From NCBI GenBank assembly GCA_046483985.1, contig JAWOCD010000040.1, positions 32,001-96,000 of the forward strand: a stretch of DNA of 64,000 nt, given 5' to 3'. The translations under genes were made by a program, and so were the position numbers. Origin of the DNA: Promethearchaeia archaeon. Its GTDB lineage: Archaea > Asgardarchaeota > Lokiarchaeia > Sigyniarchaeales > SOKP01. Position 1 is the first letter of the stretch. Each line of letters begins with the position of its first letter. A model generated the notes under the pieces. The model was not told where the DNA came from, did no database searches, and saw nothing but the letters and a program-made list of their open reading frames with translations. Shown one piece after another: positions 1-64,000 of this stretch.

Positions 1-564
1 AAAGAGACTGTTTTGAAGGAATGCGTTAAAATAAGGGATGAAATAGAAGATGCAGGTATTCGAGTGAAACTAGATAAACAAGATATTCGGACCGGTAAGA
101 AGTTTTATCATTGGGAGTTACGGGGAGTTCCCCTCCGCATTGAAATCGGACCAAGAGAATTAGATGATGAAAAAGTATGTCTGGTACGCCGTGATTCAAA
201 AGATAAAGAATTTATTGCTCGGAGTGATGCAATTAAAAAGATAAAGAGCATGCTGGAAAAGATTCAAGAAGAAATGCGAATAGCAGCAAATACCCGCCAT
301 AAAGAGTGGATATTAAGAACAAATGATTTACGGGAAGCATTAGCGTTTATAGATGAAGACAAAGGAATTGCCGAAATTCCCTTCTGTGGAACCGAGGAAT
401 GCGCAAGTGTAATCGAGAAAAAGATAGAAGGGTTAACCTTTTTGGGAATCCCAGAAGAATATTTAGAGCAGTTAAATGAGGAGCCTAAAGAAGAAAAAGA
501 ATTATATTGCGTTAATTGTTCCAAACCAGTAAAGGCATATTGGAGAATCGGAAAAACATTTTAA
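1..564 (+). CDS. proS: Prolyl-tRNA synthetase, archaeal/eukaryotic type, C-terminal part (5' end outside window)
   Basis: Anticodon-binding domain (GKKFYHWELRGVPLRIEIGPRE) and C-terminal Zn domain (FCG...C...CVNC...GKTF); frame open from base 1. Confidence 0.93.
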   Translation, partial: KETVLKECVKIRDEIEDAGIRVKLDKQDIRTGKKFYHWELRGVPLRIEIGPRELDDEKVCLVRRDSKDKEFIARSDAIKKIKSMLEKIQEEMRIAANTRHKEWILRTNDLREALAFIDEDKGIAEIPFCGTEECASVIEKKIEGLTFLGIPEEYLEQLNEEPKEEKELYCVNCSKPVKAYWRIGKTF

Positions 565-659
565 TATTCTTATTTAATTTTTTAAGTGGCACTTTTTTCT
601 CTATATCATACCCACCCCTCCAATCAATAAAATGTCCATCTATGGGAAATAATAGCGCG

Positions 660-996
660 TCAGTTGCTTGTTAGACTCAATCTGAAAATAATTACTCTCC
701 ATCCAGAGCACTTGAATATAAAAAATTTGTTCCGCCCCCTTTTCGCCTTATAAATAATCTCTGTATCCAGTTTTACATAGGTCTCGGATGGTCTTTTATC
801 GAATAAAAGCAGATAAAATTCTCCATTCTCATAAGGTTTAAGAGATAACTCTAAGATCTCCTCTTTTTCCAAGGTAGCCCCAAAACACATGGAAGATCTA
901 TCACATAACTTGGGGAATTCCATAAACAAAAAATAATAAAAGGATCAATAAGAGAGCAAATATCAGAGTTCTAACCGATAGTTTTTTAGATTTCAT
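660..996 (-). pseudogene. Probable disrupted secreted/membrane protein
   Basis: ATG at 996 gives a signal-peptide-like MKSKKLSVRTLIFALLLILLLFFVYGIPQVM ending in TGA TAG; an 89-aa ORF (929..660) continues in another frame. Confidence 0.4.
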
Positions 997-1044
997 GGAA
1001 ACAATTGAGATATAAAAAATGTATAAGATTAAGGAAATAACAAA

Positions 1045-1542
1045 CTATTGGTTTAAAATTTTTTCTCTCGCAAAACGAGCCAAGCCATCTTTTGCTATAA
1101 TTTCTTGGAGAAATTGAGGCATTTTCCGTATCGAGAAGGTCTTATCCGTTGTGAAATTGGCCAACTTTCCTTGATGAAAATCCACCTTAATTCGATCTCC
1201 ATTATTCAACTCTTCCACCTGGTCAAATTCAATAATTGGAAGACCGATATTTATGGCATTTCGGAAAAAAATCCTTGCAAACGATGGGGCAATCACACAG
1301 TTAATTCCGGCTGCTTTAATTGCAATAGGAGCATGCTCTCTGCTGGAACCGCTTCCAAAGTTTGAGCCGCCCACCAATATAGTGGCATCCAGTTTATCCT
1401 TTTTTTCTTCAAAGTCTTTATCTAAGTCTTGAAATACATGAGCAGCCAGATGTTCGGGATCGCTTTTATTTAAATATCGCGCAGGAATAATCAAGTCGGT
1501 ATCGATATTCTTTCTTCCATATTTGATGACTTTTCCTTCCAT
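1045..1542 (-). CDS. leuD: 3-isopropylmalate dehydratase (aconitase family) small subunit
   Basis: NIDTDLIIPARYL, NFGSGSSREHA, SFARIFFRNAINIGLP; directly downstream of the large subunit. Confidence 0.88.
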   Translation of the reverse strand: MEGKVIKYGRKNIDTDLIIPARYLNKSDPEHLAAHVFQDLDKDFEEKKDKLDATILVGGSNFGSGSSREHAPIAIKAAGINCVIAPSFARIFFRNAINIGLPIIEFDQVEELNNGDRIKVDFHQGKLANFTTDKTFSIRKMPQFLQEIIAKDGLARFAREKILNQ

Positions 1543-1571
1543 AATTTCTTCACATTTCCTTTTAATTCAAA

Positions 1572-2846
1572 TTATAAATATGCTGGTGAGGTAATATATC
1601 CTTTTATTGCTGATGCTGCGGCAATAGCTGGACTCGCTAAATAAACTTCACTTTCCTTGTGACCCATTCTTCCTATGAAATTGCGATTAGTCGTGGAAAC
1701 TGCTTTTTCTCCCGCCGCTAAGATTCCCATATGTCCGCCTAAACAAGGACCACAAGTAGGGGTTGAAAGCACAGCCCCAGCTTCCAAGAAAATTTCCACG
1801 AGGGCTTCTTTTATGGCTTGGAGATAGATATCTTGAGTTCCCGGAATGACTATACATCTTATTCCCTCATGGACTTTATTCGATCTTAAGATTTTTGCCG
1901 CAATCCGTAAATCTTCTAATCTTCCATTCGTACAAGAGCCAATAACCACTTGATCTATGGCAATTTCCATTCCATTGACCTCGGAAATTGGTTTAGCATT
2001 CTCAGGTAGATGAGGAAAAGAAACTTGAGGTTCTATCTTATCACATTCGAATTCATATTCATCCACATAGTCTGCATCTGCATCGCTCTCATATAACTTA
2101 TAATCAGTATTCTGGGTCTTTTCCAAATAACTCTTAGTTATTTTATCGGGAACGATGATTCCATTTTTTCCCCCCGCTTCAATCGCCATGTTACACATGG
2201 TGAAACGATTGGCCATAGAGAGATTTTTAATAACTTCTCCTGTAAATTCCATTGCTTTATAAGTAGCGCCATCCACTCCAATTTGCCCAATTGTATACAA
2301 AATGAGATCTTTACCAGATACATATTTAGAACGCTCACCGGAATAACTGAATTTAATAGTTTCGGGAATTCTAAACCAAACTTGACCCAATGCCATAGCA
2401 ACTCCAAGATCAGTGGAGCCAACACCGGTAGAAAATGCGCCAAGAGCACCGTACGTACAAGTATGGGAATCGGCACCAATGAAGACATCTCCCGGAGATA
2501 CCAGTGCTTGTTCGGGAATCAAGCAATGCTCAATCCCGACTCGTCCCACTTCAAAATAGTTTACAATGTTATGCTCATGGGCAAAATCTCGAAGTATTTT
2601 ACATTGTTCAGCAGAAGCGATATCCTTATTCGGGGTAAAATGATCAGGGATTAACATAATACGATTGGGATCAAACACATCTTTATCGGTTCCTTCGACT
2701 ATTTTCTCAAATTTTTGAATGGCAATAGGTGCCGTGATATCGTTAGCAAGACACTTATCCAAATCTGCTAATATGAAATCTCCCGCCACAGCATGTTCAT
2801 TATCGCAATGCTCTCTTAATATTTTTTCAGTAATAGTAAGTCCCAT
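1572..2846 (-). CDS. leuC: 3-isopropylmalate dehydratase large subunit
   Basis: [32 protein letters not shown] motifs. A homoaconitase role is less likely because lysine is made via DAP here. Confidence 0.88.
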
Positions 2847-3128
2847 GACTAAAACCTAAAAGACAAACCAAATTGCTTAAATAATTAGATTAAAAAAGGT
2901 TTCATTCTCTATAAATTTTTTCCGAAATATCCCCAAAATCATTCTAATTTAAGAATGTTATATATCTCTGGAAAAAGTAATGATATTGGCACTTGAGTAA
3001 AGATTTATTGTCTAAATTCATTGTCTAAAATCCCAAATCTTATAATTTCTTACAGAAATTTTTTAACTTTTTATTATTTTTTTATCTTACTTTTATGGTA
3101 ATCAAATAAATAGGATGTCACGGATAAT

Positions 3129-4004
3129 TTGATACTAAAAAATTTAGAATTCGGGAAATATCATGGCTTGGGAAATGACTACATTATTATAGACTGTGAG
3201 GATTATGATATCCCTGACGAGAAAAAGGGGGCCCTTGCGAAAAAATTATGTGAGTTTCATTTTTCAATTGGCGCCAACGGGCTGATATATGTTTGTGATT
3301 CAAAACAAGCGGATATACGAATGCGAATTTTTAATGACGACGGTACCGAGGCAGAAATGTGCGGAAATGGTCTACGGTGTTTTTCTAAATATGTATTCGA
3401 AAACGGGATCATCAAAAAAAATAAAATCAAGGTAAAAACGGGTAAAGGAATTTTAGAAGCCAAGCTTTCCATTCAAGATGGTACAGTCCAGAGTGTGGAA
3501 ATCGATATGGGAACGCCAATCCTAAAATGTGAGGAAGTTCCGGTCATATCCGAATCAAGGGAGGAAAGATGTATTAACGAGCCTTTAAAAATTCTGGATA
3601 AAACGTTTCAATTCACGGCAGTTTCAATGGGCAATCCACACGCCGTAATCTTTGTGGATGAGATGTTAAATGATGAGGATTTAGAGAAATACGGATCAAA
3701 GATTGAAGTGCATGAGCGATTTCCCGATAAAGTGAATGTGGAATTTGTCAAGGTCATTTCGGAAAATGAGAGCAAATTACGTGTTTTTGAACGCGGTGTA
3801 GGAATTACGTATTCTTGTGGAACGGGAACATGCGCTTCTGTTGTTGCCGGGACCCTACTAAATAAATTTAAAAAAAATAGCCCCGTAATAGTTCATAATG
3901 ATGGAGGAGACCTTAAAATTACTTATACTGGTAAAACTGTATTTTTGAAAGGACCCATTAAAAAAGTATTTATGGGTCATATTGAACAGCTAGAAATTAA
4001 ATAG
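3129..4004 (+). CDS. dapF: Diaminopimelate epimerase
   Basis: KYHGLGND, EMCGNG, SMGNPH, ERGVGITYSCGTG. Confidence 0.95.
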   Translation: MILKNLEFGKYHGLGNDYIIIDCEDYDIPDEKKGALAKKLCEFHFSIGANGLIYVCDSKQADIRMRIFNDDGTEAEMCGNGLRCFSKYVFENGIIKKNKIKVKTGKGILEAKLSIQDGTVQSVEIDMGTPILKCEEVPVISESREERCINEPLKILDKTFQFTAVSMGNPHAVIFVDEMLNDEDLEKYGSKIEVHERFPDKVNVEFVKVISENESKLRVFERGVGITYSCGTGTCASVVAGTLLNKFKKNSPVIVHNDGGDLKITYTGKTVFLKGPIKKVFMGHIEQLEIK

Positions 4005-4052
4005 AATCAATCTATAATTACAATAGATCTTTACGAATAAAGGTAGATAAGT

Positions 4053-5372
4053 GTGGAATATCAAGAGTGGTTAGAAAGAAAAGATTTACAATATGCCGAT
4101 GGAGTACTTCATATCGCCGGGATGAGCACTATTGACTTGGCAAAAAAATATGGTACTCCCTTATATGTAGTGAACGAAAAACTTATCAGAGAACGATATC
4201 GTCAGTTAAAAGAAGCCCTAGATTCCGAATATGAAAAAAATGATGTACATTTTGCCGTAAAGTCCAATTCAAATCTCTCAATATTGCAGATCTTGGACTC
4301 AGAGGGAGCAAAGTTCGATTGTACCTCTCAAGGCGAGATTTATACTTGTTTTCAAGCGGATATTGCACCGGAGAAAATCATTTACACCGGGAATATGTTT
4401 ACCAATGACAATTTAAGATATGCTTTAGACAATGATGTGATGATTAATTTGGATAGTATAAGTCAATTAAAGCGATTAGCAAAAATCTACGAAGAAAAAG
4501 GAAAAGATATAGAGAACGGAATAATCTCCTTCCGCATAAATCCAGAATTTGGTGCGGGGCATCATACGCATACAATAACGGCGGGTAAAGAAATCAAATT
4601 CGGCATTTTAGATGAACAAGTATTGGAAGCATATACATTGGCGAAAGAACTGGGATTTAAAAGATTTGGCATACATACACATCTAGGCTCGGGTATTATT
4701 GACGCCAACGATTATAAAGAGGGGATGAAGCACTATTTATCTATCGTGAAACAACTTGCTGAAGGATTAGATCTTGAATTTGAATTTGTAGATTTTGGTG
4801 GAGGGATGGGTATTCCATATAAGCCAAACGATGAGCCGTTTGAGATGGATTTATATGATGAAATAGTTATTGAACCATTTAAGAATTTGGTAAAAACTGG
4901 ACTACTTGGTGAGCCGACTCTCAAAATTGAGCCGGGGAGATTTATTTCGTGTGAATCTACCATTATTTTAACACAGATCAACACGATTAAAAACAATGGA
5001 TACAAATGGTTTGCGGGCGTAGATGCTGGTTTTAATGTATTGATACGACCGGCAATGTATGGCTCTTATCACCATATTATGGCTTGCAATAATAGAGGGG
5101 AAAATGATACCATCACTTACGATATTGTGGGGCCAATTTGTGAATCTGGAGATATTTTAGGAAGAGAGAGAGAATTTCAAAAATTAGAAGAAGAAGAATA
5201 CCTTGCGATTCTTGATGCAGGAGCCTACGGATTTACCATGAGTTCACCTTATAATTCACGGCCACGTCCGGCGGAGGTACTACTTCATGAGGGTACATCT
5301 TATCTTATCCGAGAAGCAGAATCATACGAAGATCTCTTAGAACACCAAAAAATCCCAGACTATCTTAAGTAA
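4053..5372 (+). CDS. lysA: Diaminopimelate decarboxylase
   Basis: FAVKSN PLP lysine, [27 protein letters not shown]. Confidence 0.95.
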
Positions 5373-5493
5373 GTGTTAACAATTTGGTTTTTCTCGCCTC
5401 CGCTAATCTTTCCACAAGTTGATACGAAAGTTTGGCGGGAAGTGGGATCATCTCTGGAGTTTCATTGATTGCATATCCGACCATAAGTTCCAT
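5365..5493 (-). pseudogene. metK: Fragment of bacterial/eukaryotic-type S-adenosylmethionine synthetase
   Basis: Hand translation [42 protein letters not shown] resembles the MetK segment LMFGYATNETPELMPLPI.LAHRLA.RL.EVRK; only 42 aa, absent from ORF track. Confidence 0.7.
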
Positions 5494-5600
5494 TTTCTTA
5501 GTTTTATTGAACAAAAATTTAAAATAATAGAATGTTTTTATTGTCTTGAGATAAAATTATAAATGAGAAATATTTGGGGCTTGGATACCCTCCAGTGTTT

Positions 5601-5668
5601 CTCGATGATGAGTCGACACAATGAAATCCAGAAATGGATTGATGAAAATGACTGACCTGCTCTGATAT
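5601..5668 (+). ncRNA. Box C/D guide sRNA
   Basis: Box C ATGATGA 5605-5611; D' ATGA 5621-5624; hairpin AATCCA-GAAA-TGGATT 5625-5640; C' TGATGA 5640-5645; box D CTGA 5662-5665; TATA-like TTATAAA 5557-5563 upstream and T-rich tract downstream. Confidence 0.85.
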
Positions 5669-5773
5669 TTTATAATTTTATCTTTCCTTTTTTCTCAAGT
5701 TTGAGGGTGCTCCAAAATTTTATCAGCTTCCATAATTCGGAAAAAGTGAGTTAAAAAAAAAATAAAATAGGAA

Positions 5774-6604
5774 TTAAAGACCTAACACTTCTTTGGTTGT
5801 ATATATTTTATTTTCATCCGCATGAGCGATGAATTTAATTGCTTTTATCGCCCCAGAAGCGAAACATTCCCTGCTATGGGCTTGATGTTTTAGTTCAATT
5901 CGTTCGCCTGGTCCAGCGTAGAGGATCGTGTGGTCTCCCACGATATCCCCGGCTCGAATGGAATGGATACCAATCTCGCTTTTGGCTCCCACCTTTCGCT
6001 TATTGGGACCCTTTGAGCGTCCAAACTTCACAACTTCGTTTAAGTCACAACCTAGCGTATCGGCAATAATCTGTGCAAGTGTTAAAGAAGTTCCCGAAGG
6101 GACATCACGTTTTCGGTGGTGATGCGCTTCAATAATTTCAATATCCCAATCGCTTACATACGCTGAGAGGATAGAAGCCATTTTAAACAAAATATTGACA
6201 CCTGTTGCCATATTTGAGGAAATTACTGCTGGCGCATCGTTTTCTTTTACATAAGTTTGAAAGTTATCGAAAAATTCATCGGATAATCCAGTAGTCCCAA
6301 TAACGCATCGAATCCCTTTTTGTACACAAATAGAACAGTTTTTTTCCGTGGCTTTTGCAACCGTAAAATCAACCACAACATCGGGCGTTGTTTGTTCACA
6401 TATCTCTTCTAGGTTCTTTACATTGTTAATTGTAATCTCTTTGGGGTCTTCAACACCAACTACACTTGACAATGTTTTTCCTACTTCTATAACATCACAT
6501 GCAGCGACTACTTCTATTTCTTCATCTTGGAGTGCTAATTTGCTAACTAATTTTCCCATTGAACCACTGGGGCCCAAAATTAATAATTTTATCATATAAA
6601 TCAC
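5774..6604 (-). CDS. dapB: 4-hydroxy-tetrahydrodipicolinate reductase
   Basis: GPSGSMG, VIGTTG, EAHHHRKRDVPSGT, IRAGDIVGDH; start may be 6595. Confidence 0.95.
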   Translation of the reverse strand: MIYMIKLLILGPSGSMGKLVSKLALQDEEIEVVAACDVIEVGKTLSSVVGVEDPKEITINNVKNLEEICEQTTPDVVVDFTVAKATEKNCSICVQKGIRCVIGTTGLSDEFFDNFQTYVKENDAPAVISSNMATGVNILFKMASILSAYVSDWDIEIIEAHHHRKRDVPSGTSLTLAQIIADTLGCDLNEVVKFGRSKGPNKRKVGAKSEIGIHSIRAGDIVGDHTILYAGPGERIELKHQAHSRECFASGAIKAIKFIAHADENKIYTTKEVLGL

Positions 6605-6632
6605 TTCATTATTCTTATAAAAAATAAAAAAA

Positions 6633-7532
6633 TTAGAGAATGTTTAAACTTTTCAAAACTTTTTTGATCATTTCACGACTGTCCTCCACTGGAAGGGTAA
6701 GCGGTAATCGCAACCTGTCATTCATTAGACCCTTTAACCCCGCTGCATATTTTACCGGTCCGGGATTTGTTTCAATAAATAATACCTTGAAGAGATCATA
6801 TAGGTCTAACTGCATCTCTCTTGCTTTATCCCAGTTACCTTGCAACATTAATTCCGTAAATTCATGAATCCTACCAGGGATGATATTGGATGCAACGCTG
6901 ATAACCGCGCGCCCGCCCAATGCCATAATGTGGTAAGTTAATGCATCATCTCCGCTCATGACAATAAAATCATCGGGTGTGGATTTAATAACTTTAGTAA
7001 TCTGATCGATGTTCCCGCTGGCACATTTGATTCCTACAATATTATCCTTCGAATAGGCAAGTTCCGAAACAGTTTCGGGATCAAGATTACGAACCGTTCG
7101 TCCTGGGACATTATAAAGAATTATAGGGGTATTTACAGCCTCGGCAATGGCTTCGTAATGATCAATCAATGAATGTTGGACGGGTTTATTATAATAAGGA
7201 ACAACAATCAAAAGACCGTCAGCACCCGCCTCTTCTGCATATTGGCTGAGCTCAATAGCTTCTCTTGTGGAATTACTCCCCGTGCCCGCTAAAACAAAGG
7301 GATCTTTTCCGCTTTTTTTTGCTTCATCTATTGTAATATCGATTGCTTGGCGATGTTCTTTATGAGAGAGGGTTGCACTTTCTCCAGTAGTCCCCATGGT
7401 AAGTAGTTGCGCGTTGTTGTCTATTTGAAAACGAATAAACTCCCGATATTTCTCCTCATCAATTGACATATCCTCTTTAAAGGGAGTAATCATTGCGGTA
7501 CATACTCCCTTCAATTTATCTAATTTTGACAT
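6633..7532 (-). CDS. dapA: 4-hydroxy-tetrahydrodipicolinate synthase
   Basis: GTTGES, PYYNKP, LYNVPGRT, GIKCASG, ETNPGPVK. Confidence 0.95.
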   Translation of the reverse strand: MSKLDKLKGVCTAMITPFKEDMSIDEEKYREFIRFQIDNNAQLLTMGTTGESATLSHKEHRQAIDITIDEAKKSGKDPFVLAGTGSNSTREAIELSQYAEEAGADGLLIVVPYYNKPVQHSLIDHYEAIAEAVNTPIILYNVPGRTVRNLDPETVSELAYSKDNIVGIKCASGNIDQITKVIKSTPDDFIVMSGDDALTYHIMALGGRAVISVASNIIPGRIHEFTELMLQGNWDKAREMQLDLYDLFKVLFIETNPGPVKYAAGLKGLMNDRLRLPLTLPVEDSREMIKKVLKSLNIL

Positions 7533-7644
7533 AATATATTCACTTTGTATTCAGATTCAAAATAACTAAATTAAATATTGTTAAAAATGATTTATAAGAC
7601 TTATTGCTTTATCTTTAAAAAAAATAAAAATAGAGGGTATCTTT

Positions 7645-8889
7645 TTATTTATTTTTCTTGAGTTTTTCCTTCGAAATGTACCCCATCCGGCTCTGGAGGC
7701 CAAAAAGCGGAATAAATCCGTAACTAAGTCTCTGATCGAAGGAACTTTTGGTCTCATACGTTGCAAGGTTTAAATCATAGATGCCTTGCTCTGATTCTCG
7801 TGCCACCACATTGGCACTTCCCTTATACAGCTTAAGTTTTACGGTGCCATTCACCTTTAGATTCACTTCATCAATAAATGCTTCTAATGCATCCCGTAAG
7901 GGATCAACCCATAAGCCTTCATAAGCTAATTCAGTCCAGCGCTGATCAACTATCTGCTTAAAAGAGTTTTCATGTTTGGTACATACATATTTCTCCAAGT
8001 CTTTGTGTGCTTTAATTAAAATCAACGCCGCTGGTACCTCATAGGTTTCACGTGATTTAAGTCCAATTGCTCTATCTTCCATATGCTCTATTCTTCCAAC
8101 TCCATGCTTGCACCCTAATTTATGCAATTGTCCAATTATTTCAACGCTTTCTATTTCTTTTCCATTAAGAGCTACTGGAACTCCTTTTTGAAATCGAATT
8201 GAAACGTATTCTGGAGAATCGGGGGCATCTTCGGGGGAGGTTGTCCATACCTTTGAATCCTCGGGAGGTTCAATTTCGGGCTTTTCTAAAATATCGCATT
8301 CCGCACTTCTTCCGAAGAGGTTCTCATCTGTACTATATTTCTTATTTTGGTTGGAGATTTGAATGTCATGTTCCTTCGCATATTTCATCTCCTCATCTCT
8401 TCCCATATTCCATTCAATCATGGGTTGAAGCACCTCCATTTCAGGGGCATATGCCTTTGCAGTGACATTAATTCGTATTTGGTCGTTGCCTTTTCCAGTA
8501 CATCCATGAGCGAGACATTGAATACCTTCTTTTCTGGCAATCTTGACCGCTTCTATAGCAATTAATGGTCTGCCCACAGCAGTGCTTAATGGATAAACTC
8601 CTTGATATAACCCATTTGCTTTTATTGTCGGAAAGATATACTCTTTAACAAATTTCTTTTTCAAATCCACGGTAAAATGTTTGACCGCTCCTAATTTATA
8701 TGATTTTTCTTCTATTTCTTTAAATCGAGAAGCGTCTGCGAATTCTTGACCCAAATCAGCAGTGAACGTATAAACTTCTGCATCATAGGTTTCTTGTAAC
8801 CACTTGACCATACAGGAGGTGTCCAATCCGCCTGAAAACATTAGCAATACTTTATCAATATCTTCTTTTTTTGGTCCTAAGCCACTCAT
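7645..8889 (-). CDS. argG: Argininosuccinate synthase
   Basis: FSGGLDTS, AHGCTGKGNDQ, GLKSRETYE. Confidence 0.95.
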   Translation of the reverse strand: MSGLGPKKEDIDKVLLMFSGGLDTSCMVKWLQETYDAEVYTFTADLGQEFADASRFKEIEEKSYKLGAVKHFTVDLKKKFVKEYIFPTIKANGLYQGVYPLSTAVGRPLIAIEAVKIARKEGIQCLAHGCTGKGNDQIRINVTAKAYAPEMEVLQPMIEWNMGRDEEMKYAKEHDIQISNQNKKYSTDENLFGRSAECDILEKPEIEPPEDSKVWTTSPEDAPDSPEYVSIRFQKGVPVALNGKEIESVEIIGQLHKLGCKHGVGRIEHMEDRAIGLKSRETYEVPAALILIKAHKDLEKYVCTKHENSFKQIVDQRWTELAYEGLWVDPLRDALEAFIDEVNLKVNGTVKLKLYKGSANVVARESEQGIYDLNLATYETKSSFDQRLSYGFIPLFGLQSRMGYISKEKLKKNK

Positions 8890-9296
8890 ATTTTAACAAC
8901 TCGATAATATAATTAATAATGATATTAAATATAATGTATTAATAATAAGAGAAGATTTGTTTTGAAATTTTTGAATTTATCAAAACAGCATTTATTGATT
9001 ATGATTATAAGATAACAATATTAGAATGTTAACCAAATAATTACCAATAATTGTAATTACCTTCTAATTTAGAGGCGGTAAAGTCAACTAGAGAATGGAG
9101 AGAGAAATTGGACAAGTATTTTGAGCCCTTTTATAAAAAGCTTCAATAATGTTATTTTAGAGAAAGAGAGAGTTTGAATATAGGCAACATTCAACTATAT
9201 TGCACTATTTAGGTTACATTGTCAAAAAATAGCATGCGGATATAAAAATAAATACCCGTGAAGCCATTTTCTGCCAAACTCCTTGGCATACACTCT

Positions 9297-9890
9297 TCAA
9301 ATGTGGGTATATTCTAGGTCTTGGAAAAATAAATCCAATTGCTTAGTACATTTATCGCAAAATTTAGGAGACTTTTTATCAGTGTCCTTTAATTTTTCAG
9401 AAAACAACATTACACATTCAGAACTATCACAATGACGGAGTCCGAAAGTATGACCTAACTCATGGAGGGCTTCTTTTAAAATTCTGAGCTCTTCTAAAGA
9501 TCTGTTTTCTTCTCTCCTATAAAAACTTTCTTTAAGCCGAGTCAGCGAGATGAGGGACACACCAGAGTATGGTAAAAATTGCTTTTCTGGAACGCGTGCC
9601 AGTCCGAAAATAAAGGTTTGAAATTTAGAATAGATATCTTTGTCTATTATTGCCAATGTTCGAAAATATCCTTTTTTCCGAATAAATAGAATGACATCTT
9701 TCAAAACACTTGGGGCATGGTATTGTTTCCTCAAACTATTGTAATTAGCTTCATTTAACAATAAAGATTCAGAAATTATCCTTACATTTAAGGAATATGT
9801 TCGGAAAAACCACTGGAGGTCCTTTCTGAGAGTAATTATATAGGAGGATTCTGCCTCCCCAACTTTGAGAAGATGTATTTTTCTATCCAT
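9297..9890 (-). CDS. Archaemetzincin-family Zn metalloprotease
   Basis: HELGHTFGLRHC...CVM...FCDKC. Confidence 0.85.
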   Translation of the reverse strand: MDRKIHLLKVGEAESSYIITLRKDLQWFFRTYSLNVRIISESLLLNEANYNSLRKQYHAPSVLKDVILFIRKKGYFRTLAIIDKDIYSKFQTFIFGLARVPEKQFLPYSGVSLISLTRLKESFYRREENRSLEELRILKEALHELGHTFGLRHCDSSECVMLFSEKLKDTDKKSPKFCDKCTKQLDLFFQDLEYTHI

Positions 9891-9991
9891 TCCAAAATAA
9901 TAAGTAGTGATTTGGTTAAATTTTTAACTATAAGTTAAAAAGGGGTTTGTCAAAAGCGAAAGAAAATATTTGGGTTAGTGATTTAAAAAAA

Positions 9992-10960
9992 TCATGGATA
10001 TTGAAATGTTTTCAAAACATTTCTTAATTTTTTAGCCAGTTTGGGCAGATATTCGTAAGATTTCTTTTTAATTCGCTTGTTAAGGCAAAGGGTTACCAAA
10101 TATAATCGTTTACCGTTAATATCTAGTTTTCTTAGGAAAATAAGCCCTTCTCTGCTGGATTCTTCTTTTTCAATCGGAAATTTAAGATTAGTTACAATAT
10201 CAGTTGTATTAATGTCCCATTCTTCCAGTTTTTCAATTGCTCTTGTCAAGCGAGGGGCCACGGACTCACATGTTTTTTGATAATAGTCTTTTGTCGCACG
10301 ACTTGCCAAAATAAAACTATGAATATCCAATAACACGGCAGCACTGTTAAAAGTTGTGGCCATATATTCTTTAAGGAGGGTTTGGAGTGATTCAGATTTC
10401 GGTGAAAGGGAAATGACTCCATCTGAAAATGCTCTAATAATAGTCTCCTCATTATAAATCGATGTTTCATAATAATTGAGGTTAAATTTTTTTAATATTT
10501 CAATCTGCGCTAATTGGCTTTTCAGATTATCGACATTCTCCTCAAATTCATTCTCATCTCTCAAATCGGGGTCATATTTATGTAATAGAATAAAAAAATG
10601 TAAATTTCCATCATTTAAATCAAATACAATATTAGCTATTTTTCTTAGATAACTTAAGGCCTCGGGATATCGCTCGATGTCTTGGACATCAATTATAAAA
10701 TAGACAGTCTTAAGATTAGTAAAGTATTTTTCTTTACTTTTTAAATAAATTTGACGATAACTTCTTTGACCACCCAGATCCCAGGTAGACACATCTAATC
10801 CTAGCAAAGAGATTGATGTAGTAGAGATATCAGCTTTTTTAGTGGGAGATAATTTATTCAATAAACTGAATTTTCCATTTAAGAGTAATAATATTGAAGT
10901 TTTTCCTCCGTTATCAAGCCCGCAAAATAAGATTCTTTCTTTCCTTCCTATGTTTTCCAT
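9992..10960 (-). CDS. Small GTPase (Arf/Rag-like) with C-terminal roadblock/longin-like domain
   Basis: G1 GLDNGGKTS, G3 WDLGGQ, G4 HKYD; ~130-aa C-terminal extension. Confidence 0.85.
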   Translation of the reverse strand: MENIGRKERILFCGLDNGGKTSILLLLNGKFSLLNKLSPTKKADISTTSISLLGLDVSTWDLGGQRSYRQIYLKSKEKYFTNLKTVYFIIDVQDIERYPEALSYLRKIANIVFDLNDGNLHFFILLHKYDPDLRDENEFEENVDNLKSQLAQIEILKKFNLNYYETSIYNEETIIRAFSDGVISLSPKSESLQTLLKEYMATTFNSAAVLLDIHSFILASRATKDYYQKTCESVAPRLTRAIEKLEEWDINTTDIVTNLKFPIEKEESSREGLIFLRKLDINGKRLYLVTLCLNKRIKKKSYEYLPKLAKKLRNVLKTFQYP

Positions 10961-11256
10961 TTGGATTGCACTCTTTTTAACCTCTTATTTAATTTACTCG
11001 TTTTCGGCAAGTATTCCGATTAATACACAACAAGCTCTAAAAATAGAAAAAAATTCTGTTGCCGCTTTTCTTACATTAATATTATTTCAGATCTGTTATT
11101 TAAAGTTTACAATTTTAAATATTAAATTAAATGATCAGACCAATTCTTATAGAATGAAAAGATTAAAATTTAAGAGATAATTCTATAATTTATCCCTTAA
11201 AGGATTTTTAAAGGGGAAAATAACTTCTTTCTTTGAAAAAATTATTGGAAAACCTT

Positions 11257-11333
11257 GGGAGGGTAGTCTAGTATGGTATGATTCCTGGTTTGGGTCCAGG
11301 AGGCCAGGGGTTCGAATCCCCTCTCTCCCACCA
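11257..11333 (+). tRNA. tRNA-Pro (anticodon UGG), intronless, CCA encoded
   Basis: Acceptor GGGAGGG/CTCTCCC, anticodon arm CCTGG-TTTGGGT-CCAGG, T arm AGGGG-TTCGAAT-CCCCT, ends ACCA. Confidence 0.96.
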
Positions 11334-11368
11334 TTAATTTCTTTGCCTAAAAAATGATATCTCTCAAG

Positions 11369-12238
11369 TTAATCTTCTTTTAAGAAACCCTCAAGAAATT
11401 TCCGAACCGCTCTATTATCTTTTCCCTTAAATTGAGGTTCTCGTTTTTCTTTTAACGCTCTTGTGGATTCCCGAAAATCGGCTGTTTTAAACGCAGCTTG
11501 ATTCCCTTCGTTTTCTAAATCTAATGTAGTAGATAAAAATTTTCGAAAAGGATTATGAATTATTCTTTTCATCATTCGAATAGAAAGCGTGGGAGAGTGG
11601 GGAGGTATCAATTGTTTTGCTCTATTCCGACAGTGTTCGAGTAATTCATCCCCCGGCAAAACATCATTTACCAACCCCAGATCCAGTGCTTCATCAGCAG
11701 TAATTTTATCACCAAAATAAAGGATTTCTTTCGCTTTTTGAAAGCCTACATAAAATGGTAATAAAAATGAGATACTAAACTCAGGTATTACTGCCCGTTT
11801 GACAAAATAAAACCCTAACCATGCATTTTTTGCCATATATATCAAATCTGCTCCAATCAAGGGTAAAGTAATTCCTGCACCAATGGCTAAGCCGTTTATT
11901 GCGGCAATTACGGGCTTAGAAAAATCCCACAATTTCATGGAAAGTTTTTTTTGGGCAATATCTGTCAAATCAAGTTCTTTTCTTATTTCGGGAGAGATGG
12001 AGGATAACGCCTTTATATCAAAAAAACCGCCTGATGAAAAAGCATTTCCTTCTTTCGAGCCTTTTATGATTAATACCTGTGCATCCTCATCTTCTTCCAT
12101 ATCTTCAAGAGCGGTTTCAATTTCTAAAAAAGTAACATGGGTAAATGCATTCCTTCTCTCGGGTCGATTAATGGTAATGGTACAAATTCCATCTTCTCCT
12201 TTTTCATACGTAATATCATTAAGTTCTTCAATATTCAT
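11369..12238 (-). CDS. Enoyl-CoA hydratase/isomerase family protein
   Basis: ITINRPERRNA, KPVIAAINGLAIGAG, ITADEALDLGLVN, EKREPQFKG. Confidence 0.9.
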   Translation of the reverse strand: MNIEELNDITYEKGEDGICTITINRPERRNAFTHVTFLEIETALEDMEEDEDAQVLIIKGSKEGNAFSSGGFFDIKALSSISPEIRKELDLTDIAQKKLSMKLWDFSKPVIAAINGLAIGAGITLPLIGADLIYMAKNAWLGFYFVKRAVIPEFSISFLLPFYVGFQKAKEILYFGDKITADEALDLGLVNDVLPGDELLEHCRNRAKQLIPPHSPTLSIRMMKRIIHNPFRKFLSTTLDLENEGNQAAFKTADFRESTRALKEKREPQFKGKDNRAVRKFLEGFLKED

Positions 12239-12312
12239 TTGATTTTAATTAATAAAGCTTACTTTAAATAATATTATCATAAATAGAAGAAAAAAGAAAA
12301 CCAAGATAGAAC

Positions 12313-12897
12313 TTATTTTTTAATTAGACTTATCAGTGCTGCGATCAGTTCCCAAATTATTAGTATGCCTAACATAAATCTTTTTACAAGTGCAAAGGGG
12401 GAATGAGCAATAGCATACAAACTCGGAAATTTGGTCGGATTAAAACTCATCAATAAGATAAAGATGTTTTCTAGTGCATTACATCTCGCTGCAACTATTG
12501 CCAAAACTGCCATAATCATACATGAATTACGCCAGATGGTCCCTTTTTCAAGTCTTCGGCTGATTAGGAACACAAGGCTAAAAAAAGTAATCCATAACTC
12601 ATCATAAACCCGTAATCAAGAGTCTCAGCAATATGATAAACGTTCAAATCAGCCATAAAGGTATAATACTGTCTCATATACGCAGCACTGAATGATAATT
12701 GACTTTCCATAAGATTAGCGGGGTTGCCCGAAAGCATAAAAAAAATAACTCATTCTCAAGTAAATAATAACTAAAAGTATAATGCTTAGAATCAGGAATC
12801 TTTTGATATTCTGCGCCGAGATCCACGTATCTCTTTTCTCTAAAAACCTAGTCTTCCATTTAGAAAAGATTTTATGGCTATTTATATTATCGATCAC
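12313..12897 (-). pseudogene. Membrane protein (~194 aa) split by two compensating homopolymer frameshifts
   Basis: ORFs 12897..12715 and 12573..12313 share a frame; the intervening MLSGNPANLMESQLSFSAAYMRQYYTFMADLNVYHIAETLDYGFMMSYGLL lies in another frame; shifts map to A8 (12738-12745) and A7 (12580-12586). Confidence 0.7.
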
Positions 12898-13883
12898 GGA
12901 GGCTGATTAAGAACCTTGTTTAATTCTTTTGAAATTTTATCTGTTTTTTTGTCTTTCATCCAATAACGAATCTTTTTCGAGTGTAAAAATTCTTGAATCT
13001 TCTCATTTAGTTCATGTAATTTCTGCTTTTCCTCTTCAGAAAGTTGTGGAACTTCCTCTTCTACTTCTTCGGTAACCTCTTGGATTTCCTCTTCTATTTG
13101 CGGGATTTTAATTGGCTCTTTGCCTTGAATAATACCTTTTCTCAAGATATTTTTTATATTTCTAGCCCATCCTTCAATCCATGCATATGCTCCCTCTTTT
13201 TTGGGATCATTTATTTCTATGTTCTCGCGATCCACAATTATTAGTTCATCAGGACAAGAATTTTCACAAGCGCCGCAATAAAAACAAGACTCTTCGTCGC
13301 ACGCAATTTTGCCGTATTTTTGGATATCTTCGGCACTTTCAGGTATGAAGAAGGACTCCACGGGACAGATATTTACACATGCTTTGCAGCCTTGTGGGTC
13401 ACACTTCCATAGCATTCGTTTTTTAATCCTAACTTTGCCTTCAATTGGAGAATCAATATGAAAACACTTTTCTGGACACTGCTCTTCAATTTTATGGTAT
13501 TCCTTAACGTGATGGCGTTCCCGAACTTCTTTACATAATTGACAAATCTCATTATCAAGATCAAACTCACATTTATCCGTATCAATTTTAAAGAACTTAC
13601 CAATGGATGGATACTCGTTCAAATCGAATTTCCCTTCTGGTTTTACATGCTCGTGAAACGCATCATTGGGGCACACCACAGCACATAACATACAGTAGCA
13701 ACACTTTTCATGGTCGATCATCATTTTGGGGTTGCTTTCATCTAAAATCTCCTGCGCAATCTCGGGGATGGGACCTAATTCAATTGCGTCAACTGGGCAT
13801 ACAAGCTTGCATAAAGAGCAGCCAATGCATTTAGTTATATCATAGGTAAGTTTCTTATCGACATCCTTGTACCTCCAGTTCAT
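12894..13883 (-). CDS. Polyferredoxin (FwdF-like 4Fe-4S protein)
   Basis: Repeated CxxCxxCxxxCP motifs; frame open upstream to 13970, possible ATT start at 13964. Confidence 0.8.
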   Translation of the reverse strand: MNWRYKDVDKKLTYDITKCIGCSLCKLVCPVDAIELGPIPEIAQEILDESNPKMMIDHEKCCYCMLCAVVCPNDAFHEHVKPEGKFDLNEYPSIGKFFKIDTDKCEFDLDNEICQLCKEVRERHHVKEYHKIEEQCPEKCFHIDSPIEGKVRIKKRMLWKCDPQGCKACVNICPVESFFIPESAEDIQKYGKIACDEESCFYCGACENSCPDELIIVDRENIEINDPKKEGAYAWIEGWARNIKNILRKGIIQGKEPIKIPQIEEEIQEVTEEVEEEVPQLSEEEKQKLHELNEKIQEFLHSKKIRYWMKDKKTDKISKELNKVLNQPP

Positions 13884-14164
13884 AATTAGCTGTTCTGGTT
13901 GAATTTGCAGTTCCTTCTCGATTTCCTCTTCTTGTTCTTCTTGTTTTTTAGAAGTTTCTGTAATGTTTACTCAACCTTCTTTTTAAATGTCTATTTTTTG
14001 TTAATTTTTTACAATAATTAAATTCTATTATTATTATCTATATTGAAATAAATAATAGAATGGAGGATTGCTGGTCTTAAGAAGAAATCTTGATAAAAAG
14101 AATCAGGATCTCCCAAGATTTTAAATCTAACTTGGCGAATGAGAGGAAAGAAAAGAGGAATTAA

Positions 14165-14983
14165 TTAGAGATCAATAAACCAGAAGTCTTCGTCTTCACG
14201 CAAGATATCCAAGATGCCCGATAAATCGGAAAGCAAAATTTCTGTTGAGACGCGTTTTTGCTCCCTCTTTACAATATCCATGTTGTTGAATAATTCATCT
14301 AAGAGATGATCAATCTTGAACCGATGATATCGCTCGGTGTTTGAGAAAATCGAAATAAATATTTCTTGTCCTAAATTTAAACTCTCTGTAATAAACTTCT
14401 TTTTTGACTGTCGTTGTTCGATATTTTTCATTAATTGTTGCTTATATCGCTCGTTCAGAAGGGTTTTTAGTTCCTTTATGAAACATTCTTTTTGGAGCAG
14501 TAATTCTTTCCTTTTTTTTTCTAAATTCTGGACGGTATCTTCGATTTTTTTAATCTGTTCCCCTAAAAATTTCATTTTCTGGTTTGGAGTTTTAGATTTT
14601 TCATATTCCTCTTTACATGTAATATCTTTAAGTTTTGTAAATTTTTCGATATCCTCTTCTCCTGCAGCTTTATAATCAATGCTAAAATAATCTGGGGTGA
14701 TATCAATAGTGACGGATATGTTACTTTTTATTTTATATCTGCCGCCTCGTTTCTTTTTTGGTTTTACTTTTTCAATGAGATCACTTTCTTTTAATATCTC
14801 TAATTGACTGTGTACTGCTTGTCGACTTATATCTAATTCGTGCGCTAATTCTGAGGTTGAATGGGGAACTTTTGCAATCTTGGATAAAATGATTCTTCTG
14901 GTCGGATTTCCCAGTAACTCTAAAAGGTTATCTAAATCGATAATCCCTCTAACTCCTTCCTCTTTTCCCGAATCTGTTTGCAT
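14165..14983 (-). CDS. ArsR-like wHTH regulator with coiled coil (Phr/HSR1-type heat-shock regulator)
   Basis: LLGNPTRRIIL...ISRQAVHSQLEIL; co-oriented with cdc48 and hsp20. Confidence 0.75.
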   Translation of the reverse strand: MQTDSGKEEGVRGIIDLDNLLELLGNPTRRIILSKIAKVPHSTSELAHELDISRQAVHSQLEILKESDLIEKVKPKKKRGGRYKIKSNISVTIDITPDYFSIDYKAAGEEDIEKFTKLKDITCKEEYEKSKTPNQKMKFLGEQIKKIEDTVQNLEKKRKELLLQKECFIKELKTLLNERYKQQLMKNIEQRQSKKKFITESLNLGQEIFISIFSNTERYHRFKIDHLLDELFNNMDIVKREQKRVSTEILLSDLSGILDILREDEDFWFIDL

Positions 14984-15040
14984 TTTCCATCCCTCATTGA
15001 TATTTATTTTTTGAATAGATTATAAAAAAATAAATTAGAA

Positions 15041-17260
15041 TTACATATATGTTCCTTCTGGAGGTTTTCTCGAACGTTTATGGGCTTTAGTAGCCATATC
15101 GGCTGATTTTAGAACCTTTGTAATCGCCTCATCAAAATCCTTTTTCGAAACATTAACCGCTTTCACCGATTCTGGATCGTCTGTATCTATTTCCGGATTA
15201 TCAACAGCTCTCCGGATAGCAAGTAAAGTTGCCTCTTCACAGATAGCTTCGACGTCTGCCCCTGTATATCCTTCTAATTGACTGGCCAAACTCTTGATAT
15301 CTATATCATCACCTAAAGGTCTATCTTTAAGGTGAATGCGAAAAATTTCTTGTAATTCTTCCTCATTAGGCTTCTCGATTTCAATATGTCGTCCGAATCT
15401 TCCAGCTCGTAAAAGAGCGGGATCTAACATGTCTTGCCGATTAGTTGCTGCCAATAGAATTACTTCTTTCAATCCTTCTAGTCCGTCCATTTCGGTCAGT
15501 AATTGTGATACCACTTGTTCGGTGACTTGTGAGCCCGCGCTTCTCCCTCGCAGTCCAGCAATCGCATCAATCTCATCAAAAAATACTATACATGGTGCTG
15601 CAGAGCGTGCTTTTCTAAATGTCTCGCGTACCGCTTTTTCGCTCTCTCCAACCCATTTCGAAAGAAATTCAGGTCCTTTCACGGAAATGAAATTGACTTC
15701 GGTTTCATGGGCCAAAGCCTTAGCAATCAAGGTTTTTCCAGTACCCGGCGGGCCAAATAGTAAAATTCCGCTGGGTGGTTTGGATTTCATGTGAGAATAA
15801 AGTACCGGATATTTAAGCGGCCATTCTATGATTTCTTGTAATTGTAATTTTGCATCCTCTAATCCACCTACATCGTCCCAAGTCTCCGTGGGTTGAGTTA
15901 CTAAAACCTCTCGTAACGCCGAAGGCTCAATGCTGGCTCTTGCTTCTCTGAAATGGCTCATTTTTATCTGTAAGTTATTCAAAACTTCTGGAGGAATTGA
16001 TTTATTTAAATTTAGCTTCGGAATAATTTCCCGAATTGCTAACATTGCCGCTTCTTTTGCCAATGATTCCACATCTGCTCCAACAAATCCATGTGTTTTT
16101 TCTGCAATTTCCATTAAATCCACATCTTCATGAAGTGGCATTCCGCGGGTATGGACTAGTAAAATTTCGTACCGTCCGTCCGTATCTGGGACTCCAATCT
16201 CTATCTCTCTATCAAAACGACCAGGACGACGCAATGCAGGGTCAACATCGTTTACTCTGTTAGTTGCTCCAATAACAATAACCTCTCCTCTTGCTTCCAA
16301 TCCATCCATAAGAGAAAGTAATTGAGCAACCACTCGACGCTCGACTTCTCCAGTTACTTCACCACGCTTTGGAGCAATAGAGTCGATTTCGTCAATAAAA
16401 ATTATGGCCGGGGAATTCTTCTGGGCATCATCAAAAACTTTTCGCAAATTCTGTTCGCTTTGGCCATAAAACTTGCTCATAATCTCAGGACCACTAATCG
16501 ATTGGAAATGAGCGTCCGTTTCATATGCGACTGCACGTGCTAATAAGGTCTTTCCGGTTCCCGGAGCTCCATGAAGTAATACGCCCTTAGGAGGCTCAAT
16601 TCCAATCCTCTTAAATAATTCGGGATGTCGTATCGGTAATTCGATCATTTCTCGAATCTTTTGGATTTCTTCCTCTAATCCTCCAATATCTTCGTAAGTA
16701 ACTCGTGAGCGTTGGATTTCCTGAATTTCCTTGTGAGTTTTTTCGCTTAATACGATTTTCGTATCTAAATCCATTCTCACAGCGGGCGATTTTGGTCGAT
16801 AATCGACCACAACAAGGTCCACTCGGTGCCCGTAGGAGTAAAAGGACAAAATATCTTCTTTTGTGATCACACGGTTTTCAAGGATCTCTGCAAGCTGTTG
16901 GGAATTGCGTAAAATAATGGATTCCTCTAAACCCGCAAAGGTTACCTCATCTGCAACTTCTGCTTGAATTTTTTTTATCTTCACGAGGTCATCAACTGAT
17001 GCTCCTATGTTCCTCCTTTGTGATTGATCTAATCGAATCACATTTTTTCCAGCATCTTGTGGTTTACCAGGATAAATATGAGCAGCTGTCTTCTTATTTA
17101 ATGGAGGATATAAAATTTCAATGACATCGCCTGTCTTTAAATCGAGTTCCGTCATCACATCTGGATCCATACGGATAAAACCTTTTCCCGCATCGTCTTT
17201 AAAAGCATCTTTAATTCGTACCTTTTTTCCCCCTCTATCTTCGCTTGTTAATCCACTCAT
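15041..17260 (-). CDS. cdc48: CDC48/VCP AAA+ ATPase
   Basis: N domain plus two AAA modules ([15 protein letters not shown] and [14 protein letters not shown]), RPGRFDRE. Confidence 0.95.
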
Positions 17261-17364
17261 TTTTATTTCTCACGTTTTTCTTATTTTAGTTTCATTCATT
17301 CGTTTTTTAATTAGAAAATATTAATACACAATTATAAACTCGTCAATAATAATTATAAAAAAAA

Positions 17365-18063
17365 TTATTTACGTGCAACTTCTATGACTGCCAGACCATT
17401 GTTATATGCTACTGAGGTCCTCTCTGCAGAAGACTCAAACGGTAAACGGATGCTTTTCACATATTTTTTTGATTCTCCCTCAGCTGAAAAACTTAACGTT
17501 CTACTGGTGGGAAATTTGAGTATAATATTATCCTCTTCCACTCCAGGCACTTGGATAATAATCTCCACTTTGTCGTCCTTTTTGCACATTTCCACATCGG
17601 GATCCATTAATTCACATTCTTTCTCTTCTAACCCAGCCTTTTTCTTTGTTCCTTGGGGTGGTTGTAAGGACAACTTTTCGGCGTCTATAATCTTCTTCTT
17701 CTCTTTTCTGGCGTTGCTCATGACTTTCCGGAGTCTCTTCATTTTTGGCGAGCCCGAAAAGAACCGCTTAAATAACTCGTTCAATTTTTCACGGTCCATG
17801 TCTCCTTCAATCTTTATTTCCGGTTTGTCCATGCCTGGTTCATAATGATATGAAATCTTGGTTCCCTTAAATTTGTTATCGGGGTCTAAACCGAGTTTCT
17901 TTTTTAATTCCTCGTCCATGTTCTTGATCTTTCTCGGATTCAACCCTTTTTCTTCGTCTGAAAGGACAAAGAAGTCCACATCAAATCCGTCAATGTTTTT
18001 ATCTAAGAATTTCTTTAGCTTCTCTATGAAGTCATCACGATCAAACTCATCATCTTTTGACAT
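17365..18063 (-). CDS. Small heat-shock protein (Hsp20)
   Basis: C-terminal alpha-crystallin signature QVPGVEEDNI...KSIRLP...YNNGLAVI. Confidence 0.8.
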   Translation of the reverse strand: MSKDDEFDRDDFIEKLKKFLDKNIDGFDVDFFVLSDEEKGLNPRKIKNMDEELKKKLGLDPDNKFKGTKISYHYEPGMDKPEIKIEGDMDREKLNELFKRFFSGSPKMKRLRKVMSNARKEKKKIIDAEKLSLQPPQGTKKKAGLEEKECELMDPDVEMCKKDDKVEIIIQVPGVEEDNIILKFPTSRTLSFSAEGESKKYVKSIRLPFESSAERTSVAYNNGLAVIEVARK

Positions 18064-18374
18064 TTTATATTACACCTTTTTTAGTTTTTTTTTCTCGGTT
18101 TATTTAAAAAAAAACTTTTTTGTTAATTAGTGATTTACAAATCTATTTTTACAATTAAAAAAAGATGTTTTCCCTATATAAATGTTCTGTTTTGAGTTTA
18201 TAACTCAATCTCACCCTATACTTATGTCCCCGAATCCAAAAAAATACGAGTTAAGAAACCCAATCATTCATTGAAACTTCAGCAGACATTCTCAGAATGT
18301 TCCAGACTTTTTTTGGATAAACAAAAAGTGATATTGTAGAAAAAAAATAGATAGGATTTACGTTTTATGACTTT

Positions 18375-19418
18375 TTAGTTCTTAAAAGATGAAATTACAT
18401 CGGAAGTCCTTGTTAAGAGTTCAAATGCCATGGTGGGACGTTCCCAGCTTGAAAGACCACAATCAGGCCCTACATATTGTAATCTATCCCCATAATGTGA
18501 AAGGGCAAATTCTAAATTTTTTTTAATTTGTTCCCGTGAATCAATTAAAGATCTTAAGCCCTTTGTCGTTTTTAATGTATCCCAATCTTCGCCTTGATCA
18601 ATTTTTTCCGCGATAATTCCATCGATATTTGTTCTGGTGATCCCGACTCGTATGAATTTATCAGCCTCGACGAGTTCTTGTTTTGGTATGACATTTGATG
18701 AATCCGATGCAAATTCGCATGTTAAAATATCGATATTTTTTGTCTGATAGATCAGATCTGCTCGATTAAGAGTATGAAGATGAATTTGGACATCCGCATC
18801 CACCCCTTCCACGCTTTTATCCAAGATTTGGACAATCTCGGCATTGTCTACATTAAAGAGATCCGTGTATCCAAAAGAAGGCTCATCTATAGAAATGGTG
18901 GTTGTTTTTAGATATTCTTTATCAATTAACGAGTTCTGAATAAAATGGTTTACAGACGTGGCGAGGTTCATTGCTAGGTCAGAGTACACGGTAAATTGGT
19001 GTTTTTTTACATAAAGTTCGATAGGACCCGTTACACACACTTTTAGATGAATAGAGTCTCCATGCTTCTCATAATACTCTTGAGCGTATCTATCAATCAC
19101 ATAAACTTCAGGAAGAAGTGCTTTCCTCTCCTCTATAAGATCCGGTTCCACCTCATAATCGGAAAGCGGCTTTAGAAATTGGGTGTGCATATCCAAATGC
19201 TGCGGATAATTTATTACTTCAAGACCCGCATCAAGTTTATACTGAAAACTTTCAAGAACGGGTTCGATAAAATAAGTCTTTATTCCTCGGTGTTTGAAGA
19301 TATCAGCATCATTCACCAAAGATTTGTAAGCCAACCAATAATGCTCGACATATTGGTCTTTATCAATATACTCAGGAAGGGGAAAACTCCCCACATCATC
19401 ATATTTTGGAAACTCCAT
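18375..19418 (-). CDS. Cobalamin-independent methionine synthase catalytic-domain protein (core MetE type)
   Basis: DVGSFP, ISIDEP, IHLH, GPDCGL; single barrel without the N-terminal folate domain. Confidence 0.75.
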   Translation of the reverse strand: MEFPKYDDVGSFPLPEYIDKDQYVEHYWLAYKSLVNDADIFKHRGIKTYFIEPVLESFQYKLDAGLEVINYPQHLDMHTQFLKPLSDYEVEPDLIEERKALLPEVYVIDRYAQEYYEKHGDSIHLKVCVTGPIELYVKKHQFTVYSDLAMNLATSVNHFIQNSLIDKEYLKTTTISIDEPSFGYTDLFNVDNAEIVQILDKSVEGVDADVQIHLHTLNRADLIYQTKNIDILTCEFASDSSNVIPKQELVEADKFIRVGITRTNIDGIIAEKIDQGEDWDTLKTTKGLRSLIDSREQIKKNLEFALSHYGDRLQYVGPDCGLSSWERPTMAFELLTRTSDVISSFKN

Positions 19419-19689
19419 ATACTATCAAAAAAAGGTTTCAATCTCAATTAATCTTTTTCTTTAGAGAGGCAGAACGAAATTTATTGTACCCAACAAACTA
19501 ATTTATTTGAATGAATTAGAGAATTACCGTAACTTGGACGAGGCAATAAAGGACTTAAAACCCCAGATAAAAATGATAGATTTAACTAATTTACTCAATC
19601 AAGCAATAGATTAAAAAATTAAGTCAAAATAACTAAAAAAATAAAATATTAAAAGTGTGAAAAAAAAATTAAGCAGAAACAAAAAAAGT

Positions 19690-20436
19690 TGGAGCGAACT
19701 GAATTTAAAGATGCGCGAATGATCACCGTACTATGGGAGACAAAGCCCGAAATTGTCGAACGGGTCTTGTCCCCCTTTGCCGGTCGTCTCTTTACCGGTT
19801 GCATTGGCATTTATCGTGGATTACCCCAGTACCAATCAAGGGCTCCCCTATCATGAAGGAACCTTAATGATCCGCTGTCAATATGACGGAGTGCCCGGAA
19901 ATTATTATTGCTATGCCCGTAACTGACGATAGATCCATGATAGGCGGACGGGAGATCTTCGGCTTTCCGAAAAAAATCGCGAATGTCCACTTGGAAAAGA
20001 ATGAAAAGCAAGTCTATGCATATTCCGAGCGACTTGGGACGAAAAACATTGAAATTAAGGCGGATTTATCGAAGAAGTTTAACGACCCAGAAACGCCACA
20101 AATTATTAAGGAACTCGGCTTGCTCCCCAGCCGTGGGAAGAACACTATAAATTATAATTTCAAATATTTTCCAGCACCCAACAAGGACGGATTTGATTAT
20201 GACCCATGGTTAGTGAGGCAAGAAACGTCCGTCGATCCAAAATCCTTGGACATGGGGGAAGTAGAAATTAGGCTTAATTCTACGAAGCATGATCCCTGGG
20301 CGAAATTGAAGTGGTAAAACCGCTCGGGGCATTATATATGAATACCGATAACACAATGCTCCCCGGCCAAAAAATGGCTGAAGTCGATTCCGAAGAATTT
20401 TTACCCTATTCCTATATCGCATGGGATTGGTATTAA
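19690..20436 (+). pseudogene. Acetoacetate decarboxylase-family pseudogene
   Basis: Segments in shifting frames: TEFKDARMITVLWETKPEIVERVL / LPVALAFIVDYPSTNQGLPYHEG..QYDGVPGNYY / AMPVTDDRSMIGGREIFGFPKK..HDPWA / EIEVVKPLGA..FLPYSYIAWDWY*; shifts near 19770, 19908 and 20301; no clear start. Confidence 0.8.
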
Positions 20437-20546
20437 CCTTCTTAAGGCTTTTTCTTTTTATTTTTTTATTTATATTTATTTTTTTCTTTTCCTTTTCTTT
20501 CCTTCCTATTTCTTTTCAAATGACCTATAATAAGTTTTCATTAGTT

Positions 20547-22517
20547 TTAATAATATTTTCTCATTAACTTATCAAGTTGTCGTTCGTCAATTTGGAATAG
20601 TTTAAAAAATAGTTGATCTATGGCCCTTTTCAATTCGTCACAACTGAGAGACCCTCCAGTTTTTTCGATTCTTAGACCTTCTTTTAAAATTCCCCTCTTT
20701 TTGAGACTTCTTGCAATCGACTTTAGTTCTTTTTGGAAATCAAGGTTTGCGGAGGATTTTTGATTACTTTGACGAATTAACGTAGGGATTAGTTCAGAAA
20801 ATTTGCGTATTGCATTCATAATTATTAATTGGGTGGAATCTTTTGGTTTTTTCATGAACCTTTTTAATATAAAAGAAGGAATCGGGATGGAAGATTCTAG
20901 TTTGGTCTTGCTCCGTTTAATCTTTACATTTTTGGCCTTGAATAGGAAGCGCAAAATCTTCGAGTTGAGATAGGCAATCAATAGGAAATAGTCAATTTCC
21001 AACTCGGGAAACTTTTTCCAGATAAAATAGGTATCTGACGTAGCATAATATTGTTGGGATGAAAATCCAAATTCATTTGTATCTAAAATATATTTAAAGA
21101 ATATTTTCTTGTGGGAGTCATAATAAGACTCAAGATCAAGTAATTGAGAGGTGTCTTTACTATTTTTAACCCGAACAAATGCACCTCTTCGGGGAAAAAA
21201 AAGGTCTTCGGGATTTTCTTTCGCATTAAGCAGGGTTTTTTTAAGAGTATCCTCATATTGCGTGAGATATTTATGGAGTGTGGGATATTTTTTTTGGATT
21301 TCCCTAGAAAGTTTCTCCCCCGAAATGCCTTTAAATTCATTTTTATTGAAATAGATGGCAAATTTAGGACATTTTGAAGATTGATGCCCATATGAGACAA
21401 TTTCCTTGCTTTTATACAATTTTTTTATCCGCTGTCTTTCCTTTTTATTCAATTTTTCAAAGGAATCTCGGATTTTAATAAAGAATTGTCCATCTTCGAT
21501 TCGAATCTTTTTTCCTTCCTTTAATACAAAAATCTCATCACTAATGAAAATTAATCCATTACGTATCAAGAAAAAGTCTTTAAGATATTTAATTTCTCCA
21601 TCATGTCTACAATAGTTATAGATCTTTTGCACAATATCTTTAACTTTCGATGGATATAACAGGCTCCAACTTTCCGCAGGTTGCAAATCCTTATTTTTTG
21701 TAGCGGAAATATATTGATTGATTGAGGGAAGGTTCTTGTCATTCAAAAGAGAATGAAAAACGGTTTTGGTTGACCTATTGGTTTTGTTAATCGAAATTAT
21801 ATTAATTTTTTTACTCTTCCGAGGAGATTTTTTAACAGATTGCTTTTGAAGAACAAAAATACAGTTATGTTGACCTTGAGCATCTGGAAATATCTGCAAA
21901 TTCGAAAGATCAATATATTGAAGTAATAAACATTTATCAAGAATATGGGGTTTGAGATATTTGATGCCTGTTTTCTTAGATTTAGTAATCCAGTAATTTG
22001 TGGTAATAAAAGAAAGCAAGCCTCCCGGTTTTAGTTTCTCAATAGCCAAATGAATAAAATAATAAAAAATATCCATATTTCCCACAAAATATTTCTCACA
22101 AATCGAAAATTTCTTTTTGTATTCTTGAAATAAGTCAGCATTATAATTTTGGCCAAGATAGGGGGGATTTCCGATGATCATATCATATTTCTCATTAAGA
22201 GGTGCCCCTAAAAAATTCTTGAATTTGAAATGGACTTGGGGAAACTTCTGTCTGAGTTCTTCTTGTAACCGGGAATCCAACTCATAGGCAGTGATATGCT
22301 GAAAATTATTACCAAGTAAATATTTTAGAAATATTCCTCCCCCCGCAGCGGGTTCCAAAATGTGTGCCTCAGATATTTTTCTGGATAAGGGAAAACTTTC
22401 TTTCTCACTTTCATAAAATCCAATGAGGTTTTTTACCATAAATTCAGCAATATAAGCTGGAGTAAAAATTTGACCGATAGATACTTGACTGCGTTTATGT
22501 TGCTCATTAGCACACAT
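20547..22517 (-). CDS. Amino-DNA methyltransferase (N6-adenine type) with target-recognition region, apparently orphan
   Basis: GQIFTP, LEPAAGGGIF (motif I), IIGNPPY (motif IV); no adjacent endonuclease. Confidence 0.85.
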   Translation of the reverse strand: MCANEQHKRSQVSIGQIFTPAYIAEFMVKNLIGFYESEKESFPLSRKISEAHILEPAAGGGIFLKYLLGNNFQHITAYELDSRLQEELRQKFPQVHFKFKNFLGAPLNEKYDMIIGNPPYLGQNYNADLFQEYKKKFSICEKYFVGNMDIFYYFIHLAIEKLKPGGLLSFITTNYWITKSKKTGIKYLKPHILDKCLLLQYIDLSNLQIFPDAQGQHNCIFVLQKQSVKKSPRKSKKINIISINKTNRSTKTVFHSLLNDKNLPSINQYISATKNKDLQPAESWSLLYPSKVKDIVQKIYNYCRHDGEIKYLKDFFLIRNGLIFISDEIFVLKEGKKIRIEDGQFFIKIRDSFEKLNKKERQRIKKLYKSKEIVSYGHQSSKCPKFAIYFNKNEFKGISGEKLSREIQKKYPTLHKYLTQYEDTLKKTLLNAKENPEDLFFPRRGAFVRVKNSKDTSQLLDLESYYDSHKKIFFKYILDTNEFGFSSQQYYATSDTYFIWKKFPELEIDYFLLIAYLNSKILRFLFKAKNVKIKRSKTKLESSIPIPSFILKRFMKKPKDSTQLIIMNAIRKFSELIPTLIRQSNQKSSANLDFQKELKSIARSLKKRGILKEGLRIEKTGGSLSCDELKRAIDQLFFKLFQIDERQLDKLMRKYY

Positions 22518-22562
22518 TAAAAAAGATAATATTTTTGAGGTTAAATAATTTTATAATTAGCC

Positions 22563-25031
22563 TTAGCCGTTATTAATATATTCGGGAATTAACAAGATAA
22601 AGTTACTCCCTTTTGAATAGTCGTTTTTTACTCTATTTTCTACCCGAATATGGCCATTTAATTGATTGACAATCCTCTTCACTAAAGATAGGCCTAAACC
22701 CATTCCCTTTCCCGATTTTTGCTCAAATTTTCTCCTCTGAAATATTTTATCCTTGATCTCATCTTTAATGCCAATTCCATTATCAATAATCTCAATCTGG
22801 ATAAACTGAGTGCTCTCACGAGTTATTTTATGGACTTTTATGTTAATTTCAATTAATTTATTATCATTATGCCTTACAGCATTTATCAGAATATTTTCAA
22901 ACACATCTTGCAACATATTATTGGCCTTAACATATAAATCTTCATGAGAAAAAGAAGTGGTAATCTCTAGATTTTTTGATTTAAAACTTTTTTCGATATA
23001 ATTAATTGCATCAAACAATATATTTCTTAAATCAAATTTTCTTAACTTGATCTTTTCTTCTCTATTAAATTCCGTTAATTTGCGGACATTCGATACTAAT
23101 TTTGTACCCCTAACGATTTGCTCTTTGATTATATCCAAAAATATCGGAATCTTTTTTCTCTTTTCAGGACTTTTCATATAATTTTTACTTAAATCAACTG
23201 AAGTATTAATATTTTGTAAAATATTGCTTATATCGTGGGCAAATAGATCTTTGTATAACTGGGTATGATAATAGGATTCTTGATAACTTTTTTGAATTTT
23301 TCTTAGCTCGGTAATGTTTTTTCCGACTTCAACCGCACCGATCAATTCTCCTACTTCATTTTCAACGGGATAAGCTTTTAATTCCCAATATCGACCGTCA
23401 TAGGTTGTAGTTTCATCCATACACGGTTTTCCGGTATCCACAGCTCTTTCAACGGGACAATTTTCACATGGAGTCGGACGATTATTCCATATTTCATAAC
23501 ATTTTTTACCTTGTAATTCGGCTTTGGTATAATCTACAGAATCAGCTGCCGCAACATTTGTCCAAATAATGTTATGATCCAAGTCTTGGAATGCAATCAG
23601 TTCTGAAATACTCCTTAAGATAATCGACTTATCTCTTTCCGATTCTTTTAACTTCTGTCGAGCTCTCTTTTCAGCCGTTATGTCTAAAACGGAAATAAAG
23701 GTCGCAGGCTCATCTTCATATTGAATCGATTTAGAATAGACTTCCAACCATATTTCTTCCTTATCTTTGCTATAACTCTGAATGGTACAATGGTTTATAA
23801 CATTTGTATTAGAGTTTTGTTCTTTTAGTGTTTTTCCTTCAACAGAATCTCTATATCCTGGAGATGTATTTTCAATTATATCATCTAACGTCCATTTATG
23901 GAGCTTTTCTATATCATAACCCAGAATATCTCCCATTGTTTTATTAACGTATTTTACGTGGTTATCTTGCAAGATAAAGATCCCCATTAAAGAATGTTCG
24001 GTTAGATTTCGAAATTTTATTTCGGACTTTCTCAGCTGTTCGGTTCTCTGTTTAATTTTTTGCTCTAACTCGAGATTAAGGTTCTTAAGTTTTTGTTTAG
24101 ATTTTCTTAATTCCAATTCAATGTCATGTTGCTTTAAGGCATTTCCCACAATATCCGCGGTAATTTTTAGTAAATTTAATGCTGTTTTTTTCCATTTACG
24201 GGAGGAGATGTTATAATCAAATCCAATAAATCCAACCACGTTTTCGCCCTTATATACAGGAAGATACAAGATGGAATCGATATTTTGATGGGAAAATAAC
24301 TCCCTTTCGGCTGATGCTTCAGGCGGTAGATTATTGATGTTGGGATAATTAATAACCTCTCCCTTAGAGATCTTAGTAAAAGTCCATGAATAATCATCCA
24401 TAGGGATTTCTTGGAGGAAAGAGATTTGGGATGATATTCCCTCAGCACACCATTCATGAGTATTACTGAAAGTATTTTTCTCCTCATCCAACTGAAATAA
24501 GTAAGCACGACTCGCGTCTACAAATTTTCCAATCTTTCTCAAGGCAAAATTAATCTTTTCATCGAAATTTTTTAATTCTACAAATTTAGAAGAAATCTCG
24601 GACAAAATACTTTCAAGTTTTAATTTCTGATCCAATTTATGTGTCTTTTTTTTTAGTTCAGAAATGTTATGTAGATACATAATCACATACTTCGGTGGAA
24701 AATAGGTATATATTGCCCTAAAATATAGCCGCTCTTTAGAATCTTTTAGTTTATATTTGATTTTTTTTGAAATTTTTTTCTTTTTCTTATAAGCATTTCC
24801 CAAATCATCCACTATCTCTGGTTGATCTTCATAAAAAGAAGAAGCTGAAACGTCTGAAATGTCTGTGGAATCATATATCATGCCTGCCGAAAATTTATAT
24901 CCCGCTCGATTATATCCTGCCAAAATCAGATTTTGATCTTCTTTTTCCCAGATAAAAAAAGGATCAGGAAGATAATTAATCAATTGGGTGAATTTTTCCG
25001 GAATTTCCTGTTTTTCGTGTGAATGCTCCAA
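22563..25031 (-). CDS. PAS-GAF-PAS-PAS sensor histidine kinase
   Basis: GAF (NTHEWCAEG), PAS domains, FAHDISNILQ, ENILINAVRH, DNGIGI, GMGLGL. Confidence 0.92.
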   Translation of the reverse strand: MEHSHEKQEIPEKFTQLINYLPDPFFIWEKEDQNLILAGYNRAGYKFSAGMIYDSTDISDVSASSFYEDQPEIVDDLGNAYKKKKKISKKIKYKLKDSKERLYFRAIYTYFPPKYVIMYLHNISELKKKTHKLDQKLKLESILSEISSKFVELKNFDEKINFALRKIGKFVDASRAYLFQLDEEKNTFSNTHEWCAEGISSQISFLQEIPMDDYSWTFTKISKGEVINYPNINNLPPEASAERELFSHQNIDSILYLPVYKGENVVGFIGFDYNISSRKWKKTALNLLKITADIVGNALKQHDIELELRKSKQKLKNLNLELEQKIKQRTEQLRKSEIKFRNLTEHSLMGIFILQDNHVKYVNKTMGDILGYDIEKLHKWTLDDIIENTSPGYRDSVEGKTLKEQNSNTNVINHCTIQSYSKDKEEIWLEVYSKSIQYEDEPATFISVLDITAEKRARQKLKESERDKSIILRSISELIAFQDLDHNIIWTNVAAADSVDYTKAELQGKKCYEIWNNRPTPCENCPVERAVDTGKPCMDETTTYDGRYWELKAYPVENEVGELIGAVEVGKNITELRKIQKSYQESYYHTQLYKDLFAHDISNILQNINTSVDLSKNYMKSPEKRKKIPIFLDIIKEQIVRGTKLVSNVRKLTEFNREEKIKLRKFDLRNILFDAINYIEKSFKSKNLEITTSFSHEDLYVKANNMLQDVFENILINAVRHNDNKLIEINIKVHKITRESTQFIQIEIIDNGIGIKDEIKDKIFQRRKFEQKSGKGMGLGLSLVKRIVNQLNGHIRVENRVKNDYSKGSNFILLIPEYINNG

Positions 25032-25109
25032 GAAACCACAAAATTTTGGTTAAATGAATAGGGATTAGAAAAATATATCAAATATATATTATATATGTTA
25101 AAGAATTTC

Positions 25110-25389
25110 TTTTTATATTTTTGTTTAATTTGTTTACAAAAAATTAAATCCATCCCCAAAACGTTAGGGCTAAGTTGGATCCTTCTTTCTCCCTCAATAT
25201 TCGTTCTTGCTGGTTAAAAATGGCTTCTTTACGGTTATCATCAATTCCTTTTATATTGTCTCGAATTTCAATTCTTGCATACCCTTCCTCATCTTTCGTT
25301 ACTTCTGTGATTTTTATGAAAGTTTTGGCTTTTTAATGTTTGTTAAGCAATTTTTTTGCCCATTTTAATTGATCTTGGATGGTGCTCAA
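25110..25389 (-). pseudogene. Degenerate histidine-kinase HATPase_c remnant
   Basis: Hand translation ..KH*KAKTFIKITEVTKDEEGYARIEIRDNIKGIDDNRKEAIFNQ..LGMDLIFCKQI, with eroded DNGxGI and GMGL boxes and an in-frame stop. Confidence 0.55.
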
Positions 25390-25551
25390 ATTAGATCTTA
25401 CATTTTTATCTTTTTATGACTCAGAAAGCAGCATAAAGATTATATCGAGAGGAAATTGAATGATTTGGGAAATATTTCTAATGTCATGATTAAAAAAAGA
25501 AAAGAAAAAAACGTTGGATGCTTTCACCCGTTTAGATCATTTAGTTAAAAT

Positions 25552-26484
25552 TTATTCGCCTTTGATAATTTTCTCTAGATAAGGGAAAAATCTGGTGTAA
25601 TGGACTGCCATGCAATGGATACCGTCAATTAAATCCTTGCTTTTGAGCTCTGTAATAAATGGTTTAAAGTGCTTATAGTTCAGTTCGTCGTACATCTCCC
25701 TCTTCTTCTCTTTATTGGGGGCATTTTTCTTTACGTCTTTCCAACTCGCAAGGACCTCTTTTGGAACATCTACTCCAGGCACAAACATATCAAAACCTTT
25801 TGCAATACCATAAGATTTCATCGGAAAAATTCCAAGCATTATCGGCACATCATATTTTTTAATTTCTTTTAAAAATTCGATGGTTTTGTCGATATCATAG
25901 ACAACTTGTGTTTGAAAGAATTCTGCTCCTGCTTTTGCCTTTCTCTTGATTTTAAGCACTTCAGACATCATCGGATCTGCATTTGGATTCGCAGCCGCAC
26001 CAACATGAAGAGTGGGTGGATGTTCGATTTCTTCTCCATTTATCTTCCCAGTATCAACCATTTCTCTTACCATCTGAACAAGAGTAGCGGAATCTAAATC
26101 AAATACGGGTTTACATTCCGGCATATCTCCCATTGCAGGATGATCTCCGGTAAGTGACAGTACATTCCGAATTCCTAATGCATGTGCTCCCATAATCATT
26201 CCAGCAATGCCTAATCTATTACAATCTCGTACAGTTAATTGCCATACACATTCCAAACCCGTCTCATCTTGGATAATTTTTGTAGCTGCCATCGAATTAA
26301 TGGTGACAATGCCCAGCGGACTGTCGGTGACGTTCGCGGCAGTCACATATGGAGCCATTTCCTTTGCCTCTTCTACTGTATGGGAAAGATCGCATGTTTT
26401 CTCAGGTTCAAGTTCTCCAGTTAACACAAAATCTCCACTAGCTAATTTTTCTCCTAATTTTGAATATATTTTCTTATCTGACAT
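25552..26484 (-). CDS. metF: Methylenetetrahydrofolate reductase, copy 1
   Basis: GELEP, NVTDSP, QLTVRDCN, LTGDHP, FFQTQVVYD. Confidence 0.9.
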   Translation of the reverse strand: MSDKKIYSKLGEKLASGDFVLTGELEPEKTCDLSHTVEEAKEMAPYVTAANVTDSPLGIVTINSMAATKIIQDETGLECVWQLTVRDCNRLGIAGMIMGAHALGIRNVLSLTGDHPAMGDMPECKPVFDLDSATLVQMVREMVDTGKINGEEIEHPPTLHVGAAANPNADPMMSEVLKIKRKAKAGAEFFQTQVVYDIDKTIEFLKEIKKYDVPIMLGIFPMKSYGIAKGFDMFVPGVDVPKEVLASWKDVKKNAPNKEKKREMYDELNYKHFKPFITELKSKDLIDGIHCMAVHYTRFFPYLEKIIKGE

Positions 26485-26499
26485 TTGTCTAATTCACCT

Positions 26500-27180
26500 C
26501 TATCTAAATACAACCTCTTGCTGGTGCCCAGTATCTGACCAGTCTCGAGGTTCTCGTAGTTTTTCGAATAAATCTAACCTTCCTAAGGCTTTTAACCGCT
26601 CGAAAATTAGGACCCAGCCGCAATCTCGTTCGTAATCGTCCACTTCACACTTTCCTTCCACCATACCGCCGCATGGACCATTCATAAGTCCTTTTGCGCA
26701 CGTAGTAATAGGGCAGATGCCTCCCGTATAATTTAACAAACAGTCTCCGCAAGCTCCACACCGTTTATAAAAACGTCCGATTCGCTTAGTTTCCCCAATA
26801 AATTCTGTGTTATTGGTAATCAATACGGGAACATCAGCATAATCGGAATGTCTCTTCTGAAGCACATGGGTAATACTGGCAACCCCCAATCCGCAACTTA
26901 ACGTAAGAACCGCATCCATCTCAGGTAATATATCTCTGACCTTTCGAAGGTCTTTCATCATCACCCGATTGTCACAAACATCTTCGGCAACGATGGTGGT
27001 TAATACTTCATAGCCTTTTTCAGTGAGTTTTTCCTCCCACTCTTCAGCACCTTCGGTACCGCCAGTCTGGCAGAGTGCGGCACAAGTCCCGCAACTGACC
27101 AACAAAATCTTTTCTACGCCAAAATCTTCTAGCGCTTCAAAAACCTCTTCTTTAGGTTTTTTCGTGGTAATAACTACCAT
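26500..27180 (-). CDS. metV: MTHFR Fe-S/Zn subunit MetV, copy 1
   Basis: CGTCAALCQTGG, SCGLG, CGACGDC..GGICPITTCAKGLMNGPCGG..CEV..CGW. Confidence 0.9.
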   Translation of the reverse strand: MVVITTKKPKEEVFEALEDFGVEKILLVSCGTCAALCQTGGTEGAEEWEEKLTEKGYEVLTTIVAEDVCDNRVMMKDLRKVRDILPEMDAVLTLSCGLGVASITHVLQKRHSDYADVPVLITNNTEFIGETKRIGRFYKRCGACGDCLLNYTGGICPITTCAKGLMNGPCGGMVEGKCEVDDYERDCGWVLIFERLKALGRLDLFEKLREPRDWSDTGHQQEVVFR

Positions 27181-27671
27181 TTTTATTATACCTCTTTAAG
27201 TTATTTAATTATTTATGATAACATTTATTTTGTAGTTAGGAAAATTAATGAGAGAAATTAAGGTTAATCCTTACATATCATAAGTGAAATTATAGTAGAG
27301 CGATCTTGTCATCGTGAACATTTTCGCTTTTCAGATATACTTTCTCTTGATTATTGACGAAAATGATAGTTTGAGAGGCTTTTTTATGTCATTTTCAACA
27401 AAAGCATAAATCGAATATGAAAAGTTATAATATTTTTTGAATTGAAGAAAAATTTGGGTATTGTTCAATCAGATCAAAATAAAGACGAATAGGAATTAAT
27501 GATTGATGAATAATTAATAAAAAATTCAATACTCCTAAAAAGCTAGATTGAGATTTATAGATTCAAATCGATAATTTTAAATCCTAATGTCTATTATTTC
27601 TATGTGAGTCTTAATAATAAAACGATAAAGGAATACACAAAGAATTGGTGATTTAAATAGCTGTAACTTAC

Positions 27672-29354
27672 ATGAAGAAGCTGGAAGAAGAACCAAGATC
27701 ATATAAATCCCAGTTTACGCAATTAACAAAAGGTATAAACTTAAAAGCTCAAGAATGGATTTTATCGAAGGTCGATACCAACCAATCGATTCTGGAAGCG
27801 GGTTGTGGAACGGGTTTATTAGCACATAAACTAGCCCTTAAAGGAAATACGGTGAGGGCAATAGACAAGAACCCCAAAATGATAGAATTTGCTTCGGACA
27901 AATATCAGCAAGATAAGGAGAACAATCTTACATATCAAGTTGCTTCTATTGAAGATTTACCAGTTGATCAAAGATCACAAGATATCATCATCAGTACCTT
28001 TATGCTTTCGGAATTAAGGCCATTTGAACAGCAAACTTTTCTTCGGAACGCTTGGAAGGCTCTAAAAGAGGGGGGGAAACTAATCCTTGCTTCAGAATTT
28101 ATAGCCTCAGGTATATGGAAATTGGGCTTCAAGTTAAAAAGATGGAGATATAAAAAAAAATTAGAACGCCTTAAACTCCCCGCCACTCATCCCTTGGAAA
28201 ATTTTTACCAGTATTTAGAACCAATAGGGTTTAAAATTCTTAACGAAACCAAATGGAATCACGGCACTATCCATGTACTTGAATTACAGAAGACAATTAG
28301 AGGAGATCTGGATCAGAACGATGAGGAAGGATTATCTAAAAATAAACCAGGGTACTATCGTCCAGAATCCCTTAAATTTAAGGGATTAAGTTCACAGTTA
28401 AAAATCTACCGGTGTCTTTTTACGGGACAAATAGATAATGTGCCGATAGAACCTGGAATTTATCAATCTGGCAATCCTGATAAGGAATCACCAATCATAG
28501 TTACGGCAAACTATTACTACACCTATGCAAAGGTTATGCGCAACTTAGAAGGGATTGATGCTTGGGTTTTATGTGTTGATACAAATGGAATTAATGTGTG
28601 GTGTGCCGCTCGAGGGGGAGACTTCGGTAATCAGCAATTATTAGAAGCGATAAACGCCACCAATATTCAAGACCTAACAGACTCTCGTACCCTGATACTC
28701 CCTCAATTAGCCGCGGGAGGGGTTGCGTTACCCAAACTTCCTGAAGATCCAAAAGATTTTCCATTTTCCGTAGAATATGGTCCGATATGGTCCAAATATC
28801 TAAAAGAGTATCTCAAACAAGAAGGGGGGCAGAGAAAGACTCCCGAAATGAAACGAGCAAAATTTACGCTTTCCCATAGAATCAGGGCGGGAGTGACCCA
28901 TACCACCTTTCTATTCCGAAAAATCTTTGCAAAACCTCTGATAGTGATTTTTTTGGCTCTTTTCCTCCTTAACTACTTTAATTTTATAAATAGATTATGG
29001 TGGATGGGGGACCTCATTTTATGGCTTTTAATCCCCAATTTACTCATTCCAATCATATATCCCCTTTCCCAATTTACAAGAAAATTTATCTTTAAGGGAA
29101 CCTTATTTGGTACTATAAATATCTTCCTCTCGGGTTTTATCTCATGGGTAATGTATGGATCCTTACTGTATTCTGCACTTAATTCCATACTTTTTTTCTG
29201 GATAACTTTCTTCAGTACAATGTCCTTTAGCGGTTATACGATGTCAACAAACCCCCGAAAAATTCAAGAGGAATACTCAACATTCCGTAAAATCAACGTT
29301 ATTTTACTGTTATCAGCGATAATATTAACATTTTTAAGTTTAGTATTTATTTAA
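27672..29354 (+). CDS. Class I SAM methyltransferase fused to HgcA-like corrinoid domain and membrane anchor
   Basis: ILEAGCGTG motif I; PGIY..GNPDKESPIIVTANY; VDTNGINVWCAARGG cap helix (28593-28619); LILPQLAAGGV; several C-terminal TM helices. Possible ATA start at 27657. Confidence 0.85.
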   Translation: MKKLEEEPRSYKSQFTQLTKGINLKAQEWILSKVDTNQSILEAGCGTGLLAHKLALKGNTVRAIDKNPKMIEFASDKYQQDKENNLTYQVASIEDLPVDQRSQDIIISTFMLSELRPFEQQTFLRNAWKALKEGGKLILASEFIASGIWKLGFKLKRWRYKKKLERLKLPATHPLENFYQYLEPIGFKILNETKWNHGTIHVLELQKTIRGDLDQNDEEGLSKNKPGYYRPESLKFKGLSSQLKIYRCLFTGQIDNVPIEPGIYQSGNPDKESPIIVTANYYYTYAKVMRNLEGIDAWVLCVDTNGINVWCAARGGDFGNQQLLEAINATNIQDLTDSRTLILPQLAAGGVALPKLPEDPKDFPFSVEYGPIWSKYLKEYLKQEGGQRKTPEMKRAKFTLSHRIRAGVTHTTFLFRKIFAKPLIVIFLALFLLNYFNFINRLWWMGDLILWLLIPNLLIPIIYPLSQFTRKFIFKGTLFGTINIFLSGFISWVMYGSLLYSALNSILFFWITFFSTMSFSGYTMSTNPRKIQEEYSTFRKINVILLLSAIILTFLSLVFI

Positions 29355-29414
29355 TTAATGGAAATATCTAAAAGAAAGAAATAGAATATAATAATTAAAG
29401 AAAAATGGAAGTGT

Positions 29415-29762
29415 TTGAATGATATGATTCGAAATACAATAAATGACAAAGAGAATTCTAGTTGTTGTTCGTCTCCTAATATGGGAAATATTATGGGGGC
29501 ACTTGATATTCCGGTTTTTATTGATCCGTCAAAATGTGTAGGATGCGGTTTTTGTGAAGAATTATGCCCCTTTGGGCTTCCCAAAAATGACGGAAAGGGA
29601 AAATATTATGTGGAGGCCCCCGAAGAATGTGTTGAGTGCAGTGCATGTCAGCGAAACTGTCCTGCAGATGCAATCATCTTGGAGGAACAAAAAGGATGTG
29701 GGTGTTTATGGGATGCAAAAAACCGAATAAAGGAAAAGAATAATACATCTAAATGCTGTTAA
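29415..29762 (+). CDS. HgcB-like 2[4Fe-4S] ferredoxin
   Basis: CVGCGFCEELCP, CVECSACQRNCP, GCGC and terminal KCC, directly after the HgcA-like gene. Confidence 0.8.
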   Translation: MNDMIRNTINDKENSSCCSSPNMGNIMGALDIPVFIDPSKCVGCGFCEELCPFGLPKNDGKGKYYVEAPEECVECSACQRNCPADAIILEEQKGCGCLWDAKNRIKEKNNTSKCC

Positions 29763-29975
29763 CATAATGAGATTTCTCATAAAAATTCTCATTTGGATTC
29801 TTGTATAGCAAACTTGCAAAACGCAATTTGATCTTCCAAGAACTCAATAAACCTTTTCTTTTCGTCAGATTTCTCAACAGATTCTAACTTACTCAGTATT
29901 TCCTCTAGTTTTTGGACTACTCGTTTATTTTTAACAGGATTTTTCTTATCTCTTTATTTTTATCATTTGTCATTT

Positions 29976-30707
29976 TTACTCACCATATGATGATTCTGCC
30001 ATTCGCTCTGCCAATTCTTCTTTCAATTCTCGAATAAATCGGTTTAGTTCTTCACTTTGAGAAAGAAATTCTTCATTATGCAGCCCATTTATTAAAGAGA
30101 GAATATGAATTATGCCAGAAACCTCCTTATCACATGTGTGCCCGAACCGAGGTGCTCTGCATTCATGGCAGACACGGAGAGCAAAATCTTGGAGAGTTTC
30201 AACATCCAACTTCTTATTTTGTATAAACTTAGCACCTGCCTCTGAAGAGCCACAAGGAGAAACTCGTCTAATTTTTATAAACTTTACATCTCCATTATTA
30301 TCTACTTTAAGATCAAAATTAGGTTTTCCGAATTTCTCAGCAAAAGCGTCAATCTCTTGAATCCGCATATTGGGTTCTAATGAACACATTGTGCGCGGAC
30401 CGATTGATTTTGAATTTATATCTTTTACTTGCCTTAATAGACCTCTCCCAGGAGTTATCCCTAATATTAATGGTTTTTGAAGTTCTGCGATTTCTAATAT
30501 GATATCTGGGTGCCTAACATACACAACATATAAGTCACATTCTGGGATTTTTAAATCTAATCCATCATCAAGCATAATATTCGGTGAAATATCGGGAACT
30601 TCAATCCAGTTAGTGGAAAAAAATCTCTTAAAGTTTTCATAAGCTCTTTCCCCATATTTTCCATCTGTAATTAACCCAATAGTTATGACTCTATCTTCTT
30701 CATTCAT
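29976..30707 (-). CDS. DUF166-like conserved archaeal protein
   Basis: DGKYGERA, HPDI, MCSL, SPCGSS, CRAP..TC pattern recalled for this family. Confidence 0.6.
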   Translation of the reverse strand: MNEEDRVITIGLITDGKYGERAYENFKRFFSTNWIEVPDISPNIMLDDGLDLKIPECDLYVVYVRHPDIILEIAELQKPLILGITPGRGLLRQVKDINSKSIGPRTMCSLEPNMRIQEIDAFAEKFGKPNFDLKVDNNGDVKFIKIRRVSPCGSSEAGAKFIQNKKLDVETLQDFALRVCHECRAPRFGHTCDKEVSGIIHILSLINGLHNEEFLSQSEELNRFIRELKEELAERMAESSYGE

Positions 30708-30750
30708 TGTTTAAGCTCTGAGAAAAGGATTTAGATCAAAAATAAATTAG

Positions 30751-31170
30751 TTATTTTGTCCCATAGAGCTCGTCAACTTTTTGAGAGATCTCTTCCGCTA
30801 TAATTTTTGCTAATTTCAAACCTTTATCTCCTAAGCGTCTTGAACTATCTGGAATTAATTCTGGGTGGGCATCCATAAATTCTTTAACATTAACCATCGC
30901 CGCGGGTTTTCCACTATATTTATCTACGGCAACCCTTGCACATTCCTCTTCACAGCCTTCTACAGTAATGGTTGGATGATTCTTAGCAAAATCTCTCTCT
31001 TCTTGGCCTCCATGTCTTTCCAAACCCCCAGCCATAAAGAGTGGTTGGCATAAAATGATTGTTCGATTGGGACGTAATTCTTCAACGACCATTCTTGCAG
31101 CCGCTCTTGTTAAGGTACCCCCAACTAAATCTTCTCCACTACAAGCGATAATCCCTACTTTTTTTTTCAA
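30751..31170 (-). CDS. DGC-type putative zinc/metal-binding protein
   Basis: IIACSG...LC...VEGCEEEC; TTG start at 31170 behind GAGGAGG is preferred over 31209. Confidence 0.75.
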   Translation of the reverse strand: MKKKVGIIACSGEDLVGGTLTRAAARMVVEELRPNRTIILCQPLFMAGGLERHGGQEERDFAKNHPTITVEGCEEECARVAVDKYSGKPAAMVNVKEFMDAHPELIPDSSRRLGDKGLKLAKIIAEEISQKVDELYGTK

Positions 31171-31171
31171 C

Positions 31172-31594
31172 TTAATCCTCCTCCTTCTCATTATTATGAA
31201 GTAATTCATCTACTTTAGTAGCTATTTTTTCGGCAAGTTTTTTTGATAATTTTTTTGTATTTTCGCCAATGGGTATAATTTTTTGTTCTGGTTTAAGATC
31301 TCGATTCTCTTTTACCACATCTGTGGTCATAAATTGAGCGTCCACCTTACCAGTAGCTTTTTTGAGGTCGTTAAATGAGCATTTTAGAGGGCATCCATCA
31401 ACCGAAATTACATAATTTTCTTTCATTTTTTTGATTGTTTCGTCTTTCCCCTTAACAATCAATGGTAAACATTCGATTTCTGCTTTTTTTTTAGCCAATT
31501 CATCCACAACAATATAAGCCGCTTCTCTGCCAATGCTACCAAAAACTTTCCCTATTCCACTACAAGGTATAATATATACTTTTTTCTTATTCAT
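31172..31594 (-). CDS. DGC-type putative zinc/metal-binding protein
   Basis: IIPCSG...ECL...VDGCPLKC. Confidence 0.8.
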   Translation of the reverse strand: MNKKKVYIIPCSGIGKVFGSIGREAAYIVVDELAKKKAEIECLPLIVKGKDETIKKMKENYVISVDGCPLKCSFNDLKKATGKVDAQFMTTDVVKENRDLKPEQKIIPIGENTKKLSKKLAEKIATKVDELLHNNEKEED

Positions 31595-31605
31595 TTCACA
31601 TACAT

Positions 31606-32481
31606 CTATTCTTTTTTATGATGATTTTTTTCCTTTTCCGCTTTATCTTTCATATATTTAAAATAATCTGGACCATCCATCAAAAATTCCTTATCTTCTT
31701 CAAAATTTTCTAATTTTATTTCGGCAAACCACCCTTTTTGATAAGCATCTTTATTCAATAATTCGGGTTGGTCATTTAAGTTGTGATTAATATTTATAAT
31801 CTCTCCAGAGGCAGGAGAAATAAGCTGCAGAACCGTTTTTGTAGATTCAAAATTCCCTACGTCATCAAATTGTTCAATCTTTTTACCTTTTTCTGGAAGA
31901 TCAACAAATAAGATATCACCAGCACTATTTTGTAAATAGTCCGAAATTCCAAGAAGTGCAGTATCTCCTACTGGTTTTACCCAACAATCGTTCTCATTAA
32001 AATAGTATCCCGATTTTGGGACTCGAAATCTGTATTTATCGATAACCGTTTCAAAATAGTTAATTTCATCAAATTCTCTTTCTTTGCCTTCAATTTTCTC
32101 CTTAGGCTCTGTTAATTCGTCCATGATATATTTAGAAATTTTTTCTACTAATTTTTCTCCTTCTTCAGTTAAAGTTAAATCCTTACCAGGTTTCATCTTA
32201 AATTTTTTCAACATCTCCGGTATTGAAACTCTTAAAACAATATTGGATTGAATATTCTTAACTAATTTGGTTGCACAACGTGTCATACATCCATCGATAA
32301 TTATGACTTTATAGTTAGTTACCATTTCTTCATATTTTTCGTTTCCCGAATTCAATGATACCGGACAAATAATTTTGATATTATCTTCCATTTCATTGAG
32401 TTTTAAGGCGACTTCTCTTGCGACTACGCCAAGAATCTTATCTAATCCATTACACGGCAAAACACATAGTTTTTCTTTCAT
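31606..32481 (-). CDS. DGC domain fused to glycine-cleavage H-like lipoyl domain
   Basis: N-term LPCNG..ICP..IDGCMTRC; C-term GISDYLQNSAGDILFVDLP..FESTKTV..SPASGEI..PELLNKDAYQKGW with the lipoyl Lys position retained. Confidence 0.85.
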   Translation of the reverse strand: MKEKLCVLPCNGLDKILGVVAREVALKLNEMEDNIKIICPVSLNSGNEKYEEMVTNYKVIIIDGCMTRCATKLVKNIQSNIVLRVSIPEMLKKFKMKPGKDLTLTEEGEKLVEKISKYIMDELTEPKEKIEGKEREFDEINYFETVIDKYRFRVPKSGYYFNENDCWVKPVGDTALLGISDYLQNSAGDILFVDLPEKGKKIEQFDDVGNFESTKTVLQLISPASGEIININHNLNDQPELLNKDAYQKGWFAEIKLENFEEDKEFLMDGPDYFKYMKDKAEKEKNHHKKE

Positions 32482-32500
32482 AAAGACACCCTAAAATTTT

Positions 32501-32797
32501 TTATTTCCCTCTAATCTTTTTAATCTGAGCCTTAACGTCTTTTTTATCTGGAAAAGAAAGTGCGTCCAAAGGACATGCTTTTGAACACGCTCGACAAAAC
32601 ACAACACAATTATGGGGATGTTTAACAATTAATTTTTTTTCCTCGCTTTCTATTTTTTCAAAGACATCATGCGGACAAAATTCAGTACAATCCATACAAA
32701 AATCGCACTTATCATAGTCTATTGTTGGATGCCATTCAATTTTATTTCGTGGGACTCCCATAAATGTTTCTTTATTTGAATCATATCCCTTACTCAT
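32501..32797 (-). CDS. Ferredoxin (4Fe-4S dicluster)
   Basis: CDFCMDCTEFCP and CVVFCRACSKACP; second ATG (32797) fits the SD spacing. Confidence 0.85.
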   Translation of the reverse strand: MSKGYDSNKETFMGVPRNKIEWHPTIDYDKCDFCMDCTEFCPHDVFEKIESEEKKLIVKHPHNCVVFCRACSKACPLDALSFPDKKDVKAQIKKIRGK

Positions 32798-33185
32798 TAT
32801 TCTCATCCTCCTTGATTTCTTTTAATGTTTTTTCTACTAAATCCACGGCTTCTTGAGTTGTCATTTCTCTTATATCTAGAGGGACTAGATCTTCTTTAAC
32901 ATCTAATCCCGCCTTTTTAAATGCGTCCTTGAATAGTTTATATTGCATGGTTGCAGCACATCCAGCAACCATATATTTTTTTCCAGCTTTTAGAAAATCA
33001 TCCCAAAACCTATCGCCATCTTCCTCACATAATTGTGGGTGGATAAATCCGTATTCCACGGGTAATTCAATTCGAACTTGGTTAATGAAATCCCAAATAT
33101 CCATCTTGGCAAAACCAGGACATTTTCCCGTGCAGACACACATTATAAATCCAATCTTTTTTTCTTCTTGTGCTTCTGAACTCAT
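32790..33185 (-). CDS. Stand-alone HdrA N-terminal-like Cys/Fe-S module
   Basis: IGFIMCVC..C, HPQLC, VAGC, LDIRE pattern parallels RIGVFVCEC..YSC..VAAC..SIRE in the HdrA at 46702..50238. Confidence 0.7.
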   Translation of the reverse strand: MSSEAQEEKKIGFIMCVCTGKCPGFAKMDIWDFINQVRIELPVEYGFIHPQLCEEDGDRFWDDFLKAGKKYMVAGCAATMQYKLFKDAFKKAGLDVKEDLVPLDIREMTTQEAVDLVEKTLKEIKEDENNE

Positions 33186-33250
33186 TCAAATCATTCTTAA
33201 GTTTAATTTAGTTTTATTTAATTAAGTTAACTTTTTTATATTTATAAATG

Positions 33251-33268
33251 TATGCATTAATACGCATA
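33251..33268. promoter_or_regulatory. Putative ArsR operator 1 (TATG-N10-CATA)
   Basis: TATGCATTAATACGCATA inverted repeat in the divergent intergenic region. Confidence 0.6.
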
Positions 33269-33343
33269 GATGCATAAAGTTTCTCTCTTATATTTTAAAT
33301 TCCTTAAACTTATATTAGAATAAGAATATTTTTAATTTGAATA

Positions 33344-33361
33344 TATGTAAAATAATACATA
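33344..33361. promoter_or_regulatory. Putative ArsR operator 2 (TATG-N10-CATA)
   Basis: TATGTAAAATAATACATA, same spacing as operator 1, 11 nt before the arsR ATG. Confidence 0.6.
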
Positions 33362-33372
33362 CATAAATCAAA

Positions 33373-33696
33373 ATGGATCTAAAACCACTAAAAATAAAAA
33401 CATTAAAAGCATTATCGGATGAAACAAGATTAGAGATAATAAGTCTTCTACGTCATGGTGAGGAGCTTTGTGGATGTGAGCTCGAAAAGGTAATTGATAA
33501 ATCCCAATCGACAATCTCCAGACATTTAAAGAAACTTGAAGAGGCAGATTTGGTCGAAAGGCGAAGAGAAGGAGTTAAAGTACTTTATAGAATTAAAGAT
33601 CCTAAGATATACAAATTACTAGCTGTTCTTAATAATTTAATAAAAAGGAACAATAAATTTAAAAAAATCGTAGAACTTCAAAAAGAAATAAAATAA
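33373..33696 (+). CDS. arsR: ArsR/SmtB metalloregulator with alpha3 Cys site
   Basis: KALSDETRLEII, ELCGCEL, SQSTISRHLKKL, RREG. Confidence 0.88.
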   Translation: MDLKPLKIKTLKALSDETRLEIISLLRHGEELCGCELEKVIDKSQSTISRHLKKLEEADLVERRREGVKVLYRIKDPKIYKLLAVLNNLIKRNNKFKKIVELQKEIK

Positions 33697-33708
33697 ACAA
33701 AAGGTGGA

Positions 33709-33990
33709 ATGATTAAATTGAAAGAAAATGAGAAATTAAAGATCGATATTTATGTGCCATTAAATGTTTGCTCGTGCCAATGGGAGGGTTTTATGAACTC
33801 TATATTTGCAGAGCTTAAAAAATACAAGGAGCATATTGATTTCCAAACAAAAAATCTTAAATCTGAAGAAGCAAGGAAATTAAATTTGCATGGAAATAGT
33901 GTAGTTATTAATGATGAGGAAGTCGTTAAATCTTCGTTTAATCTCAAGAGAAAATTACCGAAAATCTTAGAAGAAAAGGGCTTGATTTAA
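33709..33990 (+). CDS. Small CxC protein, possible thioredoxin-like fold
   Basis: KIDIYVPLNVCSCQW...SVVINDE; co-oriented with arsR. Confidence 0.55.
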   Translation: MIKLKENEKLKIDIYVPLNVCSCQWEGFMNSIFAELKKYKEHIDFQTKNLKSEEARKLNLHGNSVVINDEEVVKSSFNLKRKLPKILEEKGLI

Positions 33991-33992
33991 AG

Positions 33993-34454
33993 TTGAATGA
34001 ACACAAAAAAAGTCTTGATAATATAGTTTTAATTCCTTGTTCTGGGTCTGAATATAATGGGGAATTAGCCCGCCAAGTAGCTATTAGATTAAATGACGAG
34101 GGAGTTATTTCCAAAAATAGTTCTATGTTATGTTCGACTACATTTTTAAAAAACATCTTGCTCGAAAAACAATCCTTGGTGGATATCACAAAAAATAATC
34201 TTAAATCAAGTTTTCTTATTGTAATAGAGGGATGTAAAAGTTCGTGTAAAAGTCTTATCCTTAAACAATTAGGGATAAACCCCGATATGATTTTTCACGT
34301 AGATCAAATTGTACCCAAAGAAAGATTAAATCTGAGTGATCTTGAGGTCTTTAAAAACCGTCCTCGACTCAGTAATATTAAAAAAGACGATATCTCAAAA
34401 ATGGTTGATTATATTATAAAGAGTCTAAAAGAAAAGGGATATAATCTTAATTAA
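33993..34454 (+). CDS. DGC-type putative zinc/metal-binding protein
   Basis: LIPCSG...LCS...IEGCKSSC. Confidence 0.75.
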   Translation: MNEHKKSLDNIVLIPCSGSEYNGELARQVAIRLNDEGVISKNSSMLCSTTFLKNILLEKQSLVDITKNNLKSSFLIVIEGCKSSCKSLILKQLGINPDMIFHVDQIVPKERLNLSDLEVFKNRPRLSNIKKDDISKMVDYIIKSLKEKGYNLN

Positions 34455-34472
34455 ACGATTCGGAGTTTACCA

Positions 34473-34507
34473 CTAGAGTGCGAGAAAGCACCGTCCTTTG
34501 TTGTTCA
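34473..34507 (+). mobile_element. IS200/IS605 left-end remnant
   Basis: TAGAGTGCGAGAAAGCACCGT is near-identical to 38877-38897; ends GTTCA like the right end at 39091. Confidence 0.65.
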
Positions 34508-34542
34508 ATTAATATAAATGGATACATTATAGGTCGAAAAAG

Positions 34543-35193
34543 TTGGAAGTCAATTTTTTAGTAGCTTTTTTAGCAGGATTAGTAATCGGAGCAACACCTT
34601 GTATTTTGTTAATGCTTAGTGCTTTTGGATCCTCTTTAATATTAAGGGGAGAACGAAAAAATTTCATTAATATTTCCCTCGGTTTATTGTCAGGTTTTGT
34701 ACTTGGATATATATTTATTTCCATTATCTTTTTATTTTTTGTGCCAATGTTTGAGATGCTCTATTATTTCAAATATATATTTGCGGGAATCTTGATTTTT
34801 ATAGGAATTTGGCAAATTCTTGATTATAAAAATGAGGACAGCAGAGTTTTTAGTACACCCCAAAAGGTAAAATCAGTATTGAAAAATTTTATTAAAAAAA
34901 GAACAGGGACTTATGCGCTTTTAGTTGGAATCATATTTGTCTTTATTAAAATGCCTTGTTTTGGCGGTGTATATTTGTCCCTTCTTTATAATCTGCATAA
35001 AAACCCTCTTCTTTATGTATTTATAATGTGGTATATAATAGGTATGTTAATGCCTATCACTCTGATCTTGATTTTACTCCGATTAGGTTTAAAATATAAA
35101 AAAATTAATAATTTCAGATTAAAATATCGGCCATATTTGAGGTTATTAAGTGGAGGAGTTTTAGTATTTCTTGCAATCTATTTACTGATATAG
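34543..35193 (+). CDS. CcdA/DsbD-like transmembrane thiol-redox protein
   Basis: About six TM helices with paired TPCIL and MPCFG motifs. Confidence 0.75.
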   Translation: MEVNFLVAFLAGLVIGATPCILLMLSAFGSSLILRGERKNFINISLGLLSGFVLGYIFISIIFLFFVPMFEMLYYFKYIFAGILIFIGIWQILDYKNEDSRVFSTPQKVKSVLKNFIKKRTGTYALLVGIIFVFIKMPCFGGVYLSLLYNLHKNPLLYVFIMWYIIGMLMPITLILILLRLGLKYKKINNFRLKYRPYLRLLSGGVLVFLAIYLLI

Positions 35194-35194
35194 G

Positions 35195-35226
35195 TTGAAC
35201 TATTCACGCCTAAAGGCGTGAGATAC
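35195..35226 (-). mobile_element. IS200/IS605 right-end hairpin remnant
   Basis: Minus strand GTATCTCACGCCTTTAGGCGTGAATAGTTCA: perfect hairpin followed by GTTCA, same layout as 39060-39091. Confidence 0.6.
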
Positions 35227-35369
35227 ATATACACTATTGGGTGATCATTACATTTATTTTTCTAATTTTGATTCTGGACCATATAAATCTCAAAGGTTTA
35301 TTAAACTCGTGGACACAATTTATAATTAGTAGAAACTTAATTGAATAATCTAATTTTGAGGAGAAGATC

Positions 35370-38300
35370 ATGCTTTCCGAAGACACAATAATATTGTTCG
35401 GAATTACCCCTGGGGTTACCGAATTCCGAAAAGTTTATAATATGCTCAAGTATTTTATGAAGGAAAAGAAGGAAATCGACTATAATGACAGATTTAACAT
35501 CATCTTTTTTACTGGTGAGGGGCCCAAGTATTTTGAGGATTTTACTTTAAATCCCGCTCATCTATTAGAGACCCTTAGTGACTCGAAGTCCGAGATAATA
35601 GAGGCGGATATTGCGGGGGGTATCTTTATCTCTGCTATGTACGTTGTTGAAGTATTTCAGAAGATCTCGGGGAAGTGCTTTCGAATGATTATTCTTTCCG
35701 ATTCGGGATCAAAAAAAATTCCTGAAAAACAAATGTCCTTTCTCTCCGATTTGTTAGAAAAAATTACGGATATACCATTCATTATGGACGCCGTTCGAAT
35801 AGATGGGGATGACCCCCGAGATGATTTACGATTGATGAAATTAGCGCGACGGACTGGAGGAGATCTTTATGAGATTGACGAAATAGATCAAGAAGCTGCA
35901 GAAGCGGAAACCTCTGCTAAGGAAAAGGAGAAAACGGTAATCGAAATGCTTGGAAAGTTATCCCGAACTCCACTCAATCTTGCCAAGAAACTGAAAAAAG
36001 AAGTACAAGAAGAGGAAATGCAGGAAAAAGAACAATTCAGCGACCTCCAAGATGTCTTAAATCATCTAAAGGGCAAAAAGAAGGTGGAAGCCGAATTATT
36101 TGAGGTAAATAATATGGAAGATATTCCTCCAAAAAAAAGGGTATTTTATGAGGGATTAGGCGAGCCCCTTCAGCCAGTAGGCGGGGAAGGAAATAAACGG
36201 TGCATGATCTGCTTCACGTCTTTAAAAAATCAAGAGTTACTAAAGTGCCCCAATTGTAAGAATATTGCACATAAAATCTGCTTTGCCATCTGGGCAAAGA
36301 AATCAAACATAGGCATTCCCCACATATTTCGATGTCCTAATTGCTATAGTTTAATTAAAATGGACAGCGATTTAATTAAAAAGGTAAATAGAGTGAAAAC
36401 GCCCACCATTGAGGTGTGTAAGGATCTTGAAAACGTTTGCTTGGAAGAATACTTGGAATCCTTGGAATCTCCCGAAGGACCTAAAGTGATTACCTCAGAG
36501 GAAGGGAGTTTTAGTGAAGTGGAAGAAGAGACGGAAGAAGAATCCAAACAGAAAGTGGAAACGGAAGGAGTATCTAAAAGGGCAGAAACAGATGATAAAG
36601 AATTGAAAATGATATGGTGTCCCAAGTGTGGAAAGATGATTACCAATGAATATAATCGCTGTCCACAGTGTGGATATAAATTAAGAAAAGTAAAACCGAG
36701 CGAAGGGAGGGAAGCAGCATCACAACGGCAAGAAGAAGCAGAGATTTTATCACAAATTAGTGAACTAAAGGTCAAGGAAAAAAGCGATCTAAAGGCCAAA
36801 AATCACAGGCAAGCAATTCAAAAAGCCCAGAAGATTAGAAAGTTGGCCAAACAGTTGGGAAAAGAAGAAATGGTACAAGAACAAGAAAACTTTATAGAGA
36901 AAGTAGAGGAAGAACGGAACCTTGGAGAGATGAGGAAAGATTACAATAGGAAATTCAGTTATTTAAAGAATAAAGTCAGCAATTTACTTAAACACAATGC
37001 CATTTCCAAAGCCTATCAAGCTGTAGAGGATTTCTCTGTACAAAATGAGGATTTAATTTCATCTCTTGCAACCCCCGAATATGAAAAATTTAAAACAAAG
37101 ATTACAGATCTGTATCAAGGAAAAGGTAAACAAGAGAAGAAAAAGACCAAAACAGGAGGGATAAAACAAGTAAGTAGTCAAGCAACTGAAGAAGATATTT
37201 GGGAAAAATTGGATGAAAAGGAAGGCGAGATTAAATCAAAGATAGGGGAAATAACAAAATTAAACGAAGCTCGGAAACAAATCTCTCAAAAAGTTGAAAA
37301 TCACGAATATGATGGAGCCATCAAAATTTTAAACTCCGCGATTGATGACATAAGCAGTCAAGAACTTGCAGAATATAAGAGGAGTTTGCAAGAAAAAAAA
37401 GCAAAAATTCGGAGAAAAAAGAAAAAGCATAACAACTTGTCCAAAAAAATAACAAAGGAACAAAAGAAATATGAGAAGAATCATAAGAAAGATAATCTTT
37501 ACGCTGCATTAAATTACGCCACGAATGTGAAATTGTTGGCAGGACAATTACAAAACGCTGAACTTAAAGAAAAGTATTCCGAAATTGAGAAAGATCTCGT
37601 AGAGGAAATAGAGGATCAAAAGGAAAAAGATGTCGTTGAAGGAGACGAATTGGAGGAGGACCTGAAATCCTTGGAAGATACCATTAAGATCGAGTATTTT
37701 GACGATGACCTTATCCCAATTATAAAAAAATACCATTTAGACGAATTAGAACAGAAACACGCGAACTCGGAAAAGATTATTAAGGTTGCTTCCAAACGTT
37801 TAAAAGAAAATCGTAATAAGATGAAAGAAAAAATAACGCAAGAGCTTATAGTATACTCTTCGAATGGTGAAGTTTTCCAAAAGCAAGCCCAACTCGGAAT
37901 TGAGAGAATAGAAAAGAGCAAAAAAGTCAAAAAGGACGTATTCAAAAAGATCGTAGAGTATAAAATAGAGTATAAGCCCAATTTCTCTGCGAAAAGAATT
38001 GAAGATCTAACAATTCAATTGAAGGTACCCTATCACTTCAAATTAACATCGCTTTTTATTCACGAGCAAGAATTTATCAATTTAGCGATAAAACAACCAA
38101 CTAAAGGTGGATTAAAATATTCTTTTATATTGGAGGATTTATCCCTTTCACGGGGATTCTCCATTCATTACCAGTTGGAGAGACATATTTCAAGGATTTT
38201 GCTCTTTACAAAAAAGAACTATCTGTACATGATCAAGTGCTTTTATAACGTTTCAGTCCCTTCAAGTGAAGCAAGCTCGAAGATTTTATTGCCCTTCGAT

Positions 38301-38636
38301 ATTAATGATGCACAGGATTTTAATTGGTTAATCATCGAAGATATATTTCCAATAAATTACAGCCCAGTTATTCTTGAACCAGAAAACTTGGAATGCGCAG
38401 AATCCTCTCTGGACGAAAAGGGAAAATTAGTCGGTTGGATTTTGGAAAATTTATCCGCGGGCACTCACTTATTTCAATATTTATTAGTTTCACCAGAGAA
38501 ACTCGCATTACTAACCAATTATCTTCAGAAAAAGCTTCAAAATGCAGATGCATTTTTACAACACGGGAATCTCATAGGTTTCAAAAAAAATGTGGAGGAG
38601 CTCAGTTCGATCATCCGTAAAGAGCTAAAATCATAA
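35370..38636 (+). CDS. vWA-like + C4HC3 zinc finger + zinc ribbon + coiled coil + beta-rich C-terminal protein
   Basis: DRFNIIF..MIILSDSG; CMIC..CPNC..AHKIC..W..CPNC; WCPKC..CPQC; paralog of 39140..40306. Confidence 0.75.
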   Translation: MLSEDTIILFGITPGVTEFRKVYNMLKYFMKEKKEIDYNDRFNIIFFTGEGPKYFEDFTLNPAHLLETLSDSKSEIIEADIAGGIFISAMYVVEVFQKISGKCFRMIILSDSGSKKIPEKQMSFLSDLLEKITDIPFIMDAVRIDGDDPRDDLRLMKLARRTGGDLYEIDEIDQEAAEAETSAKEKEKTVIEMLGKLSRTPLNLAKKLKKEVQEEEMQEKEQFSDLQDVLNHLKGKKKVEAELFEVNNMEDIPPKKRVFYEGLGEPLQPVGGEGNKRCMICFTSLKNQELLKCPNCKNIAHKICFAIWAKKSNIGIPHIFRCPNCYSLIKMDSDLIKKVNRVKTPTIEVCKDLENVCLEEYLESLESPEGPKVITSEEGSFSEVEEETEEESKQKVETEGVSKRAETDDKELKMIWCPKCGKMITNEYNRCPQCGYKLRKVKPSEGREAASQRQEEAEILSQISELKVKEKSDLKAKNHRQAIQKAQKIRKLAKQLGKEEMVQEQENFIEKVEEERNLGEMRKDYNRKFSYLKNKVSNLLKHNAISKAYQAVEDFSVQNEDLISSLATPEYEKFKTKITDLYQGKGKQEKKKTKTGGIKQVSSQATEEDIWEKLDEKEGEIKSKIGEITKLNEARKQISQKVENHEYDGAIKILNSAIDDISSQELAEYKRSLQEKKAKIRRKKKKHNNLSKKITKEQKKYEKNHKKDNLYAALNYATNVKLLAGQLQNAELKEKYSEIEKDLVEEIEDQKEKDVVEGDELEEDLKSLEDTIKIEYFDDDLIPIIKKYHLDELEQKHANSEKIIKVASKRLKENRNKMKEKITQELIVYSSNGEVFQKQAQLGIERIEKSKKVKKDVFKKIVEYKIEYKPNFSAKRIEDLTIQLKVPYHFKLTSLFIHEQEFINLAIKQPTKGGLKYSFILEDLSLSRGFSIHYQLERHISRILLFTKKNYLYMIKCFYNVSVPSSEASSKILLPFDINDAQDFNWLIIEDIFPINYSPVILEPENLECAESSLDEKGKLVGWILENLSAGTHLFQYLLVSPEKLALLTNYLQKKLQNADAFLQHGNLIGFKKNVEELSSIIRKELKS

Positions 38637-38876
38637 AGTTCGCACCAAATAAGGAAGAGCAGATACCCAAAAGTACCATTCACGGTATCTATGAAGGTAT
38701 AGCAAGAGAGGAGGAGTCTTTTCTCACAGAGAGTGTGTATTTATCTACATCCTCAGCTAATCTAACTTCAAGAGATTCCCTGAAATATTGTTGTCGATGC
38801 ATTTTTGAAAAGAGAGGAATTTATAGATTTCAAAAAAAACATAAAAGGTTAAAATAATAAACTCCCATTTAACCGT

Positions 38877-39091
38877 TAGAGTGCGAGAAAACACCGTTTT
38901 TCAAGGCGTTGATGAATCGCACATATATTTATAAAAGAGCGCTACTATAATGTAATTGATGGACGATAACCAAGTTCATCTCCAACCGTAGGGACTACGG
39001 GGCTGGCGTTTGGAGAAGATGTCAGACTGATGGTATGTCAGCAATCTTTGATGAATTACGAATCCATCGCCCTTTAGGGTGTGGTGGTTCA
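38877..39091 (+). mobile_element. Non-autonomous IS200/IS605 miniature element (left end, promoter, tnpA start, tnpB tail/omegaRNA, right end)
   Basis: Left-end hairpin GTGCGA..TCGCAC; TTTATAAA 38928-38935; ATG 38959 MDDNQVH; TnpB-like tail PTVGTTGLAFGEDVRLMVCQQSLMNYESIAL*; right end CCATCGCCCTTTAGGGTGTGGTGGTTCA. Confidence 0.85.
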
Positions 39092-39139
39092 AATGTTAAA
39101 CACAAATTTTAAAGCAAATTTTTTTCTGAATTGTGATTT

Positions 39140-40306
39140 ATGATGGAAAATACCCGCAGTGAAGATACCCTTATATTCAGTGGTTTAACCCCTGGGATTA
39201 CAAAGATGAATGAGATTTATGAGTCCCTAGAGCATTTTTGTAAAATTAAAAAGCAAAATGACCCAAGTGAGCGATTTAATCTCATTATCTTTCAAAAAGA
39301 TGGACCCAATTATTTAGAGAAATTCACTCTTAAACCAGAGAATATAGTAGTCGCTCTAAAATCCCTAGAGCCGATGATTGTTCGGGCAAACATCGCAGGC
39401 GGAATTATGGTGGCAATTACCTTTATTATTGATGTATTTAAACGAATCCCAGAAAAAACTTTCCGGCTTATTATCCTCACGGATAAAGGTTCACTTAAAA
39501 TTCCGGAGAATTATATCCCTGTTTTAAATAATCTAATTGATAAGGTAAAGGATATGCCTTTTTTTATCGATATTGTGCGGCTCGATATCGATGACCCTCG
39601 AGAGGATCTCAAGTTAATGAAACTTGCACGTAGAGCAAATGGAGATATTCATGAAATCAATGATCCAGAATCCTTATCAGCAATTTTGGAAGTGCTTGCT
39701 CTGAAGCGGGAATTAACCTACGAAATCGGAGCAAGAGATCAAGACCTTGAAATCCCAAAGGAAAATCGACCCTTTTATGAAAATCTTGCCGATGAGCCGG
39801 TGCCTGTTTCTAAGGAAGATAATCTCACTTGTTCAATTTGCTTTCAGCAAGAAAAAGCGGAACTGGTCAAATGTCCGAGTTGTAATACCGTTGCCCATAA
39901 AAGTTGCTGGGCAAAATGGGCAAAAAACTCACAAATAGGAATATTTAACGTGTTTCGTTGTCATAATTGCTTTAATCTATTAAAGTTCGATGAAGAATAT
40001 GTTTTTGCGATTCAATCGGGAAAGGAGCCAGCTTTAGAAGAGGAAAAAGTGAAGGTCATTGAGGTGCAAAAATACTTAGAAGATTTAGAAACTGATGAGG
40101 GGCCAGAGATAGTGCAAGTAGAGGATCCAATACCGGTTCCCGGGGAAGATACTGGTTTCCAATTTGAAGAGGAAGAAGAGGACGATTATATTCCTTTGAA
40201 TGATGAGGAGGTTAGAATAATCTGGTGTCCTCACTGTAATACCATAACTTCGAACGAATATCGGAAGTGTCCTAACTGCGGATGGTCTTTAAAAGATGTA
40301 GATTAA
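39140..40306 (+). CDS. vWA-like + C4HC3 zinc finger + zinc ribbon protein
   Basis: ERFNLIIF..LIILTDKG; CSIC..CPSC..AHKSC..W..CHNC; WCPHC..CPNC. Confidence 0.8.
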   Translation: MMENTRSEDTLIFSGLTPGITKMNEIYESLEHFCKIKKQNDPSERFNLIIFQKDGPNYLEKFTLKPENIVVALKSLEPMIVRANIAGGIMVAITFIIDVFKRIPEKTFRLIILTDKGSLKIPENYIPVLNNLIDKVKDMPFFIDIVRLDIDDPREDLKLMKLARRANGDIHEINDPESLSAILEVLALKRELTYEIGARDQDLEIPKENRPFYENLADEPVPVSKEDNLTCSICFQQEKAELVKCPSCNTVAHKSCWAKWAKNSQIGIFNVFRCHNCFNLLKFDEEYVFAIQSGKEPALEEEKVKVIEVQKYLEDLETDEGPEIVQVEDPIPVPGEDTGFQFEEEEEDDYIPLNDEEVRIIWCPHCNTITSNEYRKCPNCGWSLKDVD

Positions 40307-40883
40307 TATGTCATTTTTATTTTTTGAAAATTTTGTGAATTGCCAACTTTTAGAGATCTTAATGTATTTGATTAAGAAAAAAAATTACTATTTGCTGCAT
40401 CTATATCAGATATTATGCTTTTAGAACGATAGTATTATTATTTTTTACAGGAAAAGACGAAAATACCCGAAAACTGAAAGAGCATAAAGTTTTAAGCGGG
40501 CAAAGATTTTATTCCCACGGAAGAGAAGAAACGGAAAAAATAGAATTTTTATCGAATTATTTGAGAGTTTTTTTCCGAATGAATCGACAAAATTCCTAAT
40601 CTTTTTCTTATTAATGACGGAAAAAGTCAGAAAATCTGAAAAAAATATCAAAAATAATAATTTCATTTTAAAATAAGTACTGAATAATTAGTCTAAAAGA
40701 TTTTTTTGGGGGAATTCCGAATTTCGTAAAAATAGGTTCAAAAAAGTTAGTATATCAAGGAGATTGCCATTTTGCGTAGGTTTGGTTAAGAATCTTAGTC
40801 CAATAGATTTATATATGCGAATATTCTAAATAAATAGTAGAAACAAAAAATTAAATAAAAAATTAGGAGGTTGAAAATAAAAA

Positions 40884-41240
40884 ATGTTTCAGAAAAAAAA
40901 CAAACAAGAAGCTAAAATTGAACGAAAAGAAGTTCAATTATCCGATGAACAGAGATCAAGGGTATACAAATTAGCGCAAAATGTCCCTCAAAGAACTCGA
41001 GATGAAATATGTCCTGCAATCTTAAATATCTTATTGAAAACGGAAAAGGGTCCTCTCAAGAATGAGTTAGGAAAAGTAATCTTTCATCTTCAAAAACAAG
41101 AACGATTAAATACTGTTATTGGACTCGAGAAACTATTAGATGGCGCATTAAAAGTGGCACCTCAGGAATTATTTGATCTTCTTGAACATGGAGATAAATC
41201 TGCTGAGAGATTAGCTCAAGAAATAAAACAAGTTCTCTAA
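40884..41240 (+). CDS. Hypothetical protein
   Basis: 118-aa ORF with GGAGG SD, TATA-like TTTATATA upstream and T-rich tail. Confidence 0.75.
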   Translation: MFQKKNKQEAKIERKEVQLSDEQRSRVYKLAQNVPQRTRDEICPAILNILLKTEKGPLKNELGKVIFHLQKQERLNTVIGLEKLLDGALKVAPQELFDLLEHGDKSAERLAQEIKQVL

Positions 41241-41511
41241 AAAATTTTTAGTTTTTCTTTTCTATTTTTATTAAGTTGTCGTATCAGAAATCATTCTGAG
41301 CCCAGTCTTCTCCGTCTTCTTCTCTGGAGATACTCTGTAAAGGACTCCAAGAACTCTTGTTCGGAAGATCAATCTCTCAAAAAGACCAGATCAGTTAATA
41401 CATCTTCGATTTTTTTTGCGAACTTTTTTTGGATGAGTTATTATCTTTTTTTCTTGCTTTCTCTAACATCTTATTCAAAAAATTTTTAAATATTTTAGTT
41501 ATTTCATTAAT

Positions 41512-42792
41512 ATGAAAGAGAAAATTCCTAAGAATGTACGGTCTCAAATCATATTCATCTCAGTTGCCGCATTAGGCGCCAGCATTTTTTTCTATTTTGA
41601 AGGAGGCATTTTCAACACTTATATTAACAACATTTTAGGGTTGGAATATTTTTTCATTGCTCTCATGGTAAGTTTATCAGCCATTATGGGGTTAATTTTT
41701 ACGTTTGTATTTGGGGTAATTTCGGATAACACCCGGTCTGAACTAGGACGGAGAAGACCCTATCTCCTTTTTGGAGTTATTGCAGGTATTACAATGATCC
41801 TTTATTCATTCTCGCCAAGTTATATTTGGTGTCTTATTTTTGATGTGATTATAATTGGTGTGGCAGCAAATGCCTATAATGCAGCTACTAAAGTTATCAT
41901 TCCAGACGTGGTCGCCATCCAATACAGAGGGAGAGCAAATGCAATAACTAATCTCACAAAAACCATTGGCGGGCTTATTCCATTAGGTCTTACTTTATTG
42001 GCATATGAATTTTTTACTGTAGAATCAGAAAGTGGTTTAATTATCTCACAACAAGGATTCTTTTTTCTCCTCTTGTTTGGGGGGGGTTCGTTCATTCTCT
42101 GTGCCGTAATATCATTTCTTAAGATAAAAGAACCTTTAAGCCCATCGCAATTACCTCCTAGAAAAACCTTTAAACAAGAATTAAAAGAAACATTCAATAT
42201 AGAAGCACTCAAGGAGAATAAGGAAGTCTTTAAAATGATATTAACACTCACCATTTTTAATATAGGTCCTAAAGTGATTTCTATCTACTTATACCTATAT
42301 ATTTTAAGTTTAGGGTTAGATACCTTATTATTGATATTAGCAGTTGCTGTTCTCGGGCCATTAACATTTCTGTCAACATATTTGGCGGGAAAATTTTCAG
42401 ACATATATGGTCGTAAAAAAGTTGCAATTCCCCTTCTGATTATTTCTGCGATTGGATGCGTTTTCATGCCATTTGCTGGAAGCGGGAACAATGCTATAAT
42501 TCCTCTTCTTTTCTTCGGAACCTTTTTTCTATTGCAAGGTATGACCACGGTTAAAGTTCCGATCGATGCTTGGAAACAAGATCTCCTCCCCGAAAATAAA
42601 CGAGCTCAATTTGCTGGCATAATGAATATCGCAAATACTCTCAACCAAATTCCTGCTGCATTTCTTGCTGCAGCAGTTGCTGATACTTTTGGTGTTCAAT
42701 GGATTTTTCTCGTAGTTGCCATTTTCTTTGCTATTTCCATCCCCTTCTTCTATAAAATTAATGAAACGTTAATAGAGGACAATTTGAGCTAA
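41512..42792 (+). CDS. MFS transporter (GPH/sugar-like)
   Basis: About 12 TM; GVISDNTRSELGRRRPY and GKFSDIYGRK motif A copies. Confidence 0.9.
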   Translation: MKEKIPKNVRSQIIFISVAALGASIFFYFEGGIFNTYINNILGLEYFFIALMVSLSAIMGLIFTFVFGVISDNTRSELGRRRPYLLFGVIAGITMILYSFSPSYIWCLIFDVIIIGVAANAYNAATKVIIPDVVAIQYRGRANAITNLTKTIGGLIPLGLTLLAYEFFTVESESGLIISQQGFFFLLLFGGGSFILCAVISFLKIKEPLSPSQLPPRKTFKQELKETFNIEALKENKEVFKMILTLTIFNIGPKVISIYLYLYILSLGLDTLLLILAVAVLGPLTFLSTYLAGKFSDIYGRKKVAIPLLIISAIGCVFMPFAGSGNNAIIPLLFFGTFFLLQGMTTVKVPIDAWKQDLLPENKRAQFAGIMNIANTLNQIPAAFLAAAVADTFGVQWIFLVVAIFFAISIPFFYKINETLIEDNLS

Positions 42793-42920
42793 AGAAGTCC
42801 AAGGAAAAGTTATAATGGGGATACTTTTTTGTCCACTTTTATTTGGACCTTCATAGACTTTTCAAAAAGTTTGTAAGTGAAAAAAGTTCGATTTCTTCTT
42901 TAAAAAAAGAAGGAGAACAA

Positions 42921-43382
42921 TTAGATTATTGGATCCCTATTAGGAGATCGATTTTTGATAGGTTTCAAAACAACACAGACTCTTTCTACACTCTTTATAT
43001 CGCTCCGTGCACGAAAGTTTTCTAACAAGGCATCTAATTCATTCATATCGGGTACTCTTACTTTAATTAAAATTCCGCACTCCCCTGCTAAGAAGTAAAC
43101 CTCCTCACATTGGGGGAGGACCTGCGTCTCACGCAGTAATTCTTTAATTTCGCTGCTGGATTTCGGAATGAGTGTGACAAATGCCATGATACATTTTTCT
43201 TCTTCACGGCAAATATTGATTGTGAACTTTTCGATCACTCCCTTCTCTTGGAGTTTGATCACGCGCTTTCGCACGGTGGACTCCGACAGATCGACTTGCT
43301 CGGCAATTTCTCGATAGGGACGCCGGGAATCCTCGATGAGCATTTCTAATATTTTTTTATCTTTCTTATCTAAATTTTTCAT
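42921..43382 (-). CDS. Lrp/AsnC family regulator
   Basis: LDKKDKKIL..DSRRPYREIA..LSESTVRKRV..GVI. Confidence 0.92.
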   Translation of the reverse strand: MKNLDKKDKKILEMLIEDSRRPYREIAEQVDLSESTVRKRVIKLQEKGVIEKFTINICREEEKCIMAFVTLIPKSSSEIKELLRETQVLPQCEEVYFLAGECGILIKVRVPDMNELDALLENFRARSDIKSVERVCVVLKPIKNRSPNRDPII

Positions 43383-43518
43383 ATATTCTCATTCCTCCTT
43401 TATTGGTTCTTATGAAGTTCATATATGATTCTTTTTTGGGTTCCTTTCTATCTTATATAAAAAAAAATTTTAAATTTTTTATTTTTGTGGTTCTCGGGTC
43501 TTCCAGAGATGTGCATTC

Positions 43519-44457
43519 TTAGAATTCTTTAAGTAAAGGGTCAAAAAGTCGTTCATACTCGACAGCCATACAGTGAATTCCCGCAGCCTTCGTTGTTCTC
43601 TTGATTTCCTTGATAAAGGGTCTGAAAAAGTCCAAATTGATTTGATCAATAGCTTTTTTCTTTGCTTCCTTGTCATCTTTGTAATCTTTCTTGACTTTCT
43701 TTAGTGAGCTCAGTAATTCGTTTGGAACGCTAACACCCGGAATATATTTATCAAAATACCAAGCTATACCGTAAGCTTTCAGCGGGAAGATGCCTAACAA
43801 TACTGGCACGTTGAATTTCTCCAATTCCTTCAAAAACTCCTTCGCCTCGTCAATATCAAACGCAGTTTGCGTCTGAATGAAATCCACACCTAAATCTACT
43901 TTCCGAGCCACCTTAAGAATCTCTGGGGCCCGCGGCTTGCTGTTGGGGTTCGCCACGCAGCCAACGTTCATCTCAACACTCCCACCTTTAATTTCATTTC
44001 CCTCAAGATCCGTTCCTTCATCTATGATCTTATTGAGCAATTCCAGGAATTGTGTGCTGTCGAGGTCATATACAGCTCTTCCTCGTTTATGGTCGCCAAG
44101 GGCCGTATGATCTCCAGTAAGGGTAAGTATATTTTTTATTCCAAGTGTTGCCGCTCCCAATATATCTCCGAAAAGCGCCACCCGATTTCTATCGCGAACC
44201 GTCACTTGCCAGACCGTTTCTATGCCCACTTCCTCTTGTACCTTATAACTCGGGACCATCGAACACATGTATGCGTCGCCTTGGGGACCGTCTGTCACAT
44301 TTACCGCAGTGATTTGCCCTGAGTCTTTCATCTTCTCTGCTGACTCGAGTATTTCGCTGAGATCCATAATCTTTTTTGGTTCCAACTCTCCTGTGAAGGT
44401 AAATTTTCCATCTCGGAGCGATTTCATCAATTGAGAATATGCTGGCCGTTTAGCCAT
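43519..44457 (-). CDS. metF: Methylenetetrahydrofolate reductase, copy 2
   Basis: GELEP, NVTDGP, QVTVRDRN, LTGDH, FIQTQ; start MAKRPAY at 44457 (behind GAGGGG, aligns with copy 1) is preferred over 44604. Confidence 0.9.
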   Translation of the reverse strand: MAKRPAYSQLMKSLRDGKFTFTGELEPKKIMDLSEILESAEKMKDSGQITAVNVTDGPQGDAYMCSMVPSYKVQEEVGIETVWQVTVRDRNRVALFGDILGAATLGIKNILTLTGDHTALGDHKRGRAVYDLDSTQFLELLNKIIDEGTDLEGNEIKGGSVEMNVGCVANPNSKPRAPEILKVARKVDLGVDFIQTQTAFDIDEAKEFLKELEKFNVPVLLGIFPLKAYGIAWYFDKYIPGVSVPNELLSSLKKVKKDYKDDKEAKKKAIDQINLDFFRPFIKEIKRTTKAAGIHCMAVEYERLFDPLLKEF

Positions 44458-45163
44458 GTTCCTTCCCCTCCTGCTGCTCTTTTTGGATCTGCTCAAAGGG
44501 TTTATTAATTTCAATAAACGAAGGGCTGGTTCGAAGCCGGTAATCTCGCGGCGATCGATATTTCCTAAACAAATCGAGCCTGTCAAACTTTTTGAGCCGT
44601 TCATAAATTTTTACCCACGCACATTCGTGTTCGTAACCACCCACCTCGCACATGCCGTCTACTTGGCCTCCACAAGGTCCGTTACTGAGATGCTTTGCGC
44701 ATCCCGCCATGGGACAAATACCACCCGTTTCCGCCAGAATACATTCCCCGCAAGATTCACAGTATTCCACGAAGGTATTTTCTCCTTTATTTTCGGCACC
44801 GCCAAACATACTATCTTGCGCCGGAAAGGTTAAAATATCCTTCAAGACGCGATTCATCATAACCACGCCGAGCCCGCACGCTAAAGATACGATGGCATCG
44901 TAATCCACCACATGAGGACTCACCGTACTGGCCACAATCCGATCATCGCATTGCCGCAGCACTGTAATCGATTTCCACTCCAAGTCATTTCCTTCGGTCT
45001 TGGCTTTCAATTCCAAGAGTTGCCCAAGCACCTTCGCCTCATTAATCGAGCGGGGAGGCTGACAGCAGCCGTCACAGCCCGCAATCAGTATCTTGTCGTA
45101 CGGTTCAATCATCCGATAAATTTTGTCTACTTCCTTTTGTTGAGTAATTATCAAATTATTCAC
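44450..45163 (-). CDS. metV: MTHFR subunit MetV, copy 2
   Basis: GCDGC, RQCD, ACGLG, CESCGEC..GGICPMAGCAKHLSNGPCGG..CEV..CAW. Confidence 0.9.
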   Translation of the reverse strand: MNNLIITQQKEVDKIYRMIEPYDKILIAGCDGCCQPPRSINEAKVLGQLLELKAKTEGNDLEWKSITVLRQCDDRIVASTVSPHVVDYDAIVSLACGLGVVMMNRVLKDILTFPAQDSMFGGAENKGENTFVEYCESCGECILAETGGICPMAGCAKHLSNGPCGGQVDGMCEVGGYEHECAWVKIYERLKKFDRLDLFRKYRSPRDYRLRTSPSFIEINKPFEQIQKEQQEGKEHG

Positions 45164-45266
45164 CTTATATGCAATTCATTTTTTTTTTTTTTTTCTTTCC
45201 TTCAATTTGGTTTATTATTTTAAATTTGAATTTGTTTAATTTGCAGTTAAAAAAAATTATTGGTAA

Positions 45267-46148
45267 TTAGGTTTTTAATTTTTCCATCAATTTTGTTGGT
45301 CGAATACTGCGCTTCATCAAGTTTAATTTGTCAACATCTATGCCTAAGGCTATTGCCATGATTTCCGGCAAATATAACACGGGAATGTCAAGATCGCGTT
45401 CTGATTTCCTGGATAACATACGCTCCTTTCGATCATACTGGGTAATGCACGCTGGACAGACCGCTATGAGAGCGTCAATTTCTTGCTCTAGCATGACCAG
45501 TTCGGTCATTTTCTCTTCAACTAATTCCTCTCCAATTTCATCTTGTAATCGGGCACAGTAACCGCAGCATTCTAATTTTGTTGCAAAATCAATAGTGTTG
45601 CCCCCTAATTGATCCATAATGATATCAATTTTTTCCGGGCGTTCCGGATCATCAAATTGCATGATTTCACTTGGTCGAATCAAGTGGCACCCATAGTGCA
45701 CCGCAAAGTTGAACTCGTCTAAGGGGCGAACGATATTTTCTTTAATGGTTTCAAGCCATTCCGGTTGACTGAAAAGTTCTACAAAATGCCATACCTTGGT
45801 GGTACCTTTATACTCATAGTTGATATTACTGAGGATCTCGTTTACCATATTAAATTTCTCCTTATTCTCATGCAACAGAACTTCCACAGTCTTAAGGGTC
45901 TCATAACATCCCGAACAAATGGTCATCACATCTAAGCCCATTTGCTCCGCCAATGCCAAGTTACGTGCACCCATGGTTAACCACGCATCGACATTAAGCG
46001 ATTGCATGGCAACCGGCTCGGGACAGCAGCTGGCACCTTCTATCTCCTGCATTTCCACACCTAAGACCTTTGAGACCTCTCGAAATGCCTTTTCCAGGTG
46101 CGGCATCTTTAATGGGATGGTACAACCCAAGAATAATGCAAATTCCAT
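45267..46148 (-). CDS. hdrB: Heterodisulfide reductase subunit B
   Basis: Two CCG domains: GC..SCCP..CSGC and HYGCH..CCG..CPAC. Confidence 0.9.
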   Translation of the reverse strand: MEFALFLGCTIPLKMPHLEKAFREVSKVLGVEMQEIEGASCCPEPVAMQSLNVDAWLTMGARNLALAEQMGLDVMTICSGCYETLKTVEVLLHENKEKFNMVNEILSNINYEYKGTTKVWHFVELFSQPEWLETIKENIVRPLDEFNFAVHYGCHLIRPSEIMQFDDPERPEKIDIIMDQLGGNTIDFATKLECCGYCARLQDEIGEELVEEKMTELVMLEQEIDALIAVCPACITQYDRKERMLSRKSERDLDIPVLYLPEIMAIALGIDVDKLNLMKRSIRPTKLMEKLKT

Positions 46149-46690
46149 TAGTCATCTCCCTCCTTTTCATGTTTTTGGGCTATCATATCTTTTAATCCCG
46201 TTTTCTCCAGAATATAGTTTATATCATCCAAATTAGGCGCTGATATTTTTGGCAAACCCATATTTTCCCGCCTTCGGTTGATATTTTTCTTCATGCGACC
46301 TGTAAAAGGCACAACAAATCCATTTTCGCTGATCACATCGACGGTCCCCGAATATTCATCCGGAATTCTGCCTTCTTCAGCCGCCAAATTCCGAAGTAAG
46401 GCCAAGATAAACGAATAATCAACTCCCTTGGGGCAACGTTCCGTACAGCGATGACACAAGGAACAGGTCCAAACGGATTGACTGGATAACACCTCATCTT
46501 TTAATCCCAAAAGACACGATGCTACCACCCGATGGGGTTGCATATCCACATACTCGGTGACCGTGCAACCCGAACTACATACGCCGCATTGAATGCATTT
46601 CAAAAGCGTTTTCGCACCAACCTTTTCGGCAACTTCATACCGAAAATCTTTATCTAAGTCCTTATCCTTTTTAAATAATTGTTCTGACAT
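46148..46690 (-). CDS. hdrC: Heterodisulfide reductase subunit C
   Basis: CIQCGVCSSGC and WTCSLCHRCTERCP. Confidence 0.9.
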   Translation of the reverse strand: MSEQLFKKDKDLDKDFRYEVAEKVGAKTLLKCIQCGVCSSGCTVTEYVDMQPHRVVASCLLGLKDEVLSSQSVWTCSLCHRCTERCPKGVDYSFILALLRNLAAEEGRIPDEYSGTVDVISENGFVVPFTGRMKKNINRRRENMGLPKISAPNLDDINYILEKTGLKDMIAQKHEKEGDD

Positions 46691-46701
46691 TTTTTCTCAC
46701 T

Positions 46702-49700
46702 TCAAACAGAAACTGTTTTTTCCTCCTTTTGTTCTTTTTCTTTGATATTTTTTTCCTCTTCCAAGGCAAGTTTATCGCCGAATTTCTCATGGTCAGAGAG
46801 AGGCCCAATTTCTTTAATCTGGTTCACAAAATCCGTGACCACTTGGGCGAAGCGTTTGCCTTCACTCGCAGATACCCACTCAATTCGTAATCGATCTGGA
46901 TTTATCCCCACTTTATCTAATATCTCATGCAAGTCACGATATCGGCGGAGGGTATCATAATTACCCTCTAAATAATGGCAATCGCCAATGTGACAACCTC
47001 CAATCAATATTCCATCGGCACCTTCTAAAAAGGCTTGAAGTATGTAACTTTTTGGGATACGTCCTGAGCACATCACCCGAATTGGCCTAATATTAGTTGG
47101 ATATTGGAATCGGCTGACTCCGCATGTATCTGCACCAGCATAACTACACCAATTACATAAAAAGGCAATAATGCGTGGGCGCTCATCCACAAATTCTCCT
47201 TTTACCGCCTCTTGAACCATAGGAATCAATTGTTCATCGGCAAAGTGTGACATCGTAATAGCTCCAGCAGGGCATGCAGCCGCACAATCCCCACAGCCTT
47301 TACAGAGCAATGGATTTGATTCAGAGACTAACACTTCCTTTTCAAAATTCACACCGATGGCTCCGAAGTTGCATACTTCTTCACAGCGCTGACATGCAAT
47401 ACATTTCGATGGATCAACCACAGAGACTAAAGGCTCATTTTCGACCATCCCCGTGATAAGGGGGATGAGCGCATGAGCTGCCGCCGCTCTGGCTTGTGAA
47501 ATTGAATCGGCAATACTCTTAGGTCCGTGGGCAGTACCTGCCAAGAATATTCCGTCTGTTGCAAAATCAACGGGCCGAAGTTTAATATGAGCTTCTAAGA
47601 AAAATCCATTCTCATCACGAGGAACCTTTAATAACTCCGAAAGCAATTTAGTATCATATGGAATCAAGGGTGTAGATAAAACCACTCTATTAGCTTCAAT
47701 ATCCAAGTTTGTTTGTGTAAGAATATCCTTTACTGATACTGTGAATGTGCCATTATTGCGCTCAACTTCAGGATACTCATTAAAGCGCAAATAATTGATC
47801 TTTTCCCGCGCATCCCAGTAGTATTGTTCTTCATCCGTACCTACCCGAATATCCCGATAAAGAACATAGATTTCCGAATTCGGGTAATTTTCCTTAACAT
47901 ATAATGCATGCCGAATCGATTCCGAACAACAAATGAGGGAACAATACGGAACGCCTTTTTCGGGGTCGGTTTGACGTGACCCGACACAATGTATAAAGAC
48001 TAATGTTTCTCCATCTTGTAACTCTTCATTCCTTAATTTTTCTGAGAGTTCTAATTGTGTCATAACGGTATCTTCTGTTCCTTCTTCGCCATAGTGATAC
48101 CAGCCTTTTGGCTTATATTCATGGGCGCCTGTTGCTACGATGATAACGCCCGTATTAATTGCAGTAACCTCGTCTGAGGATTTATCGTATATTTTAATGT
48201 TAAAATCTCCAATGGATCCCTTTACATCCTTCACTTTTGAGTTTAGATATGTTGTAATGTTGTCATATGCTTTATATTTCTCTAACTCTTGCGCGAGAAA
48301 TTCACGGGAATTAATCCGATCAAAATTAATGCGATAGATCAAATTTAACTGACCGCCTAATTTTTCATCTTTTTCTACTAAATGCACTTTATAGCCTTTA
48401 TCTGCAATCTCCATGGCAGCAGTTATGCCCGCAATTCCTCCGCCAATTACTAGGGCTTCAGGGATTACTTCTCCCTTAATCGGTGTTTCAGGTTTTAAAA
48501 AGCGAGCACGAGCGACTCCCATGCGAATTAAGTCCTTAGCCTTGTCGGTTGCCTTTTCTTCATTGTTCATATGAACCCATGAGTCCATCTCACGAATACT
48601 AACGAAATTAAATAAATATTCGTTCAGTCCAGCTTCCCGAATAGTCTTTTGAAATAGGGGCTCATGTGTTCGGGGAGTACATGCAGCCACCACTACCCGA
48701 TTTAAATCCAATTCCTTAATTTTCTCCTTGATAATATCTTGGGTCAGACTGGAACAGCTATATTTATTATGCATTGAAAATACAACATCAGGGAGTGTTT
48801 CTGAGTAGTCCACAATCTCGGGAATATCCATATATCCTCCGATATTGATCCCACACTCACAGACAAATACTCCTATTCGTGGTTTCTCTTTTTCCTTTAC
48901 TGTTTTTAAAGGAGGAAGTTCTACCTTTTGTTCCTCTTCGCTTAATGGTTCTGCGTGTAATGCCGCTAACGCTGCAGCACCTCCAGCTTTTGCAACGGAA
49001 TTAGCAATATCATCTGGACTTTGACAAGACCCCGTTACATAAATTCCCTCCCTCGTGGAACGCAGATCCTCCGTGGAATCTTTAGTCTGAAAGAATCCAA
49101 GCGGATTGGTTTGAATACCTAAAATTTTTGCTAGTTCTTCAGTCCCAGCTCGCGGTACAACGGCATTCGCTAATACAACCAAATCAAACCGGCTGGTTTC
49201 TACCTCCCCCGTATCTAAATTTGCGTGTTTTACGAGAACGTCTCGAGCTTCGGGATCTTCACGCACATCTCCCGGAATCCCGTGATTGTATTTCAACCCG
49301 TATTCATTTTTTGCACGTTCAATAAATTTTTCTTGATTCTTACCAATTACCCTTGTATCGTTATAGAAAATTGTAACCTCGGTTTCGGGAGAATGCTCTC
49401 TGGTGACGACTCCCTCCTTGGCCATATACATGCAACAAAATTTAGAGCAGTAAGCACATAAAGATTCATTTCGTGATCCAACACAACCCACAAATGCCAC
49501 ATTTTGAACATGCTTATCATCGGAAGGTCGTATAAGTTCGCCTCCAGTCGGTCCTGAGGCACTCAACAATCGTTCATATTGCATTGCTGTAATGACATTC
49601 GGATATTCCTCATAATGATAACGAGCCAGAACCGAAGGATCTAAGAGATCATAACCCGTCGCAACTATGACCGAAGCCACATTATATTCAATGATTTCAT

Positions 49701-50238
49701 CTTCCATCTCGAAATTAATTGCGTCTGCTTCGCATTCCTCTAAACAAAGCTGACATGCGCCCTTGGTTAAGTAAAGGCAATTCTCTTCATCAATCGTTGC
49801 TTTTCTCGGCACGGCTTGCGGAAAGGGTATATAAATCGCTTCCCGATTCCCCATTCCCTCTTCAAATTCATTAGGTATTTTTTTCATCGGGCATTTGGCC
49901 GAACATTGTCCACATCCAGTACATTTATTCCAATCAACGAAGCGTGCTTTTTTTAGTATCTTTACTCCAAAATTACCTACTTTTCCAGATACTTCTTGGA
50001 CTTCAGAATATGTCAATAACTCAATATTTGGATGACGAGCAACCTCCACCATTTTTGGCGCAAGAATGCAAATTGAACAGTCAAGCGTTGGAAAAGTTTT
50101 ATCTAACTGAGCCATCCGTCCTCCAATTGAGGGAGACTTCTCAACTAGGATCACTCGATATCCTTGATCCCCCAGCGTAAGGGCAGCTTCAATTCCTGAT
50201 ATTCCGCCTCCGATTATTAATATATTATTATTTGCCAT
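46702..50238 (-). CDS. hdrA: HdrA (two FAD modules) fused to C-terminal MvhD
   Basis: Two IGGGIxG motifs, LDKTFPTLDCSIC, CVGSR..YCS..CC twice, FLEAHIKLRPV; MvhD part FLCNWCSYAGAD..RVMCSGR..GCHIGDCHY..WVSASEG. Confidence 0.93.
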   Translation of the reverse strand: MANNNILIIGGGISGIEAALTLGDQGYRVILVEKSPSIGGRMAQLDKTFPTLDCSICILAPKMVEVARHPNIELLTYSEVQEVSGKVGNFGVKILKKARFVDWNKCTGCGQCSAKCPMKKIPNEFEEGMGNREAIYIPFPQAVPRKATIDEENCLYLTKGACQLCLEECEADAINFEMEDEIIEYNVASVIVATGYDLLDPSVLARYHYEEYPNVITAMQYERLLSASGPTGGELIRPSDDKHVQNVAFVGCVGSRNESLCAYCSKFCCMYMAKEGVVTREHSPETEVTIFYNDTRVIGKNQEKFIERAKNEYGLKYNHGIPGDVREDPEARDVLVKHANLDTGEVETSRFDLVVLANAVVPRAGTEELAKILGIQTNPLGFFQTKDSTEDLRSTREGIYVTGSCQSPDDIANSVAKAGGAAALAALHAEPLSEEEQKVELPPLKTVKEKEKPRIGVFVCECGINIGGYMDIPEIVDYSETLPDVVFSMHNKYSCSSLTQDIIKEKIKELDLNRVVVAACTPRTHEPLFQKTIREAGLNEYLFNFVSIREMDSWVHMNNEEKATDKAKDLIRMGVARARFLKPETPIKGEVIPEALVIGGGIAGITAAMEIADKGYKVHLVEKDEKLGGQLNLIYRINFDRINSREFLAQELEKYKAYDNITTYLNSKVKDVKGSIGDFNIKIYDKSSDEVTAINTGVIIVATGAHEYKPKGWYHYGEEGTEDTVMTQLELSEKLRNEELQDGETLVFIHCVGSRQTDPEKGVPYCSLICCSESIRHALYVKENYPNSEIYVLYRDIRVGTDEEQYYWDAREKINYLRFNEYPEVERNNGTFTVSVKDILTQTNLDIEANRVVLSTPLIPYDTKLLSELLKVPRDENGFFLEAHIKLRPVDFATDGIFLAGTAHGPKSIADSISQARAAAAHALIPLITGMVENEPLVSVVDPSKCIACQRCEEVCNFGAIGVNFEKEVLVSESNPLLCKGCGDCAAACPAGAITMSHFADEQLIPMVQEAVKGEFVDERPRIIAFLCNWCSYAGADTCGVSRFQYPTNIRPIRVMCSGRIPKSYILQAFLEGADGILIGGCHIGDCHYLEGNYDTLRRYRDLHEILDKVGINPDRLRIEWVSASEGKRFAQVVTDFVNQIKEIGPLSDHEKFGDKLALEEEKNIKEKEQKEEKTVSV

Positions 50239-50795
50239 TTTTAATCATTTTTTTGAATTATTATTCCAATTTTGATTATATTATCTAAAACAATGTGTTT
50301 TTTACTGATTTTTTGTGGAATCCGATATTTCACCAATGTAATAACGATTAATTCCAGTAAAAATTATTTACCAATATTTAGATGTGATAAATTCATATAT
50401 AAATCTTGTGTATTTTTAAGGTTTTCGTCATTCTTGTTCGAAAAAGATCAGAAAAAGTGATAATTTGATCATAAAAAATTATATGATATAAGAAAAAATT
50501 AGGAAAATCAGAATGTGGGGACGAATTTTTCCATAACAGTAAAAAAATTGAAATTCTCTACTATTTTTAAAATCCTTAAGTAAGTAAACTGATATGCATC
50601 CTAATTCAAATGTTAAACATTTTTCAACGTAAACCATTCTATTAAAAAAGAAAAGTGTTTCATTTGAAATTTGTTTAGGGAAATCAATTGAAAGTGAATC
50701 CTATTCACTAAACAGAAAACTTTTAAAACTATTTTCATTAATTTTATTGTAAAACTAAAAAATGTTTGATTATCAAATGATGGTTGATTAAAAAA

Positions 50796-52709
50796 ATGGT
50801 ATCATCAAAAACTTCAGCAGAAACTATAAGCATTGAAACTGATGTACTCAGTCAAGAGAACCTGGATAAGTTAAAGGCACTAAATAATGAAAAAATATTA
50901 CAAGTCGTTGGAGAATTCGTCAAGATATGTAAACCTTCCAAAGTAACCGTAATTACGGATTCCGAAGAGGATATCCAATATGTGCGGGAAAAATGTATTG
51001 AAATCGGTGAAGAGCGAAAATTAGCCACGGAAGGACATACTGTGCATTTTGATGGATTCCAAACTATGGAATATCATGACCAAGCCCGAGATAAAGAAAA
51101 TACCCGGACACTCATTCCTGAGGGCGAATATGAATCACCGTGGATTAATACGATTAATAGAAAGGATGGACTTGACGAGATTCTTGACATTATGGATGGA
51201 TGTATGCGTGGACATGAATGTCTCGTCCGATTCTTTTGTCTTGGACCCACAGATTCTAAGTTCTCAATCCTAGCCTTACAATTGACCGATAGTTTTTATG
51301 TTGCTCATAGTGAAGATCTTTTATATCGCAAGGGATACGAACAATTCAAGAATATGGAAAATTCCGATGATTTCTTCTATTTTATTCATTCATCGGGCGA
51401 ATTAATCGGAGATCCCCCTGTGACGAAAAATATCGATAAACGACGTATCTATGTTGACTTAGAAGAGGACCGCGTATTAAGCGTGAACAATCAATATGCA
51501 GGAAATTCGCTTGGACTCAAGAAGCTTGCACTGCGATTAGCGATTCATAAATCCAGTCGCGAAGGGTGGTTAGCGGAACACTTTTTTGTTTTAGGAGTCC
51601 ATCCCAAAGATAAGGAGCGCGTTTCTTACTTCTGTGGTGCCTATCCCAGCGGTTGCGGAAAGACCTCAACTGCCATGCTTCCAGGACAAACAATCGTCGG
51701 AGACGATATTGCCTATTTGCGTCAGTGGGAGGACGGACATTGTCACGCAGTCAATATCGAACAAGGCGTGTTCGGTATCATCCGAGATGTTAATAAAAGG
51801 GATGACCCAGTGATATACGAAACAATTACGAACCCAAAAGAGGTTATCTTTTCAAATGTCTTGATTAACAACGGAGAGCCTTATTGGTTAGGGATGGAAG
51901 ATGATACTCCAAAAGAAGGATTTAACTTTTCAGGAAAATGGTGGGAAGGAAAAGTTGATGAGAATGGAAGGAAAATTCCGCTCGCGCATCCAAACGCTCG
52001 ATATACTGTAAGAATCGAAGAATTGAAAAATGCAGATCCCAACCTTCATAATCCTGATGGCGTCCCTCTTAATGCAATCTTCTATGGAGGGAGAGATTCA
52101 GATACCATGCCACCCATATTAGAAAGTTTAAATTGGGAGCATGGAGTTTTCTTCGGGGCCTCCATCGAATCGGAAACCACTGCACAAACTCTAGGGAAAA
52201 CCGGCGTTCGCAAGGCCAGTCCAATGGCAAATTTGGATTTTATTGTGGTACCTTTGGGCAAATATCTCAAAAATTATCAAAAGTTCGGAAAAACAATTGA
52301 AAATCCCCCAAGGATCTTTGCAACGAATTATTTCCTAAAAGATGAAGATGGAAATTACTTAAACGGTATGTTGGATAAACTCATATGGGTAATGTGGGCA
52401 GAAGGGCGTACACATGGAGAGTTTGATGCTATCAAGACGCCCGTAGGATATCTTCCAAAATACGAAGACCTCAAGACATTGTTTAAGAAATACCTCAATA
52501 AGGAGTACAAACGGGAAGCTTATGAAAGGCAATTTGGAATTCGAGTAGAAAATCTCTTAAAGAAAATCGACCGTATTGGCAACATGTTTAAACGAGGAGA
52601 TAATGTACCTCAATTCTTCTGGGATATACTGAACTCCCAGCGAAAACACTTGAAAGAACTAAAGAAAGACAACGGAACGGATATTATTCCACCATCTACG
52701 TTCCAATAA
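50796..52709 (+). CDS. pckG: Phosphoenolpyruvate carboxykinase (GTP)
   Basis: YAGNSLGLKK, AYPSGCGKTS, VGDDIA, HPNARYT, YGGRD; alternative TTG start at 50784. Confidence 0.93.
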   Translation: MVSSKTSAETISIETDVLSQENLDKLKALNNEKILQVVGEFVKICKPSKVTVITDSEEDIQYVREKCIEIGEERKLATEGHTVHFDGFQTMEYHDQARDKENTRTLIPEGEYESPWINTINRKDGLDEILDIMDGCMRGHECLVRFFCLGPTDSKFSILALQLTDSFYVAHSEDLLYRKGYEQFKNMENSDDFFYFIHSSGELIGDPPVTKNIDKRRIYVDLEEDRVLSVNNQYAGNSLGLKKLALRLAIHKSSREGWLAEHFFVLGVHPKDKERVSYFCGAYPSGCGKTSTAMLPGQTIVGDDIAYLRQWEDGHCHAVNIEQGVFGIIRDVNKRDDPVIYETITNPKEVIFSNVLINNGEPYWLGMEDDTPKEGFNFSGKWWEGKVDENGRKIPLAHPNARYTVRIEELKNADPNLHNPDGVPLNAIFYGGRDSDTMPPILESLNWEHGVFFGASIESETTAQTLGKTGVRKASPMANLDFIVVPLGKYLKNYQKFGKTIENPPRIFATNYFLKDEDGNYLNGMLDKLIWVMWAEGRTHGEFDAIKTPVGYLPKYEDLKTLFKKYLNKEYKREAYERQFGIRVENLLKKIDRIGNMFKRGDNVPQFFWDILNSQRKHLKELKKDNGTDIIPPSTFQ

Positions 52710-53247
52710 ATATTCTTTTATTTCTTTTTTGAAATTTCAAATTCTTCTTAACATCTTATTTTTCTTTTTCATCTTCAATTACTAATTTTCTTTTACTTTC
52801 ATAATAATTGGAATCTTCACATTTTATTAATTAGTATCTTGGGCCAAGAGTCTTATTATCTGAGGAAAGATATATTCGCAAATATCGAGGTTGGAGGCCC
52901 CGTGCAAATTGATAGGATAACGACCTTCAGCAATCTCTCTGTTTCCTTTAATCAAGCGGACCAGATCCAGGAAAAAATCCTTTGATGGTTCTCGACTGCC
53001 ATAGTCTGCTTGGCAGTATCATGCCGAAGTAAATGAAGGAGGAGGTAGAGTTTGAATTCCTCTAAGCGAGGAGGAAATTATTTTTTATTTATTTTTTAAA
53101 CTAAAAAGGTCAAAACTTATATATTCAAAAATGTTAGATCAAAACTGAAAAATTCTAAAATTTTTCTAATTTTTATTAAAAAAATTGATTAGAGAATAAC
53201 TAAGAAAAATGAAAAAGAAAATAAATTTAATTAAATGATAGTTGGAA

Positions 53248-54837
53248 TTAAGGTTGGAAGCCTTCTTCTTCAGCCGAACTTGATTTTATGATCCTGTCTA
53301 TCCTTAGGATTAGTGTGGCAAGTTCATTTCCTGATTTAATAATACTTTTCGGGAGCTCTGCGGGTTCCACAAGACCGTATTTTAGATTATTTTGAATGGT
53401 ATCGGCCACTGTATCAATTCCGATCCATTTATCCTCCTCGGTTTTATGCGCTGCGCGTAACTCTGTAATCCGTTCTATTTCTTCTAAACCCGCATTACGA
53501 ATAAGGGTAATTGGAATCTCTTCCAAGGCTAATGCAAATCCATTAATTGCCAGAGATTCCTTACCAGATACTTCATTTGCATAGGTTTTCAATTTTTTTG
53601 AAAGTTCAATATACGTGGCTCCTCCTCCAGCAACAACTTTTTTTGTATCTAATATATGAGCCAGAACAGAAAGCACATCGTGCATTGCAATTTCGGCAGT
53701 ATTCAGTACATTGTCCAAACCTCCTTTCAGTAAAATCGTCACAGATCCGGGATTTTCACAGCCTTCAAAGATAGTGTAATCGTCCATGCCAATTTCCTCA
53801 AACCTGACCTTCTGAGCATAGCCAAGATCCTCTTCTGAAGTGTTCTTTACGTCATCCACTAATTTTGCGCCCACAGCTTTTTCAACGGTTTCAATGTCAT
53901 CCTTTCCAACATTCTTAATCCCTACGATTCCTTCCTTGGCCAACATTGCATTAAATTTGTCAGCTTGGTCATGGCTATTGATCACCATATCTACCCCCAG
54001 ATCCGTAAAGATCTTCAAATAGGATTTAAGCATATTGATTTCTTCATCCTTAAATTTCTGGATATCCTCGGGTTTTTGAATTTTGATATTTGCATCATAT
54101 TCTCCCGTGCCTGGCTTTATTTTTTTCCGGATTACAGCAATTTTCGCATCTGTGATAAGATCGGGCATATTCATATGTTCTTTTCCTTTTTTAAGATAGA
54201 TGCCGTTGATCAATTCTGAATCGCTTAATGACTTTCCAGGAGATTTCACCAATTTAATATCATTAACATCAGTCAAGGTTTTATTTCCTTTGACGATTCT
54301 TACAGCCTCTAACGCCAAATCAGCGAAAAAATCTTTAAAACTAAAGACTCCCCGGGAATTCATCGCAGTTTTTGCCGCATTCAATAACATTTCTTCATCT
54401 TCTTCGGAAATCGTCTCTGCGATCTGATCCACTATGGAAATCGCTTTTGTAGCTGCTTTTTTATACCCTCTTGTAATGCTTTGAGGGTGAATCCCTTGTT
54501 CGGTTAGTTCCAACGCTTTTTCCAGCAAAGATGCGGTAAAAATAACGGCAGAAGTGGTGCCATCCCCGATCTCATCATCAATAGACTTGGCTAAATTGAC
54601 CATCATATTAGCACTCACATTTTCGATATCGAGCTGCTTTAAAATCTCTGCGCCATCGTTGGTGATGGTGCTATCTCCAAGAGAATCTACAATCATCTTA
54701 TCCATTCCTTTGGGACCAAGTGTGGATCTCACTGCTTCTGCAACTGCTTTCATCGCCTTCACATTGCGTTCTCTGGCTTCCTTTTCTCGCTTTTGTTCTG
54801 TACCTTCCCTCAATACTAATATAGGAACTTGAGACAT
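53248..54837 (-). CDS. Group II chaperonin (thermosome/CCT) subunit
   Basis: STLGPKGMDKM, ITNDGA, GDGTTS, VAGGGA, ILRID. Confidence 0.95.
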   Translation of the reverse strand: MSQVPILVLREGTEQKREKEARERNVKAMKAVAEAVRSTLGPKGMDKMIVDSLGDSTITNDGAEILKQLDIENVSANMMVNLAKSIDDEIGDGTTSAVIFTASLLEKALELTEQGIHPQSITRGYKKAATKAISIVDQIAETISEEDEEMLLNAAKTAMNSRGVFSFKDFFADLALEAVRIVKGNKTLTDVNDIKLVKSPGKSLSDSELINGIYLKKGKEHMNMPDLITDAKIAVIRKKIKPGTGEYDANIKIQKPEDIQKFKDEEINMLKSYLKIFTDLGVDMVINSHDQADKFNAMLAKEGIVGIKNVGKDDIETVEKAVGAKLVDDVKNTSEEDLGYAQKVRFEEIGMDDYTIFEGCENPGSVTILLKGGLDNVLNTAEIAMHDVLSVLAHILDTKKVVAGGGATYIELSKKLKTYANEVSGKESLAINGFALALEEIPITLIRNAGLEEIERITELRAAHKTEEDKWIGIDTVADTIQNNLKYGLVEPAELPKSIIKSGNELATLILRIDRIIKSSSAEEEGFQP

Positions 54838-55162
54838 AATTTTACCTCAGTATAATTTTGTGTCGTGTTTAATTTTCTTTAATTATTTTAAGATTAATTT
54901 TATCTATATTTTAATTAATTTACCTTCAAATTTATTTATAATGATCTCTAAATCATAATGATCAATAAAAAATATTTCCTATAGAAAAAAAGAGGAAGAT
55001 TTAAATTCGAGCTAGGTAGATTCCAGATTTGATATAAATTCACATATCCCTTTTCTTATAAAACCTATTTTCTTTCTCGCTTGCTTTCCTTTTATCCCGT
55101 AAAAAATAAGAAATCTCATATCCAAATTACCCTAAAAGGAAGTAACTCACTATTAACTAAAC

Positions 55163-55633
55163 TCAGATTTGTACGTATGATTCGTTTTTATATTCTTTCA
55201 AGACCATATTAGAAACAGAACGGGTAACTGGGTCTTTCTCGTTGATTTCTCTTATGAATTTATGGACCTCATCCGATTCTTTGAATCGACAAATGAGCGC
55301 TGCGGATTGCTCTCCTGTTGTATGAAATACGGAGCAAACCTCCTTTCTTTCAGCCAGATTGGATAAAATTTCAGCTGTATGTTTTCCATTAATTTGAATG
55401 CGAATTAAAAAGGTCAGTTTATAGCCCAACTTTTTGTTATTCAAGCGAATGGAATATCCTTGAATAATGTTATTATCCTTTAATTTAGCAATTCGATTGT
55501 GAATTGTTCCAATTGAAATACCCAGTTTATCCTGGATTACCCTGTAACTGGTATTTGAATCTTTTTGTAAAATGCGGATAATATCCCGATCTATGTCATC
55601 AAGCTTTTTCATAATAACATCCTTAAAAGTCAA
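55163..55633 (-). CDS. Lrp/AsnC family regulator
   Basis: LDDIDRDII..ISIGTIHNRIAKL..IIQGY..TTGE. Confidence 0.9.
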   Translation of the reverse strand: MTFKDVIMKKLDDIDRDIIRILQKDSNTSYRVIQDKLGISIGTIHNRIAKLKDNNIIQGYSIRLNNKKLGYKLTFLIRIQINGKHTAEILSNLAERKEVCSVFHTTGEQSAALICRFKESDEVHKFIREINEKDPVTRSVSNMVLKEYKNESYVQI

Positions 55634-55814
55634 TTTCGTCCAGAAAATTTTTCTTCATATACGATTCATTTATAGTAGTGAAAAATATTTAAAATTTTTC
55701 TCCATTCATCAAACAAAATCTAGAAAATATTAGAGCAAAGTGAAGATTGTTAAAAAAATATCCTAAATGGAAATAGAGAATGAAAAATTTTAATTTTAAT
55801 ATCTCTATCAAGTA

Positions 55815-56231
55815 TTATTTATATACATCCTTGGGATCAAATACCATTTTCCCCTTATCGTGAAATTCGCCATCTTCCTCAAATTCTCGATAAAAACAGG
55901 AATAATGACCTGTATGGCATGCAGCAACTTTTTGTTTGACCTTTAATAGGATCGTATCCGCGTAACAGTCCACGAAAACATGCTGAATTTCTTGGGTATG
56001 TCCGCTTTCTTCTCCCTTTTTCCATAATTTCTGGCGAGATCGGGACCAATAACAAGCAATGCCTGTCCGCAATGATTGCTTCACAGCTTCTTCATTTGCA
56101 AAGGCTAACATCAAAATTTCATTTGTTTTATAATCTTGGGCAATCATAGGAACTAAATTCCCTTTAATTTTAGAAAAATCGAGTTTCTTGATAAATGTAT
56201 CAATTTCCTCTTCTGAAAATGTTTTCGGCAT
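55815..56231 (-). CDS. hisI: Phosphoribosyl-AMP cyclohydrolase
   Basis: YWSRSRQKLWKKGEESGH, DCYAD, ACHTGHYSCF. Confidence 0.93.
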   Translation of the reverse strand: MPKTFSEEEIDTFIKKLDFSKIKGNLVPMIAQDYKTNEILMLAFANEEAVKQSLRTGIACYWSRSRQKLWKKGEESGHTQEIQHVFVDCYADTILLKVKQKVAACHTGHYSCFYREFEEDGEFHDKGKMVFDPKDVYK

Positions 56232-56304
56232 ATGACATCCAACTTTTTTTATTAGTATGTAAGATAAGGATTAGAATTATAAATATATTGACCAAAGAGT
56301 GATC

Positions 56305-57456
56305 TTAATTTACGTTAAGCAGTTCACGAGCTTTATCAATCTGTTTTTTCTTCTTTTTGCGGTGCTCTTTGATAAACTTAACTACTTTTTCCACGCACTC
56401 TTTTTTATGAGTTCCGCACAGTAACTCACCTTTTATACAGCGCTCAAAATCTTCCGCTAGTTTTTCATCCGATTCTTCAAATGCATACATCATAATCTTA
56501 TAAATCATACATTTCTGCGGTTCTCCACCTAATTTCTCTTGCATTTCTCTATTTTTTCTCCCTCCCGTATAGGCCCCCATAATCTTTTTCCGAATGGACT
56601 TAATGGGCTCATCGAAAGTAAAATAGCTGTTGGGATTCCGTTTTGACATCTTATCAGTACCATCTAAGCCAGGTAATAATTTATGATATGTCGCACCTGG
56701 CAAGAAAAATGCGGGACGGATGACCTTTCCATCCTCTTTTTTTTCTTTATAATAACGTCGTGTGAGATCGCGAGTCAATCGAATATGAGGATCCTGATCA
56801 ATTCCAACCGGGACAACTGTAGGCTGCACCCCATCCTTAATTTGCGGTAAGACTATATCGCCCACTTGGATCAGAGCGGCTAAGTATAACCCAAATGGCT
56901 TTTCTCCATAAATGGCATTAACCATATTTTGGGTCAGAAGTCTCCCTACTTTAAAGGCAACATCCTTCACGATCGGTTCTTTTGATTGTCTCCAGATATA
57001 TGCACTATCCTCGTCCACTTTCAAGCCAAGAGCGAGGATATCTGCCAAATTATCTACAGCTGTTGCTTGAGCCTCCTCATAGGGGATACCATTATCTTCC
57101 CATGATTCGATATCCGCAATACAATAATAAGCTTTCCCTCCCATCTTCTGAAACTCCACAATTTCCATCGCGGTAGTGAGCGTTCCCAAATGAAAGGAGC
57201 CGGACGGCTTAATCCCACTCATAACAGCCCACGACTTATCTTGATCAATAGCTTTTGCAATGGTCTTAAGCTCTCGATGGCCAAATATAATTTTTCTGCG
57301 AATAAATCGATTTTCCATAAACTTTTGGCGCGTGAGTTCATCAATACGCTCGATTCCGAATTCATCGATTAACCTTGTGTAATCTTCCTCCAAAATGTTT
57401 GAAGAAGACCACGGGTCTAAGTTAAAATTTCCAGACATTTGATAACCAATTCTCAT
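56305..57456 (-). CDS. trpS: Tryptophanyl-tRNA synthetase, archaeal type
   Basis: GIKPSGSFHLG, VPVGIDQDPH, KMSK; start may be 57438. Confidence 0.93.
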   Translation of the reverse strand: MRIGYQMSGNFNLDPWSSSNILEEDYTRLIDEFGIERIDELTRQKFMENRFIRRKIIFGHRELKTIAKAIDQDKSWAVMSGIKPSGSFHLGTLTTAMEIVEFQKMGGKAYYCIADIESWEDNGIPYEEAQATAVDNLADILALGLKVDEDSAYIWRQSKEPIVKDVAFKVGRLLTQNMVNAIYGEKPFGLYLAALIQVGDIVLPQIKDGVQPTVVPVGIDQDPHIRLTRDLTRRYYKEKKEDGKVIRPAFFLPGATYHKLLPGLDGTDKMSKRNPNSYFTFDEPIKSIRKKIMGAYTGGRKNREMQEKLGGEPQKCMIYKIMMYAFEESDEKLAEDFERCIKGELLCGTHKKECVEKVVKFIKEHRKKKKKQIDKARELLNVN

Positions 57457-57623
57457 ATATTTTTTTAACTTTAATTGGTTAAATAAATTCGTTATTCTTA
57501 AAGAGTTTTCATATCTGAGATTTACTAAGGAAAAGGCCTTAGATTAAGACGAGAGAGAAATTCCAAAACAAAAAGGGATGTTTAAGAATGATTAGAAAGA
57601 TGGGATTATGAAATCATAATTTT

Positions 57624-58562
57624 TTAGACAAGATCTTTCAAAATCACGGTGAGTTCTTCTAGAAAGTCCGGGAAAGTCTCAGTTAAGTTATCTTGCAGTT
57701 GTTTTTCAAGCAAAACAGATACATAAAAGGGGTGATCATTCACAGTTATTCGATGCAAATAGGAGACCAGATTATCTTCCATCATAAAAAAATTGAAATC
57801 CGTCTCGACCTCTTCTTCCTTCATTCTTTTAAGCAAATAGAGATGTTCTTTAATGGATTCTAGCAGCTCCACGTAAATTTCTGGTTCAATTCGTTGGCTA
57901 TAAAATTCGCTCACGATGATCCCATTTTTATCAAATAATATTAAAGATTGACATTCAAATTCATCCAATGTATAGACTTCCAATAATTCAGACAATTCAA
58001 AAAATTTCTTGTCAAAAACTGAGAGGCCATATGAGATTAATTGAATTATAGAAATTATATCAAAAATAGAGGATGATTGGAACAGCAGCTGAAAGGAAGA
58101 ATATCGTTCTGAGATTTTTTGTTGTAGTTCTTCCATATTATGAAGGAGTTTTTGATTATTCCGGATTTCGGGATCCATTTTATGAAAAGTCACTATTACT
58201 GGAATATCCATTTCCTCTTCTTTAAAATAGTTCATAATTGAGTCTAAGTAATTAAGAGATTTAGCATATGCTTCTTCATCTTGAATATCAATAACGTAGA
58301 GGAATAGATCGATATCCGCAAAATACATATCTTTATCCTCAATATATGTAGCCCGATATTTTTTTTGGCCACCCATATCCCAAAAATAGACTTGATTGCC
58401 CAAGAAATCTGTTTTATGATATTTCACTTTGACCGTTGGTCTTAACTCTTCGATCTCTTGTAGAAAATCAAATTTATTATCAAGTGCGGTCAGAATTGAA
58501 GTTTTTCCAGCGAAATCGAGGCCGCTAATGACTACTTTAATTATATTTGATCTATCTTGCAT
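57624..58562 (-). CDS. Small GTPase (Arf/Rag-like) with C-terminal roadblock/longin-like domain
   Basis: GLDFAGKTS, PT, WDMGGQ, HKMD; C-term LILFDKNGIIVSE. Confidence 0.85.
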   Translation of the reverse strand: MQDRSNIIKVVISGLDFAGKTSILTALDNKFDFLQEIEELRPTVKVKYHKTDFLGNQVYFWDMGGQKKYRATYIEDKDMYFADIDLFLYVIDIQDEEAYAKSLNYLDSIMNYFKEEEMDIPVIVTFHKMDPEIRNNQKLLHNMEELQQKISERYSSFQLLFQSSSIFDIISIIQLISYGLSVFDKKFFELSELLEVYTLDEFECQSLILFDKNGIIVSEFYSQRIEPEIYVELLESIKEHLYLLKRMKEEEVETDFNFFMMEDNLVSYLHRITVNDHPFYVSVLLEKQLQDNLTETFPDFLEELTVILKDLV

Positions 58563-58815
58563 AGTTAATTATAAATCTTATAGTAATGATATAATAAAGG
58601 CTTATTGAAATAGAAAAATATATATAATTTTAGAATTTTTTGATTGGCTCAATTTTTGGATCATTTCTCTACCATCAAATATCGCCCAATTTTTTCATAT
58701 CCTCCTTATATTCCCTTAATAATACAGCGATGTCATAGTATTTAATATAAAATCCTCGGTTAATTCTTTTCAAGAATATTGCTAAAACTAAAAATAATTA
58801 TAGTTGGTGTATGGA

Positions 58816-59052
58816 ATGGATAAAAATATTGATGATTTTATCGATTCGTTAAACTATCAGTTGCAGATAAAGGAACAGTTTTATAAGAAAATACCTTTTT
58901 CAGACCAAAAGAATATAAACAAAATGAAACCAACCTGTTTTACAGAGGAAGTGAAAGGTACTAAAAAGAATTACCAAGAGATACGGCGTCACAATATTTA
59001 TAAGGTCTTAATAAAGGAATATATGCAAAAAGTAAAGAAAAAAAATATCTAA
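58816..59052 (+). CDS. Hypothetical protein
   Basis: Short ORF with GGTG SD-like sequence and T-rich tail; no motif recognised. Confidence 0.45.
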   Translation: MDKNIDDFIDSLNYQLQIKEQFYKKIPFSDQKNINKMKPTCFTEEVKGTKKNYQEIRRHNIYKVLIKEYMQKVKKKNI

Positions 59053-59138
59053 TTTTTTTATTCTCTCTTTTTTTTATTGCGTTTCAGAAATTAAATATAG
59101 GCAATTTCAAATTTTCAGTTATAATGAACGTGATGAAG

Positions 59139-59561
59139 TTAGTCTCCCATAACTGTACAGTATATTTTTCGGTTTCTCGGTTTTTCGTCCAATTCAAGAA
59201 AGATAATTTGTTGCCATGTGCCTAATATTGCCTTTCCATTTTCCACCGGGAAGGTTTCGGAAGTCTTAACTAAAAAGCTTCGCAGATGACCAGCACCGTT
59301 GTGATCCCCCCAAGTATCATGATGCTTGTAATCCTTATCGTATGGAATAATTTTCTCAAGGAATTCTTCGATATCGTGTTTTACTAAACCCGGTTCGTAT
59401 TCGGTGGTCGAGATGGCACCAGTAGAGCCAGCCACATGGACATTCACCATCCCTTTATTAATTCCACTATTGCCTACAATTTCTTGCACATTATCGGTCA
59501 GATCAATGATATCACAATAAGGTTCGGTACTTATCGTGAAACTTTCAATTTTTGTTGGCAT
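59139..59561 (-). CDS. yjbQ: YjbQ/UPF0047 family protein
   Basis: IIDLT, EYEPGL, HNGAGHLRS, LGTWQQI..ELD. Confidence 0.9.
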   Translation of the reverse strand: MPTKIESFTISTEPYCDIIDLTDNVQEIVGNSGINKGMVNVHVAGSTGAISTTEYEPGLVKHDIEEFLEKIIPYDKDYKHHDTWGDHNGAGHLRSFLVKTSETFPVENGKAILGTWQQIIFLELDEKPRNRKIYCTVMGD

Positions 59562-59684
59562 ACCAATTCACAGAGGTATTTCTTTATTTGCTGAGAGTAA
59601 ATAATGCTTTTTACAACAAAAATTTTATTAAAAATTTTGCGTTATCCAACGAAAGATTATTACATTCAAGAGAAAAGATATATT

Positions 59685-60110
59685 ATGGGAAACGATAAAC
59701 TCGATGAGTTTTACGATAAGATTCACGACTCAAAAAATAAAATTCCGAAATATGCATCCATTAGTGTACGGCCAGGAAAAAAGGTGCTTGATTTTAAAAT
59801 TAAAAAGATGGCATCGAAAGTTCTTAAGATTATCGCACATGAAAAGGATAAAAAAGGCTGGTTTACTCACTCCTTTCACGTCCCTATTAAAAACTTAGGA
59901 TTACCAGATGATGCAAAAAATAAACACATCCTTCGATATTTTAACAATCCCCGGAGAATTCGGGGTGATCAAGGGACACGGGAGATATTGGAAGATATCC
60001 TAAGGAAATACGTGGAAATTCTTCCAAAAAGGAAAAAACACTACTTCCGAACAAAAAGATTCAAAAAGAAAAAGGATTACTCAGCAGGAACGAAAATTAA
60101 AGGATTCTAA
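59685..60110 (+). CDS. Hypothetical basic protein
   Basis: Lys-rich ORF; ATG 59685 preferred, ORF track start 59604. Confidence 0.6.
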   Translation: MGNDKLDEFYDKIHDSKNKIPKYASISVRPGKKVLDFKIKKMASKVLKIIAHEKDKKGWFTHSFHVPIKNLGLPDDAKNKHILRYFNNPRRIRGDQGTREILEDILRKYVEILPKRKKHYFRTKRFKKKKDYSAGTKIKGF

Positions 60111-60164
60111 CAAGCTAGTTCTTATTCAACTTTGTACTAGGTTTCAGAAAATAGATTACCCCGT

Positions 60165-60500
60165 TTATCTTATTTTAGTACCAGACGGGATATGAGCGGC
60201 GACATCTCTATCTAATTTTAAAATATACGGTTGATTGCCCACATCGGCGGCTAATAATAGTCCCTCGCTGCGTTTGCCCATTATTGTTCTTGGTTCGGCG
60301 TTTAACAAAACAATTACCTTGCTATTAACCAGTTGATCTGCAGAAAATCCTTCCGGAAGATTCGAGATAATTTGCCGAAACCCTTCAGTACCGCATTCTA
60401 ATTCAAATCGAAAAAAGTTCCGGGATTTAGGGATTTCTTCACAGGTTACTACGGTAGCAACCCGCAAATCCAACTTTGCCAATTCTCGTAATCTAATCAT
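60165..60500 (-). CDS. tRNA-binding OB-fold protein (CsaA/Trbp111/MetG C-terminal-like)
   Basis: KLDLRVA, RQIIS, LNAEPRTIMGKRSEGLLLAA, GTKIR; ATG overlaps the trmI stop region. Confidence 0.85.
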   Translation of the reverse strand: MIRLRELAKLDLRVATVVTCEEIPKSRNFFRFELECGTEGFRQIISNLPEGFSADQLVNSKVIVLLNAEPRTIMGKRSEGLLLAADVGNQPYILKLDRDVAAHIPSGTKIR

Positions 60501-61398
60501 TTTCTTCGAGGTATCCTCCACCCAGTGGCATTCCTTCAAAACTGACCTTCTCTGGCTTCTCCGGTTTTATTCCTCTATATGGATTTTCTTGGTCGGCAAT
60601 TTTTCGTGCAAAAATAAGATACCCGGTATGGCCTATCATACGGCCATTTGGTCTGGTAGCATTTTCCTTTATCTGTAAGTCTCGTTTTAAGAGTTCGCAG
60701 GCATTAATTTCAAAAAAGCCTTGTTTTTTAAAGGCAAAATAAGTCTTTTTAACTTGTTCGATGGTTGGGGAAAATGAGACCACCGTCCCACTTAATTTGA
60801 GATATTTCTTTACTTTCTTTATGGCCTTCCATGGCTGAGCCAGATCTAGGACGACCGAGTCAATATTTTGGAACTCAAAATCGTCCTCAATTATATCTCC
60901 TTCCTGGATGGACACAACCTCATCTAAACCCACTTTTTTTACATTATGCTTTGCTTGTTGCAACGACTTATGACGCACATCATAAGAGTAAATATGTCCA
61001 TGTGAACCCACATAGGCACCCAGAATGCATGTTAAAGCACCAGACCCACATCCTGCCTCCAGCACCTTACTCCCAGGACCGATTCCTGAATACATCAAGA
61101 TTAAACCCGCATCTTCTGGGTAGATGATCTGCGTTTTTCTCCGGATATGTTGCACATAGTCAGAGATTAACGGTCTTAGCACATAAAACTTGTATCCTTG
61201 GGTATCTCGAGGGCGAGAAAACACAACAGAGCCGTATGGTTTTCCGATAATGTCATCAAATTCGATATATCCCCGATGGGTTTGGAAATTCTCGCCAGGT
61301 TTGACTTTTACAATCCATCTTCGTCTATTATCTAAAATTAAGAATACAATACTATTCTTCTTGATGACATGATCCGATGAGTCGTTAATCGCATTCAT
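60493..61398 (-). CDS. trmI: tRNA (adenine-N1) methyltransferase
   Basis: RKTQIIYPED, VLEAGCGSG, LDLAQPW, FSPTIEQV, HTGYL. Confidence 0.92.
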   Translation of the reverse strand: MNAINDSSDHVIKKNSIVFLILDNRRRWIVKVKPGENFQTHRGYIEFDDIIGKPYGSVVFSRPRDTQGYKFYVLRPLISDYVQHIRRKTQIIYPEDAGLILMYSGIGPGSKVLEAGCGSGALTCILGAYVGSHGHIYSYDVRHKSLQQAKHNVKKVGLDEVVSIQEGDIIEDDFEFQNIDSVVLDLAQPWKAIKKVKKYLKLSGTVVSFSPTIEQVKKTYFAFKKQGFFEINACELLKRDLQIKENATRPNGRMIGHTGYLIFARKIADQENPYRGIKPEKPEKVSFEGMPLGGGYLEEND

Positions 61399-61606
61399 TT
61401 ATAAAAATTCCTTTAATTTTTTTTGTTCAATTATGTATTAATGTTTTATTTCTTATTTCATTTCTCCATTACTCTGGAAATTTCTTATAATTTGAAAGAA
61501 TTTAGAATTTATTTTCATAAAATATAAAAATTTTAGATTTTTTTCTATAGTAAGATTGAGAAAGAAACAGTTATAAATTCTTTTTATAAACATTCTTTGA
61601 TTATCA

Positions 61607-62527
61607 ATGAGTAAGAATAAATCAAAACCTAACTTTTTTCAAATGCCCATTAGTGACTTGCAAACGAAAGTTAATGAATACAGAGAGAAACGGAATAAGT
61701 TAAATAAAAAAACTAAGGAATATATCAAAAATCTCCAAGAGATTGAAGCAAAAATCAATGAATATTTAAAACTCGCCAAAGAGAGATATAAGAAAAAAAG
61801 AGATTTGTGGAATGAACGAGTACAAAAGTTAAAGGACAAGAAGATTGAATATAAAAATCTCTTAAATGAACTGTATGAAAAGAAAAATGCCCAGCATAAG
61901 ACGAATAAGGGAAACGATAAAAAGTACTATTCCATCAAAGGAATTGAAAGAAAAATCGAAGCATTAGAACGCAGAATTGAGACGGAAAATCTTGATATCC
62001 AAGAAGAAAACGAAATCGTGGATCAAATTCGGGAATTAGCAAGTGAAAAGAAAAGAATTAAGGAACAACGTAAAGAGGACGAATCATATAAACTAGACCG
62101 AAAAATCGAGATTGTGAAAATTAACTTGGACAAAATTTACGAGAAATTGGATAAATGGAGCAATAAATCTCAGCAAAACCATCAAAAAATGCATGAGATT
62201 TATGATAAAGTTTCAGAACTACGCGAACAAAAGAGTAAATCGGAAGAACAATTAATCGAAAATAAAAAATTAGCCGATGAATATCACGAAAAGTTTTTGA
62301 AGGCAATGCGTGCTAAGCGAAAACGGACCAAAGGGAAAAAGGGATATCGATCCAAGAAACGAAGATCATCACATCGTGACAGAAGAGGAAGAAAAAATTG
62401 GAATAAAAAGCAAGCAGAGATGGAGAAAATAAAAAAATCTAAACTCGAAAAAGCTCTGGAAAAACAAAAAGCTGGGAAGAAGTTAAACATCTTTGAAGCG
62501 AGATTGATTTTAGAAAAAGGAGATTAA
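61607..62527 (+). CDS. Archaeal coiled-coil protein
   Basis: Long heptad K/E-rich sequence ending EKQKAGKKLNIFEARLIL. Confidence 0.75.
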   Translation: MSKNKSKPNFFQMPISDLQTKVNEYREKRNKLNKKTKEYIKNLQEIEAKINEYLKLAKERYKKKRDLWNERVQKLKDKKIEYKNLLNELYEKKNAQHKTNKGNDKKYYSIKGIERKIEALERRIETENLDIQEENEIVDQIRELASEKKRIKEQRKEDESYKLDRKIEIVKINLDKIYEKLDKWSNKSQQNHQKMHEIYDKVSELREQKSKSEEQLIENKKLADEYHEKFLKAMRAKRKRTKGKKGYRSKKRRSSHRDRRGRKNWNKKQAEMEKIKKSKLEKALEKQKAGKKLNIFEARLILEKGD

Positions 62528-62659
62528 TTTTTTTCAAAAAAATTTTTGATCTTTTTATCATTTCTATTTTTCATTATGAGAGAATACTTTACAATAAAAT
62601 TTAATTTAAATTCTAAATTCTCTTCTTTATAATCTTGGAAAATAAAAATTTGATGTAAA

Positions 62660-63988
62660 TTGAGTGAAAAGTTATCTAAAATACGGTCTATCCTTAAAGC
62701 CCATCACAAGGAGATGAAAGCGGGAATTCCGCTGATTGCTTCGGAGAATATAACTTCTCCAGCTGTAAAAGAGGCGGTTAATAGTGATTTTAGTCATAGA
62801 TATGCAGAGGGGTGGGTTGGACAACGGGTATACGCTGGCTGTAAGTATATCGATAAAATTGAAAGGCTTTGCATAGATTTAATGAAAGATTATTTCGATT
62901 GTGTTCATGCGGATGTACGTCCTATCTCGGGTGTAATGGCGAACCTGGTTTTGTACAACTGTTTTACATCCGAAAATAATGGAAAGATGTGTGCTATGCC
63001 TATCCCAAAAGGCGGCCACATCTCACATGCTCCCAAATATACCAGTAGCGGAAAGCCAATTCACGGGACTGCGGGCACAGTTAGGGGATTGGATATTAAA
63101 TATCTCGCCTTTGACGAAGACGAAATGAATATTGACCCTGATAAGTCAATTAAAATTATTCGTGAATTTGAACCAGAACTGATTTTATTTGGCGCTTCTG
63201 TATTTTTATTCCCCCACCCCGTAGAAGAATTAAGCGAAGTTGCAAAGGAGGTGAATGCCAATATTGGCTATGATGCAGCGCATGTAGCAGGATTAATTGG
63301 TTCAGGCTTTTTTCAAGATCCGCTACGAGAAGGAGCCGATGCGATGTCATTAAGCACCCATAAGACTTTACCTGGTCCTCAGCATGGGGCAGTTCTCTCT
63401 GACAGAGAGGATTTAATAGAGCCGTTAAAATCTTCAGCATTTCCAGCACTATTTAGTAATCATCACCTTCATAATGTCGCTGGATTGGCTACTTCCGTGG
63501 TTGAGATGCAAGAGTTTGGAGAGAAATACCATAAACGAGTTATAGAAAACGCAAAAGCCTTAGGAGAAGCCTTACATGAGCGTGGTATAAATGTATTATG
63601 TGAGCATAAGGGATTCACTGAATCTCATCAAATTGTCGTCGATATCGCAAATTTCGAGAAGTCTATAGGTCTGGGAGGGGATATTGAAAAACTCTTGGAA
63701 AAGGCAAATATTATCTTAAATCGGAATTTACTTCCTTGGGATATTCGAGAGGGAAGACATTATATGAATCCTGGCGGTTTGCGGATTGGTACAAGCGAAA
63801 TTACCCGACTAGGGATGGGAAAAAGCGAAATGGTCGATATTGCAGAATTCTTCAAGGAACTATTGGTAGATCAGAAAGATCCCAAAATTGTGAAAAAAGA
63901 AATCGCTGCGTTCAAGGAAGATTTCCAAGAAGTAGAATACTGCTTCCAAAGTTCAAACGAAGCATACAAATATTTGGAATTTTACTAA
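62660..63988 (+). CDS. glyA: Serine hydroxymethyltransferase, archaeal type
   Basis: LIASEN, HRYAEG, GGHISH, YDAAHVAGL, STHKTLPGPQ, GLRIGT. Confidence 0.95.
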   Translation: MSEKLSKIRSILKAHHKEMKAGIPLIASENITSPAVKEAVNSDFSHRYAEGWVGQRVYAGCKYIDKIERLCIDLMKDYFDCVHADVRPISGVMANLVLYNCFTSENNGKMCAMPIPKGGHISHAPKYTSSGKPIHGTAGTVRGLDIKYLAFDEDEMNIDPDKSIKIIREFEPELILFGASVFLFPHPVEELSEVAKEVNANIGYDAAHVAGLIGSGFFQDPLREGADAMSLSTHKTLPGPQHGAVLSDREDLIEPLKSSAFPALFSNHHLHNVAGLATSVVEMQEFGEKYHKRVIENAKALGEALHERGINVLCEHKGFTESHQIVVDIANFEKSIGLGGDIEKLLEKANIILNRNLLPWDIREGRHYMNPGGLRIGTSEITRLGMGKSEMVDIAEFFKELLVDQKDPKIVKKEIAAFKEDFQEVEYCFQSSNEAYKYLEFY

Positions 63989-64000
63989 GATTCAGAAGAG

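Follow-up and report, generated by a model that had tools for sequence, protein, structure and literature searches.

Does the gap between lysA and dapB in this Loki-type Asgard genome encode a box C/D guide RNA, which rRNA nucleotide would it address, and how does it stand to the eukaryotic snoRNAs SNORD25 and snR56, which are known for a site in the same part of the small-subunit rRNA? We analysed the window, a 64,000-nt stretch of contig JAWOCD010000040.1 from a Promethearchaeia archaeon, whose genome (4.06 Mb, 35% G+C) is 97% complete, together with homologous loci, rRNA sequences, Rfam families, and published guide RNAs.

The box C/D core between lysA and dapB

The genes on either side of the RNA are lysA (4053-5372, + strand) and dapB (5774-6604, − strand), a convergent pair. 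Both belong to a diaminopimelate/lysine cluster (3129-7532) that encloses the RNA and carries dapF and lysA on the + strand and dapB and dapA on the − strand; a functional link between the RNA and this cluster was not apparent. The initial annotation had described a C-D'-C'-D layout in this gap, with a GAAA-capped internal stem and a guide at 5651-5660, and each element was found where it had been placed, on the + strand. The elements of the core are as follows.

5605-5611 (+), box C: AUGAUGA here, AUGAAGA in most relatives
5612-5620 (+), D' spacer: 9 nt, variable, a convincing target being absent
5621-5624 (+), box D': AUGA, nearly invariant among homologues
5625-5640 (+), stem with GAAA loop: 6 bp, closing the C'/D' motif as a full K-turn
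5642-5648 (+), box C': AUGAAAA here, AUGAUAA in relatives, preceded by G5641
5649-5661 (+), D spacer: guide 5651-5660 plus a U5661.G wobble, with C5657 opposite the target G
5662-5665 (+), box D: CUGA, present in 49 of 50 homologues

Comparison of 50 homologues refined box D' to AUGA, which departs from the consensus CUGA. The first reading had delimited the internal features as a stem at 5626-5630/5635-5639 with the GAAA cap and a UGAUGA-type box at 5640-5645; the sole register of box C' that fits all 50 homologues is 5642-5648. With box C' so placed, the C'/D' motif is modelled as a K-turn in which 5623-5624 form sheared G.A pairs with 5644-5645 and a 3-nt bulge occupies 5641-5643 (G5641, A5642, and U5643). 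The stem that closes it (5625-5630/5635-5640) covaries at four of its six pairs, with both sides changed among the 50 sequences, and its capping loop differs in length and sequence between homologues. Boxes C' and D' are degenerate, and in relatives box C is degenerate as well. The D' spacer is 9 nt throughout; the D spacer has a length of 12 nt in relatives, and one inserted G brings it to 13 nt in the window. The 9-nt D' spacer and the degenerate C'/D' boxes deviate from the archaeal 12-nt rule.

A relaxed box pattern gave one match in the 4-Mb genome and 0-1 in shuffled or reversed genomes, and the box layout by itself is weak evidence for an RNA. We regard the RNA as real because of the combination of a register-correct, unique best rRNA site (see below), conservation, and covariation, the box layout alone being insufficient.

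BLAST found four homologues, from which a covariance model (R1) was built. R1 detected one full-length copy in 108 of the 134 family genomes, covering 11 of 13 genera (E values of 1e-14 to 1e-26), in the same gene neighbourhood. The R1 search found no copy in the other 26 family genomes, four of which are 98-100% complete. Among the relatives' loci tested (n = 36), the RNA was flanked by lysA in 30 and by dapB in 23, and it usually began ~60 nt past the lysA stop. In the window, lysA and the RNA are separated by an extra 120 nt, which are occupied by a 49-codon ORF (5365-5514, −). This ORF gave no tblastn match against the 36 relatives' loci and is probably not a gene.

When 185,579 species were scanned with an exact pattern, 52 stretches matched. 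Most came from MAGs titled Promethearchaeota, in line with the earlier assignment of the guide to Asgard archaea; the minority labels were other Asgard, "uncultured archaeon," and one bacterial. Two GC-rich matches titled Streptomyces and Chloroflexia were rejected as chance. On this comparative evidence, we take the RNA to be a genuine box C/D guide that is conserved in Loki-type Asgard archaea.

Complementarity of the D guide to 16S rRNA helix 34

The D guide had been read as complementary to archaeal 16S rRNA, with the first G of CAGGUC as the nucleotide selected by the D+5 rule. In the host genome, a 23S gene is present, 16S is not assembled, and the target word is found only as the complement of the guide itself. 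With the host 16S unassembled, the pairing rests on the 16S sequences of relatives; the guide pairs with helix 34 in every one of these. The site was present, within GGCAGGUCAGUAUGCC, in each of six full-length 16S sequences of the order, one of which belongs to the family itself, and it recurred in 16S fragments from three RNA-bearing genomes (G018, G004, and G039). When U5661 is counted as position 1, the fifth nucleotide is C5657, which pairs with the first G of CAGGUC, so the register proposed at the outset was confirmed. By the fifth-nucleotide rule, the predicted target is E. coli position 1197 in helix 34.

When 13 distinct D spacers were scored, the helix 34 site reached 10.1 of 12, compared with 8.6 for the next best 16S/23S site, and is the unique best rRNA site for the D guide. 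The duplex comprises 12-13 bp in relatives and 10-11 bp in the window, where the extra G in the guide limits it. Most relatives have U in place of C5656; the opposite base is G, and the pair is thus kept as G.U and the duplex lengthened. The base adjoining box D is free to vary across homologues, which fits an unpaired first position. An invariant C faces the target in a Watson-Crick pair, and the fifth-nucleotide register of the guide relative to box D is kept in all 50 homologues.

No outstanding rRNA site was found for the D' spacer when 21 distinct spacers were scored. The 23S peptidyl-transferase loop and the 16S 530 loop were considered as targets of a D' guide and rejected, neither being outstanding over all homologues. 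As no convincing target emerged for the 9-nt D' spacer, the RNA is probably a single guide.

The 23S gene of the host (G000:C37:76083-79434) lies in a contig region of its own, and the 16S and 23S matches of relatives are also apart. This suggests that the rRNA genes are unlinked in this lineage.

The register given for SNORD25 and snR56 in the initial annotation also proved right: by the published numbering and the Rfam consensus, the predicted target corresponds to yeast G1428 (snR56) and human Gm1490 (SNORD25). The conserved eukaryotic block occupies Saccharomyces cerevisiae 1422-1440, by which the first G of CAGGUC is G1428 (PMC3940700). Gm1428 is a helix 34 modification guided by snR56 and is equivalent to human Gm1490 and Arabidopsis Gm1431 (PMC2794176), and deletion of snR56 results in the loss of one Gm from 18S rRNA (PMC4344503). 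In the alignment of Dennis et al. 2015 (supplement 3), the target stands opposite E. coli A1197 in helix 34 (PMC4644070).

The guide with its box was found in at least eight Asgard families, and a reversed control pattern gave no matches. Outside the order, the guide occupies the D' slot of two-guide sRNAs, which are compact (~55 nt) in family f25. A published guide with the same register exists in sR32 of Pyrobaculum calidifontis (Dennis et al. 2015, BMC Genomics 16:632, PMC4644070, Additional file 1); its letters and spacing are the same, and so is the predicted target G in 16S helix 34. Because the guide occurs both in at least eight Asgard families and in sR32, the helix 34 G is a recurrent predicted target in archaea. 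Thus, of the proposal that the modification site is shared with eukaryotes, the prediction of the same G stands, but the site is no speciality of Asgard archaea and eukaryotes, since P. calidifontis sR32 has the guide.

The initial annotation had further suggested that the RNA is possibly a snoRNA orthologue. In such a case of direct descent, a helix 34 guide gene would have passed from an Asgard ancestor to eukaryotes, and the RNA of the window would be the archaeal orthologue of SNORD25/snR56. The predicted target nucleotide and the guide-to-box register coincide with those of the Rfam snR56 consensus, the guide is spread over at least eight Asgard families, and in distant families it is held by the D' slot, as in snR56. 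However, the likeness is limited to the boxes and the guide, with no link beyond them. Rfam snR56 (RF01188, clan CL00049) scored the RNA at 21.4 bits (E = 1.3) against a gathering threshold of 54. In the Rfam search of the window, only a tRNA elsewhere reached the gathering threshold, and among the sub-threshold matches the weak snR56 match was the only one that reflects the guide. In Rfam, the best matches of the compact Asgard versions are generic archaeal C/D families and not snR56, and the same guide is carried by a crenarchaeon in the form of sR32. In addition, drift and convergent evolution of guides are reported by Dennis et al. 2015 (PMC4644070), and a guide of 10-12 nt to an invariant rRNA site holds too little information to serve as proof. 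We consider direct descent unlikely, and the suggestion of orthology was not upheld.

Simple scans of the host genome (G000) detected no other canonical C/D sRNA with rRNA complementarity; they gave 38 matches, compared with 24 in the reversed control, which represents coding-sequence noise. Guides may be very few in this lineage; alternatively, their boxes may be too degenerate to be caught by such scans. A published catalogue of Asgard C/D sRNAs was not found in the literature searched, which was limited in scope.

The proposed ~137-nt RNA around the core

The core lies within a larger structure, whose elements are as follows.

5511-5526 (+), A-rich BRE/TATA-like box: putative promoter, ~27 nt upstream of the first closing-stem base
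5548-5563 (+), 5' arm of the closing stem: 16-bp outer stem, from the MFE fold and covariation
5565-5603 (+), hairpin next to box C: 9-nt loop at 5580-5588 with GGAUAC, predicted C helix of the terminal K-turn
5669-5684 (+), 3' arm of the closing stem: from the MFE fold and covariation
5688-5693 (+), T6 run: likely archaeal terminator just past the stem

An inverted repeat around the core (5549-5563/5669-5683) is invariant in the first five homologues. The 15-mer of this repeat occurs at only four sites in the genome, two of which are the stem arms themselves, and on this count a mobile or repeated element was rejected. A splice-type processing motif around the RNA was also rejected on inspection, the closing stem being a continuous helix without two 3-nt bulges.

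In the alignment of 50 sequences, 95% of the cells were paired, and 22 of 32 pairs showed double changes, including 11 of 17 pairs in the outer stem and seven of nine modelled pairs in the hairpin. None of 500 shuffles reached the real alignment, and slid controls were 39-57% paired. The numbers of G.U versus A.C cells were 38 versus 5 in the outer stem, 71 versus 3 in the hairpin, and 22 versus 6 in the K-turn stem. This excess of G.U shows that it is the + strand RNA in which the helices form, rather than DNA or an antisense transcript. In a DNA contig of a relative from another metagenome, the hairpin stem carries three substitutions, all of which keep the pairs. The GGAUAC loop shows no variation in alignments A3, A5, and A6, and two other families of the order, in which the closing stem is missing, retain the hairpin with GGAUAC as well. 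Between the hairpin and the first GA of box C, there are 2-4 unpaired nt in 47 of the 50 homologues.

Extra copies were observed in several genera at 0.4-4 kb from the main copy (L052:1925-2057, L054:2976-3103, L058:27-136, L097:1472-1604, L060:1116-1257, and L100-L102). Some are partial, consisting of the 3' half and the 3' arm; the others are divergent second copies, which have the hairpin and the core without a closing stem and a guide with one extra base. Local duplication and decay are suggested by these forms.

In ~50 homologues, an A-rich box and, after it, a box of the AATAAAA/TTTAAAA type stand at a fixed distance from the stem, and T-rich stretches were found downstream of the 3' arm. 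Because of the promoter-like box upstream and the T-runs downstream, the stem-closed RNA of ~137 nt is probably the primary transcript. Four sequencing runs were compared, and in each of two runs one contig overlies the stretch. The metatranscriptome contig (5583-5793, 211 nt, depth 2.7, strand ambiguous) begins inside the hairpin loop and enters dapB, and therefore fits an antisense dapB 3' UTR equally well as the RNA. It is compatible with the C/D RNA, a dapB 3' UTR, or DNA carry-over and is evidence neither for nor against transcription of the RNA. Nothing lay over the stretch in two more RNA runs from the same study. Among the host genes, those for Nop5 and fibrillarin are adjacent, and two L7Ae-family genes are present.

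From the sequence, its complementarity, conservation, and covariation, and the protein genes, we infer the limits of the transcript, the assembly of an RNP, methylation, and a role of the extra hairpin in the following form. The locus would produce an independently transcribed RNA of ~137 nt (5548-5684, +), the core of which is a box C/D methylation guide; we give this reading a probability of roughly 0.8. L7Ae would occupy the two K-turns, and Nop5-fibrillarin would then assemble. The spacer upstream of box D would pair with the 3' strand of 16S helix 34, and fibrillarin would 2'-O-methylate the first G of CAGGUC (E. coli 1197, yeast G1428, and human G1490). A true K-turn, closed by its covarying stem-loop, would form at the internal C'/D' motif. 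In the terminal C/D motif, the C helix would be a loop-capped hairpin, not the RNA ends; the 5' and 3' ends would instead pair as a 16-bp stem branching from the box D strand. This k-junction layout probably nucleates the K-turn and shields the RNA ends.

The extra hairpin leaves room for other roles. The RNA could act as an assembly chaperone on the 3' strand of helix 34, or the hairpin could deliver another factor, with methylation absent or secondary. The hairpin loop is invariant without having a guiding role; in its size, last five letters, and closing bases it is also like the loop at the apex of 16S helix 24 in this lineage. Box C (in relatives), box C', and box D' are degenerate, and chaperone roles for C/D sRNAs are proposed by Dennis et al. 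2015 (PMC4644070). However, the exact fifth-nucleotide register, which is relevant only to catalysis, is kept in 50 of 50 homologues, an invariant Watson-Crick C stands opposite the target, and the host encodes fibrillarin. We regard either of these roles, with methylation absent or secondary, as very unlikely. The complementarity of the hairpin loop to rRNA was no better than chance, and its likeness to helix 24 is an unexplained resemblance, not a finding. It is a highly tentative idea that the hairpin is a second functional domain that binds a small-subunit assembly or initiation factor reading the helix 24 loop, whereby the RNA would couple helix 34 methylation to a step of 30S maturation.

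The notion that the repeat and the hairpin are DNA or mRNA signals of the convergent lysA/dapB pair (a bidirectional terminator or a UTR element), with the C/D core merely inside, would suit the position of the RNA between convergent genes and ~60 nt past the lysA stop in relatives, the arms, which read as a T-rich stretch from either side, and the single RNA contig that covers the dapB end and the element, but it is most improbable in view of the compensatory changes and the outer-stem G.U to A.C ratio of 38 to 5, which show pairing in + strand RNA, the conserved promoter-like box at a fixed distance upstream, the persistence of the hairpin with the C/D core in families without the repeat, and the placement of the hairpin within 2-4 nt of the box C bulge.

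Comparison with known guide RNAs and k-junctions

The methylation guide proposed here agrees with archaeal box C/D sRNAs in having C, D, C', and D' boxes and an rRNA guide, with L7Ae, Nop5, and fibrillarin encoded by the host. It differs from them in two respects: archaeal sRNAs have a total size of 50-70 nt and a terminal K-turn closed by their own RNA ends. As in P. calidifontis sR32, whose spacer is 12 nt long, the ten guide letters of 5651-5660 are followed by one unpaired base and then box D. In contrast to the RNA of the window, sR32 is compact (~50 nt), has a D' guide of 13 nt, and lacks a closing stem and an extra hairpin.

The same helix 34 guide and box chemistry are also found in the Asgard dual guides (L136, L137, and L107-L112) and the generic families they match (sR1, sR17, and snoPyro_CD). 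In the Asgard dual guides, two of which are ~55 nt long, this guide sits in the D' slot, and a second guide of 12 nt pairs with the opposite strand of helix 34; unlike the RNA of the window, they have neither the GGAUAC hairpin nor the closing stem. The D guides of L136:73-128 (−) and L137:70-126 (−), as well as those of L107 and L108-L112, are complementary to this opposite strand (GUGGUGCAUG). By the fifth-nucleotide rule and the numbering of PMC3940700, the predicted target in GUGGUGCAUG is the equivalent of yeast Gm1271 (snR40). The 16S genes of the dual-guide Asgard genomes themselves are not assembled. If this prediction is true, one archaeal RNA serves both helix 34 Gm sites, for which yeast uses two snoRNAs.

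The guanosine of helix 34 sits above the A site of the decoding centre. In yeast, loss of the helix 34 Gm results in slightly more −1 frameshifting (PMC2794176). In yeast, humans, and plants, snoRNAs direct the methylation of this G, and guides of several Asgard lineages and of a crenarchaeon target the same nucleotide. The helix 34 site, not necessarily the gene, is thus a candidate for a feature maintained from archaea to eukaryotes. Canonical C/D guides seem to be very scarce in Loki-type genomes; with so few in these mesophiles, each conserved one would mark a modification that has been retained.

Compared with snR56/SNORD25 (RF01188), the RNA of the window has a homologous predicted target nucleotide, and the spacing between guide and box in the Rfam snR56 consensus is identical to that in the window. 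On the other hand, the guide precedes box D' in snR56 and box D in the window, the eukaryotic target is CAGGUCUG and the archaeal target is CAGGUCAG, and the likeness ends with the boxes and the guide.

[quoted passage not shown] 2014, PMC4005666; PMC10573300). In the RNA of the window, boxes C and D form the predicted NC helix, the bulged strand runs on into the C helix (the hairpin), and the closing stem emerges as a branch of the non-bulged strand, which carries box D. A three-way k-junction layout, a fold derived here from secondary structure only, is accordingly predicted for the terminal C/D motif, whereas the known k-junctions are riboswitch junctions and not L7Ae-binding C/D motifs. 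In the literature searched, we found no described example of a C/D RNA with such a layout. As a guide, this is an ordinary kind of RNA whose target has already been predicted in Crenarchaeota; what sets it apart is the conserved RNA into which it is built, with a predicted three-way junction and an invariant hairpin. Eukaryotic snoRNAs are often elaborated beyond the minimal C/D form, and the architecture described here offers a testable case of an archaeal guide elaborated beyond the minimal form of 50-60 nt.

Follow-up and report, generated by a model that had tools for sequence, protein, structure and literature searches.

Two adjacent forward-strand genes make up the locus considered here, within a 64,000-nucleotide stretch of DNA that we analyzed as a whole (the window). 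The first (27672..29354, +) is an uninterrupted open reading frame of 560 aa that begins with an ATG at 27672 and ends at 29354; its stop-to-stop frame opens at 27657, the start coordinate given in the original prediction. The open reading frame, Pfam and NCBIfam matches, an AF2 model, and Foldseek comparisons describe a fusion of a CpaM-type SAM methyltransferase, an HgcA-like corrinoid domain, and a membrane domain of five transmembrane (TM) helices. Pfam recognizes Methyltransf_25 (4e-18) and CdhD (5e-16, aa 242-348), while the NCBIfam HgcA model (8e-54) covers aa 258-556 and the CpaM model scores 4e-37. The proposal that a single 560-aa frame joins a SAM methyltransferase to HgcA hallmarks is therefore borne out, all of the quoted motifs being present and the domain matches lying far beyond chance.

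The N-terminal domain (aa 1-207; 27672..28292, +) is a class I (Rossmann) SAM methyltransferase by its Methyltransf_25/11, CpaM (NF043040), and fold matches. It contains the SAM-binding motif I EAGCGTG (aa 42-48; 27795..27815, +), in which its sole cysteine (C45) lies, and D65 at the end of beta-2 (27864-27866, +). A poorly conserved and partly disordered linker (aa 208-238; 28293..28385, +) leads to an HgcA/CFeSP-type corrinoid-binding domain (aa 239-394; 28386..28853, +), recognized by Pfam CdhD, by the HgcA model, and by the CFeSP large-subunit chains 2h9a and 4c1n, which match it at 39 bits. Here lie PIIVTANY (aa 274-281), LILPQL (aa 342-347), and the cap-helix motif GINVWCAARGG (aa 306-316; 28587..28619, +), whose Cys311 (28602-28604, +) is the presumed lower axial cobalt ligand. 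The C-terminal membrane domain (aa 400-559; 28854..29351, +) is defined by the AF2 model and by its alignment to the membrane portion of the HgcA model.

AF2 gave a confident single-chain fold (pLDDT 88.8, pTM 0.86), with a Rossmann methyltransferase at 1-207 (pLDDT > 90), a disordered stretch of linker at 211-220 (pLDDT < 50), an alpha/beta corrinoid-type domain at 239-394, and five TM helices within 400-559 (400-435, 443-466, 472-495, 498-522, and 528-559). The best Foldseek match of the whole model is the HgcAB model 9a0b_A (TM 0.63 by target), and the methyltransferase domain resembles SAM/SAH-bound methyltransferases. A complex prediction pairing the methyltransferase part (1-210) with the corrinoid and TM parts (236-560), both given as alignments, scored 0.29 and 0.23, where the mark is 0.32, and we count it neither for nor against the reading below.

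One explanation of so unusual an architecture is that it is an artefact of assembly or gene calling, or a decaying pseudogene, and the evidence makes this scarcely conceivable. The fusion has 1190 homologs, the top 120 of them, mostly 545-580 aa in length, covering 95-100% of the query, and full-length matches occur in many genomes of four Asgard families at identities down to 30-35%. Given more than 1000 full-length homologs in independent assemblies and matches in 58 of the 68 genomes of the window's Asgard family, we exclude an assembly artefact, and the concern first raised on this point can be set aside. The frame is intact, the fold is confident, and the catalytic residues do not vary: G44, G46, G48, and D65 are invariant among 57 fused proteins with identity as low as 28%, as are N308, V309, W310, and C311 (57/57). 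Among the best 120 of the 1190 homologs, NVWCAARG is identical in 118 and carries a single substitution in the other two. The corrinoid domain is the most conserved part of the protein, the methyltransferase domain is conserved about as well as the TM domain, and the linker retains 19% identity across distant homologs. No cultured host was found among the close homologs, the named ones all being labeled as MAGs. Short metatranscriptome contigs from three runs of one salt-lake study are 99-100% identical to stretches of both the fusion gene and the ferredoxin gene, and one of them spans the intergenic region into the ferredoxin gene; these give a weak hint of expression and habitat, DNA carry-over being possible and no silent control being covered.

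The second gene (29415..29762, +) encodes a 115-aa HgcB-like 2x[4Fe-4S] ferredoxin, identified through Fer4 families and HgcB NF040864. It starts with TTG, and there is an ATG at 29424. Two CxxCxxCxxxCP motifs (CVGCGFCEELCP at 41-52 and CVECSAC at 72-78, with cluster cysteines spanning C41-C51 and C72-C82) are accompanied by GCGC at 94-97, a terminal CC at 114-115, and an N-terminal CC at 17-18, so that the HgcB hallmarks expected of this gene (CVECSAC, GCGC, and terminal CC) are all there. The curated NCBIfam cut-offs that we applied were 275 bits for HgcA (NF040863), 99 for HgcB (NF040864), 285 for HgcAB-like proteins (NF043039), and 180 for CpaM (NF043040). The HgcB model matches the ferredoxin at 4e-14, and NF040864 is its top family at 52.3 bits, which is below the cut-off and compares with 119.4 bits for a canonical HgcB; the protein is nonetheless the best HgcB match in its genome. 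Its cluster motifs, a C73-like cysteine, and a C-terminal cysteine pair agree with HgcB, while the canonical C(M/I)ECGAC reads CVECSAC. A ferredoxin follows the fusion in 11 of 11 other genomes and in 38 of 40 related loci, and a ferredoxin gene follows it in every lineage examined, one bacterial lineage included. Among 23 ferredoxins paired with methyltransferase-fused proteins, 21 have the cysteine after cluster 2 and 17-19 the terminal cysteine pair, positions that correspond to HgcB C73, C94, and C95, which have been reported to be important (PMC11588087).

The gene pair thus has much in common with HgcA and HgcB of the Pseudodesulfovibrio mercurii ND132 type: an NVWC cap helix with its presumed cysteine ligand (the C93 equivalent), a five-helix membrane domain, a separate 2x[4Fe-4S] ferredoxin with a cysteine after cluster 2 and a terminal cysteine pair, and ArsR or ars genes nearby, SAM being the methyl donor of HgcAB. 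Canonical HgcA, however, has no N-terminal SAM methyltransferase domain, its cap helix ends in GKG rather than RGG, and its partner carries C(M/I)ECGAC. The predicted replacement of GK by RGG with retention of Trp and Cys is what the sequence reads (NVWCAARGG, against NVWCAAGKGT in canonical HgcA). The canonical rule that we applied, N(V/I)WC(A/S)(A/G/S)GK (Hg-MATE high stringency), does not fit this helix, and NVWCAARG is absent from the six accepted high-stringency motifs, which are tied to proven methylators (Capo 2022, PMC10087281). On NF040863 the fusion scores 182.9 bits, below the cut-off and within the 173-219 bits of all methyltransferase-fused forms, while canonical representatives score 367-429. 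The expectation that strict-motif hgcA screens would miss such a gene was correct on both motif and score.

In our trees, the window's protein sits in a nine-row clade (100/99 support) outside the canonical HgcA clade; the latter, with 100% SH-aLRT in a quick tree, excludes it. The best tree groups the window's clade with canonical HgcA and not with the fused HgcAB-like proteins, on a weak backbone (88/64, 94/53); an AU test of the alternative, in which canonical HgcA joins the outgroup and all CpaM-associated forms make one clade, did not reject it (p = 0.254), so that canonical HgcA may descend from methyltransferase-associated ancestors. On NF043039 the fusion scores 179.3 bits over profile positions 13-272 only, its ferredoxin has a gene of its own, and the HgcAB-like clade (100/99) does not include the fusion. 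By profile and tree, then, the window's protein is neither a canonical HgcA nor a member of the fused HgcAB-like family. In the proposed HMM and tree checks, HgcB was the top family for the ferredoxin, the HgcA match was far beyond chance, the scores were below the cut-offs, and the placement was outside the canonical clade.

These comparisons bear on whether the pair is a functional mercury methylase that works by the mechanism proposed below, with Hg(II) as its true acceptor, in which case these Asgard archaea would be producers of methylmercury that have gone unrecognized. We consider this unlikely. It would agree with the retained cysteine ligand, the five TM helices, and the separate ferredoxin with its C73-like cysteine and terminal pair, and also with the best tree. 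On the other hand, the cap helix matches none of the motifs of proven methylators, the HgcA score lies below the canonical range (183 against 367-429 bits), the protein falls outside the strongly supported canonical clade (albeit on a weak backbone, with the alternative rooting unrejected at p-AU 0.25), no mer genes were seen adjoining the fusion, and every tested organism with non-canonical (fused) HgcAB fails to methylate mercury (PMC10087281).

What sets the fusion apart from canonical HgcA is its methyltransferase. CpaM NF043040 matches it at 127.6 bits, below the cut-off of 180, over positions 5-214 of a 216-position profile, with the next family at 59.5 bits. In a scan of the genome, the fusion is the best CpaM match (135 bits, with the runner-up at 56), and three deeper fused relatives (P0176, P0268, and L032) pass the cut-off with 212-231 bits. 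Its motif I is intact, as is the acidic residue of beta-2, and the domain is linked to an HgcA(B)-like protein. On this profile evidence, the methyltransferase of the fusion is a divergent CpaM.

The same three parts recur in several arrangements in Asgard archaea: methyltransferase-A fusion plus B, a methyltransferase-A-B triple fusion, CpaM as its own gene with an A-B gene, and all three as single genes. Curated cut-offs are exceeded by the separate and triple forms (CpaM 237-286 bits, HgcAB_like 348-452 bits). CpaM lies directly upstream of, or is fused to, at least 59 of 77 HgcAB-like loci across many bacterial and archaeal phyla, which means that the methyltransferase-corrinoid partnership is real and known at the database level. 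NCBIfam already models CpaM alongside the HgcAB-like fusion, its CpaM model is typed as 'hypoth_equivalog', and PGAP calls some fused proteins CpaM; a literature search on CpaM found no paper. The partnership itself is not new. The suggestion that the fusion could serve as a Rosetta stone for HgcA methylation consequently stands in one respect, since all fusion permutations of the three parts are seen, and loses its novelty in another, the partnership being already in NCBIfam as CpaM. HgcAB-like/CpaM systems have the same three modules and likewise an x-G-G rather than a G-K-G cap helix, but there it is the ferredoxin that is fused to the HgcA-like part, whereas in the window it is the methyltransferase; the window's separate ferredoxin has the HgcB-like thiol tail that fused HgcAB-like tails lack.

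Other known systems offer partial parallels. The corrinoid domain is homologous to that of CFeSP (AcsC/AcsD, CdhE/CdhD; Pfam CdhD; PDB 2h9a, 4c1n, and 4djd), and CFeSP with MeTr shares the logic of methyl donor to cobalt to metal acceptor. Membership in that family does not follow, as the match is to the corrinoid domain alone and not to the TIM-barrel and Fe-S parts (NF003195, 72.9 bits; cut-off 306), and CFeSP differs in being soluble, in lacking a cysteine ligand, and in taking its methyl group from methyl-THF via the TIM-barrel MeTr. The methionine synthase reactivation domain and class B radical SAM enzymes (TsrM and Fom3) do use SAM to methylate the Co(I)/Co(II) of protein-bound cobalamin; to our knowledge, these have unrelated SAM-binding folds, none with a Rossmann class I methyltransferase, and we know of no Rossmann-type methyltransferase shown to methylate a protein-bound corrinoid. 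ArsM is also a class I SAM methyltransferase of ars operons, but the fusion's methyltransferase reaches 39.5 bits on ArsM NF008823, where the cut-off is 263, and is without a set of As(III)-binding cysteines, and its proposed transfer passes through cobalt.

Divergent from the fusion, the window carries metV-metF, a methylene-THF reductase pair (25552..27180, -; Pfam MTHFR and DUF5981). This neighbor bears on a reading in which the methyltransferase domain is a repair module only, re-methylating oxidized Co(II) in reductive activation as the methionine synthase reactivation domain does, with the catalytic methyl group coming from something else, such as methyl-tetrahydrofolate from the adjoining MetVF. 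Corrinoid methyltransferases do require reductive reactivation (PMC11588087), and the ferredoxin would be compatible with an activation role. Yet MetVF adjoins the fusion in none of 40 related loci, for which reason we rejected it as a functional partner and regard its position here as probably coincidental. Further evidence against the repair reading is that no MeTr/AcsE-type methyl-THF:corrinoid methyltransferase lies within the cluster, that CpaM is linked to HgcA(B)-like proteins across many phyla with no second methyltransferase alongside, and that SAM is the catalytic donor of canonical HgcAB (PMC11588087). We think it very improbable.

In close relatives, the gene pair lies within arsenic-resistance operons. 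In the window, the gene convergent with that of the ferredoxin encodes a DUF166 protein (29976..30707, -; Pfam DUF166) with a weak match to NCBIfam DfsP, and 4 kb downstream is an ArsR-family regulator with an ELCGCEL site (33373..33696, +; HTH_5 1.7e-16), which leads a separate operon with a small Cys protein and a DGC protein. In the window, no acr3 or arsM lies beside the fusion, DUF166, DGC genes, and ArsR being what is near; a search of the genome placed Acr3 on a different contig and did not find ArsM. The arsenic context is thus weaker in the window than in relatives. Across 29 loci of the window's own family, a divergent arsR is present in 19, acr3 in 14 (adjacent in 13), DUF166 in 8 (on the same strand, ahead of acr3 and the fusion), and arsM in 2, where it lies directly upstream of the fusion; these related loci are kin, so that the synteny counts are not independent events. 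Their Acr3 proteins score 275-296 bits against a cut-off of 283 and ArsM 347 against 263. Matches to ArsM in 80 HgcAB-like loci may be CpaM cross-matches and were left uncounted, and FMN_red neighbors that we considered as ArsH gave weak WrbA-like matches in NCBIfam and were not assigned to ArsH. Comparison of the regions upstream of the fusion (27181-27671) and of arsR (33186-33372) for a common operator yielded one AT-rich 11-mer, at chance level; nothing ahead of the fusion corresponds to a palindrome, TATGCAT-N12-ATGCATA, that lies at 33251. The alternative in the original prediction that the system acts on another metal(loid) gains backing from the ars-operon surroundings in close relatives.

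Taken together, these observations lead us to propose, with about even confidence and from sequence-based evidence, that the two genes form a self-contained, membrane-anchored, cobamide-dependent methyl-transfer module with a thiophilic metal(loid) acceptor, arsenite over mercury. That cobamide is bound, what happens in each step, and which substrate is used are all inferred, as follows. Low-potential electrons from the HgcB-like ferredoxin would reduce the cobamide of the HgcA-like domain, held by Cys311 as its putative lower axial ligand, to Co(I). The CpaM-type domain would then bind SAM and convert Co(I) to CH3-Co(III), the methyl group would pass to a thiophilic metal(loid) held at the membrane face by the GCGC and terminal CC thiols of the ferredoxin, and the methylated product would exit the cell. 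The genome uses corrinoids, with a true ACDS gamma subunit/CdhE encoded elsewhere (483 bits); neither CobS nor CbiB was found in this 97%-complete genome, so the cobamide would need to be imported. Purified HgcAB has been demonstrated to take its methyl group from SAM, by way of methylcob(III)alamin with Co-thiolate ligation (PMC11588087). The purified canonical enzyme does this without any methyltransferase domain (PMC11588087), which means that such a domain is not obviously needed for transfer from SAM to cobalt, and that of the fusion may have a role other than this step.

In the window's Asgard family, arsenite or a related metalloid is the more likely acceptor than mercury because the gene pair usually lies in an arsR-controlled DUF166-acr3-(arsM) operon. 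The same context does not rule out mercury, since canonical hgcAB has also been reported near acr3, arsC, arsM, and arsR, and as regulated by an ArsR responsive to As and SAH (PMC7438021; bioRxiv 10.1101/2022.10.17.512643). It is also conceivable, though distinctly improbable, that the acceptor is no metal(loid) at all but an organic or thiol compound or a membrane component, or that the system runs in reverse as a demethylase, the ars neighborhood then reflecting co-regulation only. An ars context is absent from deeper fused lineages and from the HgcAB-like loci of other phyla that we examined, a PEMT/ICMT-type membrane methyltransferase adjoins the fusion in one lineage, and HgcAB has no established native function (bioRxiv 10.1101/2022.10.17.512643). 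Against this, a thiophilic metal(loid) is suggested both by the vicinal thiols conserved in the tail of the ferredoxin and by the tight operon with acr3, and with arsM in two loci, in the window's family, and no acceptor-specific features were identified in the methyltransferase domain.

Extending the metalloid reading, we offer as speculation, and hold to be doubtful, that the module is a cobamide-dependent arsenite (metalloid) methyltransferase and would constitute a second, ArsM-independent anaerobic route to methylarsenicals that is widespread in Asgard archaea. SAM-to-cobalt-to-metalloid transfer with a dedicated methyltransferase would then be the original role of the entire HgcA superfamily, while canonical HgcAB would have come to methylate mercury later, as a side activity that followed loss of the methyltransferase.

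What HgcAB does natively and how its cobalamin acquires a methyl group have long been asked in mercury biogeochemistry, and SAM was established as the donor as recently as 2024. A dedicated SAM methyltransferase covalently linked to an HgcA-like protein, partnered by a thiol-tailed ferredoxin and usually placed in an arsR/acr3 operon, lends separate support, on comparative grounds, to SAM-driven methylation of cobalt in this superfamily. Surveys for hgcA are affected as well: at moderate or low stringency, these abundant Asgard genes could be taken for those of mercury methylators, and with strict motifs they are discarded. For the biology of anoxic sediments, the gene pair is a concrete candidate for corrinoid-dependent arsenic methylation.

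The fusion is encoded by an uninterrupted 560-aa ORF on the forward strand (27672-29354; the start at 27657 given in the original prediction is that of the stop-to-stop frame), and the 115-aa ferredoxin ORF begins 61 nt past its end on the same strand (29415-29762). All of the motifs originally quoted were found in these two ORFs. Pfam places class I methyltransferase families at aa 36-141 of the fusion (4e-18) and the corrinoid family CdhD at aa 242-348 (5e-16) and assigns the second ORF as a two-cluster ferredoxin. Profile scoring bore out the proposed kinship with HgcA and HgcB in part: NCBIfam matches were found, but both fell under the curated cut-offs. The fusion scored 182.9 bits against the HgcA model over aa 258-556 (cut-off 275), 179.3 bits against the HgcAB-like fusion model (cut-off 285), and 127.6 bits against the corrinoid protein-associated methyltransferase CpaM over aa 1-205 (cut-off 180); HgcB was the top family of the ferredoxin, at 52.3 bits (cut-off 99).

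An assembly artefact is excluded by 1190 homologs from a word-indexed search, together with full-length matches in other families. The best 120 of the 1190 are mostly 545-580 aa long, with 95-100% query coverage and 54-79% identity, and are usually annotated as "methyltransferase domain-containing protein"; the hosts named among them are Promethearchaeota/Lokiarchaeota, Hodarchaeota, Hermodarchaeota, and Heimdallarchaeota MAGs. Matches occurred in 140 of 301 sampled genomes of the phylum and in 58 of the 68 from the window's own family, and three other families in this sample held full-length matches at 30-35% identity. Because full-length homologs are so widespread, down to this identity, we take the fusion to be old and maintained.

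The AF2 model, built from a 57-sequence alignment and lacking the cofactor (pLDDT 88.8, pTM 0.86), comprises a predicted Rossmann methyltransferase (aa 1-207), a disordered linker (aa 211-220), an alpha/beta corrinoid-type domain (aa 239-394), and five long TM helices (aa 400-559). The cap-helix region at aa 312-314 is unstructured and of low confidence, as is perhaps to be expected of a model without cofactor. For the C-terminal two-thirds, the top Foldseek match in the PDB was 9a0b_A, the deposited integrative model of HgcAB (E 4.5e-14, 28% identity, TM 0.63 by target), and the N-terminal fold resembles SAM/SAH-bound class I methyltransferases; by sequence, the PDB matches of the fusion are confined to corrinoid domains of CFeSP (39 bits) and generic methyltransferases. 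The SAM-binding residues G44, G46, G48, and D65 and the cap-helix residues N308, V309, W310, and C311 are invariant in all 57 fused proteins compared, the most distant at 28% identity, and conservation of the methyltransferase domain is similar to that of the membrane domain. An ArsM-like arsenic-binding set is absent from the fusion, as it has only four cysteines in all, including the invariant C311, and C45 lies inside motif I.

Under the community protocol, a high-stringency hgcA call needs one of six cap-helix motifs, each ending in GK; the NVWCAARG of the fusion, unlike canonical HgcA, matches none of them (PMC10087281), in agreement with the prediction that strict-motif screens could miss it. 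Scores against the NCBI HgcA model are 367-429 bits for canonical representatives and 173-219 for all methyltransferase-fused forms; against the HgcB model, one canonical HgcB scores 119 bits versus 46-78 for the ferredoxins partnering fused proteins. An exhaustive search with aa 240-560 of the fusion returned about 1000 related 50%-identity clusters of three kinds: canonical HgcA (about 330 aa, NVWCAAGKGT), fused HgcAB-like proteins (about 350 aa, NVWC-x-x-x-GG plus two Fe-S motifs), and methyltransferase-fused proteins (525-590 aa). A further metagenomic protein, P0243 (477 aa), joins a GNAT acetyltransferase domain to a canonical (GKG) HgcA and could be either two genes merged in calling or one more fusion.

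In a maximum-likelihood tree (77 rows, 314 columns, LG+C20 PMSF, rooted on CdhE of the window's genome), support is strong for both the canonical and the HgcAB-like clade (100/99 for the latter). The fusion, predicted to carry an HgcA-like domain, falls outside both, within a 9-row clade (100/99) that is sister to another Asgard clade (98/90). The backbone weakly sets the methyltransferase-fused clades closer to canonical HgcA than to the HgcAB-like clade (88/64, 94/53, 85/58), and an alternative with all methyltransferase-associated forms as one clade was not rejected by the AU test (p = 0.25); we therefore make no claim about the ancestral form.

In every lineage examined, the next gene after the fusion encodes a small 2x[4Fe-4S] protein. 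Among 23 partners of methyltransferase-fused proteins, 21 have GCGC(L/I)W past cluster 2 and 17-19 a terminal Cys pair, cysteines that correspond to C73 and C94/C95 of HgcB, reported to be important for methylation. The one canonical HgcB compared has GVGC and a C-x-C tail. The small ferredoxins of three-gene loci lack both the GCGC(L/I)W motif and the terminal Cys pair, and the tails of fused HgcAB-like proteins have no Cys pair at the end.

Asgard genomes carry the methyltransferase, HgcA-like, and ferredoxin parts in every arrangement: the fusion with a separate thiol-tailed ferredoxin, as in the window; a triple fusion; a gene of 220-230 aa ahead of a fused HgcAB-like gene; and three separate genes. 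Separate Asgard genes exceed the NCBI cut-offs (CpaM, 237 and 286 bits; HgcAB_like, 367 and 452 bits), and a fused protein of another family exceeds that for CpaM (222 bits). Triple fusions of 588-655 aa, with CpaM, HgcA-like part, and ferredoxin tail in one protein, occur at Asgard loci L037, L038, L041, and L042 and in bacterial MAGs (L162-L164 and L176, of which L163, L164, and L176 are Desulfobacterales/Desulfobacteraceae); the two scored, L037 and L041, exceed the CpaM and HgcAB_like cut-offs alike. The fused form also occurs in one bacterial lineage (Ca. Abyssubacteria). Across many bacterial and archaeal phyla, 77 HgcAB-like loci had room upstream, and a CpaM-type gene lies directly upstream in 53 of these and is fused in 6 (a lower bound). 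The methyltransferase-corrinoid link is general and already known at the database level, PGAP applying the name CpaM to some 548-aa Hodarchaeales fusions; our literature search found no paper on CpaM or methyltransferase-fused HgcA. Two Asgard genomes with the fused form also carry, on closed or large contigs (loci L044 on G259:C1 and L046 on G239:C1), a second, very divergent three-gene set, in which a CpaM-like gene is accompanied by an HgcA-like gene of 320 aa and a ferredoxin of 72-75 aa that has no thiol tail; this set falls on long branches near the tree root.

In HgcAB, SAM methylates cob(I)alamin to give a Cys-ligated methylcob(III)alamin, which methylates Hg (PMC11588087). By analogy, the partner ferredoxin would reduce the cobamide to Co(I), the CpaM-type domain would pass the SAM methyl to cobalt, and the methyl would go to a thiophilic metal(loid) bound by the ferredoxin thiols. 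Canonical HgcAB differs in using SAM without any such methyltransferase domain, and we know of no Rossmann methyltransferase that methylates a protein-bound corrinoid. The window's genome (G000) encodes at least two corrinoid proteins, the fusion and, on contig C16, a true CdhE, the CdhE showing that the organism uses corrinoids. Neither CobS nor CbiB was found in the genome, which is 97% complete; this suggests that the organism depends on cobamide taken up from outside. Parts of both genes are matched at 99-100% identity by short contigs from three metatranscriptome runs, all of a single salt-lake study, a weak hint that they are expressed.

Relatives encode an ACR3 arsenite efflux permease (275-296 bits, cut-off 283) immediately upstream of the fusion and in the same orientation. 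Synteny was counted at 40 loci, 29 of the window's own family and 11 of two deeper families. Among the 29, a divergent ArsR-type gene with CxC, often CxCxxC, sites is present in 19, acr3 in 14 (adjacent in 13), DUF166 in 8 (there ahead of acr3 and the fusion), and arsM in 2; one locus reads arsR, then divergent DUF166-acr3-arsM-fusion-ferredoxin, its ArsM scoring 347 bits (cut-off 263). The 11 deeper loci show the ferredoxin alone. At one deep locus an ArsR-type gene immediately precedes the fusion in the same orientation, an arrangement described for hgcAB of ND132. Arsenite is the more likely acceptor in own-family operons. The main rival is mercury, the metal methylated by HgcAB, whose canonical genes have themselves been reported to be flanked by acr3, arsC, arsM, and arsR (PMC7438021) and controlled by an ArsR that responds to arsenic and SAH (bioRxiv 10.1101/2022.10.17.512643). 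At two loci of another Asgard family, f24 (L031, L032), a PEMT/ICMT-type membrane methyltransferase divergently adjoins the fusion instead of ars genes.

The window is an atypical member of its family in having no ars transporter beside the fusion: Acr3 is encoded on another contig, and ArsM was not found in the genome. Divergent from the fusion, across an AT-rich spacer of 491 nt, is a metV-metF pair (methylene-THF reductase and zinc-ribbon partner; 25552-27180, reverse strand), an adjacency seen in 0 of the 40 related loci; upstream of metF lies an 822-aa protein judged from its translation to be a PAS/GAF-type sensor histidine kinase (22563-25031, reverse strand). Within 5 kb lie DUF166, four genes for DGC-domain proteins, and an ArsR operon. 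A tightly packed operon convergent on the HgcB-like gene (29976-33185, reverse strand) encodes DUF166, two DGC proteins, a DGC-GcvH fusion, a 2x[4Fe-4S] ferredoxin, and a Cys-rich protein of 131 aa that matches no family; DUF166 may be part of the same metal(loid) system as the fusion, given its place in the eight relatives. In the ArsR operon (33186-35193, forward strand), ArsR (ELCGCEL) is encoded together with a CxC protein of 93 aa, a DGC protein, and a protein of 216 aa that matches no family. The operon is similar to the ArsR-ArsE-DGC operon of ND132, an ars operon with a DGC-motif protein having been described (bioRxiv 10.1101/2022.10.17.512643). A candidate operator, the palindrome TATGCAT-N12-ATGCATA, lies at 33251; no operator common to the arsR and fusion promoter regions was found. 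Downstream is a 1088-aa protein whose sole match is a zinc-ribbon (35370-38636, forward strand).

Judged from sequence comparison, the fusion system is a genuine variant of the HgcAB/CpaM system for corrinoid methyl transfer, both widespread and conserved, with a putative function of this kind, a new domain order and, in the window's own family, a setting in arsenic operons.

Follow-up and report, generated by a model that had tools for sequence, protein, structure and literature searches.

A conserved gene set organized around a putative lipoic acid carrier recurs in the arsenic-resistance islands of many anaerobes, and we give slightly better than even chances to the reading that it forms a lipoyl/cysteine relay for arsenic, induced by arsenite and fed by ferredoxin. 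The copy described here, found in a 64,000-nucleotide stretch of Asgard archaeal DNA analyzed as a whole (the window), would represent the sensor and accessory portion of an arsenic regulon, separated from its pump. No description of this cassette was found in the literature searched.

Organization of the locus

The cassette has a core of five genes, encoding an HdrA-N-like protein, a ferredoxin, a DGC~GcvH fusion, and two DGC proteins, and is read divergently from an arsR spacer. ORF calls and Pfam searches recovered, at the same coordinates, every gene that an initial annotation of this DNA had named.

27562-27574, + strand: operator-like motif 2 (TTCAAATCGATAA), some 100 nt 5' of the MT~HgcA-like gene
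27672-29354, + strand: MT~HgcA-like fusion (CpaM-like SAM methyltransferase plus HgcA-like corrinoid membrane protein); neighboring module, outside the core cassette
29415-29762, + strand: HgcB-like 2x[4Fe-4S] ferredoxin with a KCC end; Fer4 families
29976-30707, - strand: DUF166 protein, last gene of the left arm; PF02593, 102.7 bits
30751-31170 (longest ORF to 31209), - strand: DGC protein 3, left arm; PF08859, 42.2 bits
31172-31594, - strand: DGC protein 2, left arm; PF08859, 59 bits
31606-32481, - strand: DGC~GcvH fusion, left arm; PF08859 and PF01597; four-cysteine DGC domain and lipoyl-carrier H-protein domain
32501-32806, - strand: 2x[4Fe-4S] ferredoxin, left arm; Fer4 families; 17-nt overlap with the upstream gene
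32790-33185, - strand: HdrA-N-like protein, 131 aa, left arm; stand-alone HdrA N-terminal-like domain, five cysteines invariant
33240-33249: TATA-like box, facing the left arm and abutting palindrome 1a
33251-33268: predicted operator palindrome 1a, facing the left arm
33344-33361: predicted operator palindrome 1b, 12 nt 5' of the arsR start codon
33373-33696, + strand: ArsR/SmtB repressor with a CxC (ELCGC) site; PF01022, NF033788
33709-33990, + strand: small CxC protein, 93 aa (VPLxxCxCxW), right arm; 12 nt 3' of arsR
33993-34454, + strand: DGC protein 4, right arm; PF08859, 50.2 bits
34543-35193, + strand: putative CcdA/DsbD-like membrane protein, right arm; Pro-Cys pair in two predicted membrane helices

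As the initial annotation had it, the left arm converges on the HgcB-like gene, with a spacer of 213 nt between the latter and the DUF166 gene, and neither arsB, acr3, arsC, nor arsM occurs among the ORFs and Pfam matches of the window. The missing pump (ArsB/ACR3) and reductase set the locus apart from a canonical ars operon, although a pump is present in relatives. The genome's single ACR3 match lies on another contig (C101:104945-105922), with an operator motif that is unlike the cassette's and is held in common with the MT~HgcA-like gene; this separation, the differing motif, and the lack of a pump or reductase in the window count against an arsenic relay.

Distribution of the core and its linkage to arsenic genes

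We fetched 80 loci from two domains of life, some of them interrupted by contig ends. The core was present in all 80, whole or, on cut contigs, partial, with carriers ranging from Asgard archaea through Acetobacterium, Clostridium ljungdahlii, Moorella, and Eubacterium. Because it recurs in every locus across two domains, the arrangement goes beyond chance.

The initial annotation had tied the cluster to metal(loid)s and staked that link on the company of ars genes elsewhere. The loci support that link: 38 of the 80 have a gene for ACR3, ArsA, ArsD, an ArsC-type protein, or ArsP no farther than 7.5 kb from the core, and among the 44 whose flanks reach 5 kb or more in both directions the figure is 26. 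As a point against an arsenic relay, the remaining 42 of the 80, many on short contigs, have no structural ars gene within that distance. The neighbors comprise ACR3 (TIGR00832, 290 bits, over the cut-off), ArsA (TIGR04291, 810 bits), ArsD, an ArsC-type LMWP, and ArsP_1, with ACR3, ArsA, and ArsD the commonest transport neighbors.

The closest known systems are ars operons with thiol accessories, such as ArsR-ACR3/ArsB with ArsC-thioredoxin, ArsD-ArsA, arsP-arsE, and the arsR5-arsP-arsE-DGC operon of P. mercurii ND132, in which arsR5 is arsenic-induced (10.1101/2022.10.17.512643). Like these, the window locus is headed by a CxC-type ArsR and encodes small Cys-rich and DGC proteins and a putative CcdA/DsbD-type membrane protein, and its core adjoins ACR3, ArsA, ArsD, and ArsC genes in other genomes. 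The lipoyl carrier, the HdrA-N-like Fe-S domain, and the ferredoxin of the core appear in no ars system of the literature searched.

In bacterial loci, the core is extended by genes for dihydrolipoyl dehydrogenase (TIGR01350, 532 bits), which adjoins it in 20 bacterial loci, and for lipoate ligase, whose catalytic domain adjoins it in 18 loci. Across the loci, thioredoxin and DsbD_TM genes are also frequent neighbors. Relays of the Lpd-lipoyl protein-thiol peroxidase type are exemplified by Lpd-DlaT-AhpD-AhpC of Mycobacterium tuberculosis, and the cassette shares with them the architecture of Lpd, lipoyl carrier, and cysteine protein. It might accordingly serve a general thiol or oxidative stress defense, or protect glycine cleavage by supplying a spare H-protein, and stand near ars genes by hitch-hiking only; the common thioredoxin and DsbD_TM neighbors would fit, as would the glycine cleavage-type lipoate users of this genome (a second GcvH, one clear Lpd, and one LplA match). 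We hold this to be the least probable of the readings weighed, and a quite improbable one, because hitch-hiking poorly explains the repeated position behind CxC-type ArsRs in two domains, the annotated part of the recurrent neighbor families includes no peroxiredoxin or AhpD, and a spare carrier would have no need of two Fe-S proteins and three DGC domains.

The carrier and its cysteine-rich partners

The H-protein domain of the fusion (PF01597, 120.6 bits) superposes on solved H-proteins with an rmsd of about 1.2 Å and a Foldseek TM of 0.91-0.94. It shares with the GcvH of glycine cleavage both this fold and the lipoyl-lysine motif, in which E212, S213, and K215 are conserved, the lipoyl Lys215 being kept in 75 of 77 DGC~GcvH fusions. 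It departs from GcvH in its fusion to a DGC domain, in its TIGR00527 score (115.2 against a cut-off of 115.85, just short of equivalog level), and in the replacement of the HEW-motif glutamate by a cysteine, Cys166, in 66 of the 77 fusions. The residue of 1onl_A aligned with Cys166 is the Glu of THEW; the equivalent residue is Gln in the separate, standalone GcvH encoded elsewhere in the genome.

The HdrA-N-like protein has no Pfam match. Its alignment to residues 5-94 of the HdrA chain 7bkb_A puts the cysteines in register, with a weak E of 0.17; C16, C18, C22, C53, and C76 are invariant, and Asgard and bacterial forms of the protein share 60-83% identity. ORF clustering places the ferredoxin at its conserved core position in 61 loci, and tblastn in more.

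All four DGC domains of the window score 42-59 bits on PF08859 (cut-off 27), and C11, C42, C68, and C72 are invariant across 31 sequences. The AlphaFold model of DGC protein 2 (pLDDT 93.9) has a flavodoxin-like α/β fold, and fold searches returned generic flavodoxin-like matches only; the four-cysteine site may hold Zn, an Fe-S cluster, or As, or may form a redox disulfide. The probable start of DGC protein 3 is a TTG at 31170, preceded by GGAGG.

We propose that the left arm encodes a complex in which low-potential electrons would pass from the 2x[4Fe-4S] ferredoxin to the [4Fe-4S] domain of the HdrA-N-like protein, and from there would reach the DGC domains, with their four cysteines, and the lipoyl arm of a GcvH domain presumably lipoylated at Lys215. 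In bacteria, NADH-linked dihydrolipoyl dehydrogenase would feed the same core. The reduced dihydrolipoyl dithiol could then, together with Cys166, offer a three-sulfur site fitting As(III), so that the module would either carry or buffer As(III) toward efflux or give the reducing power of its dithiol to pentavalent arsenic species.

On the right arm, the CxC protein, DGC protein 4, and the CcdA-like protein may carry the thiol relay as far as the membrane or through it. The small CxC protein has no Pfam match, and profile comparison gave no tie to ArsD or thioredoxin; both of its cysteines are invariant in the family alignment, and the order ArsR-CxC-DGC4 is kept in 15 Asgard loci. The CcdA-like protein of the window, also without a Pfam match, contains two Pro-Cys motifs; its 95 homologues are nearly all from Asgard archaea, many are named CcdA by NCBI/JGI, and a few carry PF02683.

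The DUF166 protein exceeds the PF02593 cut-off of 24.4 by a wide margin. It is a member of an arsenic-context subfamily, pairing in the tree with a cassette-linked copy from locus L009 (99/98). As an equivalog of DfsP it was rejected, at 47 bits against the 200 required.

A GcvH-like lipoyl carrier beside an Hdr-type Fe-S module is reminiscent of sHdr-LbpA, a sulfur oxidation system in which an Hdr-like complex works with GcvH-like lipoate-binding proteins and dedicated lipoate ligases. Both systems place such a carrier outside glycine cleavage together with Hdr-derived Fe-S modules; many cassette loci likewise have a dedicated lipoate ligase, and some have DsrE/TusA neighbors. The cassette might by this analogy serve sulfur or persulfide trafficking, moving or oxidizing sulfane sulfur and possibly making or breaking thioarsenic species, with the ArsR-type protein acting as a thiol or persulfide sensor. 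Two DsrE genes, DsrH, YeeE (Sulf_transp), and TusA do stand beside the cassette in 4-5 Asgard loci, and a cysteine desulfurase family gene (TIGR01977) adjoins the core in 11 bacterial loci, including Acetobacterium copies. We nevertheless consider a sulfur role unlikely. The HdrA-like protein, at 131 aa, is an N-terminal domain without the FAD domain, HdrB/HdrC (CCG) are absent from the annotated part of the recurrent neighbor families, and the arsenic-specific ACR3, ArsA, and ArsD lead the transport neighbors. The cassette also differs from sHdr-LbpA in the fusion of its carrier to a DGC domain and in its arsenic-type regulator and neighbors. Cassette carriers are strict anaerobes, whereas those of sHdr-LbpA are sulfur oxidizers. 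The DsrE/DsrH/TusA/YeeE and cysteine desulfurase neighbors, for their part, suit sulfur chemistry too and count against an arsenic relay.

The sensor and its predicted operators

The ArsR protein contains the winged-helix HTH_5 domain (PF01022, 60.2 bits) and scores 93.6 bits on NF033788, whose cut-off is 55. The arsenite-type CxC that the initial annotation had read from its ELCGC sequence is borne out by the family, C[VGA]C being invariant in 30 of 30 divergent, cassette-linked ArsRs; we take its position to be that of the ELCVC site of R773 ArsR. Persulfide sensors of the ArsR family use two distant cysteines, and the placement of this CxC further argues against a sulfur sensor.

An 18-bp palindrome occurs twice in the 187-nt arsR spacer, and the spacers of relatives keep its pattern, TATGYR-N6-YRCATA. 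In the scanned gene neighborhoods of 33 Asgard loci, all 17 strict matches (from 15 loci) fall in the arsR/core spacer. Genome-wide, the palindrome has seven sites against three for a control pattern, and two of the seven are those of the 187-nt spacer. For an arsenic relay, ArsR would bind these two predicted operators and would be released from them by arsenite or antimonite.

The neighboring HgcA-like pair

The MT~HgcA-like fusion scores 127.6 bits on CpaM (NF043040, cut-off 180) and 182.9 bits on HgcA (NF040863, cut-off 275), and also matches PF03599 (CdhD); its partner scores 52.3 bits on HgcB (NF040864, cut-off 99). The pair resembles HgcA/HgcB in its CdhD-type corrinoid domain with a cap-helix cysteine, followed by a membrane domain, and in its 2x[4Fe-4S] partner ending in vicinal cysteines, and NCBIfam knows a parallel in the pairing of CpaM with HgcAB-like proteins. 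Unlike HgcA, HgcB, and CpaM proper, it scores under every cut-off, has a SAM methyltransferase fused at the N terminus, and has the cap helix NVWCAARG (Cys conserved in 21 of 21), which differs from the N(V/I)WCA(A/G)GK of HgcA at GK. The fusion was matched in 33 of 40 same-family genomes, and the HgcB-like gene comes after MT~HgcA in relatives.

This pair is a member of the arsenic regulon. Relatives contain it in ArsR-(DUF166)-ACR3-MT~HgcA-HgcB-CxC operons, which makes the two neighbors in the window two arsenic modules. DUF166 paralogues precede ACR3-MT~HgcA in these relatives and CxC-protein paralogues lie downstream of HgcB, so that both modules share the two families. The linkage agrees with published reports of ArsR and ars genes at some hgcAB loci (PMC7438021; 10.1101/2022.10.17.512643).

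The initial annotation had gone further, proposing a relay that would bind and reduce a metal(loid) and might pass it to the HgcA-like corrinoid methylase; both units would then form one pathway. The adjacency of the two units here, their shared paralogues, the place of the HgcA-like pair in the arsenic operons of relatives, the published linkage, and the lack of any ArsM match over the family cut-off in the genome all suit this proposal. Coupling is not conserved, however: while the co-occurrence expected with ars genes is seen, as is that with DUF166 (downstream of the core in 13 Asgard loci), none of the 80 loci, bacterial and acetogen loci included, has an HgcA-like gene closer than 10 kb to the core, and three relatives (G121, G109, and G071) keep the HgcA-like operon without the cassette. 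The operator motifs of the two units here also differ, as presumably do their ArsR paralogues. We therefore regard a single pathway as improbable, somewhat more so than a sulfur role, and prefer an arsenic relay that stands beside a separate arsenic module. The 13-mer of motif 2 occurs three times in the 4.06-Mb genome against 0.56 expected, upstream of MT~HgcA, of ACR3 (contig C101), and of a c13 gene (contig C18), and the ArsR-ACR3/DUF166 spacers of relatives contain a related tandem motif 3' of their TATA box.

Gene content of the arsR locus

The window lies on contig C74 of an Asgard (Loki/Promethearchaeia-type) bin that is 97% complete and 4.06 Mb in size, and its GC content is low, at about 35%. 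ORF listing together with Pfam and NCBIfam scans confirmed every gene named in the initial annotation. These genes form two divergent arms, the left of which is a tight six-gene operon on the minus strand.

Genes of the two arms, in order
Left arm (-), first: HdrA-N-like protein, 131 aa, overlapping the next gene by 17 nt
Left arm (-), second: 2x[4Fe-4S] ferredoxin
Left arm (-), third: DGC~GcvH fusion
Left arm (-), fourth: DGC2
Left arm (-), fifth: DGC3, likely TTG start 1 nt past the DGC2 stop codon, with GGAGG ahead
Left arm (-), last: DUF166
Right arm (+), first: arsR
Right arm (+), second: CxC protein, 93 aa, after a 12-nt gap
Right arm (+), third: DGC4, after a 2-nt gap
Right arm (+), last: CcdA-like membrane protein

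No canonical ars pump, reductase, or methylase is present within the window. Profile comparison gave no link between the CxC protein and ArsD or Thioredoxin_3 (hhalign probabilities of 0.9% and 2.9%, respectively), and the CcdA-like protein aligns with a bacterial DsbD_TM neighbor only over the first membrane-helix motif. Directly after the right arm are genes for two paralogous proteins (35370-38636 and 39140-40306, +); a scan of the first returned zinc-ribbon and weak RING/PHD-type finger matches, all below Pfam cut-offs.

A five-gene cassette shared by Asgard archaea and bacteria

Searching species-representative genomes with a profile of DGC~GcvH fusions identified 158 relatives, and we examined the best 80 of these 158 loci. 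The fusion is present in all 80, and the order HdrA-N-like protein, ferredoxin, DGC~GcvH, DGC, DGC is constant wherever the contig permits. This core occurs in Loki-, Thor-, Heimdall-, Jord-, and Freyarchaeota bins and, among bacteria, in Acetobacterium species, Clostridium ljungdahlii, Moorella/Neomoorella, and Eubacterium callanderi/limosum, as well as in Actinomycetota, Acidobacteriota, Dehalococcoidales, and others. The core is not described in the papers that could be searched: our literature searches returned no account of the cassette or of CpaM, and the nearest material they surfaced was the arsR5-arsP-arsE-DGC operon of ND132 and accounts of hgcAB colocalizing with ars genes.

Asgard and bacterial versions of the HdrA-N-like protein are 60-83% identical and share five invariant cysteines (C16, C18, C22, C53, and C76), of which C22 is an addition, since the HdrA N-terminal domain aligns with only four of the five. 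The protein has no Pfam match; its alignment is to residues 5-94 of the solved HdrA chain 7bkb_A, in which the cysteines line up, and the E value is weak (0.17). Across all DGC paralogues, the CSG...C...GC-x3-C set is invariant. The predicted model of DGC2 (pLDDT 93.9) adopts a flavodoxin-like fold, for which Foldseek against the PDB found nothing at E ≤ 0.001 (MvhD, 5odc_D, scored E 0.05). The best VIA wide match was 3pu6_A (Z 8.6, rmsd 2.9 Å over 113 aligned residues), followed by generic flavodoxin-like folds at Z of about 7, and a profile search of PDB sequences and the ESM Atlas yielded nothing further. These structural matches point to no particular ligand for the four DGC cysteines.

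Outside contig C74, the source genome has a further two DGC genes side by side (C11:6028-6820). Their products are 66-71% identical to those of the pair directly ahead of the core in a relative (L028), and we therefore regard them as an accessory pair that has been relocated.

The fused GcvH domain as a probable lipoyl carrier

The GcvH domain fits closely onto solved H-proteins, among them some in complex with LplA and LIAS (rmsd of about 1.2 Å, TM scores of 0.91-0.94), and 75 of 77 fusions retain the lipoyl lysine. A gene for dihydrolipoyl dehydrogenase (TIGR01350, 532 bits) adjoins the core in 20 bacterial loci, and a lipoate-protein ligase catalytic domain is found in 18 core loci, five of them archaeal. 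Because genes for both enzymes adjoin the core, the domain is very probably lipoylated and redox-cycled. In true H-proteins, the glutamate of the HEW motif helps keep the loaded lipoyl arm in its cavity. That position is occupied by a cysteine (Cys166) in 66 of 77 fusions and by glutamine in the standalone GcvH of the source genome. Given the role of the glutamate, dihydrolipoyl and Cys166 could together offer As(III) its preferred three-sulfur coordination.

The core in ars islands

To describe the surroundings of the core, we clustered all ORFs within 7.5 kb of it in the 80 loci and named the recurrent clusters.

Recurrent gene families near the core
ACR3: 21 loci (10 archaeal, 11 bacterial); TIGR00832, 290 bits, above cut-off
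ArsA: 12 loci; TIGR04291, 810 bits
ArsD: 6 loci; PF06953
ArsC-type LMWP: 13 loci; PF01451
ArsP_1 permease: 9 loci; PF03773
Thioredoxin_3: 7 loci; PF13192
Thioredoxin: 10 loci; Pfam
DsbD_TM: 8 loci; Pfam
CDF transporter: 9 loci; TIGR01297

One or more structural ars genes occur no farther than 7.5 kb from the core in 38 of 80 loci; among the 44 loci whose flanks reach 5 kb or more on both sides, 26 have such a gene. Genes of the ArsR family occur in 52 of 80 loci; in 30 loci an ArsR gene is divergent from the core, and all 30 keep the CxC pair. A published parallel to part of the right arm is the arsR5-arsP-arsE(PF13192)-DGC(PF08859) operon of P. mercurii ND132, whose arsR5 is arsenic-responsive (10.1101/2022.10.17.512643). 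Together, these data make it likely that the core belongs to an arsenic or antimony regulon.

As to function, we lean toward an arsenite-induced, ferredoxin-fed lipoyl/DGC thiol relay that would carry As(III) or reduce arsenic species. Its main rival is sulfur trafficking, which is favored by DsrE, DsrH, TusA, and YeeE near some Asgard copies of the core and by a cysteine desulfurase near Acetobacterium copies. The Asgard genes form a DsrE-DsrE-DsrH-YeeE(Sulf_transp)-TusA block that adjoins the cassette, downstream and on the opposite strand, in four to five loci (L014:12485-14552, L023, L026, and L059) and is missing from the window.

Few detoxification systems have been studied as closely as arsenic resistance, yet no paper that could be searched mentions this core, which many anaerobes from two domains carry in their ars islands. 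Lipoic acid is the textbook cellular target of arsenite. If the relay acts on arsenic through its lipoyl arm, the cofactor that arsenite poisons would double as a defense against it, and this could account for the buffering or reduction of arsenic species by strict anaerobes. Among the carriers of the core are genetically tractable acetogens, for example C. ljungdahlii, A. woodii, and E. limosum.

In three Asgard loci (L022:6876-7472, L009, and L028), DUF166 is joined past the cassette by a DUF169 (COG2043) gene. A fourth member of this uncharacterized, archaeal-cluster family occurs in a bacterial locus (L055).

A palindrome in the spacer between arsR and the core

The 187-nt spacer between arsR and the HdrA-N-like gene contains two copies of an 18-bp palindrome, TATGYR-N6-YRCATA.

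Palindrome copies in the spacer
33251-33268: 1 nt from a TATA-like box facing the left arm
33344-33361: 12 nt ahead of the arsR start

The scanned gene neighborhoods of 33 Asgard loci contain 17 strict matches, spread over 15 loci, and every one of them lies in the equivalent spacer. Genome-wide, the source genome has seven sites, versus three for a reversed control pattern; two of the seven are those in the arsR/core spacer, and the other five comprise three intragenic matches, one between convergent genes, and one upstream of a DUF1848 gene. Neither ACR3 nor MT~HgcA (a CpaM-like SAM methyltransferase fused to an HgcA-like corrinoid membrane protein; 27672-29354, +) has the palindrome upstream of it, in the source genome or in 12 relative loci.

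The HgcA-like neighbors as a probable second arsenic module

The initial annotation proposed that the cassette may hand its metal(loid) to the neighboring corrinoid methylase. This pairing is not conserved: none of the 80 loci has an HgcA-like gene within 10 kb of the core, nor MetF or MetV within that distance. Both halves of MT~HgcA score below NCBIfam cut-offs, and its cap helix, NVWCAARG, retains the cysteine. A match to MT~HgcA occurs in 33 of 40 same-family genomes. In eight of 16 larger same-family contexts, the genes follow one order: a divergent arsR, sometimes DUF166, ACR3, MT~HgcA, HgcB, a CxC-protein paralogue, c13 (a small protein), and sometimes ArsC; in 10 of the 16, an ArsR gene adjoins the MT~HgcA operon. 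Three relatives (G121, G109, and G071) have the MT~HgcA operon without the cassette, and two (G129 and G171) have both.

A second candidate operator, motif 2 (TTCAAATCGA), is distinct from the palindrome, may pair with the ArsR paralogue on contig C101, and connects the HgcA-like gene, the pump, and c13 in the source genome. The 13-mer TTCAAATCGATAA occurs three times in the source genome, versus 0.56 expected.

Sites of TTCAAATCGATAA in the source genome
Window 27562: about 100 nt upstream of MT~HgcA
Contig C101: 67 nt upstream of ACR3
Contig C18: about 90 nt upstream of a c13 gene

Its 11-mer core is also found between the second ArsR paralogue (C101:86178-86573) and another c13 gene, and the ArsR-ACR3 spacers of relatives contain related tandem motifs after the TATA box. 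From these motifs and operon contexts, we conclude that two arsenic modules, presumably under separate repressors, meet in the window. The pump operon of an ancestor seems to have come apart into three loci that retained their operator. Bacterial hgcAB-ars colocalization is already published (PMC7438021); particular to this window are the adjacency of the two modules, their two distinct operator motifs, and a cassette operator that is not shared with the pump in the source genome. Because the HgcA-like pair and the arsenite pump have a common operator motif, the disputed native role of HgcA-type proteins becomes testable, with arsenic as a candidate substrate.

A more detailed scheme seems to us rather unlikely. 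In it, a complex powered by ferredoxin or NADH would either trap As(III) between the three sulfurs of dihydrolipoyl and Cys166 or act as a reductase of pentavalent or methylated arsenic, and in the same stress response an Asgard corrinoid (HgcA-like), SAM-loaded methylase would methylate arsenic without ArsM. If the lipoyl/Cys166 part is true, lipoic acid becomes a tool, and the anaerobe handling of arsenic involves new enzymology.

DUF166 proteins from arsenic contexts form one group, distant from the other DUF166 of the source genome, and the window copy pairs with one that is linked to the cassette. M. maripaludis cannot grow autotrophically without its DUF166 gene MMP_RS05055, which is cofit with CODH/ACS (bioRxiv 10.1101/2024.03.05.583561). 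CODH/ACS contains a CdhD-type corrinoid protein, and DUF166 adjoins a CdhD-type (HgcA-like) corrinoid protein in the window and in relatives. This cofitness and adjacency hint that DUF166 serves corrinoid Fe-S proteins.

MetF and MetV (25552-27180, -) are divergent from MT~HgcA in the window. None of 29 relatives' loci has either gene within 1.5 kb of MT~HgcA, and the adjacency is thus specific to the source genome. The only ACR3 match of the source genome has no adjoining arsR, and a tRNA-Val(CAC) lies about 330 nt upstream of it (C101:104427-104506; L088 7428-7507); both features fit a relocated pump gene.

A candidate selenoprotein in Asgard arsenic operons

In arsenic operons of Asgard archaea, the c13 gene comes after that for ACR3 or for the CxC protein.

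c13 genes and homologues
Source genome, C18:75372-75710 (-)
Source genome, C101:86767-87138 (+)
Relatives: L008:6596-6961, L009:15838-16203, L010:4158-4520, L021:5956-6375, and others

The c13 ORF ends in two adjacent in-frame TGA codons, and in all nine homologues that were read through, conserved coding continues past the pair (...C-U-U-EKVRNRLDxGEFK...). Judged from this conservation, c13 is probably a Sec-Sec selenoprotein without a Pfam family.
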